Program-made: the position numbers and the translations under genes
In this document: piece by piece, positions 1 through 64,000 of the stretch
Layout of the letters: every line of letters starts with the position of its first letter
How positions within the stretch are numbered: the stretch's first letter is position 1
Origin: a virus
IMG/VR virus record: IMGVR_UViG_3300045988_116240
Strand: one strand, 5' to 3'
Length of the DNA: 64,000 nucleotides
The notes under the pieces: generated by a model
What the model saw: the letters and a program-made list of their open reading frames with translations, nothing else
What the model was told of the DNA's origin: nothing
The model's database searches: none

Positions 1-144
1 TAAGCCTTGACCGTGGCAGAGCCGCAAGCCTCGACCGTGGCAGAGTCGTAAGCCTTGACCGTGGCAGAGCCGCAAGCCTTGACCGTGGCAGAGTCGTAAG
101 CCTCGACCGTGGCAGAGTCGTAAGCCTTGACCGTGGCAGAGCCG
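1..144 (-). repeat. 24-bp tandem repeat, 6 full copies, continues past the left edge; in-frame inside a CDS (8-aa units (Y/C)(D/G)SATV(K/E)A)
   Basis: Units 1-24, 25-48 ... 121-144 are identical except at unit positions 1 (t/c), 8 (t/c) and 22 (c/t). Confidence 0.9.
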
Positions 145-410
145 CAAGCAAATGATTTAGCATTAGAGGTGTGTTCTTTTCTTGTGTAAATGCCGGCTTC
201 GGCTAGTTCCTCTTCAGAAAAGTTATTTTCTAGGTAATTTGCGTCAATCATATTGGATGCACTCAAGACCCAATACCAATTATCGGTTATCGCTTTCAGT
301 AAGTCCTGTTTGCTTTTTGCGTTTAACCCCATCCTGTATCCATTTTGACAAGCATTATGTTTTTTAGCCCGTTCAAGCAGATCTTCTTTTAATTCCTCGA
401 ATGTCTTCAT
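1..410 (-). CDS. repeat-containing protein, 3' end cut by window edge (about 85-aa N-terminal domain, then 8-aa tandem repeats)
   Basis: Minus-strand ATG at 408-410; frame stays open to position 1. Translation MKTFEELKEDLLERAKKHNACQNGYRMGL...ACGSATVKAYDSATVEAYDSATVKA. Absent from the ORF track because there is no stop in the window. Confidence 0.6.
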   Translation of the reverse strand, partial: MKTFEELKEDLLERAKKHNACQNGYRMGLNAKSKQDLLKAITDNWYWVLSASNMIDANYLENNFSEEELAEAGIYTRKEHTSNAKSFACGSATVKAYDSATVEAYDSATVKACGSATVKAYDSATVEACGSATVKA

Positions 411-571
411 TATTTTTCGTTTATTAGTTCTACAATGTCTTTTCTTATCTCTATCAATTCTTCTTTGCTAAGTGTCTTTAATTCGTCTAGGATATCGTCC
501 TTCTTGGATCGGTTAGGTCTTGAAGGGGCTTGCACCACATATAACACCCCGAAATCATTTTTCTGACTCAT
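410..571 (-). CDS. small hypothetical protein (53 aa)
   Basis: ATG 569-571, TAA 410-412. Stop overlaps the next ATG (TAATG) and the start overlaps the end of the upstream gene. Translation MSQKNDFGVLYVVQAPSRPNRSKKDDILDELKTLSKEELIEIRKDIVELINEK. Confidence 0.4.
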   Translation of the reverse strand: MSQKNDFGVLYVVQAPSRPNRSKKDDILDELKTLSKEELIEIRKDIVELINEK

Positions 572-824
572 AAGTCATTATAACTATTTGGCGTACCACA
601 ATAAAGATTGATATGATCGCTAGGATCAAGAGGTGAATATTGAGAGGTTTTTCGTACCACTCAAATATTGACACTATTGATATCAGCCCTAGTACGGTAG
701 CCGCGATCATCCTTAGCGAGAAGATGGTAATGCTCTTTATGGCCCGGAATATCTTCCAGAGCCACGCTTGGTTTCTCTTTATCATATATATTGTTGTTTT
801 TAAAAATCGGAAGAAAGGCCTCAT
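555..824 (-). CDS. hypothetical membrane protein (2 predicted TM helices)
   Basis: ORF track entry; hydrophobic stretches ATVLGLISIVSIF and LLILAIISIFIVV. Start uncertain because the ATG lies in the arm of hairpin 816-844. Confidence 0.5.
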   Translation of the reverse strand: MRPFFRFLKTTIYMIKRNQAWLWKIFRAIKSITIFSLRMIAATVLGLISIVSIFEWYEKPLNIHLLILAIISIFIVVRQIVIMTYESEK

Positions 825-844
825 ATCCTCACGGACGGAGACCT
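816..844 (-). terminator. hairpin with conserved 15-nt loop (minus-strand RNA AGGUCUC-CGUCCGUGAGGAUAU-GAGGCCU); terminator or processing element
   Basis: 7-bp stem (1 mismatch). Loop is identical to the one at 57910-57924. Inner UCC-GUGA-GGA forms a GNRA tetraloop on the minus strand; T-rich tract follows on the minus strand. Confidence 0.45.
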
Positions 845-898
845 GCGTTGCACTTTAGTGAAATAATTGATTGAATAGCATCCGCTAGGGATGAAGCG

Positions 899-972
899 TG
901 CTCCCTGCCGGGCTTGAACCGGCGACCTTCCGCTTATGAGGCGGCTTCTCTTACCTACTGAGCTAAGGGAGC
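899..972 (-). tRNA. tRNA with CAT anticodon (Met, fMet or Ile2 not resolved)
   Basis: Minus-strand 74 nt: acceptor GCTCCCT/AGGGAGC, anticodon loop CTCATAA, T-arm GCCGG-TTCAAGC-CCGGC. Confidence 0.85.
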
Positions 973-1094
973 GTTTGCCGGGGTGGGATTCCCCGGCACA
1001 GTTTAATAATAACTAATATCTAATTGCCTGCCTCACGGCAGTATATTAAGGTCTTGGTTGAGAAGTGTAAATAATTAGCAATGTGATTTAAGCG

Positions 1095-1163
1095 TGGTAG
1101 CCGGGGGAACTCGAACCCCCTGTAACCCTGAATAATAATATGAATTTATTATGGTTCGCTACC
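1095..1163 (-). tRNA. non-canonical tRNA-like element (69 nt, no D-arm); possible pseudogene
   Basis: T-arm GGGGG-TTCGAGT-TCCCC, 6-bp acceptor GGTAGC/GCTACC, AU-only putative anticodon stem AATAA/TTATT with loop ATTCATA (TCA). Hand fold only. Confidence 0.35.
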
Positions 1164-1241
1164 TGCCCTAGCCATTTCCTAGGGTGGGATTCTTCTTTCT
1201 TTCATTGTTATAAAACTTGGTTATTAATAGGTCTATCGGTT

Positions 1242-1595
1242 TTATTCGTTTTCTTCCTCTATTGTATCATCCAATAACTTATCGATAGCCATGATAACCT
1301 TATCCGGCAACTTATTGGCGGTATCGTTAGACTTGAGATATTCTATAGTTCCACCTATTCCGATAATCATCAGCATATCCCTTTTAGAGGGGATGAACAG
1401 CAGCAAAAAAATAGGGATTGATATATAGGCGGCACATTTGATAGCCATGTTCTTAAACTTGGATTCGTTTTCAAAATCATCATCAACAAACCATCCGATA
1501 ATACTTATGGAAGTTAATACTCCCAAGATAAATACTGCGATTATCGCCAACGTTTGTATGGCATCTAATCTTGTGATCCAATAAATCTCATTCAT
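1242..1595 (-). CDS. hypothetical membrane protein (117 aa from internal ATG)
   Basis: Track ORF is 1242..1757. Start moved to ATG 1593-1595 (MNEIYWITRLD...) because the upstream 54 codons cover the structured hairpin 1620-1672. 2-3 TM helices. Confidence 0.5.
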   Translation of the reverse strand: MNEIYWITRLDAIQTLAIIAVFILGVLTSISIIGWFVDDDFENESKFKNMAIKCAAYISIPIFLLLFIPSKRDMLMIIGIGGTIEYLKSNDTANKLPDKVIMAIDKLLDDTIEEENE

Positions 1596-1619
1596 GTTGT
1601 TATTATTTAAAAGTGTTCG

Positions 1620-1672
1620 CTCCCCCACAACCTCCAACGGTTTCGAACCCGAATCATAGACGGGTGGGGGAG
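1620..1672 (-). ncRNA. tRNA-like minihelix or strong hairpin
   Basis: 9-bp stem CTCCCCCAC/GTGGGGGAG enclosing GGTTCGAAACC (T-loop-like) on the minus strand. Confidence 0.3.
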
Positions 1673-2062
1673 TATTTATCACTAACGTAAATCCGTAGTT
1701 CTCGGATTGACCGTCTTTCCGATCTGTCGTCATATGATTGTCTGTCCAATCTGTCATACGTTTGGCCGTATTAACCTCCTACTATATCTTAGATACGACC
1801 CGTAGGAAAAGTCGTATTATTTAGTACGATACGGTTTTATTTGCCAACCACCGAAAGGATACCCAAATGGGATCGTACTTATTATATATACATTATTAAT
1901 TATATGTATAAATCCAATACCGGAACCGATTAAACTACATCGGGAGCAAGGACTATCGTCCTTTCCTGTATTTTCACCTTACGCTTATCCCGTTTATATC
2001 TCGTATACCTTTTGATAGCCATAAGGATTTTTCTCACTAAGTCAAAGAACTCTTTTTTTTAG

Positions 2063-2135
2063 TAGCCCCACCGGTAATCGAAACCGGAACCTTCTTCTTA
2101 GGAGGAAGACGCTCTATCCGTTGAGCTATGGGGCC
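2063..2135 (-). tRNA. tRNA-Arg (anticodon CCT)
   Basis: Minus-strand 73 nt: acceptor GGCCCCA/TGGGGCT, D-arm GCTC..GAGC, anticodon arm TCTTC-CTCCTAA-GAAGA, T-arm CCGGT-TTCGATT-ACCGG. Confidence 0.85.
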
Positions 2136-2141
2136 GAGGAT

Positions 2142-2450
2142 TTATCTTTTTCTCTTTTTATCCTCTTTGCTTGACATCCATCGGATGTAAATCTCATCAG
2201 TCCGACTTAGTTCTTTCAGCCTTACTGTTGGATATTCAATCTTACCGGGACGGCATATTGGGCTTATTGCTCCCATTTTTCTCCATCTTAATACATTAGC
2301 TTTACCATAAAGAGCTTCTGCTTTCCTTTGGGAAATGTAAGCTGGATCATCTTTATCCTCTTTGGCGAAGGTGTTTATCTTTGCCGCTAAGTCACGAATG
2401 AAGTCGTGATAAGACACAGATCTATCTGGAAATGTTATCTCGGCTATCAT
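2142..2450 (-). CDS. hypothetical protein with basic C-terminus
   Basis: ORF track entry; 4-nt overlap with the upstream HTH gene. Confidence 0.5.
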   Translation of the reverse strand: MIAEITFPDRSVSYHDFIRDLAAKINTFAKEDKDDPAYISQRKAEALYGKANVLRWRKMGAISPICRPGKIEYPTVRLKELSRTDEIYIRWMSSKEDKKRKR

Positions 2451-2632
2451 GATGGATCACTTTTAATTTCTACACCTCCGTAAAATTTCAAGGCTCTTCT
2501 CCTTATCAATCTGGTATTGGCCGTATCTGTCAGTCCTTTTAACGCTTGCCGGACACACACCGTAGATAAGCCCGTGTCGTTAGCGATTTTTGTTTGAGCT
2601 CCATGTGGAACCATTATTTCGTTCTTTCTCAT
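2447..2632 (-). CDS. small HTH DNA-binding protein (Cro-like candidate)
   Basis: 61 aa. GAQTKIANDTGLSTVCVRQALKG looks like a helix-turn-helix. Faces the operator-like repeats at 2722-2766. Confidence 0.5.
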   Translation of the reverse strand: MRKNEIMVPHGAQTKIANDTGLSTVCVRQALKGLTDTANTRLIRRRALKFYGGVEIKSDPS

Positions 2633-2734
2633 AATGTTATGTATTTTTTATTACTATCTTTGCCGAATAATTATAACTGTTTCTATTTCGAAACCTATTT
2701 GTGCTTCGATTTTGATACCGCAAATGTACATCAT

Positions 2735-2766
2735 TTAATGTACAAAACAAACATTTTGTACATTAA
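2735..2766. promoter_or_regulatory. operator-like inverted repeat TTAATGTACAAAA-N6-TTTTGTACATTAA
   Basis: Perfect 13-bp arms. Third AAATGTACAT copy at 2722-2731 and fourth at 3726-3735, both in divergent intergenic regions. Confidence 0.55.
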
Positions 2767-2852
2767 AATAATTACAATATTTATGCTATAAAACATGTAT
2801 TATTGTATGTGATTGATTTATAAATAGTTTGATAAGTATTAAAGAAAGGAGT

Positions 2853-3401
2853 ATGAGAGATAGATTATTATTGGCATCATGTGCATGCTCTATGTTGATG
2901 AGCATATTGGCGATCTGTGTGGCGTTTTATAGATCACCAAACTTGGGTTTTGATTATCAGGGAGTGATTGTCGCTACATTGACTATTCTTGTGACAGTGT
3001 TGGTTGGTTATCAGGTGATGAGCGTTCTTTCTTTTGATAAGACTATGAACACCAAGTTTGATAAGTTCAAGGAAGAATATAAAAAGGAGTTGAAATTGGA
3101 GACGGTGAAGGCGAATATAGACTTGAAGACTAATATTCGCTTTGCGTTTTTCAAATATGGAGATCAAGAGGTCATTTTCCATTTGTCAGAGAAAATACCA
3201 GATCTTATAGGAGAGCTTGAAGAGAAAGATCAGGTCATATTCTTTGTCGCCGAAATAGAACGGTTAAAGAAATATATACAAGAAAATCTGAAAGACATAG
3301 ATAAGAAGTATCTCATTCGTATGAAAGAGGCTTACTTACGTTACGGATATGTTCCTTGCGTCTTTGATTTTCTAAAATACTTAGATAACGTTTGTGCATA
3401 G
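2853..3401 (+). CDS. hypothetical membrane-anchored protein
   Basis: Track ORF starts at TTG 2829; first ATG is at 2853. Two N-terminal TM helices, then a charged helical region. Confidence 0.5.
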   Translation: MRDRLLLASCACSMLMSILAICVAFYRSPNLGFDYQGVIVATLTILVTVLVGYQVMSVLSFDKTMNTKFDKFKEEYKKELKLETVKANIDLKTNIRFAFFKYGDQEVIFHLSEKIPDLIGELEEKDQVIFFVAEIERLKKYIQENLKDIDKKYLIRMKEAYLRYGYVPCVFDFLKYLDNVCA

Positions 3402-3657
3402 CGTTGAGTATTAATAGCTCAGGTTCTTCCATTTTGTCTCCGAATGGATTTATATGCTTTTCCCAATGCTTGTAAGTCCCTTTTGAGATGGCTTTAACGC
3501 TTTCGCTAATGATATAATAGAAATGCTCGTTATAGTGGTATCTTCTATACATATCAACTAAATCAGGCTTATACGGCTTATACCGTATTCCTATTAAGGA
3601 CTCAAGGAATATCCTTAAACGTGATTTGATGGGTATTTTCTTTACGTTCTCTAACAT
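3313..3657 (-). CDS. hypothetical protein
   Basis: ORF track entry. Divergent from 3750..4196; its 3' end overlaps the convergent gene 2853..3401 by 89 nt. Confidence 0.45.
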   Translation of the reverse strand: MLENVKKIPIKSRLRIFLESLIGIRYKPYKPDLVDMYRRYHYNEHFYYIISESVKAISKGTYKHWEKHINPFGDKMEEPELLILNAMHKRYLSILENQRRKEHIRNVSKPLSYE

Positions 3658-3749
3658 GGTTATAGCATCCGATATGCGGATCGGATTTAATTGATAAACG
3701 TATCACCCGCATGTGATATAAAAACAAATGTACATAAAATAATTTACAT

Positions 3750-4196
3750 ATGAGTATTAATACTAGAATAAAAGAAATAGTGGATTATTATTATGGAAGA
3801 GAAAGAGGCTCTTTCCAAAAATTTGCAGATAAGCTTAATGTGTCAAGACAAGCTGTAACAAATTTATGTACTGAAGGATCTAGTGTTGGCATGACATCTG
3901 TAATGAAAATCCTAGATGCGTTTGATCTTATTGATGCAAATTGGCTTTTACGGGAAAAAGGCAACATGTTAAGGGTTGTAACTTCAAATGATGCGTCAGC
4001 CGTTTCTGACGAGAAAGTAAAAGATGTCGCTTATTGGAAACATGTAGCTCTTTCCATGAGTGAGGAGGTGACAGAGAAGAAAGATCGTATTAAAGAATTG
4101 GAAAGAGAACTTCAGCGATTAGGTGATGAGTTGGATCAACGTTTATTAAAGGAGGAGAGAAGGGGAGCATCCGGCAACGCTTCCAAGACTGCCTAG
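3750..4196 (+). CDS. HTH DNA-binding protein with C-terminal coiled coil (CI-like repressor candidate)
   Basis: FQKFADKLNVSRQAVTNLCTEG looks like a helix-turn-helix. AAATGTACAT operator copy lies 15 nt upstream. Confidence 0.55.
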   Translation: MSINTRIKEIVDYYYGRERGSFQKFADKLNVSRQAVTNLCTEGSSVGMTSVMKILDAFDLIDANWLLREKGNMLRVVTSNDASAVSDEKVKDVAYWKHVALSMSEEVTEKKDRIKELERELQRLGDELDQRLLKEERRGASGNASKTA

Positions 4197-4291
4197 GTAA
4201 AAGACATAGATCGTGTTGTATAACATGTGAAAGATCGCATCATATAGGATCGTTTTCGTGTTATAATAAGACAATTCATCATATTAGTCTA

Positions 4292-4459
4292 ATGAAACAA
4301 AAAACAAGTTCTTTGTCGGATCTAATCCACCCGATAGAGGTATCCGCTGATGAGCAGGAAGAAGTTAAGGTTTATCCTTTTGGAAAGTTGGTCCCATATC
4401 GAAGGGTAGGGAATAAGGTGTATGTGCGTTATATAAGGAATATAGATGAACGGACATAG
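4292..4459 (+). CDS. small hypothetical protein (55 aa)
   Basis: ATG 4292; followed by a hairpin plus T7 run at about 4470-4497. Below the ORF-track length cutoff. Confidence 0.3.
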   Translation: MKQKTSSLSDLIHPIEVSADEQEEVKVYPFGKLVPYRRVGNKVYVRYIRNIDERT

Positions 4460-4779
4460 TTTTCTTTGAAAGAGGCCGTTAATGCGGTCTTTTTTTATGC
4501 TTATATATTAATATGTATGCGCGCGAGGAAACATATGGATTTTTTAGTATATTGCGAAGCGTTTGAAAATGACGGTATGTGCTGTGGTTGATTTTAACTG
4601 TTCCAATGACTTACTTTTAAGCTTTTTGGCAGTTATTGAAGTGTCAAAAATTAAACCTAAATGTTTGTATATTGTTTTACCTTTTTTGCTAAACATCTGA
4701 TAATCATATATAGAATTACTGCGGCGCAAGCAGCTATAGAAGGATAGGCTGTTAAAAACTGCAAGTCTTAAATATCAAT

Positions 4780-4829
4780 ATATAAGGCTGATAGACGGGT
4801 TGAGTCTTGTTTATCAGCCTTATATTTTT
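4780..4829 (+). terminator. intrinsic terminator-like hairpin
   Basis: Perfect 14-bp stem ATATAAGGCTGATA/TATCAGCCTTATAT (4780-4793 / 4812-4825), followed by TTTTT. Confidence 0.6.
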
Positions 4830-4869
4830 ATGTCATTATTAGCGTAAAATGATCTGAATGATATGTGAT

Positions 4870-4921
4870 GTTTACACTTTGTTTGCTATATTTGCACATG
4901 GCGTTTACACCGTGTTTACAC
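4870..4921 (+). repeat. three direct GTTTACAC repeats upstream of the integrase gene
   Basis: Copies at 4870-4877, 4903-4910 and 4914-4921. TATATTTG (-7 box-like) at 4887-4894. Confidence 0.45.
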
Positions 4922-4950
4922 CATAAATTTAATGTATAAAGTGTTGATAT

Positions 4951-6435
4951 ATGGCAACTTTTAAGATTTGTGTTAGAAAGCAGCGTTCTGATGGCTTCTA
5001 TCCTGTTTACATCAGAGTAACCCATAACCGTAAATCCTCTTATATAAAAATGGATAAAATGGTTGATAAAAAAGGGTTGACTCGCACGGGGGAGGTGAAA
5101 GATCCTTTTGTCGTATCCTTCTGTTCAGATGTAATCATGCGATATGTGGAGAGAGCAAACAAAGAGGATATATCGCAATGGGATGTAAAAACCCTAGTGG
5201 AATATCTGGAAAAAGCGGATGAGGATATCTGTTTTTCTGATTATGCGAGAAAGTATAAACGGGAAATGGAAACAGTTAGAGGCATGGCCCGTAACGCCAA
5301 GAATTATGAGTTGGCCTATTGTCATCTTGAGAGATTTGCGGGAACTAGCAAGTTGATGTTTTCCCGGTTTACCACGAAATTCATAAATGACTGGATAAAA
5401 ACCTTATTACCAACGGCAAGGGCGAAAGAAATGTATCCTGTTAATGTTCGCCAGATTTTTAAAGCTGCAATAAATGAGTTCAACGATTACGATAGGGGCA
5501 TAATCAGGATCAAGACTAATCCTTGGCTAAAGGTAAAAATCCCCAATGCGGACACCCCCGATCACAGGGCCTTGGATGCGGACTTCGTTCGTGAGTTTTT
5601 TGCGACACCCATACCTCCGACAAAGATGATATTATCACTTCCAGAGTTGGCTAGGGATGTAGCCTTGATGGTCTTTTGCTTGGCAGGAATTAATACCGTA
5701 GACCTTTTTAGGGCAAAGAAGTCCAATTTGAAAGGCTGGACATTCTGTTATAATAGGGCTAAGACCCAAAAATTCAGAAGGGATAAGGCGTATATGGAGA
5801 TTATTGTTCCGGATATTCTCCGTCCTGTCATGGAAAAATACTTTACACCGGATGATGATGAGTTTTTGTTTAATTTCCATAAGACCTATCGTGATGACGA
5901 TTCTTTCAACGCAAATATGAACTCTGGATTGAAACGTATTTGCAAACATGGCGGTCTCAATGCTATATGTATGTATAATTTCCGGCATTCATGGGGAACC
6001 ATAGCGAGAAACGATATAAAAGCCTCAATGTATGACGTGGCTTTCTGTATGAATCATTCAAGCGCTCATAAGACTACAGAGATATATGTAAGACCGGATT
6101 ACTCTATAGTCTCTGAGATAAACAATAAGGTTATTGATTTTGTATTTAACCAAAAAAAGGAAGAAATGGTATATGAGGATCCTGTGAAATATTACCCTGA
6201 TGATCAGATGAAAATATCTTTTAGACAGATGATTAAAGGCAGTGTCATATATCAAGGCAAGGAGATATTCTCATTTACGGATATAGGATATAATAACATT
6301 GACGAAATAATAAAAAAGCTAGCGGGGCATGTCCCGTCGTTTGTTCCAGATGGAGCCAAGGTTGATTTTAGGATAGACAATTTAGATAAAGGCGAATACC
6401 GGATATTTATGAGACAAAAAGGAAAAGGCTTTTGA
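4951..6435 (+). CDS. int: tyrosine site-specific integrase
   Basis: N-terminus MATFKICVRKQRSDGFYPVYIRV is typical of Bacteroidota phage integrase arm-binding domains. Box II-like FRHSWGT ... MNHSSAHKTTEIYV (R-H...H...Y). Confidence 0.9.
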   Translation: MATFKICVRKQRSDGFYPVYIRVTHNRKSSYIKMDKMVDKKGLTRTGEVKDPFVVSFCSDVIMRYVERANKEDISQWDVKTLVEYLEKADEDICFSDYARKYKREMETVRGMARNAKNYELAYCHLERFAGTSKLMFSRFTTKFINDWIKTLLPTARAKEMYPVNVRQIFKAAINEFNDYDRGIIRIKTNPWLKVKIPNADTPDHRALDADFVREFFATPIPPTKMILSLPELARDVALMVFCLAGINTVDLFRAKKSNLKGWTFCYNRAKTQKFRRDKAYMEIIVPDILRPVMEKYFTPDDDEFLFNFHKTYRDDDSFNANMNSGLKRICKHGGLNAICMYNFRHSWGTIARNDIKASMYDVAFCMNHSSAHKTTEIYVRPDYSIVSEINNKVIDFVFNQKKEEMVYEDPVKYYPDDQMKISFRQMIKGSVIYQGKEIFSFTDIGYNNIDEIIKKLAGHVPSFVPDGAKVDFRIDNLDKGEYRIFMRQKGKGF

Positions 6436-6463
6436 TACTTATAAGACAAATAGACCAATAAAA

Positions 6464-6493
6464 AACGCCCGTGTCAGAAAAAACACGGGCGTT
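6464..6493. terminator. bidirectional terminator-like hairpin between convergent genes
   Basis: Stem AACGCCCGTGT/ACACGGGCGTT, with an A-run before it and a T-rich tract after it. Confidence 0.6.
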
Positions 6494-6524
6494 ATACTTT
6501 TGGCATGCGACAAATAGGACAATT

Positions 6525-6743
6525 TTAGAGACTGGTATCATGCCGGACAAAATCAAGCTCATAACCTAGAGCGTCTCCGATCTTTGATAACAGGTCGATG
6601 CCCGTGCTGTATTTCCCGGACTCAATCCGGGCGATATTCCCTTGGCTGATCCCTGTAAGATCAGCCAGCTTGTATTGAGATATACCGGCCTCCATGCGGA
6701 GCCGGGATATCCTTTTGCCGATTCTTTCTCTATCATTTCCCAT
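6525..6743 (-). CDS. XRE-family HTH transcriptional regulator
   Basis: IGKRISRLRMEAGISQYKLADLTGISQGNIARIESGK is a classic Cro/CI-type HTH_3 pattern. Confidence 0.85.
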   Translation of the reverse strand: MGNDRERIGKRISRLRMEAGISQYKLADLTGISQGNIARIESGKYSTGIDLLSKIGDALGYELDFVRHDTSL

Positions 6744-6756
6744 ACTGCGGATTTTT

Positions 6757-6942
6757 TCATTCTATATCTTCTATCGCATAATCTCCAGATGCAGCAGGAG
6801 CAAGCTCATTTACAATACTGTCAATTTTTTCCGCATCTTCATCAGATATTTCGATCTGCATATTTTCATTGCAGATCATTTCTATCCCGTTATTTTCCAG
6901 AATCTCTAATAACTCGCTATTTTTGCAATATAATGTCTTCAT
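6757..6942 (-). CDS. small acidic hypothetical protein
   Basis: 61 aa; 13 nt upstream of the XRE gene and apparently in the same operon. Confidence 0.45.
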   Translation of the reverse strand: MKTLYCKNSELLEILENNGIEMICNENMQIEISDEDAEKIDSIVNELAPAASGDYAIEDIE

Positions 6943-6985
6943 TTTTATTACGCCGCTTATCCGTTGCCGCCGGTTCTATTGTTAT

Positions 6986-7019
6986 TTTGATATTGCAAAT
7001 GTAATATCAAATTTGATAT
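6986..7019. promoter_or_regulatory. operator-like palindromes (TTTGATAT / ATATCAAA half-sites)
   Basis: Perfect 16-bp palindrome ATATCAAATTTGATAT at 7004-7019, plus an extra TTTGATAT at 6986-6993. Lies upstream of the 6942 -> 6525 operon. Confidence 0.5.
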
Positions 7020-7052
7020 CATGCAAGGCTTTGGTAAATTATTTTATATGTT

Positions 7053-7283
7053 TTATGGCATATTTTCTTTCTCTTTCTCCTCCAGTACCTTTTTAAGCTG
7101 ATATAGGCTCAAAATATCATACTCAAATGTCGGATTTTCCCAGTTTCTTCGGACGGAGTTTGTCTGTACAGCAATGAATTTATGGAGGTCAAATATGTAT
7201 TGACACGGGCTTAGTCTGATTTCGTTAAATGTGATCTCGTAGTTGTCGAACCACTCCAAAAGTTGTTTTAGTTCCTCGTTCAT
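7053..7283 (-). CDS. hypothetical protein
   Basis: ORF track entry, 76 aa. Confidence 0.5.
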   Translation of the reverse strand: MNEELKQLLEWFDNYEITFNEIRLSPCQYIFDLHKFIAVQTNSVRRNWENPTFEYDILSLYQLKKVLEEKEKENMP

Positions 7284-7422
7284 GGTTATACAATAAAATT
7301 TGTTCTCGCAAATATGCCAATAATGCCTATATGACCGGACCTAACTATGTACGAATGATTCGTAGATGATAGAAAACAGTATAGAATAGTTGATTTTTTG
7401 GTGTCCGATGGGAGATAATGAT

Positions 7423-7461
7423 CAAAGTAACAAACACGAGTCACTTTATTTATCTCTTTTG
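7423..7461 (+). promoter_or_regulatory. structural-operon promoter-like motif, copy 1 (CAAAGTAACAAAC-N22-TTTG)
   Basis: Same bipartite motif with the same 22-nt spacer at 28473-28511 and 44449-44487. Each copy lies 17-23 nt before an operon ATG. Confidence 0.45.
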
Positions 7462-7478
7462 CGAGAAAACAGTAGATT

Positions 7479-8033
7479 ATGATCGGAGCGATAGTTGGAG
7501 CCGCCAGTTCCTTGGCGAGTGGCATTGCCGGGGGAATAAAGGCAAGGAAGGCGGCTAGAAAAGCGAACGCCGTGTTGGATAAACAGGCAAAGGAGAATGA
7601 GGATTGGTTTAACCGTAGGTATAACGAGGATTATACCCAAAGCGCGGAGGCGCAAGCCGCCTTGACCAAGGCTAGGGAATTAGCGGATGAGCAGTACCGT
7701 AAGGCCTCCGGTACCGCCGCGGTCGTAGGAGCTACTGATGAGTCCGTAGCTCAGGCCAAGAAAGCGGCGGGCGAGGTGATATCCGATACCGCTAGTGGTA
7801 TAGCCACTAACGCTACCGCACGGAAGGATGCTGTGGAATCCCAATATCTCAACACCAAGAATAATATCAGTAACCAAAGGCTGTCTATCTATAATCAACA
7901 GGCGGCAAACGCCACGCAAGCGGCTAATCAAGGATTACAGGCAGGGATGGGCCTCGTTGGGGCTGATGCGCAAGCCCATCTTGACAAGGGTAAGGGATTA
8001 TTCGAGTCTATATTCAAAAGTAAACAACAATGA
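7479..8033 (+). CDS. hypothetical virion-associated protein (Gly/Ala-rich N-terminus, Ala/Gln-rich helical body)
   Basis: ORF track entry; first gene of the operon that ends with the giant ORF. 4-nt overlap with the next gene. Confidence 0.5.
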   Translation: MIGAIVGAASSLASGIAGGIKARKAARKANAVLDKQAKENEDWFNRRYNEDYTQSAEAQAALTKARELADEQYRKASGTAAVVGATDESVAQAKKAAGEVISDTASGIATNATARKDAVESQYLNTKNNISNQRLSIYNQQAANATQAANQGLQAGMGLVGADAQAHLDKGKGLFESIFKSKQQ

Positions 8034-9079
8034 CATTAGAGGAAAGATATAATAGGAAAAGGACCCCGGTCGTTCAAAGGCCGGAATTGTCCACTACGCC
8101 ATTGGTTGAGCCGGAGGTTGCCGGAAGCCAGAACCCTGTCGCTCCAACCGTGGATAATACGGATGAGACCGCTCCGCAAGCGAGCGTTGTCGAGCCTCAA
8201 ATGAACGATTACCAATGGAACCAAAGGCTTTATGAGACGCTCTTTCAAAAGCCGATAAGTCAAGAGGAGGAGGAGAGAAGAAAACGGGCCGCTTCCGTAG
8301 CTACTGGAATCGGGCATCTAGGCAATGTGTTGTCTTCCTTCTCCAATTTGGCATTCGCGGGAGAGGCACCTTCGCAGAAACTACCCACCGTAGCTGATCC
8401 TAAACTACAATCCTATTCTGACAGGTTGGAGGCTATCAGGCAAAGATACGGGGCCGGGTATCTGGCCGCAAGGCAAAACGACATCAATAATTATCAAAGG
8501 GCATTGCAGCTTTATAGACAGGATCAAGCGAGAAAAGCCCAGAATGATTTGGAAAAGGCCAAGATAGCGCAAAGTGCCGCTCAATTCGCAATAAAGAATG
8601 ACAGGGAGGAGCGGAAGATGAAACAGGATGCCGCATATAAAGAGAGAGAGTTGGGTATAAGGCAATCCAATCTCCGTAGTCTTGAGCAATATCGTACCGC
8701 TAAAGCTAATGGTTCTGGGGCGGATAAGTCTATTGACATCATCGGCAGAAACGGTAAACGTTTCACTTTGTCCGGTAAGGATAAAGATGGGGTTATCGCT
8801 TATATGTATAAGAGGATGTTGGAGTATGCGGAGGAAAATAAAGATAAAAACAAGAGCGTATCGGATGTAACGTGGCAGCTTGGTGAAGGTGGAGACCAAA
8901 AGACCAAACAAGCCGCTATTGTCATGAGTAATATTCAGAATTTCCCGGAATTATACGATGAGTTTGATAGGGTGATCGGATCGGGAGGTTCTTCTAGTAA
9001 GGGCAAGCATATCCCTTTAAACGATGAAGGAGGAACAGAAAATACAAACGAAAAATACAGCTGGATTCATGGATTCTAA
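8030..9079 (+). CDS. hypothetical protein (charged coiled-coil centre)
   Basis: ORF track entry, 349 aa; overlaps the start of the giant ORF. Confidence 0.55.
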   Translation: MTLEERYNRKRTPVVQRPELSTTPLVEPEVAGSQNPVAPTVDNTDETAPQASVVEPQMNDYQWNQRLYETLFQKPISQEEEERRKRAASVATGIGHLGNVLSSFSNLAFAGEAPSQKLPTVADPKLQSYSDRLEAIRQRYGAGYLAARQNDINNYQRALQLYRQDQARKAQNDLEKAKIAQSAAQFAIKNDREERKMKQDAAYKERELGIRQSNLRSLEQYRTAKANGSGADKSIDIIGRNGKRFTLSGKDKDGVIAYMYKRMLEYAEENKDKNKSVSDVTWQLGEGGDQKTKQAAIVMSNIQNFPELYDEFDRVIGSGGSSSKGKHIPLNDEGGTENTNEKYSWIHGF

Positions 9080-12000
9080 TGTAAAACATTTATATGACGC
9101 TATGATTAGCCAAGGATATACGGGACTTGGCGATTTCTCTAATTTTGAGGGTAAGATGAAAGACTCTGGAAAGAGGAGAATGGTTTATGATTATTTGATA
9201 CAAGATGATTATTTCTCCGAGATAGGCGATTTCTCCAAGTTCGAGAGTGCCCTAGGGTATTCGCCCGCAGAGAGGAAAGATTACGTTTCTCAATCAAGCG
9301 TTAATCCTGCACCTATCGCTTTAAGACAGGAGGTTGACGTGCCTATGAAGGATCAATCGGAATACGTTAATCCGTGGACGAACTCACCTGATTACAATTT
9401 TGAGTCCTTGCGTAAAAAAGGAAAGATTGAGACCGCTACTCCTCCACCTCCTACGGAGTATGAGAAGGATTCTTCTTTCATGAATACTTGGGTAGGAGAC
9501 GCTATACAGAAACTTAACGCAGGAGGAGCCGATCTTGGTGCCGGTATATTTGGGGTCTTGGATAAGGCGGCTAAAGGGTTGGAATCCGCAACGGGAGGAC
9601 TGATCCCACGTGGCGGGGCATTCAAGGATATCTCAGATATATTTAAGGCTGATGCGGAGTTTTCCCGGGCAAGGTCAAACAGATACAATGGCAAGGATTT
9701 CACCGATCTTTGGAAAGAAGGGAATTATATGGGTGCCATAGGTGATATAGCCTTGCAAGGCGTAGAGTCGCTTCCGATGTCAATCGGGGCCATGGCCGCT
9801 ACAATGGCCGGAGCTCCAGCGGCCGGACTCGCAGGTATAGGGTCAATAGTAGCTAGCCAGAAATATGATGATCTTGACCAGAATAACCCAAACATGGGAG
9901 AGTTCGCAAAGGTATCTAACGCTATTCTTACAGGTACGGCAGAATCCTTGTCTGAGATGCTGGGCGCTGGCGTATCCAAGGCTTGGATGTCAACCTTATT
10001 CAAGACGTTAGGAAAGGAAAAGGCACAAGAGGCTATCAAGCGTGGCATAATGGGTAAGATGCAAGAGTTCTATAAAAAATTCGGTATGTTTTTCGAGCCT
10101 GTAAATGAAGGTATCGAAGAGGTATCTTCCACGCTAGCGGAGAATATAACGGATAAGATAACAGGTGCGGATCCGGAAAGGGATTTGACCGATGGTGTAT
10201 TGCAGAGTTTTGTCTATGGAATGGGAGGCGGCGCTTATTTTACTGGGGCCGGAGCGTTGGCTAAAGGTGCGCAATACGTAGCGGATAAAATAGGAGGCAA
10301 ACAGGCTCAGCAGCCTATCACCGATTCCAATGTAACAGATCAAGGCGTTGAAACTCCTCCTCTATTAACTAAGTCTAGGTTTGCCGAGGCAGAGGAAGAA
10401 GGTCGAAATATGACTGATCCGGGCGATATACGGACGGCGAGCAAAAAGATGGAAGAGACAAGGCTTTCCCTATCTGGAATGGTTCCGGGTTTGGCTAGTA
10501 CGATAGAAAGCTATGTGGATGATAAAGCTAGCGAGGCCCAAGTGATGAGTCTTCTTGATGGAGTTAATGCGGATGCCCGTCCGTTAGCCGAGGATTTCTA
10601 CGCTGATTATCTCAGGATATCCGGTTTGCAGGATCGTATAGGCGAGGAAATAGACAATGAGGTTGAAACTTACGTTGCCAATAATATTACTCCTTATGTT
10701 ACCACGAATCCTGATGGTCAGTCTATCGTTACCATGGCTACGCTTAGCGAGGGAAATGAGGAAAGACCTGTGTACGTTAGGAGTATCGAGGGAGATAAGG
10801 CCGTTATTTCCGATAACGGACAGGATCGGATGGTCTCGGTGAAAAGGTTGAGCGATATAGTAGAGCAAGATGCCGGTCATATGAGACGGACCTATGAGGA
10901 TCAATTATTGGCTAACCGCCAGTCCGAGCTTGACATGACCATGCATCATAATCCCAAGACGCAATTACCAAAGCCGGGGTTGATCGTATGGAACGGGGAT
11001 AATGCGTTTATCCTTCAAGGACAAGATGAGAACGGTGATTGGATCGCTCAACCTGCGGCTTATGATAGAGAAACCGGGCAGGTGACAGCCAAGAATGGCT
11101 CTTCTCCAGCAATGCCTATAACAGAGAATGAGATTCTTGATCTTCAAGATGCCATATATGACGCTCAACAAGTTAATGTGGTGTCGCCAGAGGATGATAA
11201 TGTTGCAAGTGCTGATGCCGAGATAACCTCTGCACCTCCCGTGGAAGATGCGATCAACCAGCCAACGAGTGAGATTGAGACGGAAGGTGCCATTGATCAG
11301 ATAGCACAACCTAGCAATGTGGAGAATCTTTCCATGGTTATGCGAGAAGATGGTACACCCGATTTCGTATCATCAGGAACGGATATGGCCTTGGATTTCC
11401 TCTATGATAAATATGGCGATAAGATGCCAAGGAAGATCGAGGTGACGAGAAAGTCTTTCGATGAAAGCCTTAAAAAAGCGTCTGATGCCTTGGAAAAGGC
11501 GCAAGAGGCATACGATGATGCCCCTATCGGAAAAGAGGATAAGCCTGAGGCCGCATTGATAAAAGCCCGACAAGAATATGAGGCGATCAAGGTCGAGGCT
11601 GATTTCTGGGCTAATCTTGATGATGATATCAAGGAGGCCAGCAAGAAGCCGGGTGATGTCATAGCGAAGGAGATCTCCGTGATAGGTGATCCTATGAGCG
11701 GAGAGGAGCTTGCGGCCATGATGCTGGCTAATGGGGCGATCAAATTGACACGTGACAGTTACAAGAAAGAGACCGGTGCCGGGAATAATGAGACAGCGAG
11801 GATGTTCGGACTGTTCGCCTCTCCGGAGAAAGGCGGTGTTAATATAGAGAGGGCGGGTGAGATATTGGAGCTTGCCGATAGGGAGAATGGCACTAACTTC
11901 TTCGATGAGAACGATACGAACGCCGGAAGGGACGCTATCATAGAGGTCTTGTCTTCCGCTCATACACGTGGAGACTTGATCGATTATGTCAAGAGGAACC

Positions 12001-15000
12001 GTGAGGCGATCGCTGAGCGTGAGAGACAGGCCGAGTACAACGCTTACGCTGAGTGGTGCGAGGAGAATTATCATATGTCCCCGGAAGAATACGAGGCGTA
12101 TGAGGAAAGCATGGTACGTGATTTCTCGGAGAAACAATTGACTGATGAGGAGCGAGGCGAGCTTGATTCGCAAATCGTGGATGAAATACAGGCCATAATT
12201 GACGAACAAAATGAAATAGACGCTATCTTAGCGCAAAATAAACCGATAGAAAATGAAAACATTGAAGGAAATGACGAAAGCGGAGGCGATGGCTTACGCG
12301 AGGGAGGCGGCGAGGTACTGCCAAGAGAACAACTTGATCAGACCGGGGGAACTGGAGAGGTTGAGGGAAGAGAATCGGCTGGCCCCGACATTGATCGCAC
12401 GGATGGAGCTACACAAGAAGGCTCATCAAGGGGACTAGTTCCTTTTGTCGCTCCTTCTCCAAAGGAGAATGAGACCCCATTGGACTATGCCGAGCGCATA
12501 GTTGAGGCTAAGAGATTGCACGAAGAGGAGCTAAAGGTTGATACCAATCCAACCGAGGCGCAGAAAGAGGCCGGCAATTACAAGAAAGGCCATATAAAGA
12601 TAAACGGTTTTGATGTCACCATAGAGCAGCCCGCCGGTTCCGTCCGTTCCGGTAAGGACGCTAGCGGAAAGGAGTGGTCGCAGGTCATGAATAACACTTA
12701 CGGTTACATTCGAGGTACTGAAAGTGTGGATGGTGATCATATAGACGTATTCCTAGGTCCGGATATGAATAGTGACATGGTGTATGTCGTGGATCAGGTG
12801 AATACTGATGGCTCATTCGATGAGCATAAGGTTATGATGGGATTCCCTTCCTTGGAAGACGCTAGGTCCGCTTACTTGTCAAACTATGAGGAGGGTTGGC
12901 AAGGGTTAGGCAACATTACCGGGGTCACGTTGGATGGGTTCAAGAAATGGATTGATTCCTCGACTCGCAAAACAAAGCCCTTCTATGAGTATAAGGGAAT
13001 TAAACAGGAGGAAAGCGATATTTCTAAAAATAATGATTCTGATAATTATAGCATTGTTTCCTCCCAATATACTACCAAGAAAGGAAAAGTTCTTGATATG
13101 TGGCTATTGAAGTTCGGTAATGAATTATCGAAGGAACAGCAACGTGCCGCCAAAGAGCTAGCCAAGGCTGAAAAGGGTTGGTATGACAGGGAACAGCGAG
13201 GTTTCATGATGCGTAGCGATGAAAGCGCAAGGCGGTTGGCTGATACCATTCTTGGCGATACCGATGCCGTAAGCGATGCGCAACCTATTTCTCTTGAAGA
13301 CACACGCAGGGTCGTAGAGCCTCAAAAGGTAAATGTAGAAAACCTTATTGGTGATATCAACGATAAGGGCAAAGCCAAATTGAGCGATCGTACCGTTACC
13401 CCTAGCGGTAACCGCCTTGTTACCGATGAACGGTATGCGGAACTCCGTGAGCGCATGCGCAAGAAACTAGGCGGTCAAATGAATATGGGTGTTGATCCTG
13501 AGATATTGGCGATAGGTACTGAAATGGCGGTTTATCATATAGAGAAAGGCTTGCGTAAGTTCTCTGATTACTCAAAGGCTATGATCGATGATCTAGGTGA
13601 CGCTATACGACCGTATCTTAAATCATTCTACAATGGAGCGAGGGATTTACCGGAAGTAGAAGAGAACGGATGGGATAAGGATATGACCACTTATGAGGAT
13701 GTCCGTTCGTTTGATGTAGCTAATTTTGATAAGCCAGTCCCGGATATAATGGATGCCGCTGAGACCGTGGTTAAAGAGACTGAGATTGCCGGACAAGCGA
13801 GTGCCGCGGAGAAAAAAATAAAAAATAGCCGGAAAAAGCGAACGGACAACAAGGACAAACCATTACCTTTGTATGGTAACGATTTATTCACTCCTAATAA
13901 TATTAAAGACAATGAGCAAGGAAATTCAAGAGCGGATCAAGGCGTGGGAAGAAAAGCACGGGAAGAGGATCGAGGATCTGAACGCGGAGGAGACCGTGGA
14001 GGCGTGCATGGAAGTGATGTGCTTGACACGGAGCGAGGCCGAGGAATACCTATCAGCGACAGCGACAAGCGGCCTGTTGTAAGGAATCAAAACAATTTCA
14101 GCTTCCCGGAGAAAGGTATTGAGCTTCCTTCCGGTGATATATCCAAGCTAAAAGCCAATATTGAGGCGATAGAAACGCTGAAAGACGTAGAGGACGGCCA
14201 AGGAAAACCTACCCCGGAACAACAAGCCAAGATGTCAAGGTACGTTGGATGGGGAGGTTTGGCCGAAGCCTTGAACGAAGGCAAATACAACGCACGTGAC
14301 AACAATTGGACTAAGGATCGAAATTGGAATGATAAGTATCTACGTTATTATGAGAAACTAAAATCCTTATTAAGTAAAGAAGAGTTCGACAGTGCCGTCC
14401 GTTCCACGACAACCTCTCATTATACCCCGTCCGAGGTCGTGGAAAGCTTATGGGGAATAACGGAGAAACTTGGATTCAAGGGTGGCAATATCAGTGAACC
14501 CGCTATGGGTATAGGCAACATAATCGGTATGATGCCTAGGTCTATATCTGAAAACTCAAGTATAAGTGGGTTCGAGATAGATAGTTTATCCGGTCGTATG
14601 GCAAAGGCTTTATATCCTGACGCTAATATAAAGGTACAAGGATATGAGAAAGCGTTTTCTCCAAACTCGAAAGACTTAGTTATCACCAACGTCCCATTCG
14701 GGAAAAACGCTCCATATGATAAGGTTTTAGATAAGCAATTCAGGAAGAAACTTGGTTCCTCTTATAATCTCCATAATTATTTTATCCTAAAGGGGCTTCT
14801 GGAATTGAAAGAAGGTGGTCTCGGCGTATTCGTCACGTCCTCGGCTACGATGGATGGGGCCGATAGTAAGTTCCGTGAGTACGTGAGTGGGAACGGTTAT
14901 GATCTGGTCGGAGCTATCCGATTGCCTAATGACGCTTTCCAGAAAGGGGCCGGCACGAGTGTCACGGCCGACATCGTTATATTCCGTAAAAGAAAGTATG

Positions 15001-18000
15001 GGGAACCTTCGAATGGGATAGGGTTCGCTACTACAACGCAAATAGGTGAAGGAACTTATATGGAGGACGGGGATAAAAGGAGCAAGCCTATCATGGTTAA
15101 CGAGTATTTCTCCAATCATCCCGATATGATGTTAGGTGATATGATGACTGCTTATGACGCTGGTAGCGGAGGTCTATATAGTGGAGCGTCCCAGACATTG
15201 AAAGCCAAACCCGGGGCCGATTTAAGCAAGGAGCTATTTAACGCTATTGATAACTTACCAAAGAATATCCTATCAGGTGTTGTAGAGACTAAAGGGCCGG
15301 AGGTTGTGGGTGACTCCACTTTGAAAGATGGTACTATTACCGTCCAGAATGGCAATGTCTTTGTTTTAGATGGGGACTCGTTAAAACCGATTAAGGCAAA
15401 TCCTACGTTCGTTCATAATGGTAAGACCCGGAAAATAGCGGATGCGGTAAATGATTACAATGATATAAAGAAAAATCTATACGATCTTATCCATGATGAG
15501 CAAACAAAGGGTGTGGATCCCGAGCCCGCGAGGAAAAGGCTAAACAAAGTATATGATGCTTTCGTGTCCAAATATGGGACACTTAACAGGAACAAGGCTT
15601 TGGACGATATTTTCGCCGAGGATGTTGAGCATGGATTACCCTTCTCTTTGGAAACCGTTAGAAGGGTACCTTCCACGACCGGAAAATCTATGGTATGGGA
15701 AGTCTCGAAAGCGGATGGTATCTTGAATAAGCGTGTAAGTTATCCATTCGAGCTACCGACAAAAGCGGATAATGTCTTGGATGCCGTCAATATAAGCAAG
15801 TCATATAAAGGTAATATTGATATACCTTATATCTCGGAGATAACGGGTATGGATGAGGTGAACGTGACAAACGAGATACTAGAGAAGGGAATTGCTTATA
15901 GGGATCCTGTTACCGGCAATATAATAGATAAGAGCGAATATCTCTCTGGAAACGTAAAAGATAAGTTGGTAGAGGCTAAGGCGGCCTTGGAAGATCATCC
16001 GGAGTTTCAAAAAAACGTGGATGACTTGGAAGCCGTACAGCCAGAACGTATACCCTATGGTGAGATAAGTTATCGACTGGGGACTACATGGATCCCGTCT
16101 GAGTTTATAAATAATTTCGCTGATAATGTACTGGGTATATCTTACGCCAACGCTAATTTTATCCCGGAGATCGGTGAGTATATTCTTGATAAGAGGGCGT
16201 TCATAACCGATTACGCTAAAGCCGGTCAATTCAAGACTGAGAGAATGGACGCTATAGACGTGTTCAAGGCCGCTCTTAACCAACGTAAACCCAAGGTTTA
16301 TGACGAGATTAAATATTATGAGGATGGTAAGCAGAAAACGAGAAGGGTCGTAAACGAGCAGGAGACACAGGCCGTTGCCGAGAAAATATCCGACATGTCC
16401 GATAAGTTCGTGGAGTATATTGATTCTAAAACGATGTTTCATGGTCGTATTGAGGACGTGTATAATGATAAATATAACAACTATGTACTAAAAAAGTATG
16501 ACAAACCGGTTTTTGAGCATTATCCTAACGCTAATAAGAATATAACACTTAGGGATCACCAGAGCAAGGCGGTGCAACGTTGTCTATCCGAGAGCACGTT
16601 ACTCGCTCACCAAGTCGGTACGGGAAAGACCTTTACCATGATTACGTCCGCTATGGAAATGAGACGGCTAGGTATAGCGAAGAAACCCATGATCGTTGTC
16701 CAAAACGCTACCCTAGAGGATTTCGTCCGTGACTTTTATAAACTGTATCCTTCCGCTAAGATTCTATCTCCGACAAAGGAGGAGCGTAACGCCGATAATA
16801 GGACAAGGCTGTTCAATCTTATAGCTACCGGAGATTTTGACGCTATCGTTGTCCCACAGTCATTCATGGCGTTTATCCCGGATAGCGAGGAAAGGAAAAA
16901 GGCATATATCCAAAAGCGTATAGATGATTTTGAGGAGGCTATCGATCGCATAGAAGACAAGGCTTTACAGGAGAGATTGAAAAGGGAGGCCAAGAGTATG
17001 CGTGATTCTCTGGAAGGTATAAAGAAAGGGAAAAACGTAAAGGGCAAGGCAAAGACAGCGGAGACTATCACGGCCAAGACGGAGCGTATTCTTGACAGGC
17101 GGACTGATAACGTCATGACGTTTGAGCAAATGGGTGTTGACGCTTTGTTCATTGACGAGGCGCATAATTATAAGAAGATCGGGTTTCCAAGCAAGATGTC
17201 GAACGTTAAAGGTATCGATACGAGCGCGTCACAAAGGGCTAATAGTATGTTGCTAAAAGCCCAATGGATATCTGAGAATAATGGTGGTCGAAACGTGGTT
17301 CTGGCAACCGGTACCCCTATCACTAATACAATGGCAGAGGTCTGGACTATGATGAATTTCGTGGCACCCGATATCCTAGACGCGTATAATATCAATAGCT
17401 TTGACGAGTTCGCTACCACTTTTGGAACGGTTGAGCCCTCATTGGAGTTTACCGCTACCGGTAACTTTAAGATAGCCGAGAGGTTCAAGAGCTATACGAA
17501 TGTCCCGGAGCTTATAAAGGCGTTCAGGAGCCATACGGACGTTGTCTTGACAGAGGATGTCAAGGAGTTCAAGGAAGACAAGAATATCCCTAAGTTGAAA
17601 GACAATAAGATGACCAATGTCATTGTCGAGAAGAACGAGGACTTGGAGGATGTCATGCAAACCCTTATCAAGGAATTAGAGGATTATAACAAATTGACAG
17701 GAAAAGAGAAGAAGGATAAGAGCGCGCTACCCTTGGTCGTGTTCAGCAAGGCTAAACAGGCTGCGATTGACCTTCGCTTGCTTAATCCTACATTTCCCGA
17801 CAATCCTGATAGCAAGACAAACAAGGTGGTCGATAACGTGTTGAGATTATATAAGGAGAGCGATAAGGACAAAGGCACGCAACTTATATTCTGCGATAGT
17901 TATCAATCCCCTTCTGAGACTCCAAAAATGGATTTATTCGATGTCGATTTATCTGTTCCTCAGTTTAATTTGTACAATGATATAAAGGAAAAGCTTATCA

Positions 18001-21000
18001 AGGGAGGTATTCCGTCTAATCAGATAGCTATCGTTGGCAATTATGAGGGAGAAAGGAGAAACGCCTTGTTCGATAAGGTCCGTAATGGGGATGTGCGCAT
18101 TCTTATTGGAAGCACGGAGAAAATGGGAGTGGGTGTCAACGTGCAAGATCGTCTATTCGCCCTGCATCATATTGACGCTCCAATCAGGCCTATGGATTTT
18201 GAGCAACGCAACGGTCGTATCTTACGACAAGGAAACTTATACGCCACATGGGATAAACCGGTGAACATCGTCACATATGGCGTTAAAGGTACCCTTGACG
18301 CTACCGCCTATGACAGGCTTCGTATAAAACAAAACTTCATCAACCAAATGATGAAAGGCGATATATCGTCTCGTGTAATGGAGGAGCAAGACGATAGTGA
18401 TCCGTCTGGAATGACATTTAGTGAGATGGCGGCGACGTTATCAGGAGATAAGACCGCCCAACTGCTGTTTGTGGCACAGAACAAGTTAAAGAAATTGCAA
18501 AACTCCAAGAGGAGCGATCTTAACAGTAAGTCTTCCATGCGTGACTCTATATCTAACTCCAAACTTAGGATACAAGAATACAACAGCCGGAAGGATATCA
18601 TGGAAAGGAACGCCAATATCGTAAAAGAAAACTTCCCTGATGGGGTTGAGTCCGTGACTGTTAAAGGCAATACTTTCAGCGATGGTATATCGAATGAGCT
18701 TACGCCCATTATTGATGATTACTATGATAGATATACGCTTGACAGAAACACCCCTCCTCTGAAAATCAGTCTCAATGGAGGAAAAGGCGAGGCAATCGTG
18801 CATTTCAATGAAGGTATGATGGTCTATAGCTTATATTTAGGAAAGGAAAAACTGGTTGAGAATCGTGATTTTAGCGGCGGCAAGGGTTTGATGGCTAGCA
18901 TTGACAGGCAGTTGGGGATTCCCGCTAAATCCGTCTCAGATATAGCCGCTAAAATAAAGGCAGAGGAAAACAAGATAGCGGGATTAGAGGAAGCCGTTAA
19001 GAAACCGTGGGGAAAAGAGGATGAACTTAATGCGGCTCAGGCAGAGGTTAATGATCTGCAGAGACAATTAGTTGAAAAAGCTAAAGCTGAGGATATTCAG
19101 TTAGAATCAACTCTTGACGTTGATGGTACGTTGGTAAAAGAGGAAGGAGAGACTCGATTTCGATTCATGGGAGTAGATACAACTAATAATCAGGATAATG
19201 TAAGTTCTATTGAATCCTCAATCAACGATTGGTCAAACAAGCTTAATACCCCTGTCAGGGTAATCCATGACGTGGACGATATAAACGATACGGATGAGAA
19301 TATGTTGGCCCGTAAGAGAGATTCCAAAGGCTGGTATGATACTTCTACCGGGGAGATAGTCATAGTATCACCTAATTCCACGTCCGTAGGTGACGCTCAA
19401 AGGACTTTCCTCCATGAGGTGGTAGGGCATCATGGGTTACGTGAGCTATTCAGGGATGATTTCGATACTTTCCTTGATAACGTGTATCGGAACGCCAACG
19501 AGGATATCCGGAAAAATATCATTGATCGGACTAAAGGCAATCCTCTTAACTTGCGTGAGGCTACAGAGGAATACCTCGCTGAATTAGCGGAACGTGGTTT
19601 CGATAACAAGGCCGAGCGTTCGTTATGGGAAAAGATCAAGGACTCTTTTCTTGATATGTTGAGAAAGGCAGGTATTAGTCTTGATTTCAAGTTATCGGAT
19701 AATGACCTCCGTTATATTCTCTGGAGAAGCTATAAGAACTTGGAGCAAGGAAACTTGATGGATGTGGCCGAGGATATCGTGATGAGAAATAGATTAAGTC
19801 TTAACAATATAAATTTGAACGAAAATGGATCAATCGCAAGAGATATTGAACCTGAAAAAGGAAAACAACCTTCTGAAACAAAAGGTACTGGAAGGGAACT
19901 CGAGACAATCGATGGCGTTGATGAGAACGGAAACGAAAGTGAACGAGACCATATCGACAAACCAAGGGGAGTTGAAAACGCTATTGACGGAACTGAAAAC
20001 GCAACTGACCGAAATGGAAAAAAGACTGACGGCCAAGTTGACAACGATGGAGACCAACTTGACGGAGGAGATACGGGCGATAGGAACGGAAGTGTCCGGG
20101 ATGGAATCGGCGGTGATCGGACTGTCATCGGACGTGCAGGATCTGAAAACAAGGGTAGAGGCGTTGGAGAAAGCGTAAGGGAAAAGACGGATGATTTCTC
20201 TTTCGCCGAGAAAACAATCCGTTTTAGGGAGAACGCGCGGAATGAGTCGGTATTGTTCGCTGATAATGATATCCAAGTAGTAGAGAAACAGGTAGGTTCC
20301 GCCAAAGATCAATATGAGCGTACCCTATCTACATCGTCCTATCAATTTCAGGAGGCGTTTCAGGATTCTATGCTAGGGCTTAAAACATTGCAGGATGCCG
20401 TGGCAAAGGCAACGAGGAGTCGTATATTGGATTATGAGAACGCTTATATGGCCGAGAATGCCCTTTCCTCCGTTAATGAAGCGGAGTTCAACGCTTATAG
20501 GAAAGCGGCTTTCGAGCCTATCTTAAAAGCGATCTCACGTTTGGAAAAGATGGGATCCACCATTGATGAGATAAGGGATTACCTTATAACCAAGCATGGT
20601 ATTGAGCGTAACAGGGAAATGGCCGTTAAACGAGTGTTGTCACAAAACTCGGAAACATATAAATCCCTGCTTGACGAGTATATCGGGAGAAGGAATGAGA
20701 TACGTGAGAACGGTAGGTCTTGGGAAGAGCAGCAATCAGAAATGGATAGGCTTTCCGAGGAATACGGAGCTAATCTTTCTGATGATTTCAGCGGATTCAC
20801 GTCCATGTATCCTAACGAGGATAACACGGGGTATGATCCGGATTCCGCAAGGAGATACGTATTGGATTACGAGTCAAGATATGATACATCGGAATTATCG
20901 GCCTCTGTCAAAAGAGCCACTGACGCTATATTGGCAAAGCAACGGGATAGCGGGCTTATGAGCCAAAATACGTTTGATTCGATCAGCGATATGTATCAGT

Positions 21001-23288
21001 TCTATGTGCCTTTGCGTGGATGGGAGGAGACTACGGCAGATGAGGTTTACGCTTATCTTACATCCGAAAGCCAAACGTTCAACGCCCCTATAAAGACTGT
21101 CGTTGGGCGAAAGAGCAAGGCTGACGATCCTATAGCGACGATCGCTAATATGGCAGAGAGCGGAATCATGCAAGGGAATAGGAACTTGATGAAGCAAAAG
21201 TTTTTGACAATGGTACAAAACCATAAGACGGATCTCGTGAGCGTAAGCGAAATGTGGGTTCGTCTTGACGAGGCTTCCGGTGAGTGGATCGCCGTTTTCC
21301 CGGATATACCATCTAACGCCAATCCGGAACAGGTGGAGTCTATCGTGGAATCTTTCAACAAACGCATGGAGGAGCTATCCAATGAAAAAGGATCTAATGT
21401 TAGACGTTCAAGGGATGCTATAGGGATACCTTACAAGATATTGCCAAAGGACTTGAAGGAGCATCAAGTGATCGTAAAGAGAGCCGGCAAAGAATACTTA
21501 CTTACCATAAACGGGAACCCAAGGGCCGCTCAAGCGTTGAACGGGCTTACAAACCCGGATAATACGAAAGGATGGTTTGGTACCGTGGAGAGATACGCCG
21601 GATGGCTGAATCGAAACTTGGCGGCTAATTTTACGACACGTAACCCGAATTTCATGGTAAGTAACTTCCTCCGTGACGCTCTTTATTCGAATACTACCGT
21701 ATGGGTCAAGGAAAGTCCTGTATACGCATGGAAGTTCAATAAGAATTTCGCTATGGTAAACCCGATCAATATGTATCGTCTGGTCAAGGGGTATGAGAAC
21801 GGTACGTTGGATATGAGCGATCCATTGAATAAGGCATATCATGATTTTGTAATGAGAGGAGGAGAGACCGGATACACCAATTTGAGAGACGTGGAAGCCA
21901 AGAAGAAGGCGATCCAAAAAGAACTTCAATACTCCAAGCAAAAGGTATCTATCGGAAAGGCTTTGAAAATACTAGGCGAATGGATGGACTTGTTCAATAA
22001 GAGCGTAGAGAATTGCGCTAGGTTCGCCGCGTTCATTACTTCTAGGGAAATGGGGCGGAGCATGGATAAATCCATTTATGACGCTAAGGAGATATCCGTA
22101 AACTTCAATAAGAAAGGGGCGGGTTCAAAATTCTTGAATACTGAGGGGCAGACCAAGATAGGTAACGCTAGCGCTTTCACGTCCGGATTGTCAAGATCCA
22201 TGTATGTGTTTTGGAACGCTGGTGTACAAGGTATGTATAATTTCGGAAGGCTAGCCAAGGATAATCCCAAGAAATTCTTGGGGTTAGCGTCCTCTTTCTA
22301 TTTACTTGGCACTATCATGCCTATGATCGCTGCCGCTTTTGGGGATGATGAAGATGATGATTACTACGATCTTCCGGAATACGTGAGACGTAATAATATC
22401 TGTTTCCGTAACGGTGGAGGAAATTGGATTACAATTCCTATGCCCATAGAGTTAAGGGCTATATATGGACTAGGAGAAATGTCTTCTGGAATAGTTTCCG
22501 GAAAGGAGAAGTATACCGATAAAAAGATGGCCATGAAGATAGCGGAGCAAATGTCACAGGTTCTTCCTTTGGACATGATGGAGGGAGGTGGAGGATTCTC
22601 CGCTTTCGTCCCAAGCTCGGTAAAGCCATTGATTGAGGCCGGAGATAACAAGGATTGGACAGGTTTGCCTTTATATAAGGATAACGATTTCAACAAGGGT
22701 ATGCCTGAATGGACGAAGGCTTTCAAGAGCGTGGATCCCGCTATATTGGCGATGACTGAATATGCCAATAAGTTGACCGGTGGAGATAAATACACTATCG
22801 GTGCGGTTAATCTGAACCCGGCCATTATAGAGCATATATTGGACGGCTATTTCGGAGGTATCGAGGCTACACGTGCGCAGATGGTCAAATCCGCTGAAAC
22901 CGCTTGGGGTAGTCGTGATTTTGACTGGAGGAATATCCCTGTCGGGAACCGTCTTATAAAAAGTGGTGATGAGCGGACGAAAAAGAAAGCCATAGATAAC
23001 GCTTATTATGAGAATTTGGAGGAAATGGATAAGATCGGACAAAGATTGAGAGGATATCGTAAAGAATTGTCTAATCCACAGAACGATAGTTTTGATATAG
23101 CAGAGTATCAGAAAAAATTGAATGATCTTATGATGAGCGATGAATATCGTGGATATGTAGAGTTTAATAATCTTAACAAATTGTATCAATCAATGGGTGA
23201 GTATTTGAAGAAGGTAGATGATGAAAGATTGGAAATGGAGTTATACGATTTGAAAGCTATGATGAATGAGATAGCTAATGGTAAATAG
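9024..23288 (+). CDS. giant polyvalent protein (4,754 aa): PPase-like + N6-adenine MTase + SF2 helicase + zincin-like motif, with hydrophobic Gly-rich termini; candidate packaged/ejected anti-restriction protein (DarB-like logic)
   Basis: Single uninterrupted ORF. Motifs are listed in the sub-features below. An alternative in-frame start at ATG 9069 (MDSNVKHLY) overlaps the upstream stop. Confidence 0.9.
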   Translation: MKEEQKIQTKNTAGFMDSNVKHLYDAMISQGYTGLGDFSNFEGKMKDSGKRRMVYDYLIQDDYFSEIGDFSKFESALGYSPAERKDYVSQSSVNPAPIALRQEVDVPMKDQSEYVNPWTNSPDYNFESLRKKGKIETATPPPPTEYEKDSSFMNTWVGDAIQKLNAGGADLGAGIFGVLDKAAKGLESATGGLIPRGGAFKDISDIFKADAEFSRARSNRYNGKDFTDLWKEGNYMGAIGDIALQGVESLPMSIGAMAATMAGAPAAGLAGIGSIVASQKYDDLDQNNPNMGEFAKVSNAILTGTAESLSEMLGAGVSKAWMSTLFKTLGKEKAQEAIKRGIMGKMQEFYKKFGMFFEPVNEGIEEVSSTLAENITDKITGADPERDLTDGVLQSFVYGMGGGAYFTGAGALAKGAQYVADKIGGKQAQQPITDSNVTDQGVETPPLLTKSRFAEAEEEGRNMTDPGDIRTASKKMEETRLSLSGMVPGLASTIESYVDDKASEAQVMSLLDGVNADARPLAEDFYADYLRISGLQDRIGEEIDNEVETYVANNITPYVTTNPDGQSIVTMATLSEGNEERPVYVRSIEGDKAVISDNGQDRMVSVKRLSDIVEQDAGHMRRTYEDQLLANRQSELDMTMHHNPKTQLPKPGLIVWNGDNAFILQGQDENGDWIAQPAAYDRETGQVTAKNGSSPAMPITENEILDLQDAIYDAQQVNVVSPEDDNVASADAEITSAPPVEDAINQPTSEIETEGAIDQIAQPSNVENLSMVMREDGTPDFVSSGTDMALDFLYDKYGDKMPRKIEVTRKSFDESLKKASDALEKAQEAYDDAPIGKEDKPEAALIKARQEYEAIKVEADFWANLDDDIKEASKKPGDVIAKEISVIGDPMSGEELAAMMLANGAIKLTRDSYKKETGAGNNETARMFGLFASPEKGGVNIERAGEILELADRENGTNFFDENDTNAGRDAIIEVLSSAHTRGDLIDYVKRNREAIAERERQAEYNAYAEWCEENYHMSPEEYEAYEESMVRDFSEKQLTDEERGELDSQIVDEIQAIIDEQNEIDAILAQNKPIENENIEGNDESGGDGLREGGGEVLPREQLDQTGGTGEVEGRESAGPDIDRTDGATQEGSSRGLVPFVAPSPKENETPLDYAERIVEAKRLHEEELKVDTNPTEAQKEAGNYKKGHIKINGFDVTIEQPAGSVRSGKDASGKEWSQVMNNTYGYIRGTESVDGDHIDVFLGPDMNSDMVYVVDQVNTDGSFDEHKVMMGFPSLEDARSAYLSNYEEGWQGLGNITGVTLDGFKKWIDSSTRKTKPFYEYKGIKQEESDISKNNDSDNYSIVSSQYTTKKGKVLDMWLLKFGNELSKEQQRAAKELAKAEKGWYDREQRGFMMRSDESARRLADTILGDTDAVSDAQPISLEDTRRVVEPQKVNVENLIGDINDKGKAKLSDRTVTPSGNRLVTDERYAELRERMRKKLGGQMNMGVDPEILAIGTEMAVYHIEKGLRKFSDYSKAMIDDLGDAIRPYLKSFYNGARDLPEVEENGWDKDMTTYEDVRSFDVANFDKPVPDIMDAAETVVKETEIAGQASAAEKKIKNSRKKRTDNKDKPLPLYGNDLFTPNNIKDNEQGNSRADQGVGRKAREEDRGSERGGDRGGVHGSDVLDTERGRGIPISDSDKRPVVRNQNNFSFPEKGIELPSGDISKLKANIEAIETLKDVEDGQGKPTPEQQAKMSRYVGWGGLAEALNEGKYNARDNNWTKDRNWNDKYLRYYEKLKSLLSKEEFDSAVRSTTTSHYTPSEVVESLWGITEKLGFKGGNISEPAMGIGNIIGMMPRSISENSSISGFEIDSLSGRMAKALYPDANIKVQGYEKAFSPNSKDLVITNVPFGKNAPYDKVLDKQFRKKLGSSYNLHNYFILKGLLELKEGGLGVFVTSSATMDGADSKFREYVSGNGYDLVGAIRLPNDAFQKGAGTSVTADIVIFRKRKYGEPSNGIGFATTTQIGEGTYMEDGDKRSKPIMVNEYFSNHPDMMLGDMMTAYDAGSGGLYSGASQTLKAKPGADLSKELFNAIDNLPKNILSGVVETKGPEVVGDSTLKDGTITVQNGNVFVLDGDSLKPIKANPTFVHNGKTRKIADAVNDYNDIKKNLYDLIHDEQTKGVDPEPARKRLNKVYDAFVSKYGTLNRNKALDDIFAEDVEHGLPFSLETVRRVPSTTGKSMVWEVSKADGILNKRVSYPFELPTKADNVLDAVNISKSYKGNIDIPYISEITGMDEVNVTNEILEKGIAYRDPVTGNIIDKSEYLSGNVKDKLVEAKAALEDHPEFQKNVDDLEAVQPERIPYGEISYRLGTTWIPSEFINNFADNVLGISYANANFIPEIGEYILDKRAFITDYAKAGQFKTERMDAIDVFKAALNQRKPKVYDEIKYYEDGKQKTRRVVNEQETQAVAEKISDMSDKFVEYIDSKTMFHGRIEDVYNDKYNNYVLKKYDKPVFEHYPNANKNITLRDHQSKAVQRCLSESTLLAHQVGTGKTFTMITSAMEMRRLGIAKKPMIVVQNATLEDFVRDFYKLYPSAKILSPTKEERNADNRTRLFNLIATGDFDAIVVPQSFMAFIPDSEERKKAYIQKRIDDFEEAIDRIEDKALQERLKREAKSMRDSLEGIKKGKNVKGKAKTAETITAKTERILDRRTDNVMTFEQMGVDALFIDEAHNYKKIGFPSKMSNVKGIDTSASQRANSMLLKAQWISENNGGRNVVLATGTPITNTMAEVWTMMNFVAPDILDAYNINSFDEFATTFGTVEPSLEFTATGNFKIAERFKSYTNVPELIKAFRSHTDVVLTEDVKEFKEDKNIPKLKDNKMTNVIVEKNEDLEDVMQTLIKELEDYNKLTGKEKKDKSALPLVVFSKAKQAAIDLRLLNPTFPDNPDSKTNKVVDNVLRLYKESDKDKGTQLIFCDSYQSPSETPKMDLFDVDLSVPQFNLYNDIKEKLIKGGIPSNQIAIVGNYEGERRNALFDKVRNGDVRILIGSTEKMGVGVNVQDRLFALHHIDAPIRPMDFEQRNGRILRQGNLYATWDKPVNIVTYGVKGTLDATAYDRLRIKQNFINQMMKGDISSRVMEEQDDSDPSGMTFSEMAATLSGDKTAQLLFVAQNKLKKLQNSKRSDLNSKSSMRDSISNSKLRIQEYNSRKDIMERNANIVKENFPDGVESVTVKGNTFSDGISNELTPIIDDYYDRYTLDRNTPPLKISLNGGKGEAIVHFNEGMMVYSLYLGKEKLVENRDFSGGKGLMASIDRQLGIPAKSVSDIAAKIKAEENKIAGLEEAVKKPWGKEDELNAAQAEVNDLQRQLVEKAKAEDIQLESTLDVDGTLVKEEGETRFRFMGVDTTNNQDNVSSIESSINDWSNKLNTPVRVIHDVDDINDTDENMLARKRDSKGWYDTSTGEIVIVSPNSTSVGDAQRTFLHEVVGHHGLRELFRDDFDTFLDNVYRNANEDIRKNIIDRTKGNPLNLREATEEYLAELAERGFDNKAERSLWEKIKDSFLDMLRKAGISLDFKLSDNDLRYILWRSYKNLEQGNLMDVAEDIVMRNRLSLNNINLNENGSIARDIEPEKGKQPSETKGTGRELETIDGVDENGNESERDHIDKPRGVENAIDGTENATDRNGKKTDGQVDNDGDQLDGGDTGDRNGSVRDGIGGDRTVIGRAGSENKGRGVGESVREKTDDFSFAEKTIRFRENARNESVLFADNDIQVVEKQVGSAKDQYERTLSTSSYQFQEAFQDSMLGLKTLQDAVAKATRSRILDYENAYMAENALSSVNEAEFNAYRKAAFEPILKAISRLEKMGSTIDEIRDYLITKHGIERNREMAVKRVLSQNSETYKSLLDEYIGRRNEIRENGRSWEEQQSEMDRLSEEYGANLSDDFSGFTSMYPNEDNTGYDPDSARRYVLDYESRYDTSELSASVKRATDAILAKQRDSGLMSQNTFDSISDMYQFYVPLRGWEETTADEVYAYLTSESQTFNAPIKTVVGRKSKADDPIATIANMAESGIMQGNRNLMKQKFLTMVQNHKTDLVSVSEMWVRLDEASGEWIAVFPDIPSNANPEQVESIVESFNKRMEELSNEKGSNVRRSRDAIGIPYKILPKDLKEHQVIVKRAGKEYLLTINGNPRAAQALNGLTNPDNTKGWFGTVERYAGWLNRNLAANFTTRNPNFMVSNFLRDALYSNTTVWVKESPVYAWKFNKNFAMVNPINMYRLVKGYENGTLDMSDPLNKAYHDFVMRGGETGYTNLRDVEAKKKAIQKELQYSKQKVSIGKALKILGEWMDLFNKSVENCARFAAFITSREMGRSMDKSIYDAKEISVNFNKKGAGSKFLNTEGQTKIGNASAFTSGLSRSMYVFWNAGVQGMYNFGRLAKDNPKKFLGLASSFYLLGTIMPMIAAAFGDDEDDDYYDLPEYVRRNNICFRNGGGNWITIPMPIELRAIYGLGEMSSGIVSGKEKYTDKKMAMKIAEQMSQVLPLDMMEGGGGFSAFVPSSVKPLIEAGDNKDWTGLPLYKDNDFNKGMPEWTKAFKSVDPAILAMTEYANKLTGGDKYTIGAVNLNPAIIEHILDGYFGGIEATRAQMVKSAETAWGSRDFDWRNIPVGNRLIKSGDERTKKKAIDNAYYENLEEMDKIGQRLRGYRKELSNPQNDSFDIAEYQKKLNDLMMSDEYRGYVEFNNLNKLYQSMGEYLKKVDDERLEMELYDLKAMMNEIANGK
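9520..10265 (+). other. Gly/Ala-rich hydrophobic segment of the giant protein (membrane-active?)
   Basis: GADLGAGIFGVL, SLPMSIGAMAATMAGAPAAGLAGIGSIVA, YGMGGGAYFTGAGALAKGA. Confidence 0.5.
12570..12900 (+). other. inorganic-pyrophosphatase-like module of the giant protein
   Basis: NNTYGYIRGTESVDGDHIDVFLGPD compared with E. coli Ppa [24 protein letters not shown] (recalled from memory). Confidence 0.5.
14100..15130 (+). other. N6-adenine DNA methyltransferase module of the giant protein
   Basis: Motif I-like ISEPAMGIGNIIG (about 14490-14528); motif IV-like VITNVPFGKN (about 14679-14708). Confidence 0.75.
16540..18300 (+). other. SF2 (SNF2/DEAD-like) helicase module of the giant protein
   Basis: AHQVGTGKTFTM (Walker A), FIDEAHNYKK (DEAH), LATGTPITN (motif III), QRNGRILRQGN (motif VI). 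Confidence 0.8.
19409..19435 (+). other. HExxH zincin-like metallopeptidase motif in the giant protein
   Basis: TFLHEVVGHHGLRELF. Confidence 0.5.
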
Positions 23289-23296
23289 GAGAAGTG

Positions 23297-23320
23297 GCGG
23301 GTGACGTTGGTGTCACCCGC
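23297..23320 (+). terminator. hairpin directly after the giant ORF
   Basis: 9-bp stem GCGGGTGAC/GTCACCCGC with a 6-nt loop; no strong T-run. Confidence 0.45.
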
Positions 23321-23370
23321 TATATGTTATCAAACAGATTGTATAATATACTTCATGTAAAATAATGAAG

Positions 23371-23378
23371 TACTTTTG
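23371..23378 (+). promoter_or_regulatory. Bacteroides-type -7 box TACTTTTG (TAnnTTTG)
   Basis: Exact TAnnTTTG match 23 nt upstream of ATG 23401. Preceded by inverted repeat ACTTCAT-N8-ATGAAGT. Confidence 0.45.
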
Positions 23379-23400
23379 TGAAACCTAAATCTATTTTACC

Positions 23401-24159
23401 ATGGAAGAAAATATTGATATGCCTATTGAGCAAGATGTGACTATAGAGCTGATATTGTCTGTATTTAAAAATTATTCAGACTCGAAGCGGATGAAAGAAA
23501 TAAAAGACATAATAGTTTCATTAATTCATCCTGATGAATTAATAGTTGACTCTGAAGAGAGAAGTCGTATAGAAAATAAAGTGGTTGAACTTATATCCAT
23601 AGATAAGAGAAGAGGGGACGAATCCGAGCTCAAATATTCTAACGGTAAATATAGTAAGAGAAAAAAAAGATCAGATCCTAAACCTATAGTGGATCTATTG
23701 CCCAGCGTGGAGTATACAGGCACCGCCGGAGAATGCGCCGTGATATCAGAGCTGTTGTTTTCCGGTTACAATGCAAATAGGATGATGGTCGATGAGGGCG
23801 TAGATATAATAGCGGTAAAGGATAATATCTATTATTATGTACAGGTAAAGACTACGACCATAAAGGATGGGCGTGTTTATGCGCAGATAAAAACAGATAG
23901 GTTCAACCAATTTATGTCCGCACAAATAAGATATATTATTGTAGCAAGGTATGATGATCATGGGATTTCCCGTAATATGTTCTTCTCTTTCACTCCACAG
24001 CAAATAGATCAGGCGGCTTATGAAGGATGTATAAAGAAGAATGAAAACACGGTAAGTATAAAGATAAAGTTTAATGATAAAACCGGGAAGCCTTATCTTT
24101 ATGATAACAATGAGTGTAGTTGTGCTTGGAATTGGAACAAGAAGGATCTTTTAGGATAA
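23401..24159 (+). CDS. PD-(D/E)xK (Hjc/restriction-endonuclease-like) nuclease-fold protein candidate
   Basis: GECAVISELLFSGYNANRMMVDEGVDIIAVKDNIYYYVQVKT fits the E...D-(I/V)-(I/V)-A...(E/Q)-V-K pattern of archaeal Hjc-type nucleases. Confidence 0.55.
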   Translation: MEENIDMPIEQDVTIELILSVFKNYSDSKRMKEIKDIIVSLIHPDELIVDSEERSRIENKVVELISIDKRRGDESELKYSNGKYSKRKKRSDPKPIVDLLPSVEYTGTAGECAVISELLFSGYNANRMMVDEGVDIIAVKDNIYYYVQVKTTTIKDGRVYAQIKTDRFNQFMSAQIRYIIVARYDDHGISRNMFFSFTPQQIDQAAYEGCIKKNENTVSIKIKFNDKTGKPYLYDNNECSCAWNWNKKDLLG

Positions 24160-24171
24160 AATTTTAAGACT

Positions 24172-24570
24172 ATGCCAAATATAAAGAAGAAATATATTCC
24201 TTTTTTTGTTCCCGCTTTGCTTTCAGTGATAGCGTTTTTTTATATTCCATCTCCATCCGAATTTAGCGATGAGAATCATGTGTATGTAAAAGCTTTTGAT
24301 ACTTATATGGAAGTTCTTAGCGTATCTACATGGCTTTGGGTCATTATACCGTTCTTTTTGTACTATATAGGAACTGTATATGAATTTTCTAAGAAAAGAG
24401 GAGATAGCGCTTTCCGGCTTTCATTATATTCAACATTGGCATTCATATCGCTATGGTTGTTCTGCATTCAATTATCAACGGAATTTCATACACCTTGTTT
24501 ATTACTCTTGTTCGCTTCGGTTTATACGTTCTTTTTCCCTTGGATAGGTAATAAAGTTAATTTGTTTTAG
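24172..24570 (+). CDS. small integral membrane protein (4 predicted TM helices)
   Basis: ORF track entry, 132 aa; 12 nt after the nuclease-like gene. Confidence 0.6.
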   Translation: MPNIKKKYIPFFVPALLSVIAFFYIPSPSEFSDENHVYVKAFDTYMEVLSVSTWLWVIIPFFLYYIGTVYEFSKKRGDSAFRLSLYSTLAFISLWLFCIQLSTEFHTPCLLLLFASVYTFFFPWIGNKVNLF

Positions 24571-24646
24571 AACCGTACTTGCTCTGCTAACGAAGTATAT
24601 TTCCTATGGGATGAAGCTATTGATCGTTTTGAGGTATCTAAAATAG

Positions 24647-24687
24647 AAAACTCCCCAAATCCTCACGGACAAGGGAGTTTTTATTAT
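24647..24687. terminator. bidirectional terminator-like hairpin with TCCTCACGGA loop
   Basis: 9-bp stem AAAACTCCC/GGGAGTTTT; loop CAAATCCTCACGGACAA. T-run follows on the plus strand, and a T-rich tract follows on the minus strand. Confidence 0.6.
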
Positions 24688-25109
24688 TTAACTATAATCT
24701 ATATGAATGGTTTTCAGACAACCTTAAACGATCCGATTCTCACGAACTAGAGCGTTTGTAATATCTAAATCCATATCTAAACAAAGACATACTTAATCAT
24801 CATTGCCGATCCTCCCGGAATAGCAACGGTGGGTATATCCGTCTTAAAATGCTTCCCAATACCACCCAAGGGAAGCGGGAAATATTTATTCAAACTATAT
24901 TTTATGCCATAAGGAAAGGAGTGTGCCCCCATCCTCCAAAGCTATCCCCTTGACATAAATATACCTCTGGTTCTCACGAAAGAGCGGTATGACATTGATA
25001 AAATTATTTTATGAATACAACCTAGTGTAATATCTTTAAGTAATGACTCCAGTCCATCACGGATGAGAGCCATAAGGGGTTATAAATATATAACATACCA
25101 TATACGCAT

Positions 25110-25155
25110 AAAAAACGTGGCGCCGTCGCAACTACCAAGACCCGGCGTCCCCACG
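25110..25155 (-). terminator. minus-strand intrinsic terminator
   Basis: Minus strand reads CGTGGGGACGCCG...CGGCGCCACG followed by TTTTTT (A-run 25110-25115 on the plus strand). Confidence 0.55.
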
Positions 25156-25157
25156 CC

Positions 25158-25253
25158 AACATAACAGGTAGTAAGCAACGGCCCACGTCTTATATATAGA
25201 TTATATATACAAATAACGTGGGCGTATTGTTGCTATCGGCTCCCTGTTATGTT
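25158..25253. repeat. 96-nt imperfect inverted repeat / long hairpin with an AT-rich centre
   Basis: Outer arms AACATAACAGG/CCTGTTATGTT (perfect 11 bp); inner arms CCCACGT/ACGTGGG and GCAAC/GTTGC; centre TTATATATAGATTATATATA. Confidence 0.6.
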
Positions 25254-25436
25254 TATAAATTTGGGGAATTTAGGTCTTTATAGGAGACGATATCTTTAAC
25301 GCCACAATGTGTGTCACGTCTTATATTCTAATCAGTGACTACGCAAATATACTCTATTTATTTTATATTAGTAAAAAATAAGTCGTATTTTATTTATCTA
25401 ATATTGATTTTTACAGGGGAAACGTTCATGCGCACG

Positions 25437-27551
25437 CTATAAACTCGACTCATTTTTGGGATATGAATCAAGATATCCCGTTGATTCTTCTTTGATTATA
25501 GAAGGCTTAGGCATATCCTCTGATATGAGCGCTCCTATCATGTCTGTCATCAATATATCGTCGTGATTGCCACGACCGGGAATATTACCGTAACTACCGT
25601 CCGGACGTTGCTCGTATTTTGACGCTTCCTTGTACATACGCTCATCCGGGTCTATAAACATATCGTCCTCGAACGCCACTATGAAATTATCCACCATGTC
25701 CTGCTTGGTCTTCTTGTTGGTCTGGAAGCCTATCTTCTTGTATATGCCGTTCCTTATGTCCTCGGGATCCGTCGCCGCTCGCATGTAAAGATTAGGGTAG
25801 ATATCCTCTATCTTTTTCAGTATGCCACGAATATGATCGCCTTCCTCCACGAACTCGGATGCCTCTGATTTTTTCTTATCAAACGTATTGCTCTCGAAGG
25901 CGAGAAGGGCGTTCTTGTAGTATCTGGCGATCTTGACGGCTTTGTAGGCGAGCCAGTCATATCGTATATGACCGTGCCATCTGGCTACCACCTCCGGCTT
26001 TCCTCCGCTAAATCGTAAATTCCATCTGTTTATCACTGTTATACATGAGGGGTCTGAGTTCTTGCTACGTCCACCGACATCGACAATAACAAGATACTCG
26101 TTGGATGTCCTTGTATCATCGGGCCTCTTCCAGATTCTCAACAGGCCGTTCGGATTCTTGGTGAGAATTATCCTCTTGGTCTTCTCTGATTGGGATATGT
26201 CGCCAATGAACTCCGGGGGTGATACGTATCTTTCCCGCATTACCTCGATCGTATAGATATTGAACACGAGATTACCGGAATACTTGAAACACTCGACATC
26301 ATCGGATGGTGCCTCGGATGCCATCGAGGCGTGATCATGAAACGAGGCCCTTTTCTTGATATACCATTTGATGTGCTCCAGCGTAGCTCCTTTTTCCCAT
26401 AGAGACCATAGATACTGTCCCGGCTCGCTATTGTCATTAGGGGAGGTCGTGACATCCCTTCCCTCTAATAGATCCAGTATGAAAAGCCGGGTCTCTTTCT
26501 TGTCCTTGAATCTTATCATGTCGTTCTCGATAAAGAAGAACGGTATGAATAGCGCCTTACGGGATGAAGTGCCCTCCTTGGCCATTTGGTACTCATCATA
26601 GAAATAACCGGCCATGCCATTAGCTGTAGACTCGGAGATCTCCATGGTCAACGGTCTCTCCAATATATTCGAGTCTATGTTTGTTATAACCTGCTCCGCC
26701 GATTTGCCATCCGTTGTTTTCCAGTAGGCTACCTCCGAGAAGTGAGCCATGGCATAGTCCATACCACGTGTTGACTCGAAATTCTCATAAGATGCCACGG
26801 TTATCACGTTATCACGTACCTTGTTCCCGGACGGGTCGGTGATTATGGAGTCGGACGCCGAATGCTCGTAAGGGGCGAATTGTAGCTTGTCAACACCATA
26901 TATAAATCCCGGGATATTATCGAGAACCTTTTTATACATGGCCTTGATACGTTTGGCGGTATCTTTCGTCTGGGCTATAATTACGGAATACCATCCTTCC
27001 ATGACGAATAGCTGTATCCACGCCATATAAAGCTGTACCAAGGTGGAACCTCCCCATTGCCGGGCTTTCAATAATATTATACGGATCGGGACTCCCTTAT
27101 GCCTCATTTCCTCCAGAACGGATAGCACGTAACGTTGGGCGTAATTAAGCTCGAAGGGGATCATTTCTCCCGCCTCTTTCGACTTGATCTTAAATAACGA
27201 GAAAAAGGCGAAGGAGGGGTCTCTCGAGCAACGAGCCCAAAATAGCATGTTGGCCACGTCCTCCTCATTTATCCCATCTGAATCCGGGTACAGCTCGTTG
27301 AACCTTATCGTGTAGTCCTTTATGGAACCAGCTTTCAGAACATCTTGATACAGATCGTTCTTGAAAACCTCCTCGGTAAGCCACTGCACCCTTATGGGGT
27401 AATCATCTATGACAACCCTATGGCTATGCCCCTCCATTCCACGCCCCGTGAATTGGTCGTGCGTGCCGAATATATTTTTCAGCCTCTTGTTATTCTCGGC
27501 CAATATAGACTCAACCTCTTCCGTGAACGCTAATTTTCTGTATGACTCCAT
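25437..27551 (-). CDS. terL: terminase large subunit
   Basis: 704 aa. LLKARQWGGSTLV is a TerL-type Walker A variant. Size and position next to the head genes fit. Confidence 0.85.
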   Translation of the reverse strand: MESYRKLAFTEEVESILAENNKRLKNIFGTHDQFTGRGMEGHSHRVVIDDYPIRVQWLTEEVFKNDLYQDVLKAGSIKDYTIRFNELYPDSDGINEEDVANMLFWARCSRDPSFAFFSLFKIKSKEAGEMIPFELNYAQRYVLSVLEEMRHKGVPIRIILLKARQWGGSTLVQLYMAWIQLFVMEGWYSVIIAQTKDTAKRIKAMYKKVLDNIPGFIYGVDKLQFAPYEHSASDSIITDPSGNKVRDNVITVASYENFESTRGMDYAMAHFSEVAYWKTTDGKSAEQVITNIDSNILERPLTMEISESTANGMAGYFYDEYQMAKEGTSSRKALFIPFFFIENDMIRFKDKKETRLFILDLLEGRDVTTSPNDNSEPGQYLWSLWEKGATLEHIKWYIKKRASFHDHASMASEAPSDDVECFKYSGNLVFNIYTIEVMRERYVSPPEFIGDISQSEKTKRIILTKNPNGLLRIWKRPDDTRTSNEYLVIVDVGGRSKNSDPSCITVINRWNLRFSGGKPEVVARWHGHIRYDWLAYKAVKIARYYKNALLAFESNTFDKKKSEASEFVEEGDHIRGILKKIEDIYPNLYMRAATDPEDIRNGIYKKIGFQTNKKTKQDMVDNFIVAFEDDMFIDPDERMYKEASKYEQRPDGSYGNIPGRGNHDDILMTDMIGALISEDMPKPSIIKEESTGYLDSYPKNESSL

Positions 27552-27984
27552 AGATGATATAGGCTATTAGGAATGACAGCAAGTGTATCCTCCAGTTGAA
27601 TAAGGGGATAAACGCCATGACGATATTGCTCAATATTATTCTCCAAAGGCTTAGTTTATAGGCGTGATATCTGCGAGCGTAACATCCCATGATAAATCCG
27701 GACATGCCGCATGTAGGAACCGGCAATGAGGCTAGTGGTACGAACGAGGCCAAGACGCAAGACACGTAACCGATCAGGCATGTTTTCACACGAGGCTTAA
27801 ACTGGAATAAGGCGATAAGATTTAATGATAAATGAAAGATGTTCGCGTGGGTGAACGTGTAAAGGAAATGGTCGTATGGTATGGAATTGGTATCGAAATA
27901 GAAATGTTTACCTGCGAGTTGGAGTATGACGCTTGTCAAGGCGATTATTAATGAAGGAATCAGTCTTTTTAGCTTACCTTCCAT
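27511..27984 (-). CDS. rhomboid-like intramembrane serine protease candidate (minimal, 157 aa)
   Basis: HANIFHLSLN (HxxxxHxxxN), CGMSGFIMG (GxSG) and a downstream RIHLL histidine, with GlpG-like order and spacing. Overlaps the terL start by 41 nt. Confidence 0.55.
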   Translation of the reverse strand: MEGKLKRLIPSLIIALTSVILQLAGKHFYFDTNSIPYDHFLYTFTHANIFHLSLNLIALFQFKPRVKTCLIGYVSCVLASFVPLASLPVPTCGMSGFIMGCYARRYHAYKLSLWRIILSNIVMAFIPLFNWRIHLLSFLIAYIIYGVIQKISVHGRG

Positions 27985-28381
27985 TTTTCCTTTCCCGGTT
28001 GATGCGTTGTATTATCGCCAACGCCCGTGAATAGGATATGTAAAAACAGGGGGCCGTTTGATAGACCGCGAAAGAGGTGATGAAATAAACGGAGCTTCCC
28101 TTGAATTCTCTCTTTTTCTCCAGCTCTTTGTAAATCTCATAAATGTCATCGATCATCTTGTTCCTGATCGATCGACCCTTTTCCTTGGTCTTCCCTTTCC
28201 TGATCAGCAGGATTCCCCTATACGCTTGAAGGGTGGAGATCCAGAACCTAGAGGCATGTGAGGATATAGCCCTCATTACCGCCTCTCGGTGGGATTTCAC
28301 TTCCCTCATCTTCAAAGCACGTCTATAAGCTTCGTAAAGCTCCATGTCCCGCTCTGGGATGAAATCTACGCCATTAACCAT
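27974..28381 (-). CDS. hypothetical basic protein (small-terminase candidate by position only)
   Basis: 135 aa; first gene of the minus-strand operon containing terL. No motif recognised. Confidence 0.5.
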   Translation of the reverse strand: MVNGVDFIPERDMELYEAYRRALKMREVKSHREAVMRAISSHASRFWISTLQAYRGILLIRKGKTKEKGRSIRNKMIDDIYEIYKELEKKREFKGSSVYFITSFAVYQTAPCFYISYSRALAIIQRINRERKNGR

Positions 28382-28472
28382 AAAGAACGCTTGTTTTGGT
28401 GAACATCACAAAGATAAAAAATAGATTCACATGTTTGATTATTCTTAGGGTTCATGGGTTAAATAAAATAAT

Positions 28473-28511
28473 CAAAATAACAAAACGGATATACCTTATT
28501 ATTTTCCTTTG
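28473..28511 (+). promoter_or_regulatory. structural-operon promoter-like motif, copy 2 (CAAAATAACAAAA-N22-TTTG)
   Basis: See 7423-7461. Lies 23 nt before ATG 28535. Confidence 0.45.
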
Positions 28512-28534
28512 CCTAAAACAAAATCGATTAAGGT

Positions 28535-29239
28535 ATGGCAGATATATCTAACAAAGAGAGATTCAGACAGAGATACGCCAAACGGAATCCGGATCTTAAC
28601 ATGGATGACGAGGAGGCTTACTACGGCTCGGTCAACCAGTTCATGGACGAGTATGAGGGTTATGAGGGAAACTCTAAGAAAATGCGAGAGAACCTATCGA
28701 AGAGTCCAGCTTTCGCCGAGTTGATGGTAGCCGCTAGGGATCAGGATGATTTCGATCCCGTGGTGTGGATGGTACAGAATAAGGGGCTTGACTTAAAAGC
28801 CTTGGCCGATGATCCCGATTATTCGCAAAAGCTGGCCGACGCTCATAACGCTTACTTGGAGAAACTGGCGAAACAGGACGAGATCGAGAAACAAATGTCG
28901 GAGAATATGCCGGCTAGCGTGGAAGCGATTAGGGCGAAAGCCTCGGAGATGGGCCTTTCCGATGATCAAGCGGAGGAGGTTATAGGCAAGATGTATCAAG
29001 TCATGGATGACTTGATCGTCGGTAAATTGGACCCGTCTATTTTCGAGATGATGGCCAAGGGAATGAATTATAACCAAGACGTGGAGGCCGCTCGGGAGGA
29101 AGGCGTTGCGGAAGGGATCAACAAGAAAGTTACCGACAAGTTAAAGGATCTTAGCGGTAAGCAGGAAAGACCGAGAGGAAGACAAGGAGCACGGCAGGAG
29201 AAGCCGGTTACGCAAGACGTGAACAATCCTTTTTTATAA
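28535..29239 (+). CDS. scaffolding protein candidate
   Basis: 234 aa, acidic, helical, Asp/Glu/Lys/Ala-rich; immediately upstream of the capsid gene. Confidence 0.5.
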   Translation: MADISNKERFRQRYAKRNPDLNMDDEEAYYGSVNQFMDEYEGYEGNSKKMRENLSKSPAFAELMVAARDQDDFDPVVWMVQNKGLDLKALADDPDYSQKLADAHNAYLEKLAKQDEIEKQMSENMPASVEAIRAKASEMGLSDDQAEEVIGKMYQVMDDLIVGKLDPSIFEMMAKGMNYNQDVEAAREEGVAEGINKKVTDKLKDLSGKQERPRGRQGARQEKPVTQDVNNPFL

Positions 29240-29268
29240 TAAGAATAATAACAATTAATACTTTTGCG

Positions 29269-30870
29269 ATGAATAAATTATTTAAAGACAAGATGTTTTG
29301 GGTCAAGGCTTTGTTCTTTGTCTTGGCGGTATTGACTGGTGGAGCGGCTATGGCCGTGGAGATCGGGGAGAATGGAAGTGATACGGATCCCAATGATGGC
29401 AAGCCGTTGGAGAACGCGACCCCGGACGCAGCAGGTAAGGGTATTGATCAGCAGGGGCAGGGGGCTACCGGATCTGCGGTCACTGACGCTGATCTGGCCG
29501 AGAACAAGGTAGAGGATTACGTCAGTAAATTTCAAGCGTACAAATATCCCATGCACACGGATTTCCTCAAGCTCGCCAAGCAAGTCCATGTCAACACGAA
29601 GGAACCGGAGCATTACAATATTGGCGAGGCTATAATGGATTGCGTTACCAAGGCGGCGGTGACCAACACGGAAAAGGACGCTGAGGTAAAACTAAGCTTG
29701 TATAAGAATGACGAGAAGTTATTTGCCGAGTGCAACACTGTCTTGGTAGACGGCGTAACCGGATATGATGAGAACGGAAATTCTGACGGTAGTCCGTTAG
29801 TCCTCTATGTCATATCCGCGGATAAGGCTAACGGTATTATGGTTTCCGCTCTTAATGGCCCGTTGGATGAAGGAAAAAACATGTATGTGCCGGATTTGAA
29901 AGCGGGTACCGGATTGCACATCATGGCACCGGCCATGAGTGAGAGTGAGGTGGAGATCGCCCCGGATTCCGCTTATCCCAAGAAAGAGATCGCCTACTTG
30001 CAGAAGAAGGTATGTCCAATCACGTGGACGGAATTCTTCGAGCGTATCAATAAGAAGGCTAAGTGGAACGTGCAAGACTTGAAGGATTGGACTTTGTCTA
30101 ATTTCCGTAAGAAATGTACACGCACGATGTTGATCGGCGTAGGTACGAAGTTCGTGAAGTATGGCTCCAAGAAAACAGGTACCGAATACGTGTATGCCCA
30201 GAAAGGCGTGTTGAGACAATTACGGCTGGGTTACCAGATCGGTTCGACATTGGAGTTCGCCGATCTTATCGGTATCACCCGTATGCTTTTCGGAAAGTAC
30301 TCGAACACGAACGAGATGGACGTGTATTGCGGTACCAAGTTCATCGAGAAGTTGCTGAACATCGATTTCACGAAACATAAGGATATCTCATTCGTCAAGA
30401 AACAGAATATCGGTATTGATATCTCCTCTTTCGAGACCACTTTCGGAAAGTTGAACTTCAAGGTCGAGCACGCCCTTGACGATCTTGGATATGAGGAATG
30501 CGCCGTCGCTTTCCCGATGTCCGAGGCCAAGCGTTATTACTACCAGAAAGGAAAGACTCTTACCGTGGATCATTCCAAGGGGGAAGGCGGTGAGGTGCGG
30601 GAGGCCAAATCCCAATATTATATTCAGGATGACTGCTTGATGCTTACGGGTTATAACTCGATGCTGATCGGTCCGGACGTGACAGTGAGCGGATATAAGC
30701 TGTCTATGCTTGACACGGTCGTTTCCAGCGTGGCTTCCCTGAGTTCCGTATCTACACCGAAAAAGGACGATGTGGTTTACTTGACCGTAGCGGACGATAC
30801 GCACGCCGTCGGATTATATGTATATGACGGTACGGCATGGAAACCATACAAGGGAGAGATCAACGTGTAA
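29269..30870 (+). CDS. major capsid protein candidate
   Basis: 533 aa; follows the scaffold-like gene and is followed by a strong hairpin. Start uncertain: the first 27 aa are hydrophobic, and an alternative start M28 lies at 29350. Confidence 0.6.
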   Translation: MNKLFKDKMFWVKALFFVLAVLTGGAAMAVEIGENGSDTDPNDGKPLENATPDAAGKGIDQQGQGATGSAVTDADLAENKVEDYVSKFQAYKYPMHTDFLKLAKQVHVNTKEPEHYNIGEAIMDCVTKAAVTNTEKDAEVKLSLYKNDEKLFAECNTVLVDGVTGYDENGNSDGSPLVLYVISADKANGIMVSALNGPLDEGKNMYVPDLKAGTGLHIMAPAMSESEVEIAPDSAYPKKEIAYLQKKVCPITWTEFFERINKKAKWNVQDLKDWTLSNFRKKCTRTMLIGVGTKFVKYGSKKTGTEYVYAQKGVLRQLRLGYQIGSTLEFADLIGITRMLFGKYSNTNEMDVYCGTKFIEKLLNIDFTKHKDISFVKKQNIGIDISSFETTFGKLNFKVEHALDDLGYEECAVAFPMSEAKRYYYQKGKTLTVDHSKGEGGEVREAKSQYYIQDDCLMLTGYNSMLIGPDVTVSGYKLSMLDTVVSSVASLSSVSTPKKDDVVYLTVADDTHAVGLYVYDGTAWKPYKGEINV

Positions 30871-30889
30871 ACTGTAATATTGTCAAACA

Positions 30890-30920
30890 AGACCCACCGG
30901 AGCAAACGCACGGTGGGTCT
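30890..30920 (+). terminator. strong hairpin after the capsid gene
   Basis: 10-bp stem AGACCCACCG/CGGTGGGTCT with an 11-nt loop. Confidence 0.55.
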
Positions 30921-30935
30921 AATAAAATCAATCGA

Positions 30936-31340
30936 ATGATCACGAAAACATATGAGTTGGTAGGCAAGGATAATTGCATGCTCCGTACTATATACTGCGG
31001 CACAAGGGTCAGCATGGAGTTCAAGGGCGGTAATTTCATCAATGGCAAGAACGCCTTACTACGGACTAGCAACCCTTTCGTACAAGACGCTATCGAGAAT
31101 GATTGCCGATTTGGTACGTCTATCCGGCTCGTCTCTACGTTAAAAGACGATGATGTGTCTGGTGTCTCGGTCATGAGGAACTCGAGAGGCCGGGAAAAAC
31201 AAGTGAAAGAGGTCAAGACCGTAAAGAACGTGAATGATGCTATTGACTATTTCGCCAAAATGGGCTATAAAGTGGAGAACGATGATATGCTCGAGGAGTT
31301 AAAGGATAAATTAAGTGTCTCGTTCCCGAACATGAAATGA
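30936..31340 (+). CDS. hypothetical virion protein (134 aa from ATG 30936)
   Basis: Track ORF starts at 30837, inside the capsid gene and across the hairpin. The internal ATG at 30936 is preferred. Confidence 0.5.
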   Translation: MITKTYELVGKDNCMLRTIYCGTRVSMEFKGGNFINGKNALLRTSNPFVQDAIENDCRFGTSIRLVSTLKDDDVSGVSVMRNSRGREKQVKEVKTVKNVNDAIDYFAKMGYKVENDDMLEELKDKLSVSFPNMK

Positions 31341-31341
31341 T

Positions 31342-31980
31342 ATGGATATTAGCGTGAGCGACATAGTGAGTGAGGTCAAGATCTGCATAGACGAGATCGG
31401 GCTTAATGACGCTGAGTTCCTAGGAACGCAGGATAACGAGGAAATGGACACGATTATCAAGTCCAAGATATCGGAGGCGTTGCGCTTCGTGAACGGTAAC
31501 GCAGACTGGGGCCTGTTGGAACCAAACAAGATAATAACGGACGGAACCATAGAGGAAGATCTTGTCGCTCATGTAAGCTTGCCGGAGAACTACTCTCGGA
31601 TTTGTTACGCTAGGCTATCATCATGGCCTTTATTTATTTCAGATCCTATCTATTGGAACGATAAGGAATACGCCACGCTGTCGGATCCATACGCAACGGG
31701 GACATGGGAAAGACCTAAACTGGCGTTGACCATGAGGCCGGGTAAGACATTGGAGCTATATAAGGCGAAGGATAAATCCGACACGTTCGAGATCGGGATC
31801 ATAACGGACGAGGATATAACGGATAGCTTGGAGGTAAGCACCAAGCTGAAAAAGGCGCTGATCTATTATATATCCGGCCTCACGTTGCTTACTTACAGGG
31901 ATCAGCACGCGGACAGTATGTTTAATCAAGCGTTGGTTCTTATGGGTGTCAATCCATCCGGGGCCAACTCCAATCAATAA
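31342..31980 (+). CDS. hypothetical structural protein
   Basis: ORF track entry, 212 aa; 1-nt gap from the upstream gene. Confidence 0.5.
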   Translation: MDISVSDIVSEVKICIDEIGLNDAEFLGTQDNEEMDTIIKSKISEALRFVNGNADWGLLEPNKIITDGTIEEDLVAHVSLPENYSRICYARLSSWPLFISDPIYWNDKEYATLSDPYATGTWERPKLALTMRPGKTLELYKAKDKSDTFEIGIITDEDITDSLEVSTKLKKALIYYISGLTLLTYRDQHADSMFNQALVLMGVNPSGANSNQ

Positions 31981-31995
31981 CAAGACTATAGAATC

Positions 31996-34362
31996 ATGGT
32001 ATACATATTCAAGGACAGGTTAATTCGGGTAGAGTGGACTATTTACAAGGGGATAAGCCCGGTGAAAGAGGATTTCTCCCGATCTAATGTAAAGGTTTTT
32101 CTATTAGGCAACCGGGAGAAATATCTACTTCAAGCGAGAGCGGACAAAGGTACGCTTTATGTAGACATTCCTTCAGGGTTGGAAGAAGGAACTTACTCTA
32201 TCGAGGCGATATGGGTCAAGAATATGGATCATGTCTTTGATACACGAAGCGTATGCCGCTCCAAGAAAGAGGATCTTTTCTCTATTACCGAATTTGAGGA
32301 CGAGGCTACGAATATCGGAGAAGGTGTCGTCGTGCTGAAAGTAAAGACCTCTACCGCCACTTATGGCTATGATGGCTTGTCCTCATACGAGCTGGCCGTA
32401 TTACGTGGGGACTGGAGCGGTACGGAAGGAGAGTGGCTGAAGCATGAGCGTTATGTAAGCGTACTCGATTCCCGTGGTGATAGCGAGGTTGACACCATGA
32501 GCCAAAAGGCCATTACCGATGAGTTGGAGAAACAAGACGAGGCTATAGAGGACATTCGAAATGATACAAATGATCTTGGTGATCGGGTAGAGGAAGCGGA
32601 GGACAAGGTTAATAATATGGGGAATATCGTTGATGAGATCAAGAGTCACGCCCCGGTATCAGCCCGTCCCGCCGGTTTCAAGCCGGACATCGACCTTACC
32701 CCGGAGATCACGGTAGACCGTGCTTGGAGAGACCATGAGGGTAACGTTATCCGTGATACGTATATCACCCGGAGGGGATTGAGGAACGAGATAATCGACA
32801 TCACCAACCAGCAGGTAACGGACTTGAAGCCCGGTTCCGTCGATCCGGACGATCTTTCCGAGGCTACGAAGCAATTGATAGGTAACAAGAGCATAACCAA
32901 CCTTCCGGACGAGGAGGATATAACCGTTACGGATAACCAGACCTTAAAATTAAAAGACAAGGAATACGCCCCGAAGGATTACTCCGGCATGGGACGTGTG
33001 TATCTCCGGAAGCATTACGTGAACGGCGTGAACACGCTCACGCAACACATGATGAGAAAACCGAACACCATTTATATCATCCAGTACGATTACTGCCTCG
33101 CTGGGCAGACGATCGAGGTGCCGGAGAATTGCGTGTTGAAATTCCAAGGGGGGAGTTTGAGGAATGGAATAGTAATATTGAATGGAACTTCTTTAATGGA
33201 AGATGGATCGAGAATTTTTGATAATATCACTCTTTCGGGCATTCTAAATGGGGACTTATCATGTACGATGTTCGGGGCTTCTCCTTCTAGCTCAAAAGAC
33301 CTAAATTTGGATTCCATAAAAGAAACAATAAAACAGTTAGATAACGTTGGTGGAGGGGAGTTGCTTATTCCACAAGAAATAAACTATGGGTATGAAAGAA
33401 ATACTCCATCTACATGGGTGTATACTACTGTGTCTAATAATATCATCGTAAAGGATGAATCAAAAGGGAATACATATAATCTTCCATCAAGAGATGGCTC
33501 CCAGATTAGAAACTTCTTTATGACAGAAGGAAACCCAATGGATGGCAAGCATGATGGAGGAGGATTCATGGTGAGAGCTAATTGGCATCCTTACATGATG
33601 CTTAGCAATGATAGAGATCCTGTTGAGGCTAATAACAGAAGAGCTACTTATTTTGTAGGTAATAATGGGAAAATCTGTTGGGGCATAGGTCAAGGTTCTA
33701 ATACAATAGAACCTGATGGGACGGATAGGGATGATGCTCTCTCTAATTTCAAGATAGTAGGAAATGATATTGCAGGGGGAAATGGGCTTACCAATATGAT
33801 GGTAATTAATAAAACTAATGCTTTTTTTGGTTTTAATTTGAGTACTCCAGCACAAGATTATCATTTTAATTTTAGAAATGTAGAAGGGAGGGATAATGCC
33901 AATGTTCATTTTGATGCGAGTCTTAGGAGTGGTACATTAGAAATATTATTAACGGCAGGTGAAGCGAAGAAAAGAATAGGAGTTTCACCAATTACAAATA
34001 ATCTTTATTTTGTCTCAGATAATAGTATAGTTACAAGTATTACCCGAAATGGAGACATTTTATTAAAGGGTAACTTAGGCCTATTTACAGGAGAAGGAGA
34101 CCCAAATGGTGTATTTAGTTGTGGAATTGGAGCACTTTACCAAAATAGAACTGTTCGGGCAAATGGAAAAGGTTTATATGTGTGTACTGATACAGCCAAT
34201 AAAAAATTTAATCTGGTTTCGGGTGTAGATTCCTGTACATCGACCTCAAGACCTTCTACTACTGAGTTACCTGTAGGATTTCCAACTTTTGACACAACAT
34301 TAGGTAAGCCTATTTGGTGGACAGGCACGAACTGGGTCGATGCCACCGGAGCTACCGTATAA
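31996..34362 (+). CDS. tail fibre / tail spike protein candidate
   Basis: 788 aa with a central coiled-coil-like acidic segment. C-terminus GKPIWWTGTNWVDATGATV shares the W-x-G-x-x-WV motif with 37671..38243. Confidence 0.55.
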   Translation: MVYIFKDRLIRVEWTIYKGISPVKEDFSRSNVKVFLLGNREKYLLQARADKGTLYVDIPSGLEEGTYSIEAIWVKNMDHVFDTRSVCRSKKEDLFSITEFEDEATNIGEGVVVLKVKTSTATYGYDGLSSYELAVLRGDWSGTEGEWLKHERYVSVLDSRGDSEVDTMSQKAITDELEKQDEAIEDIRNDTNDLGDRVEEAEDKVNNMGNIVDEIKSHAPVSARPAGFKPDIDLTPEITVDRAWRDHEGNVIRDTYITRRGLRNEIIDITNQQVTDLKPGSVDPDDLSEATKQLIGNKSITNLPDEEDITVTDNQTLKLKDKEYAPKDYSGMGRVYLRKHYVNGVNTLTQHMMRKPNTIYIIQYDYCLAGQTIEVPENCVLKFQGGSLRNGIVILNGTSLMEDGSRIFDNITLSGILNGDLSCTMFGASPSSSKDLNLDSIKETIKQLDNVGGGELLIPQEINYGYERNTPSTWVYTTVSNNIIVKDESKGNTYNLPSRDGSQIRNFFMTEGNPMDGKHDGGGFMVRANWHPYMMLSNDRDPVEANNRRATYFVGNNGKICWGIGQGSNTIEPDGTDRDDALSNFKIVGNDIAGGNGLTNMMVINKTNAFFGFNLSTPAQDYHFNFRNVEGRDNANVHFDASLRSGTLEILLTAGEAKKRIGVSPITNNLYFVSDNSIVTSITRNGDILLKGNLGLFTGEGDPNGVFSCGIGALYQNRTVRANGKGLYVCTDTANKKFNLVSGVDSCTSTSRPSTTELPVGFPTFDTTLGKPIWWTGTNWVDATGATV

Positions 34363-34381
34363 CCATTAAAACATTATAATC

Positions 34382-34687
34382 ATGAGACAATTCATATACA
34401 CGATCATCAGAAAGATATTCAAGCTTGTATTCTCTATCTACAAGCCTAAGGTAAGGACATTGTACAAAGGCCGTAAGAACATCGATCTTACGGAGAACGG
34501 CAATCAGCGCATAATGGTAGGTAAGCCTTTCTATCTGGCCGGGAACACCTACAAGTTAGATCAACGAGATAATACGAGCGTATTCAAGCTGGCCCTTTAC
34601 AAGAAGGAAGGCGAGGATTGGGTAAAGGCTAATGACCTAGACTTGATCTTGAAGTTGAACGCCGGCTACAACATATTTTACGTATAA
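34382..34687 (+). CDS. hypothetical protein
   Basis: ORF track entry, 101 aa. Confidence 0.5.
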   Translation: MRQFIYTIIRKIFKLVFSIYKPKVRTLYKGRKNIDLTENGNQRIMVGKPFYLAGNTYKLDQRDNTSVFKLALYKKEGEDWVKANDLDLILKLNAGYNIFYV

Positions 34688-34708
34688 CGAACTAAAGCAC
34701 GATACATC

Positions 34709-35665
34709 ATGGAAGAGCGAAAAGATATTTGCGAGGGTTACGAGAGGGATAGCGTACAGCAGCTAGACAAGCTGGCCAAGGATAAGAACGAGCGTTTTCC
34801 GATCTATCCGTTGACATACATTCAGGCCGTATATGACGCTAGGACGAAAGAGAGGCTTGATTCCATATTGTGGAAATGCAACAACGTGTATTTGCCTTGG
34901 ATGGGATCGGCGGGGGATACCCGCGTACAGTTACCTTTCTGGATGAGAAGGAAGGGTATCATAATCACTTACAAGAACCTTGACGAGGAGACGATAACGG
35001 AGAAGCTCACCTATGATCTTTGTATCGCCGATGATTTCTTCCGTCTTGACTCCTCTTGGACTAGGATAACGGACGCCCTTCCGGTCGGGGGTAACATAAC
35101 CATAGGCTCTAACGGAAATTGGTTTCAAGATGGCGTTGATACCGGCTTCAAGGCACAGGGGCCTAAAGGGGACAACGGACAAGTTCCACACCTTCGCTTG
35201 GCTGGTGGATACGTAAAATATAGCTACGATGAAGAGATATGGTATGATCTTTTTCCGCTCATTGACATAACGCCAAGCGTAAAGGTGGGGGAGGTAAAGA
35301 CTTTACCCGCAGGTAGCAAGGCTTCGGTAACGAACGTTAGCGGGGATAAGGACGCCATTTTCGACTTTGGAATCCCTATGGGAAATACTGGGGCCAAGGG
35401 AGAGAAGGGGGATGGGTATGATTTGTTGGAATTCAGGGATACGGCGGATGCTTTGCCTTCCACCGCTAATATCGGTGACGCTTACGCTGTAGGAACTTCC
35501 TCCCCATATCATCTTTACGTATGGAAGGACAATGTTAGTAAGTTCGTTGATATAGGCTCACTTAACGAGATAAAGGCCTCTATCTTTGACGGGGGTAGGG
35601 CTGATAGTAATTATGGTGGGACAAGAACCATCGATTGCGGTGGGGCTGACGCTTATTTGGTGTAA
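34709..35665 (+). CDS. tail fibre protein with short collagen-like G-x-y runs
   Basis: GPKGDNGQ and GAKGEKGDG triplets; located within the fibre cluster. Confidence 0.55.
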   Translation: MEERKDICEGYERDSVQQLDKLAKDKNERFPIYPLTYIQAVYDARTKERLDSILWKCNNVYLPWMGSAGDTRVQLPFWMRRKGIIITYKNLDEETITEKLTYDLCIADDFFRLDSSWTRITDALPVGGNITIGSNGNWFQDGVDTGFKAQGPKGDNGQVPHLRLAGGYVKYSYDEEIWYDLFPLIDITPSVKVGEVKTLPAGSKASVTNVSGDKDAIFDFGIPMGNTGAKGEKGDGYDLLEFRDTADALPSTANIGDAYAVGTSSPYHLYVWKDNVSKFVDIGSLNEIKASIFDGGRADSNYGGTRTIDCGGADAYLV

Positions 35666-35683
35666 CTCATAAATTATTTACCT

Positions 35684-37660
35684 ATGGAAAGAATTCAGTT
35701 AAGAAGAGATACGTCGACAAGATGGAGAGAGGTGAACCCTATTCTCATGGAAGGTGAGGTCGGATTTGAGACGGATACCAGATTGAGAAAGATCGGTGAT
35801 GGCGTGAACCGTTGGAATGACCTTGAATATTTGAAGGCAGAAGGTATCGTACAAGAAATTGGGGATAGCGAGGATGTATCCATTAGCCAGAAAACGCTTT
35901 CTAATGAAACATTTTTGAATCGTGTGAACTTAAAAAGCTCAAATGATTTAGACTTGTGTACTCAAATTGGAATTTATACATGGGCAAATGATGAGGTTCC
36001 TCTAAATTCCCCGGTACAAAGCTTAGGTTTAATGAGCGTATTTCCCTATCTCCTAGATAAAGATGTCTTAAAACAACGAATTGTCCAGCAAGTCTTCGAT
36101 TACTATGGGAGAATGTATGTCAGGTATAAAGGTAGTGGAGAATGGGGTGATTGGAACAGTCCTGCTGAAAAATCCATATTGGATAACACCGTAGACAATA
36201 CTTTCACTTACAGAAGAATTTTAAATTCGGATAACAATTTAGATGAGATCTCTCATATCGGGATATACTCGTGGATATCGGGCTCGGTTCCTCAAAACGC
36301 ACCAGTTAGTTACGGAGGCGTACTTCTATTATTCCCTTATTTCCGGACGGAGTATACCGAGTTAAGCCGTACCGTGCAAATAGTCATAGCCTCAAGCGGG
36401 AAGATGTTCTCCCGATATCGTACCACATCGGGTTGGGGTTCTTGGGTCTCTGGAGGATCGGGAGGATCTGGAAAGACTTATGAGGATCGATTGATGAGGG
36501 CGTTTTTAGATAAAACTTTCACGACGTGGCAACCCGAAGGTAATATACCTCGTAATTCACAAGAATTGTCATATTACAGTGGGGCTATAAGTGGCCTTCC
36601 TTATAGCTCCGTGTTTAATTTTGGTAATGACATTTACTATAACCGTGGTCTCTCCTCCTTTTTTTCAGCGGTAAAGAATAAGGGAAGTGTTTTATATAGT
36701 AAAGGTTACGGACAGGACACTAGAAGAGGCTCTTATTATGGTACCGTTTGCTCTACTTTTGGATCTTATATATCTGGTCAAAAGATATATTATACCACGA
36801 CGGAGATTCCGGAGGTTGCCGAGGAGATCACCTATGTTGATATCGAGCAAATAAACATAGGTGATATTTTGTGGACTTCCGGGCATTGTAAGGTTGTTTC
36901 CTCTGTCAATGTGGATGAGGATGGCATCTATAATATCGTCGTTACGGAGCAAGGAGGATATAATATGATGGAAACGGTTTACGATAAAGATGGGTTTGAG
37001 AAAATCCTTAAAGGGATAGATCCTCATGATAAGAGGGTCTTTAAATTATACCGTTTCCAAAATCAAAGGATACCGGTTTTGCCTAAAATAGAATATAGCG
37101 AGAATGTCATTTCTGAATATGGGGATAGGACCTATTTTGAGCAAGGGCAAGATGTCTTTATAGCGGTCAAAGACGGGGATCATATTAATATTTCTGATGG
37201 AAGCAATACGAATAGATACCTTTTATCGGGAATGTCCTCTAAAATCGTGAACGGGATCGAGCTATATAACGTGCGACCATATCTATCAGGGACGGCAGAG
37301 TATGATTTGTATACCGATAATGATGATCTTCACGCTAAACTATCTGTGATAGACATGGGTGATGTTATCTTGGATGATATTACAGTGAGGTTGACAGGAT
37401 ACAGCGACAATGTAAAACCTAGCTGGTATAACGTAATATACCTAATAGAAGCGGAGGAAGGAGAGTATCCGTATTTTCCGGCCCCAGAAGGATACATGGG
37501 GCATAATGCCGTGATGTGCAAGGATTTCATAAAAGACAATACTTTTAACGTAATCATGAAGGATGTGAAGGATTATGCCTCTGGATATTACGTCAGATGT
37601 TATTATGAAACAAGATTTGGATTAGCTTATAAGGACAGTAATATCATTATGATAAAATAA
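35684..37660 (+). CDS. tail fibre protein (HylP/tail-fibre-type conserved N-terminus)
   Basis: RRDTSTRWREVNPILMEGEVGFETDTRLRKIGDGVNRWNDLEYL resembles the N-terminal motif of streptococcal prophage HylP and many phage fibres. Confidence 0.6.
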   Translation: MERIQLRRDTSTRWREVNPILMEGEVGFETDTRLRKIGDGVNRWNDLEYLKAEGIVQEIGDSEDVSISQKTLSNETFLNRVNLKSSNDLDLCTQIGIYTWANDEVPLNSPVQSLGLMSVFPYLLDKDVLKQRIVQQVFDYYGRMYVRYKGSGEWGDWNSPAEKSILDNTVDNTFTYRRILNSDNNLDEISHIGIYSWISGSVPQNAPVSYGGVLLLFPYFRTEYTELSRTVQIVIASSGKMFSRYRTTSGWGSWVSGGSGGSGKTYEDRLMRAFLDKTFTTWQPEGNIPRNSQELSYYSGAISGLPYSSVFNFGNDIYYNRGLSSFFSAVKNKGSVLYSKGYGQDTRRGSYYGTVCSTFGSYISGQKIYYTTTEIPEVAEEITYVDIEQINIGDILWTSGHCKVVSSVNVDEDGIYNIVVTEQGGYNMMETVYDKDGFEKILKGIDPHDKRVFKLYRFQNQRIPVLPKIEYSENVISEYGDRTYFEQGQDVFIAVKDGDHINISDGSNTNRYLLSGMSSKIVNGIELYNVRPYLSGTAEYDLYTDNDDLHAKLSVIDMGDVILDDITVRLTGYSDNVKPSWYNVIYLIEAEEGEYPYFPAPEGYMGHNAVMCKDFIKDNTFNVIMKDVKDYASGYYVRCYYETRFGLAYKDSNIIMIK

Positions 37661-37670
37661 TTTAAGGAAT

Positions 37671-38243
37671 ATGGACAGAGTATTACAAAGAAGAGATACG
37701 GCATCGAACTGGGCTAAGTTTAACCCTGTTCTTTCGGAAGGGGAGATAGGAATCGTCATCGACGGAGGTAAAGGTTATAAGATAGGTGACGGTGTCACAC
37801 ATTGGAATGATCTGGAATACCCCTCTAATCCAACCAGTGTTGTGGGCACGATCGGAGATAGCGAGGTTGCCGTGATTAACCAGAAAGGCGTATCCTCTTT
37901 GGTCGGCCTAGATACGTACCCTGTATTCTCCGATACCAAGCCCTACGTAAAAGGCGAGATCGTTAATTACGGCGGTCTCTTGTACGAGTTCACGGCTGAT
38001 CATGAGGCGGGAGGATGGAATGAAGACGATAATGAGTCTATTTCTTTTAAAGAAATAATTAATAAGTCAATTAACATTGTATTAAATCAAATCAACTTAA
38101 TTAAAGGTAAAGGAACCTCATTAGAAAGACCTATCCTATCGGAACTAGATGATGGAGGTTTGTTTTACGATACCTCCGTGAAAAAGTATATCTGTTGGGA
38201 TGGGACTAAATGGGTAAATATGGATGGATCAGAATTAAATTAA
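37671..38243 (+). CDS. tail fibre protein (paralogous N-terminus)
   Basis: RRDTASNWAKFNPVLSEGEIGIVIDGGKGYKIGDGVTHWNDLEYP; C-terminus KKYICWDGTKWVNMDG. Confidence 0.6.
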   Translation: MDRVLQRRDTASNWAKFNPVLSEGEIGIVIDGGKGYKIGDGVTHWNDLEYPSNPTSVVGTIGDSEVAVINQKGVSSLVGLDTYPVFSDTKPYVKGEIVNYGGLLYEFTADHEAGGWNEDDNESISFKEIINKSINIVLNQINLIKGKGTSLERPILSELDDGGLFYDTSVKKYICWDGTKWVNMDGSELN

Positions 38244-38248
38244 AATAT

Positions 38249-38740
38249 ATGTACCGTTACCTCTCCTACATATCCGACCTCGCTAACTGGGCCAAGTCCA
38301 TCGCCATAGCTGCCGTAGTAACGGCGATGGACTTTGTTTCGCCTATCGAGAACTTCTTGGTGGTGATCCTGTCGCTGGCCTTCATCGATACGTTCTGGGG
38401 GTTGGCCGCGGATCACGGGGATTTCCGGAAGAGCAAGTTCATCCGTAGCTGGGTGTACATGCTAGTCTATTTCCTGATCATAATCATCTCGTTCTGGATA
38501 GGCGTGATGATGGATATATCGGAGGATAACGCCAAGGCTTTCGTATCTTGGATCACGTGGGCGATGATATGGTTTTATGGTACTAATGTATTGAAGAACA
38601 TGGGCAAGGTATTCCCGGATAACAAGGTGATAGCCTTCTTGTATTGGGTTGCCGCCGTGAAATTTATCAGAAAGGTCAATTTCTTGGATGAGTATAACAA
38701 GACAAAGAATAAAAAAGGCTCCCCAGATCCAAAAGGATAG
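38249..38740 (+). CDS. holin candidate (multi-TM)
   Basis: 3-4 TM helices. IDTFWGLAADHGDFRKSKF resembles the D..tG...S.k pattern of holin family 4. Directly upstream of the amidase gene. Start taken at ATG 38249 (track gives 38210). Confidence 0.5.
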   Translation: MYRYLSYISDLANWAKSIAIAAVVTAMDFVSPIENFLVVILSLAFIDTFWGLAADHGDFRKSKFIRSWVYMLVYFLIIIISFWIGVMMDISEDNAKAFVSWITWAMIWFYGTNVLKNMGKVFPDNKVIAFLYWVAAVKFIRKVNFLDEYNKTKNKKGSPDPKG

Positions 38741-38829
38741 GGGAGCCGAATAAATTTTCGCTTCCTGTCTTTCGCAAGGGAGGATAGCAAGGTTAACAAA
38801 GCGCATAAAAGTATAAAAAAATAATTGAT

Positions 38830-39291
38830 ATGAGAACGATTAACAGGAAAATCAACTTGATCGTGATCCATTGTTCAGCCACTAGGGTAGATAAGGATTA
38901 TACCCCTGAGCAATTAGAGAGAGACCACAAGGCGAGAGGATTCAACTCCGCGGGTTATAACTATTATATCCGGAAGAGCGGGGAGATAGTATCTATGCGT
39001 CCATTGGAATTGATTCCGGCTCATGTGACCGGATATAACAAGAACAGTATAGGAATATGCTATGAGGGTGGTCTTGATCCGGACGGGAATCCGGATGATA
39101 CACGTACGGAGGCACAGAGACAGTCGATTATAAGGCTGTTGTTGGATTTGGTCGTACAGTTCCCGGATAGTAGGATCTGCGGTCATCGTGACCTATCCCC
39201 GGATCTTAACGGTAACGGTAAGATTGAACCGGACGAGTGGATGAAGATGTGTCCGTGTTTTAATGCCGAGGAGGAGTATCGCAATATATGA
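38830..39291 (+). CDS. N-acetylmuramoyl-L-alanine amidase (Amidase_2/PGRP, T7-lysozyme-like endolysin)
   Basis: LIVIHCSAT...GYNYYI...AHVTGYNKNSIGICYEGG...CGHRDL zinc-amidase pattern. Confidence 0.85.
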   Translation: MRTINRKINLIVIHCSATRVDKDYTPEQLERDHKARGFNSAGYNYYIRKSGEIVSMRPLELIPAHVTGYNKNSIGICYEGGLDPDGNPDDTRTEAQRQSIIRLLLDLVVQFPDSRICGHRDLSPDLNGNGKIEPDEWMKMCPCFNAEEEYRNI

Positions 39292-39755
39292 AACCTTGGC
39301 AAGTAATATTAATACTAGTGTGCTTGGTAGCCAGTTTCACGGCTGGCTACCATATCCGGGGGGATGTGGATGGCAATCAAATACATAAGACCGACAGGTT
39401 TACTTATGTTGACACGATACATGACAGCATCCCGTACCCGGTCTATGAGACACTGGTACAAACAATACCTGAGCCGTTCCCTGTTTATATCACGTTGGAC
39501 GGTGACACGGTAAAGGAACCTGTATATGTCCCGGTGCCGATAACCAACAAGGAGTACAAGACGGATGATTATAAACTGTCGATTTCGGGTTACAAGCCAA
39601 ATCTCGATTACATCGAGGTTTATAGAAGGACTGAGTATATAACCAAGACGATCTCCCCACGTAGATGGGGAATCGGTGCGATAGCCGGTTATGGGATCGG
39701 TAAACACGGGTTGTCTCCCTATGTAGGGATAGGCGGGTTCTATAGGATTTGGTGA
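39288..39755 (+). CDS. membrane-anchored lysis accessory protein (spanin-like candidate)
   Basis: N-terminal TM MKPWQVILILVCLVASFTAGY; 4-nt overlap with the amidase gene. Confidence 0.4.
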   Translation: MKPWQVILILVCLVASFTAGYHIRGDVDGNQIHKTDRFTYVDTIHDSIPYPVYETLVQTIPEPFPVYITLDGDTVKEPVYVPVPITNKEYKTDDYKLSISGYKPNLDYIEVYRRTEYITKTISPRRWGIGAIAGYGIGKHGLSPYVGIGGFYRIW

Positions 39756-39761
39756 AAAAGG

Positions 39762-39797
39762 TTAAGCCCACCGAATCTCACGATCAAGCGAGCTTAA
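39762..39797 (+). terminator. hairpin after the lysis cassette, with TCTCACGA-type loop
   Basis: Stem TTAAGC/GCTTAA; inner ATC-TCAC-GAT; followed by TATTTATTTAT. Confidence 0.45.
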
Positions 39798-39941
39798 TAT
39801 TTATTTATGAATGCGTGCGGGGTAAAGCCCCTATTCCTTCTCTGATTCGACCCGGACGAAGGAAAACATAGCCAAGCCATGTGTGTTTTTCGGGGCTTCC
39901 TTGATATAACATGCGTGGCTTTATTAATGTTCAATTAAAAT

Positions 39942-40247
39942 ATGAATATGAACAAGGTCGAAGAGTTTTACAAGCGAGTGATTTGTATCGCAGGTGAGGT
40001 ATGCGGGGTTGATCCCGTAGACATGATGTCATTTAACCGTGAGGAATGCGTTAACGCCCGTGGTATCCTCATTATAATACTCTTGGATAAGGGGTACTCG
40101 GAGAAAGTTGTGGCCGATCTTACAGGGCTTACCAGACGGGGCGTTAATAGGATCAAGAACGATTTTCCAGATAGGATAAGGCGTAATTGGATGATACATA
40201 TGCTTGACCGGGAGGTCAGGAACAAACTAGGAATGAATAAGGAATAA
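39942..40247 (+). CDS. DnaA-domain-IV-like HTH DNA-binding protein candidate
   Basis: NREECVNARGILIIILLDKGYSEKVVADLTGLTRRGVNRIKN resembles the DnaA C-terminal pattern R..v.aR.iamyL...g.S...Ig. Confidence 0.4.
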   Translation: MNMNKVEEFYKRVICIAGEVCGVDPVDMMSFNREECVNARGILIIILLDKGYSEKVVADLTGLTRRGVNRIKNDFPDRIRRNWMIHMLDREVRNKLGMNKE

Positions 40248-40338
40248 GCTAGGAACAAGATATTTCCCATGGTATGGACTTCTCTGGATTTTTGTGGTGT
40301 CCGGGATACCCGGACATGATCATTAAAAAATCTAGGTT

Positions 40339-40839
40339 ATGAGAATTAAAGGAATGAATGGTGAGGAGTACAGTGTCACCGGGCAAGGCCAAGGTAATTA
40401 CAACACCGTGGGAGCTTCCGCAGGTATCGCTTCTTTCTTGGGATTGAACGCCGGGAATCTTTTGGGTGGTTGTGGCAACGTAAGGAACGCTGGATATGGC
40501 GGTCCGGTTGAGGTAATCACATCCGAAGACAGGCCTATTTCCCGCTATGAGGCTGGGATGATGGATAAGATTTCCGCTAAGGACTCTGAGATCGCCTTGT
40601 TGAAATCCAACACTTACACTGACCAAAAGTTGGCGGATGTTTATGACCGCTTGTTGACAATCATCAACAGGAACAAGGAGGAACAAGCCTCAATTAACAT
40701 GAACCAAGCCGTTTACAATGGGACTAACACCGCTACATTGAAATGCATGCAACAGCAGATCGCGGATCTAGCAGCATTGAGCGAGTTGGTGATCCCGCAG
40801 CGTAAGGTTTGTGATACGGGATGTTGCGGATGTAATTGA
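40339..40839 (+). CDS. hypothetical protein with Gly/Asn-rich N-terminus and Cys-rich C-terminus
   Basis: ORF track entry, 166 aa; ends VCDTGCCGCN. Confidence 0.5.
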   Translation: MRIKGMNGEEYSVTGQGQGNYNTVGASAGIASFLGLNAGNLLGGCGNVRNAGYGGPVEVITSEDRPISRYEAGMMDKISAKDSEIALLKSNTYTDQKLADVYDRLLTIINRNKEEQASINMNQAVYNGTNTATLKCMQQQIADLAALSELVIPQRKVCDTGCCGCN

Positions 40840-41306
40840 TGATGACCATGTACTCTAACGCTCAAAAACTGGCGGCTGTGCTCAATAAGTGGGCACAGCC
40901 CGCTATCCAAGGTCTCTTGGGAACTCGGTTGGGACAACTTCCTTTCATAGCGAACATAGACGCTAAGTTACGCTCCACGGGTTGGGTAAGTCCCATGTGG
41001 AGCATATCCAAGGAGATATCCCCATTGCTAGACGGATTGTCATCCTCATTAGTTGAGCCGATGTTGGCTCGGTACCTTCAAGGCATCCCCGATGAGGCTA
41101 TCCCGGAGTTGGCGCACAAGGTGGTGGAGGACGCTATAAGAAACGGCGGGCTTTCCCTGTTTGAGGGAAAGGTCGAGTTCGAGACCGATGACTTGGAGGA
41201 ACTAAGGACGTTGTTGCGTTACAATCTTCCGGTCCCGGAAAAGACCGGCTCATACGATGTATTGACAGAGGAACCTATTCCACAAGGTGATGATGTGGAT
41301 AAATAA
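40836..41306 (+). CDS. hypothetical protein
   Basis: ORF track entry; 4-nt overlap with the upstream gene. Confidence 0.5.
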   Translation: MMMTMYSNAQKLAAVLNKWAQPAIQGLLGTRLGQLPFIANIDAKLRSTGWVSPMWSISKEISPLLDGLSSSLVEPMLARYLQGIPDEAIPELAHKVVEDAIRNGGLSLFEGKVEFETDDLEELRTLLRYNLPVPEKTGSYDVLTEEPIPQGDDVDK

Positions 41307-41328
41307 ATAATCAATAATAATTACGATC

Positions 41329-41745
41329 ATGATTCAATTAACACCAATTGCGATCGCCGCTACCAGCCAACAATACTTGACTAATGTAGTGGAGAATTTA
41401 TGTCAGGCCTATTGCGTAGACAATGGCGTACAGCCTACCGGCATAGTCAATTTCACCGTCGCCGAGCAAAGTACGGTGAATACGCAAACGACGGTTACGA
41501 TCAATGCCGCCATACTTGTGGCTTATACGCCCAAGGGATCCTGCAGGACGGTTACCAAGCAATGGGTCGAGCAATTCAAGGTAGCTTTTATCGGGGCCGC
41601 TGGCGCTGTTCCCACGATATCTCTTACCCCTCTCGTCACCCAAGTCACGCCCGAGAACGTCAAGTGTTGTAACCGTGCCTACGGTGTAAGTTTGGCTACC
41701 CCATTGACTATTTCCGCTACCTTTCCAGCGGCTCCCGGCGCTTGA
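41329..41745 (+). CDS. hypothetical protein (beta-rich, Thr/Val/Ala-rich)
   Basis: ORF track entry, 138 aa. Confidence 0.5.
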   Translation: MIQLTPIAIAATSQQYLTNVVENLCQAYCVDNGVQPTGIVNFTVAEQSTVNTQTTVTINAAILVAYTPKGSCRTVTKQWVEQFKVAFIGAAGAVPTISLTPLVTQVTPENVKCCNRAYGVSLATPLTISATFPAAPGA

Positions 41746-41771
41746 TTCATTAATGTTTAAAATGCAAGATC

Positions 41772-42263
41772 ATGCGTTACAAAGAACTGATGAAGGATTA
41801 CCACTCAAAAGGGATGGTATCCGAAAAAAAGATGTGGGAGGCCATAGGAGAACTGGACGAGGCGATGGAGTGTCTAAAGGAAAAAGATCCCGAGAAGTAT
41901 GACGAGGCCATACGTGATATACATGAGGTTTTTTGCGGTCCTCATTATAATGAGCATTTCGCTAAGATGGACGTGGCGGCAATGCGTCATAAAGGCAAGG
42001 CGGGAGAGCATAAAGGCGAGCACTGGAATATGGAGCAGGTGGCTACCGCTATAAAAGGCATGAGCATACCGGGAAATACCAACATATGGGACGTGTACGT
42101 TGCTCTTAACGCGAACTGGCATGACAAGGAGATTAAATTCACGGAATGGTTTGACCATGACGCTGAAAAGAAAATCATCGAGGACGCTATAAATTTCTAT
42201 TTCCTTGACGATGACGCTCCTGAAGGCAAGGTTTGGATTTATATGTGTGCCATGGATGACTAA
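41772..42263 (+). CDS. hypothetical protein
   Basis: ORF track entry, 163 aa. Confidence 0.5.
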   Translation: MRYKELMKDYHSKGMVSEKKMWEAIGELDEAMECLKEKDPEKYDEAIRDIHEVFCGPHYNEHFAKMDVAAMRHKGKAGEHKGEHWNMEQVATAIKGMSIPGNTNIWDVYVALNANWHDKEIKFTEWFDHDAEKKIIEDAINFYFLDDDAPEGKVWIYMCAMDD

Positions 42264-42411
42264 GACACGATCACATAACAAGAAAAGAAACGATTCTGTA
42301 AGACGGGAGATAGACCGCCTTATAGAATCGTTGTCGTTCGAGCCTATAAACTTTCATGAGATTAAGGCTAGGATAAGGCACCTAATGAGCATAGAAGGGA
42401 AAAGAAAGTGA
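42256..42411 (+). CDS. small basic hypothetical protein (51 aa)
   Basis: ATG 42256 overlaps the upstream stop (ATGACTAA). The track ORF 42205..42411 has an implausible N-terminal extension. Confidence 0.4.
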   Translation: MTKTRSHNKKRNDSVRREIDRLIESLSFEPINFHEIKARIRHLMSIEGKRK

Positions 42412-42427
42412 TATTACACTTTATCCT

Positions 42428-44410
42428 CTATGCTGACATCAAGGCTTGTCGTGCCTTATTGAGCGCATCTTGATTAACCTGTCCGTTGATTGCGTTCATT
42501 TGATCAGCTGGGACACCTTGGATATTACCACCTTGCTCAACCACTTGTTTGTTGGATTGAATGGACTGAAGTATCTGGTCTGATCCGGGGTAATATGATA
42601 GTGATAACATTTGCTCCGCAGAAATGGCTCCGGCCATCCATAATTCCTTCACCAAGTCGTTTAACATCATTCTCGCTACCGGAGATTCAGCGGATTCCTT
42701 GATATTGACCTTGAAATCTATATCTTGGACTGTCTTCGGGTCATACTCATTATAAGTGGCATAACCCGCTGATCTCTCCATCGATATGTTCCTTGGGGAT
42801 TGATAATATTGATGGATCGTTTTCATCTTTTTACGAGCGATCTCGGCCTCGAACGTGGAGAACTTGGTTAGTAACGTAGCGATAGATGTAGTGGAGTTCT
42901 GTGTTTCCATGGCATATCTGCTTGCCGCTGTTGATCCCGACGGGGTTTTCCCTTGCAAGGCTTCCGACACGGACGTTATATCGTTTATGAAACTCAATTG
43001 TAATTGCAATAGCTCCGTGGTACCGATATTGGTAGAGTTCGATGTTATGACTTCCGGTTTGTTCCCGCTCTTGGACGGCTCATAAAAAATAAATGATCCG
43101 ATCTCAACGAATTGCTCGGCGAACTCACGATTGGACATCCCGTCCGGAACGGAGTCTTTAGGGATCATCTTTACTCCCTTTACCGCTGATTGGATAGCCA
43201 AGTCGTTAAGCATGATCAGCCGGTTGATGTATCGTTGCTGATCTATGATAACGGAAATAAAAGGAACTGTCCGTCCATTCACCAAATAGTGTAGCTTGTA
43301 AATATAGGGGTGAGACTTATATTCATAAGGCGTGTCATACTCGGTAAGTACACGTCCGTCCGGTGATAGCATTTGGAAATGCCAATATTGATCTATTATA
43401 TAGGTGTATTCTATCAATGGGATCTCCTCCGGAGGTAATCCCTGTGACATTCCCATACGCATACGATCCTCGTTCTCTCTCTTGATGACAGGAAGATCGC
43501 TAAGCTCTATCCTGTATATAGGATCATCGGTGTCCATGATATCCACGCAACGGTATCTAGGCTTGTTCTCCAGTGTCCAAACATGGTAGGTCCGGCACAG
43601 GTCGGCGGCGGGAGGCGTGTCGAAAGACTCGTCCATGAAACGATCCGTCTGCTGGGTTCCCAGATTTTCCATACGATTGAGCCAAGATGAGTAAATCTCC
43701 TCCAATTGCCTGTAATCATACTCGGACTCCGCTAATACCGAGGCCAGCTCGCCTAATGTATAGTCACGGATCTCCCCGATCAAGGAATCATCCCAGTGCC
43801 TTGGATCATTGGCTTTCGACTCATAGAAGAAATAGGAAGGGTTGACCACGTAGGTGTAGCTGTCCTCTATATCGTCATGACTAGACCATTCTTCCGTTAC
43901 CACGGCGCATCCACCGCAAATAAACTCTATCATTTCGGAGGTGAGGACATCTTTCATAAGGTTATTTTCCCAGTTGGTCTGTAAAGCGTCCGTCATCATC
44001 TGTGACTTGGTATCCGCGTCTTTCTGCCGGGCGAAACATACGGGAAGGGTAGCGGTCTTTGCGTATAACCCCGCCAAAGTATTTACGATCTTGAAAAGAT
44101 GATTGTTCTGCAAAGCGACCCCTCCCGTACGCCTCGCTATCCTATCGCGTTCCTTCACCCTTTCCCCGTCCTTGTCCACCACGATATCACCCCATTGGTC
44201 ACCGAACACGTAACGGAAATTGCGAAGACGGGTGGCCCTGAAATCGCTAAGGTTTTCCCAAGCGTTTTGGCACCTAGACAGTAAAGGTATGTTGGTCTTG
44301 TCCGTGCCTGATATCTTGATGCGGTGCTTGACGCTATCAACCGTCGTGGGGCGTCGGGAAAACCGAGATTTAGGAATAAGTCGTTTCATGATTGGTCTTT
44401 TTAATCGCAA
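42428..44410 (-). CDS. portal protein candidate
   Basis: 660 aa. N-terminal ...RNFRYVFGDQWGD... is portal-like; size and neighbourhood fit. Confidence 0.6.
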   Translation of the reverse strand: MRLKRPIMKRLIPKSRFSRRPTTVDSVKHRIKISGTDKTNIPLLSRCQNAWENLSDFRATRLRNFRYVFGDQWGDIVVDKDGERVKERDRIARRTGGVALQNNHLFKIVNTLAGLYAKTATLPVCFARQKDADTKSQMMTDALQTNWENNLMKDVLTSEMIEFICGGCAVVTEEWSSHDDIEDSYTYVVNPSYFFYESKANDPRHWDDSLIGEIRDYTLGELASVLAESEYDYRQLEEIYSSWLNRMENLGTQQTDRFMDESFDTPPAADLCRTYHVWTLENKPRYRCVDIMDTDDPIYRIELSDLPVIKRENEDRMRMGMSQGLPPEEIPLIEYTYIIDQYWHFQMLSPDGRVLTEYDTPYEYKSHPYIYKLHYLVNGRTVPFISVIIDQQRYINRLIMLNDLAIQSAVKGVKMIPKDSVPDGMSNREFAEQFVEIGSFIFYEPSKSGNKPEVITSNSTNIGTTELLQLQLSFINDITSVSEALQGKTPSGSTAASRYAMETQNSTTSIATLLTKFSTFEAEIARKKMKTIHQYYQSPRNISMERSAGYATYNEYDPKTVQDIDFKVNIKESAESPVARMMLNDLVKELWMAGAISAEQMLSLSYYPGSDQILQSIQSNKQVVEQGGNIQGVPADQMNAINGQVNQDALNKARQALMSA

Positions 44411-44448
44411 ATAAATCGAATAAAAGGACTTGGTTTTGTCAGAATAAC

Positions 44449-44487
44449 CAAAATAACAAAATAATCATACCTAAAGCCCTATTTTTG
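44449..44487 (+). promoter_or_regulatory. structural-operon promoter-like motif, copy 3 (CAAAATAACAAAA-N22-TTTG; includes an exact TATTTTTG -7 box)
   Basis: See 7423-7461. Lies 17 nt before ATG 44505. Confidence 0.5.
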
Positions 44488-44504
44488 CCAGAAAAGGATC
44501 ACAA

Positions 44505-44948
44505 ATGACATATGAGTTTGAATATATAAAGGCGATAAATAAATGCGAGATGCTATCCAGCTTCGAGGGACGTGATCTCGTCGGGGATAGCGGGGAAAGC
44601 CTATATCTAAAGATAAAGATAACGGAACAGGACAGGCCTCTTATAAGGACATATCTGGAACAAGCGGCAAGGTCGTTGGAGGAAGGCATGTCCAAAATCA
44701 TAACCTCTTCCGCTTACTCGGAAGAAGGGTTCGTATGGGAGGTCAGGACGGAGGATACACGTTGGAACGTCAACAGGAAACTGGACGAGAACCTGTTGGA
44801 CGCTCTGGTTGGTTATTCCATGATGAGTTGGCTTTCTGATCGGAAGCCTGATAGGATAGGGGTTTATAAATCTTTGTGGGAGGATATGTCCGTCATGTGC
44901 GTGAAGAACATATACAGGAAGAATCCCCCGCTATTAAAAAAAGCATGA
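44505..44948 (+). CDS. hypothetical protein (head-completion/adaptor candidate by position)
   Basis: ORF track entry. Confidence 0.45.
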   Translation: MTYEFEYIKAINKCEMLSSFEGRDLVGDSGESLYLKIKITEQDRPLIRTYLEQAARSLEEGMSKIITSSAYSEEGFVWEVRTEDTRWNVNRKLDENLLDALVGYSMMSWLSDRKPDRIGVYKSLWEDMSVMCVKNIYRKNPPLLKKA

Positions 44949-44949
44949 T

Positions 44950-45477
44950 ATGGACATAAATCTAGGTTGGACATATTTAAAGCATGACATAGACCAGTGG
45001 ACGTGGAGGCTGGGAGATATGAGAAAGGAGGATCCCGGTAAAAGATTCTCCTCGCAGTCCGATGATAACGAGGCCGATGATACTTTTATAAGACGCAAGA
45101 TAGAGGAGGCGGTGGCGACCTTAAAGGTTTCCTTGTCCGGTATCTTGGAGGATATGCCCGGCGATTCGGATGACTCATTGGATACCGATGCCGTGAATTG
45201 GGTGTTGCGCATGAAGGATCGTCGTGGAGGATATGATAGTGAGTCATTGGCGACCTTGATCCATAAATACGTGGTGTGGTTCGTCCTTTGGAATTGGTGC
45301 CTGATTTACTTTGAGGAACTAGCCGGAAAGCTAGAGGAGGAGTTAAAGGGAATAGCGTCCATGATAGAGGAAACCGCCTATTCAAGGAAAGCCCCGCGAA
45401 AGTGCAAGAGGAAGCCGTTTAAGGATATCGATGATGTCATTGTTGATGATGTCATTATAGAAACAGGAGAAATATGA
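44950..45477 (+). CDS. hypothetical protein
   Basis: ORF track entry; 1-nt gap from the upstream gene. Confidence 0.5.
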   Translation: MDINLGWTYLKHDIDQWTWRLGDMRKEDPGKRFSSQSDDNEADDTFIRRKIEEAVATLKVSLSGILEDMPGDSDDSLDTDAVNWVLRMKDRRGGYDSESLATLIHKYVVWFVLWNWCLIYFEELAGKLEEELKGIASMIEETAYSRKAPRKCKRKPFKDIDDVIVDDVIIETGEI

Positions 45478-45989
45478 GAGACAGGAAAATCATACAGCCA
45501 CGTGTCGATATGCGTGGATTTGAGTTAACGATAACGCTATTGAGGTGCGAGATTGAGTATGACGTGGATTTCGAGACATGGAAGGTTGGGGATGTATCGG
45601 GCCTTCCCGGAAAGGAAAGAGCTGGGCTGGAGACCTCAGAGGAAACGGCGGATTGGATGTTTCGTCAAGTGAATGACGCGTTGTCGGAGGCTACCGGCCA
45701 TTTACGGGCGTTTTCCCCTTGGGTTCAGAGCCGTGCCGTAACGGACGAGGTGAAGGATGATAGGGAATGGATCATAAACTTGGTGATGGAAAGAGGATGG
45801 CGTGGAGATCCGAGGAGATTGGCCGTTTATATCCACCGTTTCGTGGTTGATAGCGTATTATCTTTTTGGTATAGGATGGTAGATCCATCTAGGGTACAGA
45901 TGTACGCCTCTCAAAAGGAGGAGGATCGAAGAAATATCATAAACGAGGCAAGGGAGACACAGGTTAAGGATGTTTATTTCAGATTATAA
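45474..45989 (+). CDS. hypothetical protein
   Basis: ORF track entry; 4-nt overlap with the upstream gene. Confidence 0.5.
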   Translation: MRDRKIIQPRVDMRGFELTITLLRCEIEYDVDFETWKVGDVSGLPGKERAGLETSEETADWMFRQVNDALSEATGHLRAFSPWVQSRAVTDEVKDDREWIINLVMERGWRGDPRRLAVYIHRFVVDSVLSFWYRMVDPSRVQMYASQKEEDRRNIINEARETQVKDVYFRL

Positions 45990-45992
45990 ATC

Positions 45993-46283
45993 ATGGGAAA
46001 AGGTTTTGAGAATGGTCACATGAAGATGGGAGGAAGGGAGAAGGGAACCCGGAATAAGAACACGGAGATAAAGAATTTTTTCCGTGATTTCGTAATCGAC
46101 AATCAGGAAGAGTTCAAGAAAGCTTTCCTCAAGCTAAAGGATAAGGATAAATGCGCTGTTTATTTAAAAGCTAGTGAGTTCGTGGTACCAAAGGTATCCT
46201 CTATAAAGTTCGAGGACGCTAAAAACACTAATTCCGCTATTGAGTTGTTGAAGGTTGCGGCCAGTTACAAGCAAAAAAAATGA
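45993..46283 (+). CDS. small basic protein (GGREKGTRNKN N-terminus; possible DNA-binding or small-terminase-like)
   Basis: ORF track entry, 96 aa. The G-R-x-K-G-x-x-N-K pattern recalls DUF5681-type phage proteins. Confidence 0.4.
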   Translation: MGKGFENGHMKMGGREKGTRNKNTEIKNFFRDFVIDNQEEFKKAFLKLKDKDKCAVYLKASEFVVPKVSSIKFEDAKNTNSAIELLKVAASYKQKK

Positions 46284-46313
46284 CATATACCCCCGGCTAG
46301 GCCGAGGGGTACT

Positions 46314-48860
46314 TTAACGCATCCTCCAATCCCTTCTAGTCTCGAATCTTACTCTGGTTCCTGATAATGTATCTAAATCATATAGGTTTGAGAAATAAAC
46401 GAGCCGATAGTATTTAAAAGCCCTTTGCCTAAGAGATTTAAGCCGAGACCAATTTTTCCTATCCGCGCTTACGAATACCGCTATCTTGATTTTCGAGGAC
46501 TCATCCTTTCGTAAACCCAACGTCCTAAGATCGACTAGTACCTTCAAAGAGAAAGGATCTCCTAACGTCAAGGCACGTGTGATCGCTATGCCTTTTCTGG
46601 TATCTTCCGAGACATATTTTTCCAGTGAGTACAAGGCGTTACCTATTTGCACTACCGAGCTTGGATAATCTTGCGCCATGGCCTTGACCTCTTCCCCTAC
46701 GAAAGTGGAGAATTCCCCGGTGTCCAAAGAATATACATAATGCTTTCTAGTCCCTTTGGGATAAATATGCAATAGGGAATTCGTATAATCATAGGCAATC
46801 TTACAAGCTCGCAATGTCTCTACGAAAGTTTCCGTGTCCGGGATGAAAAGATCGCTAAAATCCGGGTTGACATTAAAGAATGTCTCATCAATATTTACTC
46901 CTTCCAACGATGACGATAAAAGGCTGATATCGGAGCCTTGCAATAATTTAAGGCCACGCTCGGTACTGAATACTATCGAGGAATCCAGTTGCGTGATACT
47001 ATCCGGATTATTGCAAACATCCCTGCTTATAGGTTGGATGGAGGAATACAATCCCGCATCCGATAATTGCAAGGCCCATATCCCATCGGAAGAGAAAGCG
47101 TATAAGGGAAACTGCCCGAATTGCCCTTGGGACAGTGCTTTAGTGGTGGATCGGATACCTACGATCTCACCGGTTCCCACCGTGTTTATTCCCGCCAACG
47201 GGAAATAAAACGGGTTATTGACCTCGGACGTATATATCTTGTTTGGCATATTGACCGACTTGTCCGTTGATATTGGTGTGCTATCGCTGCCCGGTTTAAA
47301 TATGATCGGGGCGTATGAGTCGAAATAGTAAGCCCCGTTCAGCGTGTTATGCGGAGAGAGGGTAACGATCGCTTGGTATCCGTCCGAGTTTCGTGTTATC
47401 ACCATCTTGTATGCGTTAGCGTTGGGGTAATATAGGTAATGCAAATTGATACCAAGGTTATATGAGGAGGATGTTTGAACGACGATATCCTTTTCTCCTT
47501 CTCTTATGAAAACCTTTATGCTCAACGTGCTGCTACCGTCGTTGTACGTTACCATGGACTCCGGAGGATAACCATCAAATAGTATCCTTTTTATATTAGC
47601 TATATTTAACCGCTGGTTATAAGTATAGGAATAATCAGGTATTAGCCAATCTAAATTCTGGTACCCGTCCGCGTCAACAAGTTGCTCTCGATTTTGCAAC
47701 GATCCCAGCACATTATCCTCTAAAGTTAGAGAGCGTCTTTCACCCCCGTTATAACCGCACAAGTCCTCATACGCTATGCTTGCTACTTTGTAAAACAATG
47801 AATTATCCGGCACCTTATTATCCATGGCCTTTCCGGGTAAGACGAGTTGATCGGTATAACCTGATCCCGGCAGGGCTATGGACAAGGCTTCCTCGAATGT
47901 ATGCCTATTGTAATATCCTCCACCTATAGAGTACACCCCGAAACCGTTATCGTCTGATATCTTTTGTGCCCCATTAATCTCCCCATAATAATCAAAGGTG
48001 TATATTGGCGGCGTTATGAATATATCAAGGCTTTTAACTATGTCCTTCCACCATTCCCTTTGATTCCCCATTCCGCTGACTTTGTAATTAATGGAGCATA
48101 CCACTGAGGATATAATGAAGTTTACAATGATCTTTGCGTCAAAATCCTCTGTGTCCACGTCAATAGTAAATGGAACGTGAGGAGTTACTCCGGACGATGG
48201 TATCATCAGTATCGGGGCTGATTGCATGTAAGACGTTCCGTCATATAGTCTATAAGCGTAACGAATAAAGAACGGATATATAAACATGCCTCGATCTACA
48301 CTTCTCTCCCTGATAAATTTTGAGACATATCCCATTACGGAATTACTGATAGTTGATAGTTGATCTTCCGTAAAGGCTCCATTATAGGGAGGATCAACGG
48401 ATACGGACAATTGTTCGGTCTTATCCAATGATCCTACCAATCCGAATGACAGGATAGGGAAGGGGGGCTTATCTCCTAATTCCTTATAAAACTCTCCATC
48501 CCAAAGTAAATATCTTATAGGATCTTCGCTTATTACAATCAAGGTGTTTCCTATGGACGTGATAGCTTTGGGAATTTTGTCATATTGGTTCGCCCCTATA
48601 AGATGGGTCGTTCCGTCCGTATCCGCATAGCGTAAAACATTCGTCTGGAAAAAGATATAGTGAAGGAGATCCTTTGTCCGATGCACGTACATAAGTATCG
48701 ATCCTTCCGGAAGGGTTATGCCTAGTTCTTTTGGAGGCTGTATATTCACCAGTTCGCCATTCTTTGGTATCAGATTCACGCATTCTGATAATTCCCCCTC
48801 GTTTCCAATAGATGGAGAACGGTGTATCCCATAGGATAATGAAATATCTTGCTGTTCCAT
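46314..48860 (-). CDS. large structural protein candidate (tail or tubular)
   Basis: 848 aa, beta-rich; no motif recognised. Confidence 0.45.
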   Translation of the reverse strand: MEQQDISLSYGIHRSPSIGNEGELSECVNLIPKNGELVNIQPPKELGITLPEGSILMYVHRTKDLLHYIFFQTNVLRYADTDGTTHLIGANQYDKIPKAITSIGNTLIVISEDPIRYLLWDGEFYKELGDKPPFPILSFGLVGSLDKTEQLSVSVDPPYNGAFTEDQLSTISNSVMGYVSKFIRERSVDRGMFIYPFFIRYAYRLYDGTSYMQSAPILMIPSSGVTPHVPFTIDVDTEDFDAKIIVNFIISSVVCSINYKVSGMGNQREWWKDIVKSLDIFITPPIYTFDYYGEINGAQKISDDNGFGVYSIGGGYYNRHTFEEALSIALPGSGYTDQLVLPGKAMDNKVPDNSLFYKVASIAYEDLCGYNGGERRSLTLEDNVLGSLQNREQLVDADGYQNLDWLIPDYSYTYNQRLNIANIKRILFDGYPPESMVTYNDGSSTLSIKVFIREGEKDIVVQTSSSYNLGINLHYLYYPNANAYKMVITRNSDGYQAIVTLSPHNTLNGAYYFDSYAPIIFKPGSDSTPISTDKSVNMPNKIYTSEVNNPFYFPLAGINTVGTGEIVGIRSTTKALSQGQFGQFPLYAFSSDGIWALQLSDAGLYSSIQPISRDVCNNPDSITQLDSSIVFSTERGLKLLQGSDISLLSSSLEGVNIDETFFNVNPDFSDLFIPDTETFVETLRACKIAYDYTNSLLHIYPKGTRKHYVYSLDTGEFSTFVGEEVKAMAQDYPSSVVQIGNALYSLEKYVSEDTRKGIAITRALTLGDPFSLKVLVDLRTLGLRKDESSKIKIAVFVSADRKNWSRLKSLRQRAFKYYRLVYFSNLYDLDTLSGTRVRFETRRDWRMR

Positions 48861-48947
48861 TTTTTGCGATAAAATTATATGATATAAGTAATAGGTTTTG
48901 ACATATTGATCAAAACCTATTGCATTTAGATGGCCTTGATGTGCCTG

Positions 48948-49772
48948 TTATGATGACATGTATTTTTTTACGACATCCATATTACTAAAGGACATGGATA
49001 GAAACCGCACTGAGTCATTCCTTACGCTAGTCAATGCCTCCACGTTGTCTTCAAATGGATTTAACGATTTTATGGCGGAGACAAGATCATGCATACAATA
49101 GCATGCCAACAATACATACGATCCCATGACCTCTGAATTGTTTTGTTCAGCGGCTTTATGCAATACTTTGTCTGCGAATCCCATCTTAACCATATTGCCA
49201 TTGTCATCTTTTTGATACATAGGTATATCAACTCCCATTTTGTCCTTGAAAAAATCCGCTATGGATAAATTAGCCTCTGCTTGTAGGCATCCGTATAGCC
49301 TCTCCAAATCTTTCGGGATGGTCTCTTGAACTATATCTGTCCAATCATCACAGACCAACTCCCTTATGACTGAGTAAGGCTCAAGCCTGTCATTGGGAAT
49401 ATCCATGACTTTCACGCTTCCATCCTCGTTATAGTCATCGTCATCGCCGCCATATTCATTAACGCTCTCGACACGTTTCGAGGAAGCGTAATATTTCCAG
49501 CTCCCACCAAACTCTGTCAGGTATTCATCCAGTGTTTTTATCCATCCATTCAGCTTGTATATGAATTGATGAAGATACATTTCCCACAAGCATGTATCAT
49601 AAAAAAGATCAATGCAATATCGGCTATTTTCATCATCTTTATGACGAAAAGTACGGGGTGCGGATATGATTCTCGCCATATCCAAATTCCCTAACACCTT
49701 ATTGAAAAAGTTGGCCAATAAACTGTCTTCATCTATGCGTGATAACAGCTCATAAAAAGGTTTATCTCTCAT
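48948..49772 (-). CDS. hypothetical protein
   Basis: ORF track entry, 274 aa. Confidence 0.5.
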   Translation of the reverse strand: MRDKPFYELLSRIDEDSLLANFFNKVLGNLDMARIISAPRTFRHKDDENSRYCIDLFYDTCLWEMYLHQFIYKLNGWIKTLDEYLTEFGGSWKYYASSKRVESVNEYGGDDDDYNEDGSVKVMDIPNDRLEPYSVIRELVCDDWTDIVQETIPKDLERLYGCLQAEANLSIADFFKDKMGVDIPMYQKDDNGNMVKMGFADKVLHKAAEQNNSEVMGSYVLLACYCMHDLVSAIKSLNPFEDNVEALTSVRNDSVRFLSMSFSNMDVVKKYMSS

Positions 49773-49862
49773 TAGGCTGAAATTTTAAGGTTATACAAAT
49801 CAAGGATGAACTTCTTCCCGGCCTCCGTCCAATACATATGCTGGCGTGTCTTAATCTCATGG

Positions 49863-50048
49863 TTATTTATTATTAATAGAATGCTCTAATTCCGTAACCA
49901 ATGACACATTGCAGATAGCTCTTTGTCTCTGCCACTCAAGAAACTTATTTTGTAATTCCTCGTTTCCCGAGTCAGATATTAATCTGAGCAGTTCAGATTC
50001 TATTTTGCTAAGTTTTTCAACTTCGATTTGATGATTACTTTTACTCAT
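49863..50048 (-). CDS. small hypothetical protein
   Basis: ORF track entry, 61 aa. Confidence 0.45.
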   Translation of the reverse strand: MSKSNHQIEVEKLSKIESELLRLISDSGNEELQNKFLEWQRQRAICNVSLVTELEHSINNK

Positions 50049-50054
50049 GATTTC

Positions 50055-50333
50055 TTACGGTTTAGCTACTAATTTCAATCTATATCCTAAGTTGTTAGTT
50101 TTCTCATCCTTATCTATCAGATGAGAGTACAATTCATCCATTATGATATAAAATATCACTTTGGGTAAAGGCTTTTGAAGGTAATTTGCGAAGTCTTCAA
50201 ACAATAAATGTTTTGGGGTTACTTCTTCTATTTCTTCAAAACATTCATGTAGTGGCTTAAATTGTAAGCCATGTTTTTGGGGATTTGTCAGCAATTCTTT
50301 ATATGCATTGACTGTTTCAGGTGATAATACCAT
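50055..50333 (-). CDS. hypothetical protein
   Basis: ORF track entry, 92 aa. Confidence 0.5.
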   Translation of the reverse strand: MVLSPETVNAYKELLTNPQKHGLQFKPLHECFEEIEEVTPKHLLFEDFANYLQKPLPKVIFYIIMDELYSHLIDKDEKTNNLGYRLKLVAKP

Positions 50334-50347
50334 AAATTCATCATTTA

Positions 50348-50569
50348 TTAATGTTGTACTAACTCTAACTCTGATTCAAAAAATTCCTCGAAATACATTT
50401 TCCCGTTAGGATAATGGAGCATAACACAATAAAGGTTTTCTTTACGTGCCCCATCTTTGGTTTTAACTAAAGACTTTTCTTCCACGACTTCAGCGATAAC
50501 GCCGACTTCCGACTTATGCCTTTCGTTCGTACACCACACATGTTGTTTTATTTTATATTTTGTTGCCAT
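50348..50569 (-). CDS. hypothetical protein
   Basis: ORF track entry, 73 aa. Confidence 0.5.
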   Translation of the reverse strand: MATKYKIKQHVWCTNERHKSEVGVIAEVVEEKSLVKTKDGARKENLYCVMLHYPNGKMYFEEFFESELELVQH

Positions 50570-50583
50570 GATTTATTTATTTG

Positions 50584-50796
50584 TTACCATTCTATTATTA
50601 ATCCATAATCCCCTCGGAGCCATTCTCCTTGATAGACTTTGAATCCTTGTCTCATGAGTTCAAGTTTGCACTCATCGGAGAAGTATACCCAATGCGGGAA
50701 AAATATTTTATACTCGTTTTGTTTATTCGCTTCTTTTATAGCATTATATATCTGATCTAACGATGGTGAGTTTTTTTCTAATTCTCTAGCTTCCAT
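50584..50796 (-). CDS. hypothetical protein
   Basis: ORF track entry, 70 aa. Confidence 0.5.
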   Translation of the reverse strand: MEARELEKNSPSLDQIYNAIKEANKQNEYKIFFPHWVYFSDECKLELMRQGFKVYQGEWLRGDYGLIIEW

Positions 50797-50839
50797 ATAT
50801 TTTTTTAATTATGAGCCTCCCATGAAGGCTCGGTTAATA

Positions 50840-51010
50840 CTATTCATTTTTGCTACGTTTCTCGATCATATAAATATTTTTACCATCATTTACCGTGACC
50901 AGAAATAACTTATCGCAATTTAGACATTTGCAATTATATAACCCACAGAGAAAAGATCCCTTTATGTATCTAGTCGAATGACAGAATGGGCATTTTATTG
51001 AATTATCCAT
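50840..51010 (-). CDS. small zinc-ribbon-like protein (56 aa)
   Basis: MDNSIKCPFCHSTRYIKGSFLCGLYNCKCLNCDKLF... has two CxxC pairs. Its ATG overlaps the upstream stop by 8 nt. Confidence 0.45.
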   Translation of the reverse strand: MDNSIKCPFCHSTRYIKGSFLCGLYNCKCLNCDKLFLVTVNDGKNIYMIEKRSKNE

Positions 51011-51368
51011 GATTTTCAGGTATTATCATCCAGTGTGTAATGTCTTCATCATCAACATGACCATTTGACAAAGCCCACATACTTTTATTATATCCTTTAT
51101 TCTCTCTTAACCAGCCTAAGACAAGATGTCTTATAGAATTTATATCAAATAACAGAACCTCTTCTCCGGGTGGCGGTAGCCGATCCTTCACGCTTATCCA
51201 CGGAGATTTCTTTGCCTGCCATTCGGCACCGGCTTTGAAAGCATTTATCATATCTATATCATCATAAGGATAGTCTAATGATGATTGACAATTAGCGATC
51301 CTACATCTATTGGAAAATAATTTTGCTGCTTCTTCTACTGTCTGTCCCATATCAATATTTCTTTCCAT
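51003..51368 (-). CDS. DUF551-like phage protein
   Basis: KSPWISVKDRLPPPGEEVLLFD matches the W-I-S-V-x-D-x-L-P pattern of DUF551. Confidence 0.5.
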   Translation of the reverse strand: MERNIDMGQTVEEAAKLFSNRCRIANCQSSLDYPYDDIDMINAFKAGAEWQAKKSPWISVKDRLPPPGEEVLLFDINSIRHLVLGWLRENKGYNKSMWALSNGHVDDEDITHWMIIPENHG

Positions 51369-51939
51369 GTTTATTCTCCCTTAATTCGTTGTATTTCATT
51401 TTCTGCTCGATGTGCCATAGGAGATCTATATACAGTAAATCTGCGTTAAGAAATATAACTACGATCGAAGCCTTGATTACTTCCGCTATATCCCCATCGT
51501 TGGTTAGGATAGATGTTAAAAAGAACATCCTCTCAGTAAAAGACATTTCCTTTAAAGCATCATCCCAGTCTTTATATTCCGGCTCTTTCATGAAATCGTA
51601 GATATCTTCAAGGCTGATATCTAACGATCCGGCAAGGTCTAGCAAGCGGATAACCGCATCTGAAAGTTCATCCTCCACGGTATCCTTAATATACCTATTG
51701 AATACGTTAATAAACTTTTCTTCAGTTGTTAACCACCCTTGACACTCTGCATATTCACCGAGTTTATGCTTTTCTTTATCAAAGCGCCTATTTTTCCTAT
51801 CCGCTTCCACGGCTTCCATCAGCTCACTGATAACAAGACAAAGGAAATGCTCGTTAATTAACTCTGTATTGTGAAACCCATGCGCACATGCGCATTTGTA
51901 CGCACGGTCACGGAGTGCGTTGAAATCAATCTTGCTCAT
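51352..51939 (-). CDS. MazG-like nucleotide pyrophosphohydrolase candidate
   Basis: LVISELMEAVEADRKNRR and later EDELSDAVIRLLDLA resemble MazG-type EExxE/D helices. Confidence 0.4.
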   Translation of the reverse strand: MSKIDFNALRDRAYKCACAHGFHNTELINEHFLCLVISELMEAVEADRKNRRFDKEKHKLGEYAECQGWLTTEEKFINVFNRYIKDTVEDELSDAVIRLLDLAGSLDISLEDIYDFMKEPEYKDWDDALKEMSFTERMFFLTSILTNDGDIAEVIKASIVVIFLNADLLYIDLLWHIEQKMKYNELRENKHGKKY

Positions 51940-52234
51940 ATTTATTTCTCCTTTTTATAACTTTTACAAATGTTACTTCTTGATCCGGATTTTCTTCCTC
52001 AAACCTAAATTTCTCGTTATAGAAGTCTATGAGTTCATCGAGGTCTGTAAATTCCTTTTCCACGTTATCGATGTAGTATGTCGTTTTTGGCTTGCCGTAT
52101 GATAGCTCGTGTTTTCTTGGGGTGATAGTAACAGCGGAAATCTTGTTAACGTCATCCCTGTACTTAACGATTCCACTACCTTCCATAGACATACAGGACA
52201 ATATCCTTAATTGTAAATCATCACGTGTGATCAT
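51926..52234 (-). CDS. hypothetical protein
   Basis: ORF track entry, 102 aa. Confidence 0.5.
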   Translation of the reverse strand: MITRDDLQLRILSCMSMEGSGIVKYRDDVNKISAVTITPRKHELSYGKPKTTYYIDNVEKEFTDLDELIDFYNEKFRFEEENPDQEVTFVKVIKRRNKYEQD

Positions 52235-52688
52235 GGTTACCTCCTTTCAGTAGTTCGGGATTGTCATACACTGAGCCTATAACACTTCCTTGGCACACCT
52301 CTGAGTCTAGCAGTTCACATGGATTAACCCCATCTAGGGATATGCACCATCCTGTATGTTCATATATATCAATTATTTTTAGAAACTCTCTTTTCTCTTC
52401 ATGTTTCCATGTTGAGAATATAACGGCATAAATACGTCCGCTTGGAGCTTTTATTAAATCCCCCTCGTAAATCTCCTTTCCGTTCTTGTCTTTTAGGCCT
52501 GTGTACTGGCCTACGGTAGTTTCATCAACATAAGGTGTTTTATCATAGTTTTCATTAAAATGATAACCGTCATCAATGAATTGTCCATGAACACCAATAG
52601 CTGTTTCTCCATCATTCCATTGCAATAAATCTCCATACACCCACTCTTTAGTATTAAGATTCTTCCCTCTGAATTTAATCTCACGCAT
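52221..52688 (-). CDS. YopX-family protein
   Basis: MREIKFRGKNLNTKEWVYGDL... and ...IGSVYDNPELL are typical YopX termini. Confidence 0.7.
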   Translation of the reverse strand: MREIKFRGKNLNTKEWVYGDLLQWNDGETAIGVHGQFIDDGYHFNENYDKTPYVDETTVGQYTGLKDKNGKEIYEGDLIKAPSGRIYAVIFSTWKHEEKREFLKIIDIYEHTGWCISLDGVNPCELLDSEVCQGSVIGSVYDNPELLKGGNHDHT

Positions 52689-53298
52689 TTGATCCTCCTT
52701 TCTCTAAAATATCCTTACAAGCCTTGCTATCGCACCTTACCGGTTTTTGATGGAAAGCGCACCAAGCGCCCCCGTTTGCGTCTTCATCCTCGATAAGTCG
52801 GCAATCACCGCATTTATCTGTTAGGTATTTCTTGTCAAGGTATCCTTCCTTGATAAGCCATTCAATCATATTCACAACAGCATCTAAGACATTCTTTTTC
52901 ATAACCTCATGCTTGCAGTCGTATCCCAGTTCTGTGTATTGGATGAACCAATACACGCTATCTTTTGTGATTTCCAACCTTAAATCGGGTCGGTTGCGTT
53001 GTGAAATCGAGGCAGGAAGCATGTCTATCATCTTGGATAGAGACCAAGCGGGACAATCGTCTTGATATGAATGATCGTAATCAGGGCTATCTCTAAGAAG
53101 TACACTTTCTGTCAAAGTGTATGTCTCTCCATATACATCATAGAAAAACTTTCCTTTTTCGTCTTTACGGATATCCTCCCATGGCGCTATATTGCTTTCA
53201 TCGTCAACATATAGTAAAACCATGTCCGCCGTCTCCGGTCTCACCCCGACCTCTAATAGCCGGGATGATTGTTCTTTATTCGTGCAAATTTGATTCAT
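52681..53298 (-). CDS. hypothetical protein (Cys-rich C-terminus)
   Basis: ORF track entry, 205 aa. Confidence 0.5.
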   Translation of the reverse strand: MNQICTNKEQSSRLLEVGVRPETADMVLLYVDDESNIAPWEDIRKDEKGKFFYDVYGETYTLTESVLLRDSPDYDHSYQDDCPAWSLSKMIDMLPASISQRNRPDLRLEITKDSVYWFIQYTELGYDCKHEVMKKNVLDAVVNMIEWLIKEGYLDKKYLTDKCGDCRLIEDEDANGGAWCAFHQKPVRCDSKACKDILEKGGSNA

Positions 53299-53337
53299 GT
53301 TATAATTCGTTGTTAAAATATTCCTTATTATCCATAT

Positions 53338-53484
53338 TTATCCCTCATGAATAACCACGCATTCAATTTGTTCCTCAAACGTAACGTCCACTATATCGTA
53401 GGTATAGTCATCGGATGTTTGTATAACGACCTCCGCTTCCGGGTCTTGCTCTTGGAGAAGAGCGATTAGTTCTTTATTTCTCAT
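53338..53484 (-). CDS. small acidic hypothetical protein (48 aa)
   Basis: ATG 53482-53484, TAA 53338-53340. Fills an otherwise empty gap in the operon. Confidence 0.35.
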   Translation of the reverse strand: MRNKELIALLQEQDPEAEVVIQTSDDYTYDIVDVTFEEQIECVVIHEG

Positions 53485-53489
53485 GACTG

Positions 53490-53726
53490 TTATTTTATTT
53501 CCTCATTAATAAAATCCTTCATCTCTTCATCGTAAACCCCGCTGTCACGCTGGAGCTCCAAGCATTTATCCTTGGAAAAATTGGCCTCCCTAGCTATATT
53601 AGCGGCCATAGATGGTGCCCTTAGCTCGACAACGAGCATCTGTATGGCGTACCATACGCCTCTGCAAAAGTCTAAATCGTTCATGTTGTTATATTTGATC
53701 TTATCATAGATGAATGCATCTTTCAA
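53490..53726 (-). CDS. hypothetical protein
   Basis: ORF track entry, 78 aa; abuts the dcm stop. Confidence 0.5.
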   Translation of the reverse strand: MKDAFIYDKIKYNNMNDLDFCRGVWYAIQMLVVELRAPSMAANIAREANFSKDKCLELQRDSGVYDEEMKDFINEEIK

Positions 53727-61911: not shown

Positions 61912-63831
61912 TCATTTGTTTTTAATTGTCAATTCTTTATGTTCTGGTGATACTATCAGCGATACGACTTGCGTATCCGTGTCTATAAGTTCCGTGACGG
62001 ACTCCCGGTTATCAAGGAATACCGGGGCGTAAACGTCATAGATACGAGAGAATGCCAAGGCTATGTCCAATCCCGCGTTTACCTTGGTGGCGGTGTTCTG
62101 CACGCCGAAGGGAACGCCATTTATATAGCACTCGCAACATTCCTTCTCGCCGCCGTTTATTTGCGGCTCGTACATCTTCCACTTGACCATGCGGAATAAG
62201 GAGTTGATCCTTTCCTCCATCATGTCCATCTTCTTATGTATGAACCTGTCCGCTATCATTTCTGTTTTCTCGTACCGGGCCAAGGATACGGCCAGATCCT
62301 TTTGCCTCGTCTCCAGCTCATCCACACGGGCCTTGGCCTTGTCGGAGTGTATCTTTCCGGAAAGCTCACCCTTTATTTCCTCTATCTCTTTCCTGATCTT
62401 GGATATCTGGTCTTTCACGGGAGACAGGTCATTGGATGTCACCACCGATCCGGATAATAGGTCTATATCCTCTTTTTTCTGGTCTATATCCTTGATGACA
62501 TCCTTACGCTCCTCGTCTTCCGTATAGGCTGATACGAAGTGCTTGATGACTCTCCTGTCAAGAATATCAAGATTGGAGGATAGCTCCGTGCGTCTGGCAT
62601 TAAGGGCGGTTATCTTGTTCTCGTACTCCGATATAATTTGGTCATATGACCTTAGAAGGGCATCGTTTTCCTCTCCCTTCTTGTTTATATCCTCCAAAAG
62701 GTGGGCCTTGCGGTCATGCAGGAATTTCTCCGTGAACTCCTGTCCGCATGTCGGGCATATGCGATCATCGCCTTCCACCTTACCGGAAAGGATCGCCTCG
62801 TATTGCGCCCCCAATTTGCTCAATATGTCGGATACCCTTTCCTTGGCCTTGGCATTGTCCGTTATACCCTTTGCGAGTCGATTGATCTCGTCCTCTATGC
62901 CGGCGATCTCTCTCCTCGTCCTCTCTTTTTCGGATTCGAGATCGTTGGACTCCTTTTGATAGGAGGCCTTATATCGGTTCTCGATATCCATCTTTCTTCT
63001 TTCCAAGGAAGCGATCTCATTATATAGGGCTTGTATCTTGAAGTTGACATCCTTGTTCTCCTCTTGCACCCGTAGGTTCTCGTCCGCTATCCTCCTATCC
63101 AGTTTCTCGATCATGGTTTCCCGATCCTTGATTATGCCTTCCAAGGCGGTCCAGTCCTTATCGATAATGCCTTGTCTGGCCTCGTCTATCCGGGCGGGGA
63201 TCTCGTCCAGCTCTTTCTTGATCGGCTTCTTCTTGGCGGCGATCTCTTTCCTGTACTCATCCATCGTCTTGCCGGTGCAATAGGATAGGAGCCTCTTGAA
63301 ATCCTCGTTGTCCCCGATAATCTCTTCCTCGCTCGGCTCCCCGGCCGCTTGGATAAGAAGGTTCCTCTTGTCTTGCCATTTCAAGGTGTTGAAATAGGAG
63401 GAGGAAGTGATAAGCTTGAACCTGTCCTCGTCTAGGATGGAGTTTATCTTGGTCTTGAAGTTCGTGGCGTTACATGCCACTCCGTTGATGGAATACTCGG
63501 TGACGTTGCCGGAGAACTCGGCCTCTTCCGATCCTTTTTTCTTTGTCCACTTCTCCGAGTAGATACGCTCGAGCGTTAATTCTTGCCCGTCAAGATCGAA
63601 CATTCCTCGCACGGATACCTTTGAGTTTCTCATGTCTTGATCCCGGGGCTTGATCTCGTAGTCTTGCCGCCCTTGCGTGTCCTTGCCGAATAAAAGCCAA
63701 AGGAAAGCGTCGTTAACCCTAGTTTTTCCGATTCCGTTCATTCCCAATATAAGCGTGTTCGCCGAGAACGAAATGCTGATTGTTAATCCCCTGAAATTGA
63801 CAAGGGATAATTCTTTGATTGTAAGTCTCAT
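61912..63831 (-). CDS. Rad50/SbcC-like SMC-family ATPase
   Basis: Walker A GMNGIGKT, long coiled coils, central CPTCGQ (zinc-hook-like CxxC), C-terminal VFLDNRES (Walker B-like). Confidence 0.65.
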   Translation of the reverse strand: MRLTIKELSLVNFRGLTISISFSANTLILGMNGIGKTRVNDAFLWLLFGKDTQGRQDYEIKPRDQDMRNSKVSVRGMFDLDGQELTLERIYSEKWTKKKGSEEAEFSGNVTEYSINGVACNATNFKTKINSILDEDRFKLITSSSYFNTLKWQDKRNLLIQAAGEPSEEEIIGDNEDFKRLLSYCTGKTMDEYRKEIAAKKKPIKKELDEIPARIDEARQGIIDKDWTALEGIIKDRETMIEKLDRRIADENLRVQEENKDVNFKIQALYNEIASLERRKMDIENRYKASYQKESNDLESEKERTRREIAGIEDEINRLAKGITDNAKAKERVSDILSKLGAQYEAILSGKVEGDDRICPTCGQEFTEKFLHDRKAHLLEDINKKGEENDALLRSYDQIISEYENKITALNARRTELSSNLDILDRRVIKHFVSAYTEDEERKDVIKDIDQKKEDIDLLSGSVVTSNDLSPVKDQISKIRKEIEEIKGELSGKIHSDKAKARVDELETRQKDLAVSLARYEKTEMIADRFIHKKMDMMEERINSLFRMVKWKMYEPQINGGEKECCECYINGVPFGVQNTATKVNAGLDIALAFSRIYDVYAPVFLDNRESVTELIDTDTQVVSLIVSPEHKELTIKNK

Positions 63832-63860
63832 GAATCCTGTTTTTATTAGTTATGTGTTTT

Positions 63861-63928
63861 GTAGGCCTCCGGGAGTCGAACCCGGCTATTCCCATGTTAG
63901 GGACGCTCTGCCGATAAGCTAAGGCCTT
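63861..63928 (-). tRNA. aberrant tRNA-like element (68 nt, shortened anticodon arm)
   Basis: T-arm CCGGG-TTCGACT-CCCGG and D-arm GCTT..GAGC are normal; acceptor is 6 bp plus A-A. The anticodon arm folds only as TCCC-TAACAT-GGGA (4 bp with a 6-nt loop). Confidence 0.35.
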
Positions 63929-64000
63929 GAATTTATTCGATCTCAATAATCTCGAATTTTCCTTTCTTTATATATATCTTATGATTGTAGTAATCTTTGA

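Follow-up and report, generated by a model that had tools for sequence, protein, structure and literature searches.

A giant gene in a 64,000-nucleotide stretch of viral DNA (IMG/VR record IMGVR_UViG_3300045988_116240; hereafter, the window) most plausibly encodes a virion-packaged, DarB-like polyvalent effector from a temperate, short-tailed human-gut phage. By analogy with proteins from better-studied phages, we put the probability of this reading at roughly 0.8; the host of the phage is probably Parabacteroides distasonis. One ORF holds an inorganic-pyrophosphatase-like (InPase) domain, an N6-adenine methyltransferase, an SNF2 helicase, a HExxxH domain, and a C-terminal LPD38 domain, a multidomain make-up characteristic of phage-type polyvalent proteins (Iyer et al. 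2017). We directly observed the ORF itself, its domains with intact catalytic motifs, its operon and promoter context, and the exchange of cassettes in close relatives. The polyvalent, DarB-like interpretation is supported through homologues identified by sequence comparison. Giant polyvalent proteins were known before and have been found in virions of related short-tailed phages; the window protein is a good example of the class rather than a discovery, and it leaves what is known of that class unchanged.

The ORF runs uninterrupted for 14.3 kb on the plus strand (9024–23288; 4,754 codons plus stop) and occupies 22.3% of the window, matching the single reading frame of about 22% described in the original prediction. 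The encoded protein has a computed mass of 531 kDa and a pI of 5.0. Counted from M1, it comprises 4,754 aa; the true start, judged from sequence, is probably M16 at nucleotide 9069, giving 4,739 aa, because relatives begin there and a start at M1 would create a 56-nt overlap with the upstream gene. The starts of BF1-TP2 gp68, P0288, and a P. distasonis RefSeq protein are all equivalent to M16. It is vanishingly improbable that so long an ORF arose as an artefact of assembly or annotation, with several genes joined by misassembly. The identical 4,754-aa protein is present on at least seven contigs, among them contigs from two separate assemblies of run ERR688545, and was recovered by two assemblers. 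The cluster that it forms at 90% identity numbers 962 members, whose full-length versions range from 4,744 to 4,944 aa; among them is RefSeq WP_373238525.1 from P. distasonis, located on a 525-kb contig. The cultured phages BKO1-TP3 and BS-TP4 carry versions of 5,553 and 5,391 aa. We also surveyed 80 IMG/VR loci and found the LPD38 module fused to the upstream ORF in 62 of 63 (27/27 close and 35/36 distant loci). The close set consisted of near-identical loci with enough upstream DNA, and in every one of them more than 600 aa of ORF continue upstream of the module. Two observations pointed the other way: one relative (L006) encodes the LPD38 module as its own 1,014-aa gene behind a 4,580-aa gene, and the copy in a B. 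ovatus prophage is broken up. The former had suggested that the module is usually a separate gene, an idea that we dropped after 62 of the 63 loci proved fused. An artefact is, thus, effectively refuted: the 14.3-kb gene is real and passed the check for an assembly chimera.

The N-terminal part of the protein is lineage specific. Residues 1–1170 (9024–12533, plus strand) found no match in Pfam, PHROG, or PDB searches, and a homologue search with this region returned just 16 sequences; residues 16–1326 are 76% identical to BF1-TP2 gp68. Gly-rich hydrophobic segments had been expected near both ends of the protein. One is a Gly/Ala-rich stretch at residues ∼150–430 (nt 9471–10313; 15% Gly, 14% Ala) with a hydrophobic peak at residues 254–276; near the C terminus, a single transmembrane-like hydrophobic helix (residues 4421–4439) is followed by an acidic run. 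The predicted pyrophosphatase-like module is a type I inorganic-pyrophosphatase-like InPase domain of the polyvalent-protein clade (residues 1178–1310; 12555–12953, plus strand), which matches Pfam PF18823 over its full length (E = 1.7e-58). The same domain also sits at the C terminus of a portal protein of solved structure (PDB 9b41_L; E = 1.3e-34). The modules are separated by linkers whose composition is as the original prediction described (Asp, Gly, Glu, and Arg rich): residues 1080–1150 contain 21% Gly and 15% Glu; residues 1620–1690 contain 15% Gly, 14% Arg, and 13% Asp; and residues 3610–3740 contain 17% Gly, 13% Asp, 11% Glu, and 10% Arg. Pfam searches of eight subsegments at E ≤ 1 revealed no new domain in residues 1–1170, 1320–1700, 2100–2500, or 3100–3620. 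The Pfam searches likewise gave no SLT or lysozyme match in the giant protein, which, unlike Bcep22 gp75, has no recognizable peptidoglycan hydrolase.

At its center, the protein is collinear with P1 DarB across methylase and helicase, and the unusual NVPFG motif is common to both, which supports the DarB/polyvalent logic first proposed from motifs. The predicted DarB-type N6-adenine DNA methyltransferase core (residues 1780–1990; 14361–14993, plus strand) has motif I, EPAMGIGN, at residue 1825 and motif IV, NVPFG, at residue 1889. It aligns to residues 72–275 of P1 DarB with 27% identity (E = 6e-19; EPxxGxG and GNVPFG in both) and is 39% identical to Bcep22 gp75. The Pfam profile for Eco57I-type methylases scored 24.7 bits at residues 1876–1953, marginally under its cut-off of 25.3. 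An SNF2-family SF2 helicase/translocase follows at residues 2507–3107 (16542–18344, plus strand). Its motifs I, II, and VI, recognized in the original prediction, are intact (GTGKT at residue 2532, DEAH at 2711, and QRNGRILRQGN at 3061). The SNF2-rel_dom (PF00176), ResIII (PF04851), and Helicase_C (PF00271) profiles match residues 2507–3070, PDB searches matched this part to SNF2, ISWI, and INO80 ATPases, and it aligns to residues 614–1212 and 1474–1603 of P1 DarB. Moreover, PHROG 10089, “DarB-like antirestriction,” covers residues 1625–3591 (E = 0). Profile searching, thus, supported the InPase, DarB-type methylase, SNF2 helicase, and LPD38 assignments. DarB is head packaged and shields the entering DNA in cis against type I restriction (PMC5512222). 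However, at 2,255 aa, it is less than half the size of the window protein; it lacks the InPase, HExxxH, and LPD38 domains, comes from a myovirus, and requires DarA, Hdf, and Ulx. The window protein is about twice as large as DarB, as predicted, but not exceptional, given that relatives reach 5,553 aa.

One predicted motif had to be corrected. A pattern search for HExxH returned nothing across the whole protein; the actual motif is HEVVGH, of the HExxxH form, at residues 3464–3469 (nt 19413–19430). It lies in a domain at residues ∼3400–3610 (19221–19853, plus strand) that also contains EEYLAE (residues 3515–3520). H3464, E3465, H3469, and E3516 are conserved in 98–100% of 59 homologues. An AF2 model of the domain (pLDDT 86) has a helix, three strands, and a HExxxH helix, with the motif on model helix 76–111; this topology fits that of a zincin (N-terminal helix, three-stranded sheet, two C-terminal helices). 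A Foldseek search of the PDB with the model gave nothing significant, the best zincin being selecase (4qhi_B; E = 8, TM 0.40), and the domain found no match in a PDB sequence search or among Pfam MPTase families. MPTases of the HEXXXH type have already been described in polyvalent proteins (section 8 of PMC5512222). We regard the domain as a putative zincin-like metallopeptidase, which may cut the polyprotein at its linkers.

The giant gene is the last of a three-gene operon. A promoter-like motif, CAAAGTAACAAA-N23-TTTGC, lies on the plus strand at 7423–7462, 17 nt upstream of the first operon gene. The composite pattern CAAARTAACAAA-N23-TTTGC occurs exactly three times in the window, against zero expected from 100 shuffles; the other copies are at 28473–28512, before the head operon with the capsid gene, and at 44449–44488. 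This agrees with the structural-type promoter motif that the original prediction had placed before the operon. The motif also precedes the first operon gene in one relative (L007), and it is absent from BF1-TP2 and more distant relatives, even with up to two mismatches allowed. Compared with shuffled sequence, a σ70 promoter scan showed no excess of hits and a terminator scan a deficit. A 12-bp GC-rich hairpin at 23294–23323 (plus strand; RNAfold of 23286–23345), 6 nt past the giant-gene stop, likely marks the end of the operon; the terminator scan missed it because no T-run stands behind it.

Both genes that had been noted upstream of the giant ORF were found. The first (7479–8033, plus strand) encodes a 184-aa Gly/Ala/Gln-rich protein, a candidate internal virion protein resembling the T7 gp14 family. 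Its match to Pfam PF24072 (T7_gp14) covers residues 2–166 of 184 (E = 1.1e-5) and scores 25.9 bits, where the cut-off is 27. Among 56 aligned homologues, 29 matched the same profile (best E = 7e-8), and the protein has 1,140 cluster representatives at E ≤ 1e-3. None of the hhalign comparisons of this gp14-like family with T7 gp14, Bcep22 gp73, and JC1 gp67 was significant, and when its HMM was run against the ORFs of the T7, Stx2-86, Bcep22, and JC1 loci and of BF1-TP2, BF1-TP2 alone matched. Bcep22 gp73 proved to be a PAPS reductase. The second gene (8030–9079, plus strand), whose start overlaps the preceding stop, encodes a 349-aa protein without a Pfam or PHROG family. It is 26% identical to BF1-TP2 gp69, which holds the equivalent position, and is the positional counterpart of the virion proteins JC1 gp68 and Bcep22 gp74, with no detectable sequence similarity to them. 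Downstream, a portal gene directly follows the giant gene in all 44 distant relatives and in none of 28 close ones; it is also directly downstream in BKO1-TP3 and BS-TP4 and lies elsewhere in the window. In the window, the genes for the terminase and the capsid protein follow the giant ORF at a distance of 2 to 6 kb. Placement in a virion operon, as originally proposed, is upheld by the promoter motif common with the capsid operon, the weak T7_gp14 match, and the portal gene downstream in 44/44 distant relatives.

Close parallels outside the Bacteroidota are Bcep22 gp75 (4,602 aa) and JC1 gp69 (4,515 aa), each, like the window protein, a giant ORF that accounts for ∼22% of the ∼60-kb genome of a temperate podophage. 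Bcep22 gp75 contains an Eco57I/DarB-type methylase, an SNF2 helicase, and a C-terminal LPD38 domain in the same order as in the window protein. Identity reaches 28.6% over ∼1,900 aa (residues 1461–3357 of the window protein) and 21% in the LPD38 module. In contrast, an SLT lytic transglycosylase at the N terminus (as in T7 gp16) and an LPD3 domain are found only in gp75, and only the window protein has the lineage-specific 1,170-aa N terminus, the InPase, and the HExxxH domain. Homology between the small upstream proteins of Bcep22 and JC1 and those of the window is undetectable, and the hosts differ (Pseudomonadota vs. Bacteroidota). JC1 gp69, which makes up 22.1% of its genome and is most similar to Bcep22 gp75, was detected by mass spectrometry in CsCl-purified virions, and two smaller virion-associated proteins are encoded before it (PMC9144972). 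A second lineage is represented by phi24B gp47, 933W L0134, and Stx2-86 gp35 (∼2,800 aa; LPD5-LPD1-MuF_C-LPD38), likewise encoded by the last gene in the late operon of a temperate podophage. These share LPD38 with the window protein (22% identical across 87% of the module’s 1,004 aa), but their cargo is wholly different, without methylase, helicase, or InPase. With its LPD38 C terminus, phi24B gp47 is abundant in virions by mass spectrometry and invisible in cryo-EM (bioRxiv 10.64898/2026.04.10.717836).

Presence in virions is, therefore, known from homologues only, JC1 gp69 and phi24B gp47 with the LPD38 module, and by analogy would extend to the window protein. In a rival reading, the protein stays unpackaged and acts late in the producing cell, where it might, for instance, methylate progeny DNA ahead of packaging, and its structural neighbors are coincidental. 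The late expression suggested by the promoter motif would suit a progeny-DNA methylase as well, and in the window lineage the portal gene is not adjacent to the giant gene. We nevertheless consider this quite improbable: homologues with the same C-terminal module occur in virions of two independent lineages, and a 531-kDa fusion of unrelated enzymes would make little sense for a cytoplasmic methylase. Moreover, InPase and LPD38 are restricted to phage-type polyvalent proteins that are predicted to be packaged (PMC5512222), and InPase is fused to a solved portal protein.

For the packaged effector, we infer each step of the following mechanism, including ejection, anti-restriction, self-cleavage, and the conduit role. 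The giant gene would be transcribed late, as the last of three (184-aa, 349-aa, giant), from the phage-specific promoter motif common with the capsid operon, and its product would be loaded into the capsid. At infection, the protein would be expelled via the portal and tail, before or along with the DNA. The conserved LPD38 module would serve as a constant chassis for packaging and/or ejection, and it may help build a trans-envelope path with both small upstream proteins. The part upstream of LPD38 would be exchangeable cargo on Gly/Asp/Glu/Arg-rich linkers, made up of the InPase, a methylase coupled to an SNF2 translocase that would shield incoming DNA in cis from restriction, and the HExxxH metallopeptidase-like domain.

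The LPD38 module itself comprises the C-terminal ∼1,000 aa (residues 3751–4754; 20274–23285, plus strand), with the Pfam LPD38 core (PF18857) at residues 4444–4640 (E = 3.7e-37). It turned up in 341 phage records, among them 933W-type Stx phages, Bcep22, and phages of Ralstonia and Vibrio, and has 413 relatives in IMG/VR. The AF2 model is mainly helical (pLDDT 76, pTM 0.70). In BFVD, it matched C-terminal pieces of giant phage proteins over ∼1,000 columns (TM 0.5–0.78), including LT_GEWL proteins. We dropped the idea of a gp16-like fold because a Foldseek search of the PDB with the module returned nothing significant (best E = 0.66) and no T7 gp15/gp16-like fold.

The module could be more than a carrier. 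Together with the 184- and 349-aa proteins, it would form an ejectosome equivalent to T7 gp14/gp15/gp16, a trans-envelope conduit for DNA, with the enzymes as passengers on an essential structural protein. This would extend the packaged-effector interpretation and does not exclude it; we hold it tentatively, at somewhat less than even odds. The small, medium, large order of T7 gp14-gp15-gp16 is that of the window operon, whose first gene has the weak PF24072 match, and we recognized no other ejection-protein candidates within the window. PDB searches with the portal protein and an 847-aa protein, aimed at tail parts, gave no match. The logic also resembles that of the T7 proteins and the N4 virion RNA polymerase (∼3,500 aa), very large podovirus-capsid proteins that are expelled via the tail at infection. 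Lytic transglycosylases, a feature of gp16, are also found in LPD38 proteins from elsewhere (the SLT domain of Bcep22 gp75 and the BFVD LT_GEWL proteins), and the module contains the hydrophobic helix at residues 4421–4439. Its conservation is extreme, with 40–55% identity along the full length in 215 homologues and ∼110 invariant positions over 1,000 aa, while the cargo varies. The authors of the phi24B study independently propose the same role for gp47, as an ejection protein and conduit (bioRxiv 10.64898/2026.04.10.717836). However, many of the invariant residues are polar and could equally mean an enzyme, the gp14 link of the 184-aa protein is subthreshold, and the module resembles neither T7 gp15/gp16 nor any solved ejection protein in sequence or fold. 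BLASTP and phmmer gave no match between the giant protein and gp15/gp16, nor does it have an RNA polymerase domain.

A broader possibility, which we offer as a conjecture with the odds somewhat against it, is that LPD38 defines a widespread, uncharacterized ejection/packaging family of 933W-, Bcep22-, and Bacteroidales-type podophages. In these phages it would be a universal C-terminal delivery chassis without a counterpart among solved structures, carrying linker-fused cargo into the capsid and then the cell, where the adjacent HExxxH peptidase would release it. If true, the chassis and its natural cassette swaps would amount to a modular protein-injection system whose rules can be read from metagenomes.

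Giant polyvalent proteins appear to be a first-strike toolkit that many temperate podophages bring into the cell, and the window phage, judged by the 962-member cluster of its giant protein, is a very common human-gut phage. Its group includes three temperate Bacteroides phages, BKO1-TP3 (gp55; 5,553 aa), BS-TP4 (gp3; 5,391 aa), and BF1-TP2 (gp68; 3,633 aa), which have the P22-like portal, SU10/DUF5309 capsid protein, and terminase of the group. All three have the small, medium, giant gene order of the window and LPD38 C termini 32–47% identical to that of the window protein. Our literature search on BF1-TP2 and on polyvalent proteins in Bacteroides phages found no reports. The group would be a good system for asking which part of the protein signals packaging and ejection and how cargo choice relates to the defense repertoires of Bacteroidales hosts. 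In effect, it offers a natural modularity experiment, in which close relatives keep the N terminus, HExxxH domain, and LPD38 and swap the anti-restriction cassette for an ADP-ribosyltransferase and a nuclease, and individual domains come and go within the linkers of near-identical variants. BKO1-TP3 gp55 has InPase and SNF2 domains as in the window protein and differs in its ddrB-ParB. BF1-TP2 gp68 keeps the N terminus, HExxxH domain, and LPD38 module, at 76, 88, and 32% identity, respectively, and has ART-PolyVal and PBECR5 where the window protein has the methylase-helicase. A 98%-identical variant of the giant protein carries an additional LPD13 domain within a linker.

We found that the giant ORF (9024..23288, plus strand) forms a single uninterrupted frame of 4,754 codons and 22.3% of the window, in line with the original prediction of one 14.3-kb ORF of 4,754 aa filling about 22% of it; the product has a pI of 5.0 and a mass of 531 kDa. 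An assembly chimera had been named as a possible alternative. The ORF is not such an artefact: the identical protein occurs on at least 7 contigs, including both the ENA (64,325-bp contig) and Logan assemblies of the human gut metagenome run ERR688545, and it belongs to a 90%-identity cluster of 962 members, with full-length versions of 4,744 to 4,944 aa. Moreover, among the IMG/VR loci with enough upstream sequence, the reading frame stays open for over 600 aa ahead of the C-terminal module in all 27 close loci and in 35 of 36 distant ones. The cluster includes RefSeq WP_373238525.1, an [quoted passage not shown] that is 97.5% identical and lies on a 525-kb contig, which makes P. distasonis the likely host. 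The true start is probably M16 (nt 9069), since that is where three homologues begin (gp68 of the cultured Bacteroides phage BF1-TP2, protein P0288, and the RefSeq protein from P. distasonis), and since a start at M1 would give a 56-nt overlap with the upstream gene. This start and the form of one metallopeptidase-like motif are the two corrections to an otherwise confirmed prediction.

The protein opens with a lineage-specific region (aa 1–1170) that has 16 homologues and no family match. The PPase-like module predicted from sequence corresponds to InPase (PF18823, aa 1178–1310, E 1.7e-58). A domain of this kind sits physically on a virion component in a solved “gp19 Portal” (PDB 9b41 chain L, 765 aa), whose InPase-like C-terminal domain matches aa 1190–1320 (E 1.3e-34). 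A DarB-type N6A-methyltransferase core follows at aa 1780–1990, carrying the predicted EPAMGIGN (aa 1825) and NVPFG (aa 1889) motifs, and then a SNF2-family helicase (aa 2507–3107) with GTGKT (aa 2532), DEAH (aa 2711), and QRNGRILRQGN (aa 3061). Profile searches support the helicase, and PHROG 10089 (“DarB-like antirestriction”) spans aa 1625–3591 with an E value of 0; for the methylase, the Pfam Eco57I match alone, at 24.7 bits, falls slightly below its cut-off of 25.3. The low-complexity linkers are real (G/E-rich at aa 1080–1150, G/R/D-rich at 1620–1690, and G/D/E/R-rich at 3610–3740), as are a hydrophobic stretch rich in Gly and Ala (aa 150–430) and a TM-like helix (aa 4421–4439).

A regular-expression search found no HExxH motif anywhere in the giant protein; the motif meant was HEVVGH (HExxxH) at aa 3464–3469, within a domain at aa ∼3400–3610 that in most relatives directly precedes the C-terminal module. 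H3464, E3465, H3469, and E3516 (the last within EEYLAE) are 98–100% conserved across 59 homologues. The AlphaFold model of this domain is confident (pLDDT 86, pTM 0.81) and runs from an N-terminal helix through three strands to a long motif-bearing helix. The modeled topology is consistent with the zincin core described by Iyer et al., who explicitly recognize, among the metallopeptidases of polyvalent proteins, a clade with HEXXXH (PMC5512222 section 8), yet Foldseek gave no significant match in the PDB (best zincin, selecase, E 8), and we therefore rate the zincin fold as consistent but unconfirmed.

The C-terminal module (aa 3751–4754) contains Pfam LPD38 (E 3.7e-37). In 215 proteins it is 40–55% identical across its full ∼1,000 aa, and the N-terminal domains of these proteins differ (MuF_C, PBECR3, LPD3, LPD23, and others). 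By tblastn, it occurs in 341 phage records, including the cultured Bacteroides phages BS-TP4, BKO1-TP3, and BF1-TP2, 933W/phi24B-type Stx podophages, Bcep22-like Burkholderia phages, and Ralstonia and Vibrio phages. Its AlphaFold model (pLDDT 76, pTM 0.70) is largely helical and matches, in BFVD, fragments covering the C termini of giant proteins in many phages (TM 0.5–0.78 over ∼1,000 columns), among them bearers of lytic transglycosylase, RelA/SpoT, and methylase domains. The module had no significant match in the PDB, and fold homology to T7 gp15/gp16 was therefore rejected.

We compared the giant protein with known polyvalent proteins. Against P1 DarB (2,255 aa), three segments align collinearly: the methylase (aa 1780–1990) with DarB aa 72–275 (E 6e-19), and helicase segments aa 2298–2871 and 3027–3165 with DarB aa 614–1212 and 1474–1603; DarB also shares the unusual motif IV GNVPFG and motif I EPxxGxG. 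Bcep22 gp75 (4,602 aa; SLT, methylase, SNF2, LPD3, LPD38) is 28.6% identical across ∼1,900 aa and has the LPD38 module in common. Its close homologue in the Lessievirus podophage JC1, gp69 (4,515 aa, 22.1% of the genome), is encoded behind two virion-associated proteins and was detected by mass spectrometry of CsCl-purified virions (PMC9144972). The 2,811-aa gp47 of phi24B, with an LPD38 C terminus, is abundant in virions but missing from the cryo-EM map, and its authors propose that it is an ejection protein, stored in the capsid, which builds a conduit across the periplasm (bioRxiv 10.64898/2026.04.10.717836). Homology, gene context, and proteomics on homologues thus support the predicted ejected polyvalent protein, an interpretation already published for related proteins; that it may also serve as an ejection conduit is a hypothesis that our structural comparisons did not support. 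It is not a new type of system, given that homologous giant proteins are known and larger ones occur in GenBank phages BKO1-TP3 (gp55, 5,553 aa, annotated “DarB-like antirestriction”) and BS-TP4 (gp3, 5,391 aa).

It is instead a well-documented case in which natural exchange of cassettes is clear. BF1-TP2 gp68 (3,633 aa) is 76% identical to aa 16–1326, 88% in the HExxxH domain, and 32% in the LPD38 module, and has ART-PolyVal and PBECR5 in place of the methylase–helicase cassette. Variants 98% identical to the giant protein (proteins P0294 and P0300) have either an added LPD13 domain (+190 aa, E 1.2e-42) or an unknown 95-aa insert; both lie within the E/G-rich linker at aa ∼1135 (window ∼12425), marking linkers as cassette insertion points. 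In one relative, L006, the LPD38 module is a separate 1,014-aa gene 3′ of a 4,580-aa gene. A chromosomal relative in Bacteroides ovatus (L004; GCA_024788605.1, 4337287–4362221) has its giant gene in pieces: fragments of integrase and of helicase (278 aa) come first, then a 1,644-aa remnant comprising Helicase_C and LPD38, a layout that suggests prophage decay or an insertion.

The giant gene is the third and last of a tightly packed trio, after genes for proteins of 184 aa (7479–8033) and 349 aa (8030–9079), and a 12-bp GC-rich hairpin begins 6 nt past its stop. The 184-aa protein matches Pfam T7_gp14, an internal virion protein family, at E 1.1e-5 (25.9 bits, cut-off 27), and 29 of 56 homologues match this family too; the profile of its family did not detect T7 gp14 itself, and so the relationship is weak. 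The predicted structural-type promoter motif was confirmed: CAAAGTAACAAA-N23-TTTGC lies 17 nt upstream of the 184-aa gene and has exactly three copies in the window versus 0 expected. The other copies of CAAAATAACAAA-N23-TTTGC precede the head operon with its SU10/DUF5309-type capsid gene (28473–28512) and the operon starting at 44505 (44449–44488). The motif was not found in BF1-TP2 and seems specific to this phage lineage.

The window also encodes a tyrosine integrase (4951–6435), a terminase (25437–27551, minus strand), a P22-like portal (42428–44410, minus strand), an amidase, and tail fibers, one with a crAss001 gp22-like segment. We recognized no tape-measure or tube gene, an absence consistent with a temperate podophage. 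In all 44 of the more distant relatives, a portal gene follows on the same strand within 600 nt of the LPD38 stop, whereas this holds for 0 of 28 loci of the window’s own lineage. At this position (23401–24570), the window encodes a 252-aa protein with a weak PD-(D/E)XK match (PF11645) together with a hydrophobic protein of 132 aa. Only 11 of 28 close relatives have the 252-aa gene downstream, which makes the junction 3′ of the giant ORF variable. In relatives L005, L006, L014 (27276 onward), and L015 (26961 onward), the gene for a 212-aa protein in the head/tail operon is followed by a further giant gene (2,143 to 2,645 aa); at that position the window (31996–34362) encodes a 788-aa protein with a segment resembling crAss001 tail fiber gp22 (PDB 7qoj_J, E 7e-24). 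A rhomboid-family intramembrane protease-like protein (PF01694) adjoins the terminase gene in L004, L005, L006, and L001, and its window counterpart (27511–27984, minus strand) has no PHROG match. The tRNA-like calls at 898–972, 2062–2135, and 63861–63928 are tRNA-Met, tRNA-Arg(CCU), and one with an abnormal anticodon loop. Behind the third promoter-like motif, adjacent small genes at 44950–45477 and 45474–45989 both match phrog_19255 (unknown function) and are therefore probably tandem paralogues.

Follow-up and report, generated by a model that had tools for sequence, protein, structure and literature searches.

Morons, as described by Hendrix and colleagues, are autonomous inserts of promoter, gene and terminator located between phage genes. 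The accessory regions of temperate phages also harbor non-coding units, exemplified by the enterobacterial prophage small RNAs (sRNAs) and anti-sRNAs: DicF, IpeX, AgvB and AsxR of the EHEC Stx prophages are single RNAs of 50–150 nt with demonstrated targets, and such units are variably present and end at intrinsic terminators. In Bacteroides, RNA-based regulation is only now being mapped (GibS, FopS, RbpB), and the Bacteroidales, to our knowledge, possess neither Hfq nor ProQ. FopS has been recorded in a Bacteroides phage in a published note (PMC11697453), and the extrachromosomal prophages of certain mycobacteriophages have ColE1-like RNA-based replication origins (PMC7157519).

The locus analyzed here is a 724-nt non-coding cassette found in a 64-kb window, the term used below for the whole stretch of viral DNA under analysis. 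It resembles a moron in being a discrete insert with sharp boundaries that lies between conserved genes, is present or absent in close relatives and ends in a terminator, and differs in that it encodes no protein and the prediction of a promoter of its own is weak. Relative to the enterobacterial prophage sRNAs, which are likewise non-coding units of temperate phages, it is a cluster, occurs in Bacteroidales and is known here from sequence alone. Its length and its many GNRA-loop hairpins are similar to those of the GOLLD, ROOL, HEARO, OLE and raiA RNAs, and phages carry it, as they do many copies of GOLLD and ROOL. By contrast with these families, it has no covariance-model match and next to no covariation, and contains an internal terminator and separable parts. 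The ColE1-like prophage origins are also protein-free, structured regions of about 0.7 kb and are transcribed, as the cassette would be, and one carrier of the cassette is labelled a circular plasmid; however, the window phage has an integrase and is found in chromosomal contigs of 160–410 kb, and it has relatives without the cassette. A search of the literature on the tract and on Bacteroides phage BF1-TP2, a second carrier, found no description, and the cassette is probably a new family among phage-borne regulatory RNA genes.

A protein-free tract next to terL

The window represents a temperate Bacteroidales phage of the gut and encodes an integrase (4951–6435), the terminase large subunit (terL; 25437–27551, minus strand) and a giant LPD38/DarB-like protein of 4754 aa (9024–23288). 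A 132-aa gene on the plus strand ends at 24570 and converges on terL, and the 866 nt between this end and the terL stop codon (25437) contain no credible gene. A first-pass annotation, made from the sequence of the window, had singled out this tract (24571–25436) as ORF-free, a description that our analysis bears out in that no ORF is conserved across the homologues. The longest ORF had been given as 43 codons, a figure that needs correction to 54 aa (25022–25186, minus strand, GTG start), the second being of 51 aa (24777–24932, minus strand, ATG start). None of the tract ORFs is intact in all 37 unique homologues (each is retained in 4 to 26 of them), indels of 5, 10 and 39 nt separate the homologues, and neither Pfam nor PHROGs returned a match for the two longest ORFs.

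The hairpins and repeats listed in the annotation are present, with two amendments. The hairpins at 24726–24757 and 24961–24990 both carry TTCTCACGAA followed by AGAGCG, CACGTCTTATAT occurs twice (25184 and 25315), and CGTCTTA is found in three copies (24840, 25186 and 25317). The motif ACGTGG/CCACG, listed as occurring five times, was counted four times. A pseudoknot had been suggested between the loop of the hairpin at 24851–24876 and the upstream segment 24828–24836; this pairing is possible but imperfect, comprising seven of nine positions, or 5 + 3 with a bulge.

Boundaries, distribution and natural variants of the cassette

Similarity searches delimit a conserved unit (24640–25363, minus strand; 724 nt, ~0.72 kb) that is narrower than the reported tract, and whose ends are breakpoints of similarity to other phages. 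The search of relatives proposed at first pass located it at 87–99% identity in more than 100 public contigs. Exact-pattern scans found the whole cassette in about 65 IMG/VR gut viral contigs (87–99% identity), and it is also whole in 36 human-gut metagenome contigs, several of them of 160–410 kb, which are presumably integrated prophages; the species-representative genomes scanned contained no copy. The spacer that follows the 132-aa plus-strand gene (24571–24639) is outside the conserved unit, and the AT-rich spacer from the terL stop to the cassette (25364–25436) is not common to the contexts of the BF1-TP2 or L010 type described below.

The cassette of BF1-TP2 is 96.3% identical to that of the window, and the match is confined to 24640–25363, the patch of similarity and the non-coding unit having exactly the same limits. 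No comparable match occurs elsewhere in the surrounding 8 kb, and the terL proteins of the two phages are 42% identical. A Parabacteroides distasonis record with the same phage genes, labelled as a circular plasmid, contains the cassette at 92% identity, and neither this record nor that of BF1-TP2 has any annotation over it. The contrast between such extreme conservation and a terL identity of 42% could be taken as proof of special mobility, an argument that is tempered because whole-genome comparison reveals the window phage and BF1-TP2 as colinear mosaics linked by many patches of 84–99% identity, of which the cassette is one. No copy below approximately 87% identity was found in two viral-contig scans, one metagenome scan and one scan of species-representative genomes, and the more divergent loci identified through terL (35–59% identity) lack the element according to nhmmer and a scan for GNRA hairpins. 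With every homologue recovered at about 87% identity or above, the cassette family appears to be narrow.

The cassette is kept whole, at 90–96% identity, in three gene contexts. In the window and in the P. distasonis record it follows terL; in BF1-TP2, where it does not adjoin terL, its neighbors are gp66 and a J-domain gene; and in three further contigs (L010, L025 and L003) it is flanked on one side by a divergent gene for a virion structural protein and on the other by a convergent Ant-like gene. The left and right flank types assort independently, and both edges of the cassette are recombination junctions. The locus itself is a swap site, occupied in relatives by a J-domain gene, by two genes of 252 and 132 aa, or by a 490-aa ORF. 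The J-domain gene of BF1-TP2 has its own canonical TAATTTTG -7 box, a putative promoter, and this neighbor of the cassette may be a classic moron.

Close relatives differ in the presence of the cassette at this gene boundary. In the phage L078, with its 98% identical terL, an unrelated 490-aa ORF takes the place of the cassette. Two related isolates also lack it, and in BKO1-TP3, from which it is absent, the corresponding position shows no gap. Natural deletions have also removed parts of it: in L083 the 5′ half (25354–25011) is deleted between two ATAAAATAA repeats, L124 retains only the last 257 nt (24897–24640), L155 is missing an inner block, and a 39-nt hairpin insert (24911–24949) is absent from 12 of 42 variants. 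Such partial cassettes, reduced to the 3′ half or to the last 257 nt or devoid of inner blocks, persist in intact phages. The cassette is dispensable and modular.

Several classes of mobile or variable element were considered and set aside. Pairs of inverted repeats of the kind expected in an inverton exist, yet all of the ~90 full-length aligned copies are colinear with the window, the others being truncated or internally deleted. For a transposon or MITE, the flanks in the three contexts show no common duplication and the element bears no terminal repeats, the only end-to-end inverted repeat falling in non-conserved flank sequence. A DGR template repeat was likewise discarded, as no long repeat of it occurs elsewhere in the window.

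Anatomy, folding and sequence constraint

Read along the minus strand, the conserved block has at its 5′ edge a candidate promoter for a first RNA, a Bacteroides-type -7 box (TATATTTG, 25344–25351). This box is degenerate, reading TATATTCG in 39 of 42 variants and being canonical in only three, and the internal promoter candidates are likewise imperfect. A small 5′ hairpin (GACGU.ACA...UGU.GCGUU, 25298–25320, minus strand) is nearly invariant, with one unpaired cell in the 42 variants. A perfect -7 box on the plus strand (TAAATTTG, 25256–25263) is retained by 38 of 42 variants and could promote rightward transcription of an antisense or leader RNA; it is positioned just outside the 96-nt imperfect palindrome that the first-pass annotation had recognized (25158–25253). 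On the minus strand this palindrome forms a long hairpin with a 9-bp base, GC stems of 5 and 7 bp, fixed internal loops and an AU-rich tip, and constitutes the most conserved part of the cassette (the A-core). The minus-strand stem with a U6 tract previously noted at 25110–25155 is also present. It comprises an interrupted CGUGG/CCACG and CGCCG/CGGCG stem with a 17-nt loop, followed by U6–8, and is predicted to be an internal intrinsic terminator that would end the 5′ unit, the first third of the cassette.

The remainder of the minus strand displays a succession of hairpins. The first (AUGGCUCU..UCC-GUGAU-GGA..GGAGUCAU, 25043–25073) contains TCCATCACGGA and falls within a strongly constrained segment (25104–25011), and the second (24961–24990) is capped by UUC-GUGA-GAA with a GNRA loop. 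The optional 39-nt insert is located in the loop of a 9-bp stem (24901–24909/24951–24959), in which a G.U pair becomes G-C exactly in the insert-less variants. It is followed by the GCUUCCC/GGGAAGC hairpin (24851–24876), also described at first pass, with a 12-nt loop and a trailing AUUUU, by a hairpin capped by UCC-GGGA-GGA (24803–24826), and by the hairpin AAACG...UUC-GUGA-GAA...CGUUU (24726–24757). The 3′ edge of the cassette is marked by a predicted bidirectional intrinsic terminator (24647–24682, both strands), which has a AAAACUCCCC/GGGGAGUUUU stem and a CC-GUGA-GG tip and, on either strand, is preceded by an A-run and followed by a U-run; it shows one compensatory change, from CG to UA. 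The GC-rich stem and U-run typical of intrinsic terminators are thus present at 24647–24682 and 25110–25155. A trans-antisense search of the tract against the phage's own genes found complementarity of at most 14 nt.

The minimum free energy (MFE) of the minus strand is -220.7 kcal/mol (z -6.4), which makes it 37 kcal/mol more stable than the plus strand (-183.9 kcal/mol, z -5.6). With dinucleotide shuffling, the z-score of the element (-5.7) is the most extreme of the 14 windows tested, the other 13, each of 710 nt and likewise taken from this genome, ranging from +1.7 to -3.9. Four of the 28 YYCGNRAGRR sites of the 64-kb window are located within the 0.7-kb tract, all on the minus strand. 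Their caps are GUGA in three cases and GGGA in one, and a fifth hairpin has a GUGAU loop; the plus strand would read UCAC. One variant changes GUGA to GCGA and preserves the GNRA form, and a large number of polymorphisms are compatible with G.U pairing on the minus strand. In a comparison based on the global MFE structures, the minus strand retains 40 pair types and loses 39, and the plus strand retains 21 and loses 37; several common variants break minus-strand tip pairs, such as UUC to UCC in nine sequences. A strand-symmetric test of G.U against A.C changes yielded 17 G.U-on-minus and 12 G.U-on-plus events, together with 11 plain mismatches, a difference that is not significant. Covariation, the check advised in the first-pass annotation, is uninformative owing to the close similarity of the copies (at least 87% identical), the two double-sided changes among 182 pairs having little power. 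An RNA structure of the cassette is plausible, and the minus strand is the probable transcribed strand.

Sequence constraint was evaluated as the mean pairwise divergence among 46 genomes with near-identical terL. In terL, third codon positions diverge by 3.84%, and first and second positions by 0.24%. The segment spanning the small 5′ hairpin, the linker and the long hairpin (25326–25158) diverges by 0.74%, followed by 25104–25011 (0.98%), 24897–24788 (1.35%), 25010–24898 (2.4%) and 24787–24640 (2.7%). The best-conserved parts of the cassette therefore diverge 4–5 times less than the mostly synonymous third positions, which argues for purifying selection on non-coding sequence, with the proviso that recombination could blur the comparison. 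Because a perfect plus-strand -7 box lies in the most conserved part, some of this constraint could operate at the DNA level or on the plus strand.

A scan with the Rfam 15 covariance models, likewise proposed at first pass, revealed no match in the tract at gathering thresholds, and nothing at E ≤ 3 in the whole window or in five variant loci. The best sub-threshold match is to BTnc231 (RF04180), with 24 bits against a gathering score of 80.4 (24787–24647, minus strand). The segment 24787–24640 on this strand fits the structure of the model end to end, in that a single-stranded 5′ part rich in U and A precedes two CGUGAG-capped elements, a hairpin and a terminator, and the 9-mer GAUUUAGAU is common to BTnc231 and the last 150 nt of the cassette. 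The likeness is nevertheless one of layout and not of membership, because an HMM built from 87 genuine Bacteroides loci gave no hit in the tract with nhmmer (the best hits in the window had E > 3 and lay elsewhere) and the sub-threshold match was lost in larger searches. The R1 seed GUGUUUUUCAUGGUAUUAGAUUU and the terminator of FopS/GibS (RF04319, RF04182) are absent from the tract. A FopS/GibS-like sRNA seed is located elsewhere in the window (57969–57852; 32.2 bits against a gathering score of 56), and the phage does, therefore, carry host-type sRNA sequence. Two further copies of the GUCCGUGAGGAU-tipped hairpin are found in the window: one is the terminator downstream of tRNA-Met, and the other follows the FopS/GibS-like seed at 57969.

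Proposed function and competing explanations

We tentatively favor the interpretation that this is an accessory, moron-like non-coding cassette, leftward transcription of which produces two or three small RNAs. The cassette would act as a self-contained moron of temperate Bacteroidales phages, with RNA genes in place of a protein gene. Transcription from the minus strand, in the sense of terL, would give rise to hairpin-rich small RNAs. The first, RNA-A, would extend over about 225 nt from ~25340 to the U-run at ~25110 and include the long imperfect hairpin. The interval between ~25080 and the terminator at 24647–24682, a hairpin that may also stop the converging plus-strand operon, would yield one or two more. 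During infection or lysogeny these transcripts would be trans-acting, serving as base-pairing regulators or protein-binding decoys, in the manner of other prophage-borne small RNAs.

The foremost alternative, to which we assign a low but appreciable probability, is a cis element acting at the DNA level: a group of promoters or operators, a packaging start, an origin, or a linker at which modules preferentially recombine. The hairpins are also inverted repeats and fold well on both strands, the strand test was not significant, and in L010 the plus-strand TAAATTTG box faces a virion structural gene that starts ~20–70 nt past the cassette edge. The tract adjoins terL in the window, and both of its edges are recombination junctions. 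By contrast, GC-rich stems with 4–17-nt loops and trailing U-runs have the anatomy of RNA hairpins and terminators, not of operators, and in BF1-TP2 the cassette is not beside terL. The packaging or replication element put forward in the first-pass annotation is unlikely as an essential site, given the three contexts and the phages that lack the cassette (L078 and BKO1-TP3); an essential pac, cos or ori sequence is hard to reconcile with its absence or partial deletion in otherwise near-identical phages. A pac or cos site would be kept by all phages sharing the terminase, whereas L078 lacks the element despite its terL and L083 lacks the 5′ half. The ends of the BF1-TP2 record fall outside the cassette, and these ends may be arbitrary. 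A replication origin is unlikely as well: the cassette is dispensable and contains only short two-copy repeats, with no iteron-type direct repeats, and it is far from the replication-type genes, the initiator being gp16 in BF1-TP2.

A more specific form of the favored small-RNA interpretation is unlikely at present: the cassette would be an array of regulatory RNAs, or an RNA decoy for RbpB or another RNA-binding protein of the host, that rewires host expression during lysogeny alongside the FopS-like sRNA. Targets could then include, for example, surface polysaccharide-utilization or receptor genes, and the invariant 170-nt domain of the long hairpin would be a new module for the recognition of a protein or RNA.

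It is rather unlikely that the cassette is largely non-functional junction DNA, that is, terminators and recombination leftovers accumulated at a convergent hypervariable locus and carried by linkage. The locus is indeed a swap site in relatives, parts of it are naturally deleted, and similar GUGA-tipped hairpins elsewhere in the genome resemble ordinary terminators. Leftovers of this kind are, however, difficult to align with the low divergence of the best parts relative to terL third positions, with the retention of all 724 nt in three unrelated contexts, or with a fold z-score more extreme than in any other window tested.

A single ornate RNA of ~700 nt with one architecture, of the GOLLD/ROOL kind, is improbable. 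The first-pass annotation had proposed one or more large structured non-coding RNAs, and of this proposal the non-coding RNA is what the discrete unit, the terminators, the one-strand GNRA loops and the purifying selection support best; the single large molecule is not borne out. Its size, hairpin density, several GNRA loops and phage-borne location would fit, and two long-range complementarities, of 13 and 12 nt, join the 5′ and 3′ parts. These long-range helices are without covariation support, though, and covariation is essentially absent from the cassette as a whole; in addition, no Rfam family matches, a hairpin with U6–8 interrupts the putative molecule at 25110–25155, and partial variants persist in intact phages.

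A decayed protein gene, as also suggested at first pass, or a small-ORF or type I toxin-antitoxin locus is scarcely credible: short ORFs of 43–54 aa and one weak antitoxin-type Rfam match (E about 6) are outweighed by the lack of any ORF intact across the variants or of any clearly hydrophobic small ORF, by indels that are not multiples of three, by the negative Pfam and PHROGs searches, and by tblastn with ~2000 frames from element-less relatives, which returned only self-matches.

The human gut is rich in temperate Bacteroidales phages, whose effects on the host are poorly known. A conserved, constrained, protein-free cassette that is exchanged among phages offers a candidate, simple to delete, for RNA-based regulation of a host by its phage in this phylum, and BF1-TP2, as a cultured carrier, makes it directly testable. 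Should the cassette consist only of terminators and junction DNA, it would still mark a recombination-prone accessory locus that annotators have left blank.

An sRNA-like region and a split tRNA-like gene

The minus strand of the window carries, at positions 57852-57969, a region that matches in Rfam the 5' region of FopS/GibS, the Bacteroides sRNAs (RF04319, RF04182). The region opens with 23 nt, GUGUUUUUCAUGGUAUUAGAUUU, that agree at every position with the Rfam FopS consensus (the R1 seed); a CCCCGCCGUCCGUGAGGAUAUGCGGGG hairpin follows, and the match as a whole scores 32.2 bits vs a gathering score of 56 (E 0.0064; 601 nt searched). The region is also found (93%) in the Bacteroides phage BF1-TP2, and a FopS copy in phage has been mentioned (PMC11697453).

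A tRNA-like gene is positioned at 57700-57893, also on the minus strand, and consists of two tRNA-like parts with an insert between them. The 5' part, GGUGGUAUGGCGGAAUUGGUAGACGC, is class II-looking, while the 3' part, GCGGGUUCGAGUCCCGCUACCAUCA, constitutes a perfect T-arm and acceptor; the two are separated by ~137 nt. The counterpart in BF1-TP2 contains an insert of ~52 nt that is unrelated to that of the window, and the annotation of that phage places a hypothetical protein, gp8, across the gene. ARAGORN reported no tRNA at this gene in either the window phage or BF1-TP2, and the score against the tRNA model of Rfam is only 15 bits. The arrangement could represent an intron-containing or otherwise interrupted tRNA. 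Close to the window end, ARAGORN returned a 'tRNA-???' with an anticodon of two bases (ac) at 63861-63928 on the minus strand, a tRNA-like sequence that is odd or degenerate.

A recurrent hairpin and a second gene-free gap

Downstream of tRNA-Met, a hairpin, GGUCUCCGUCCGUGAGGAUAUGAGGCC, with a U-rich tail is located at 815-845 on the minus strand. Its 12-nt tip, GUCCGUGAGGAU, is common to the hairpins at 24658-24669 and 57911-57922, and hairpins with this tip look like a terminator design that recurs in the window phage. Upstream of the integrase, 755 nt (4196-4951) form a second large gap without genes; this gap also folds better than chance (z -3.9), and may correspond to the attP region.

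Neighboring genes and the cassette site

A single plus-strand ORF of 4754 aa occupies 9024-23288. It is annotated in relatives as an LPD38-domain or DarB-like antirestriction polyvalent protein, and its comparison with BF1-TP2 reveals a mosaic with patches of 84-97%. This giant LPD38 gene, the J-domain gene, the terminase and the cassette (the conserved non-coding, hairpin-rich unit at 24640-25363) are also carried by a circular P. distasonis record of 218,767 bp, 'plasmid 89' (NZ_OY725834.1). The record was deposited as a non-mobilizable plasmid. Instead of a conventional plasmid, it may represent a phage, a phage-plasmid or a phage concatemer.

The small terminase subunit is usually expected just upstream of terL. 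Here, that position is taken instead by a 157-aa gene (27511-27984, minus strand) matching a Rhomboid domain (E 1e-4), an arrangement shared by BF1-TP2 and by BKO1-TP3, a related phage without the cassette.

In L078, a relative's locus whose terL is 98% identical, an unrelated 490-aa ORF (8195-9667, minus strand in the locus) takes the place of the cassette. Its sole match is a weak one to the PHROG 'membrane associated protein (moron)'. The presence of this unrelated ORF at the cassette position marks the site as a swap locus for accessory genes.
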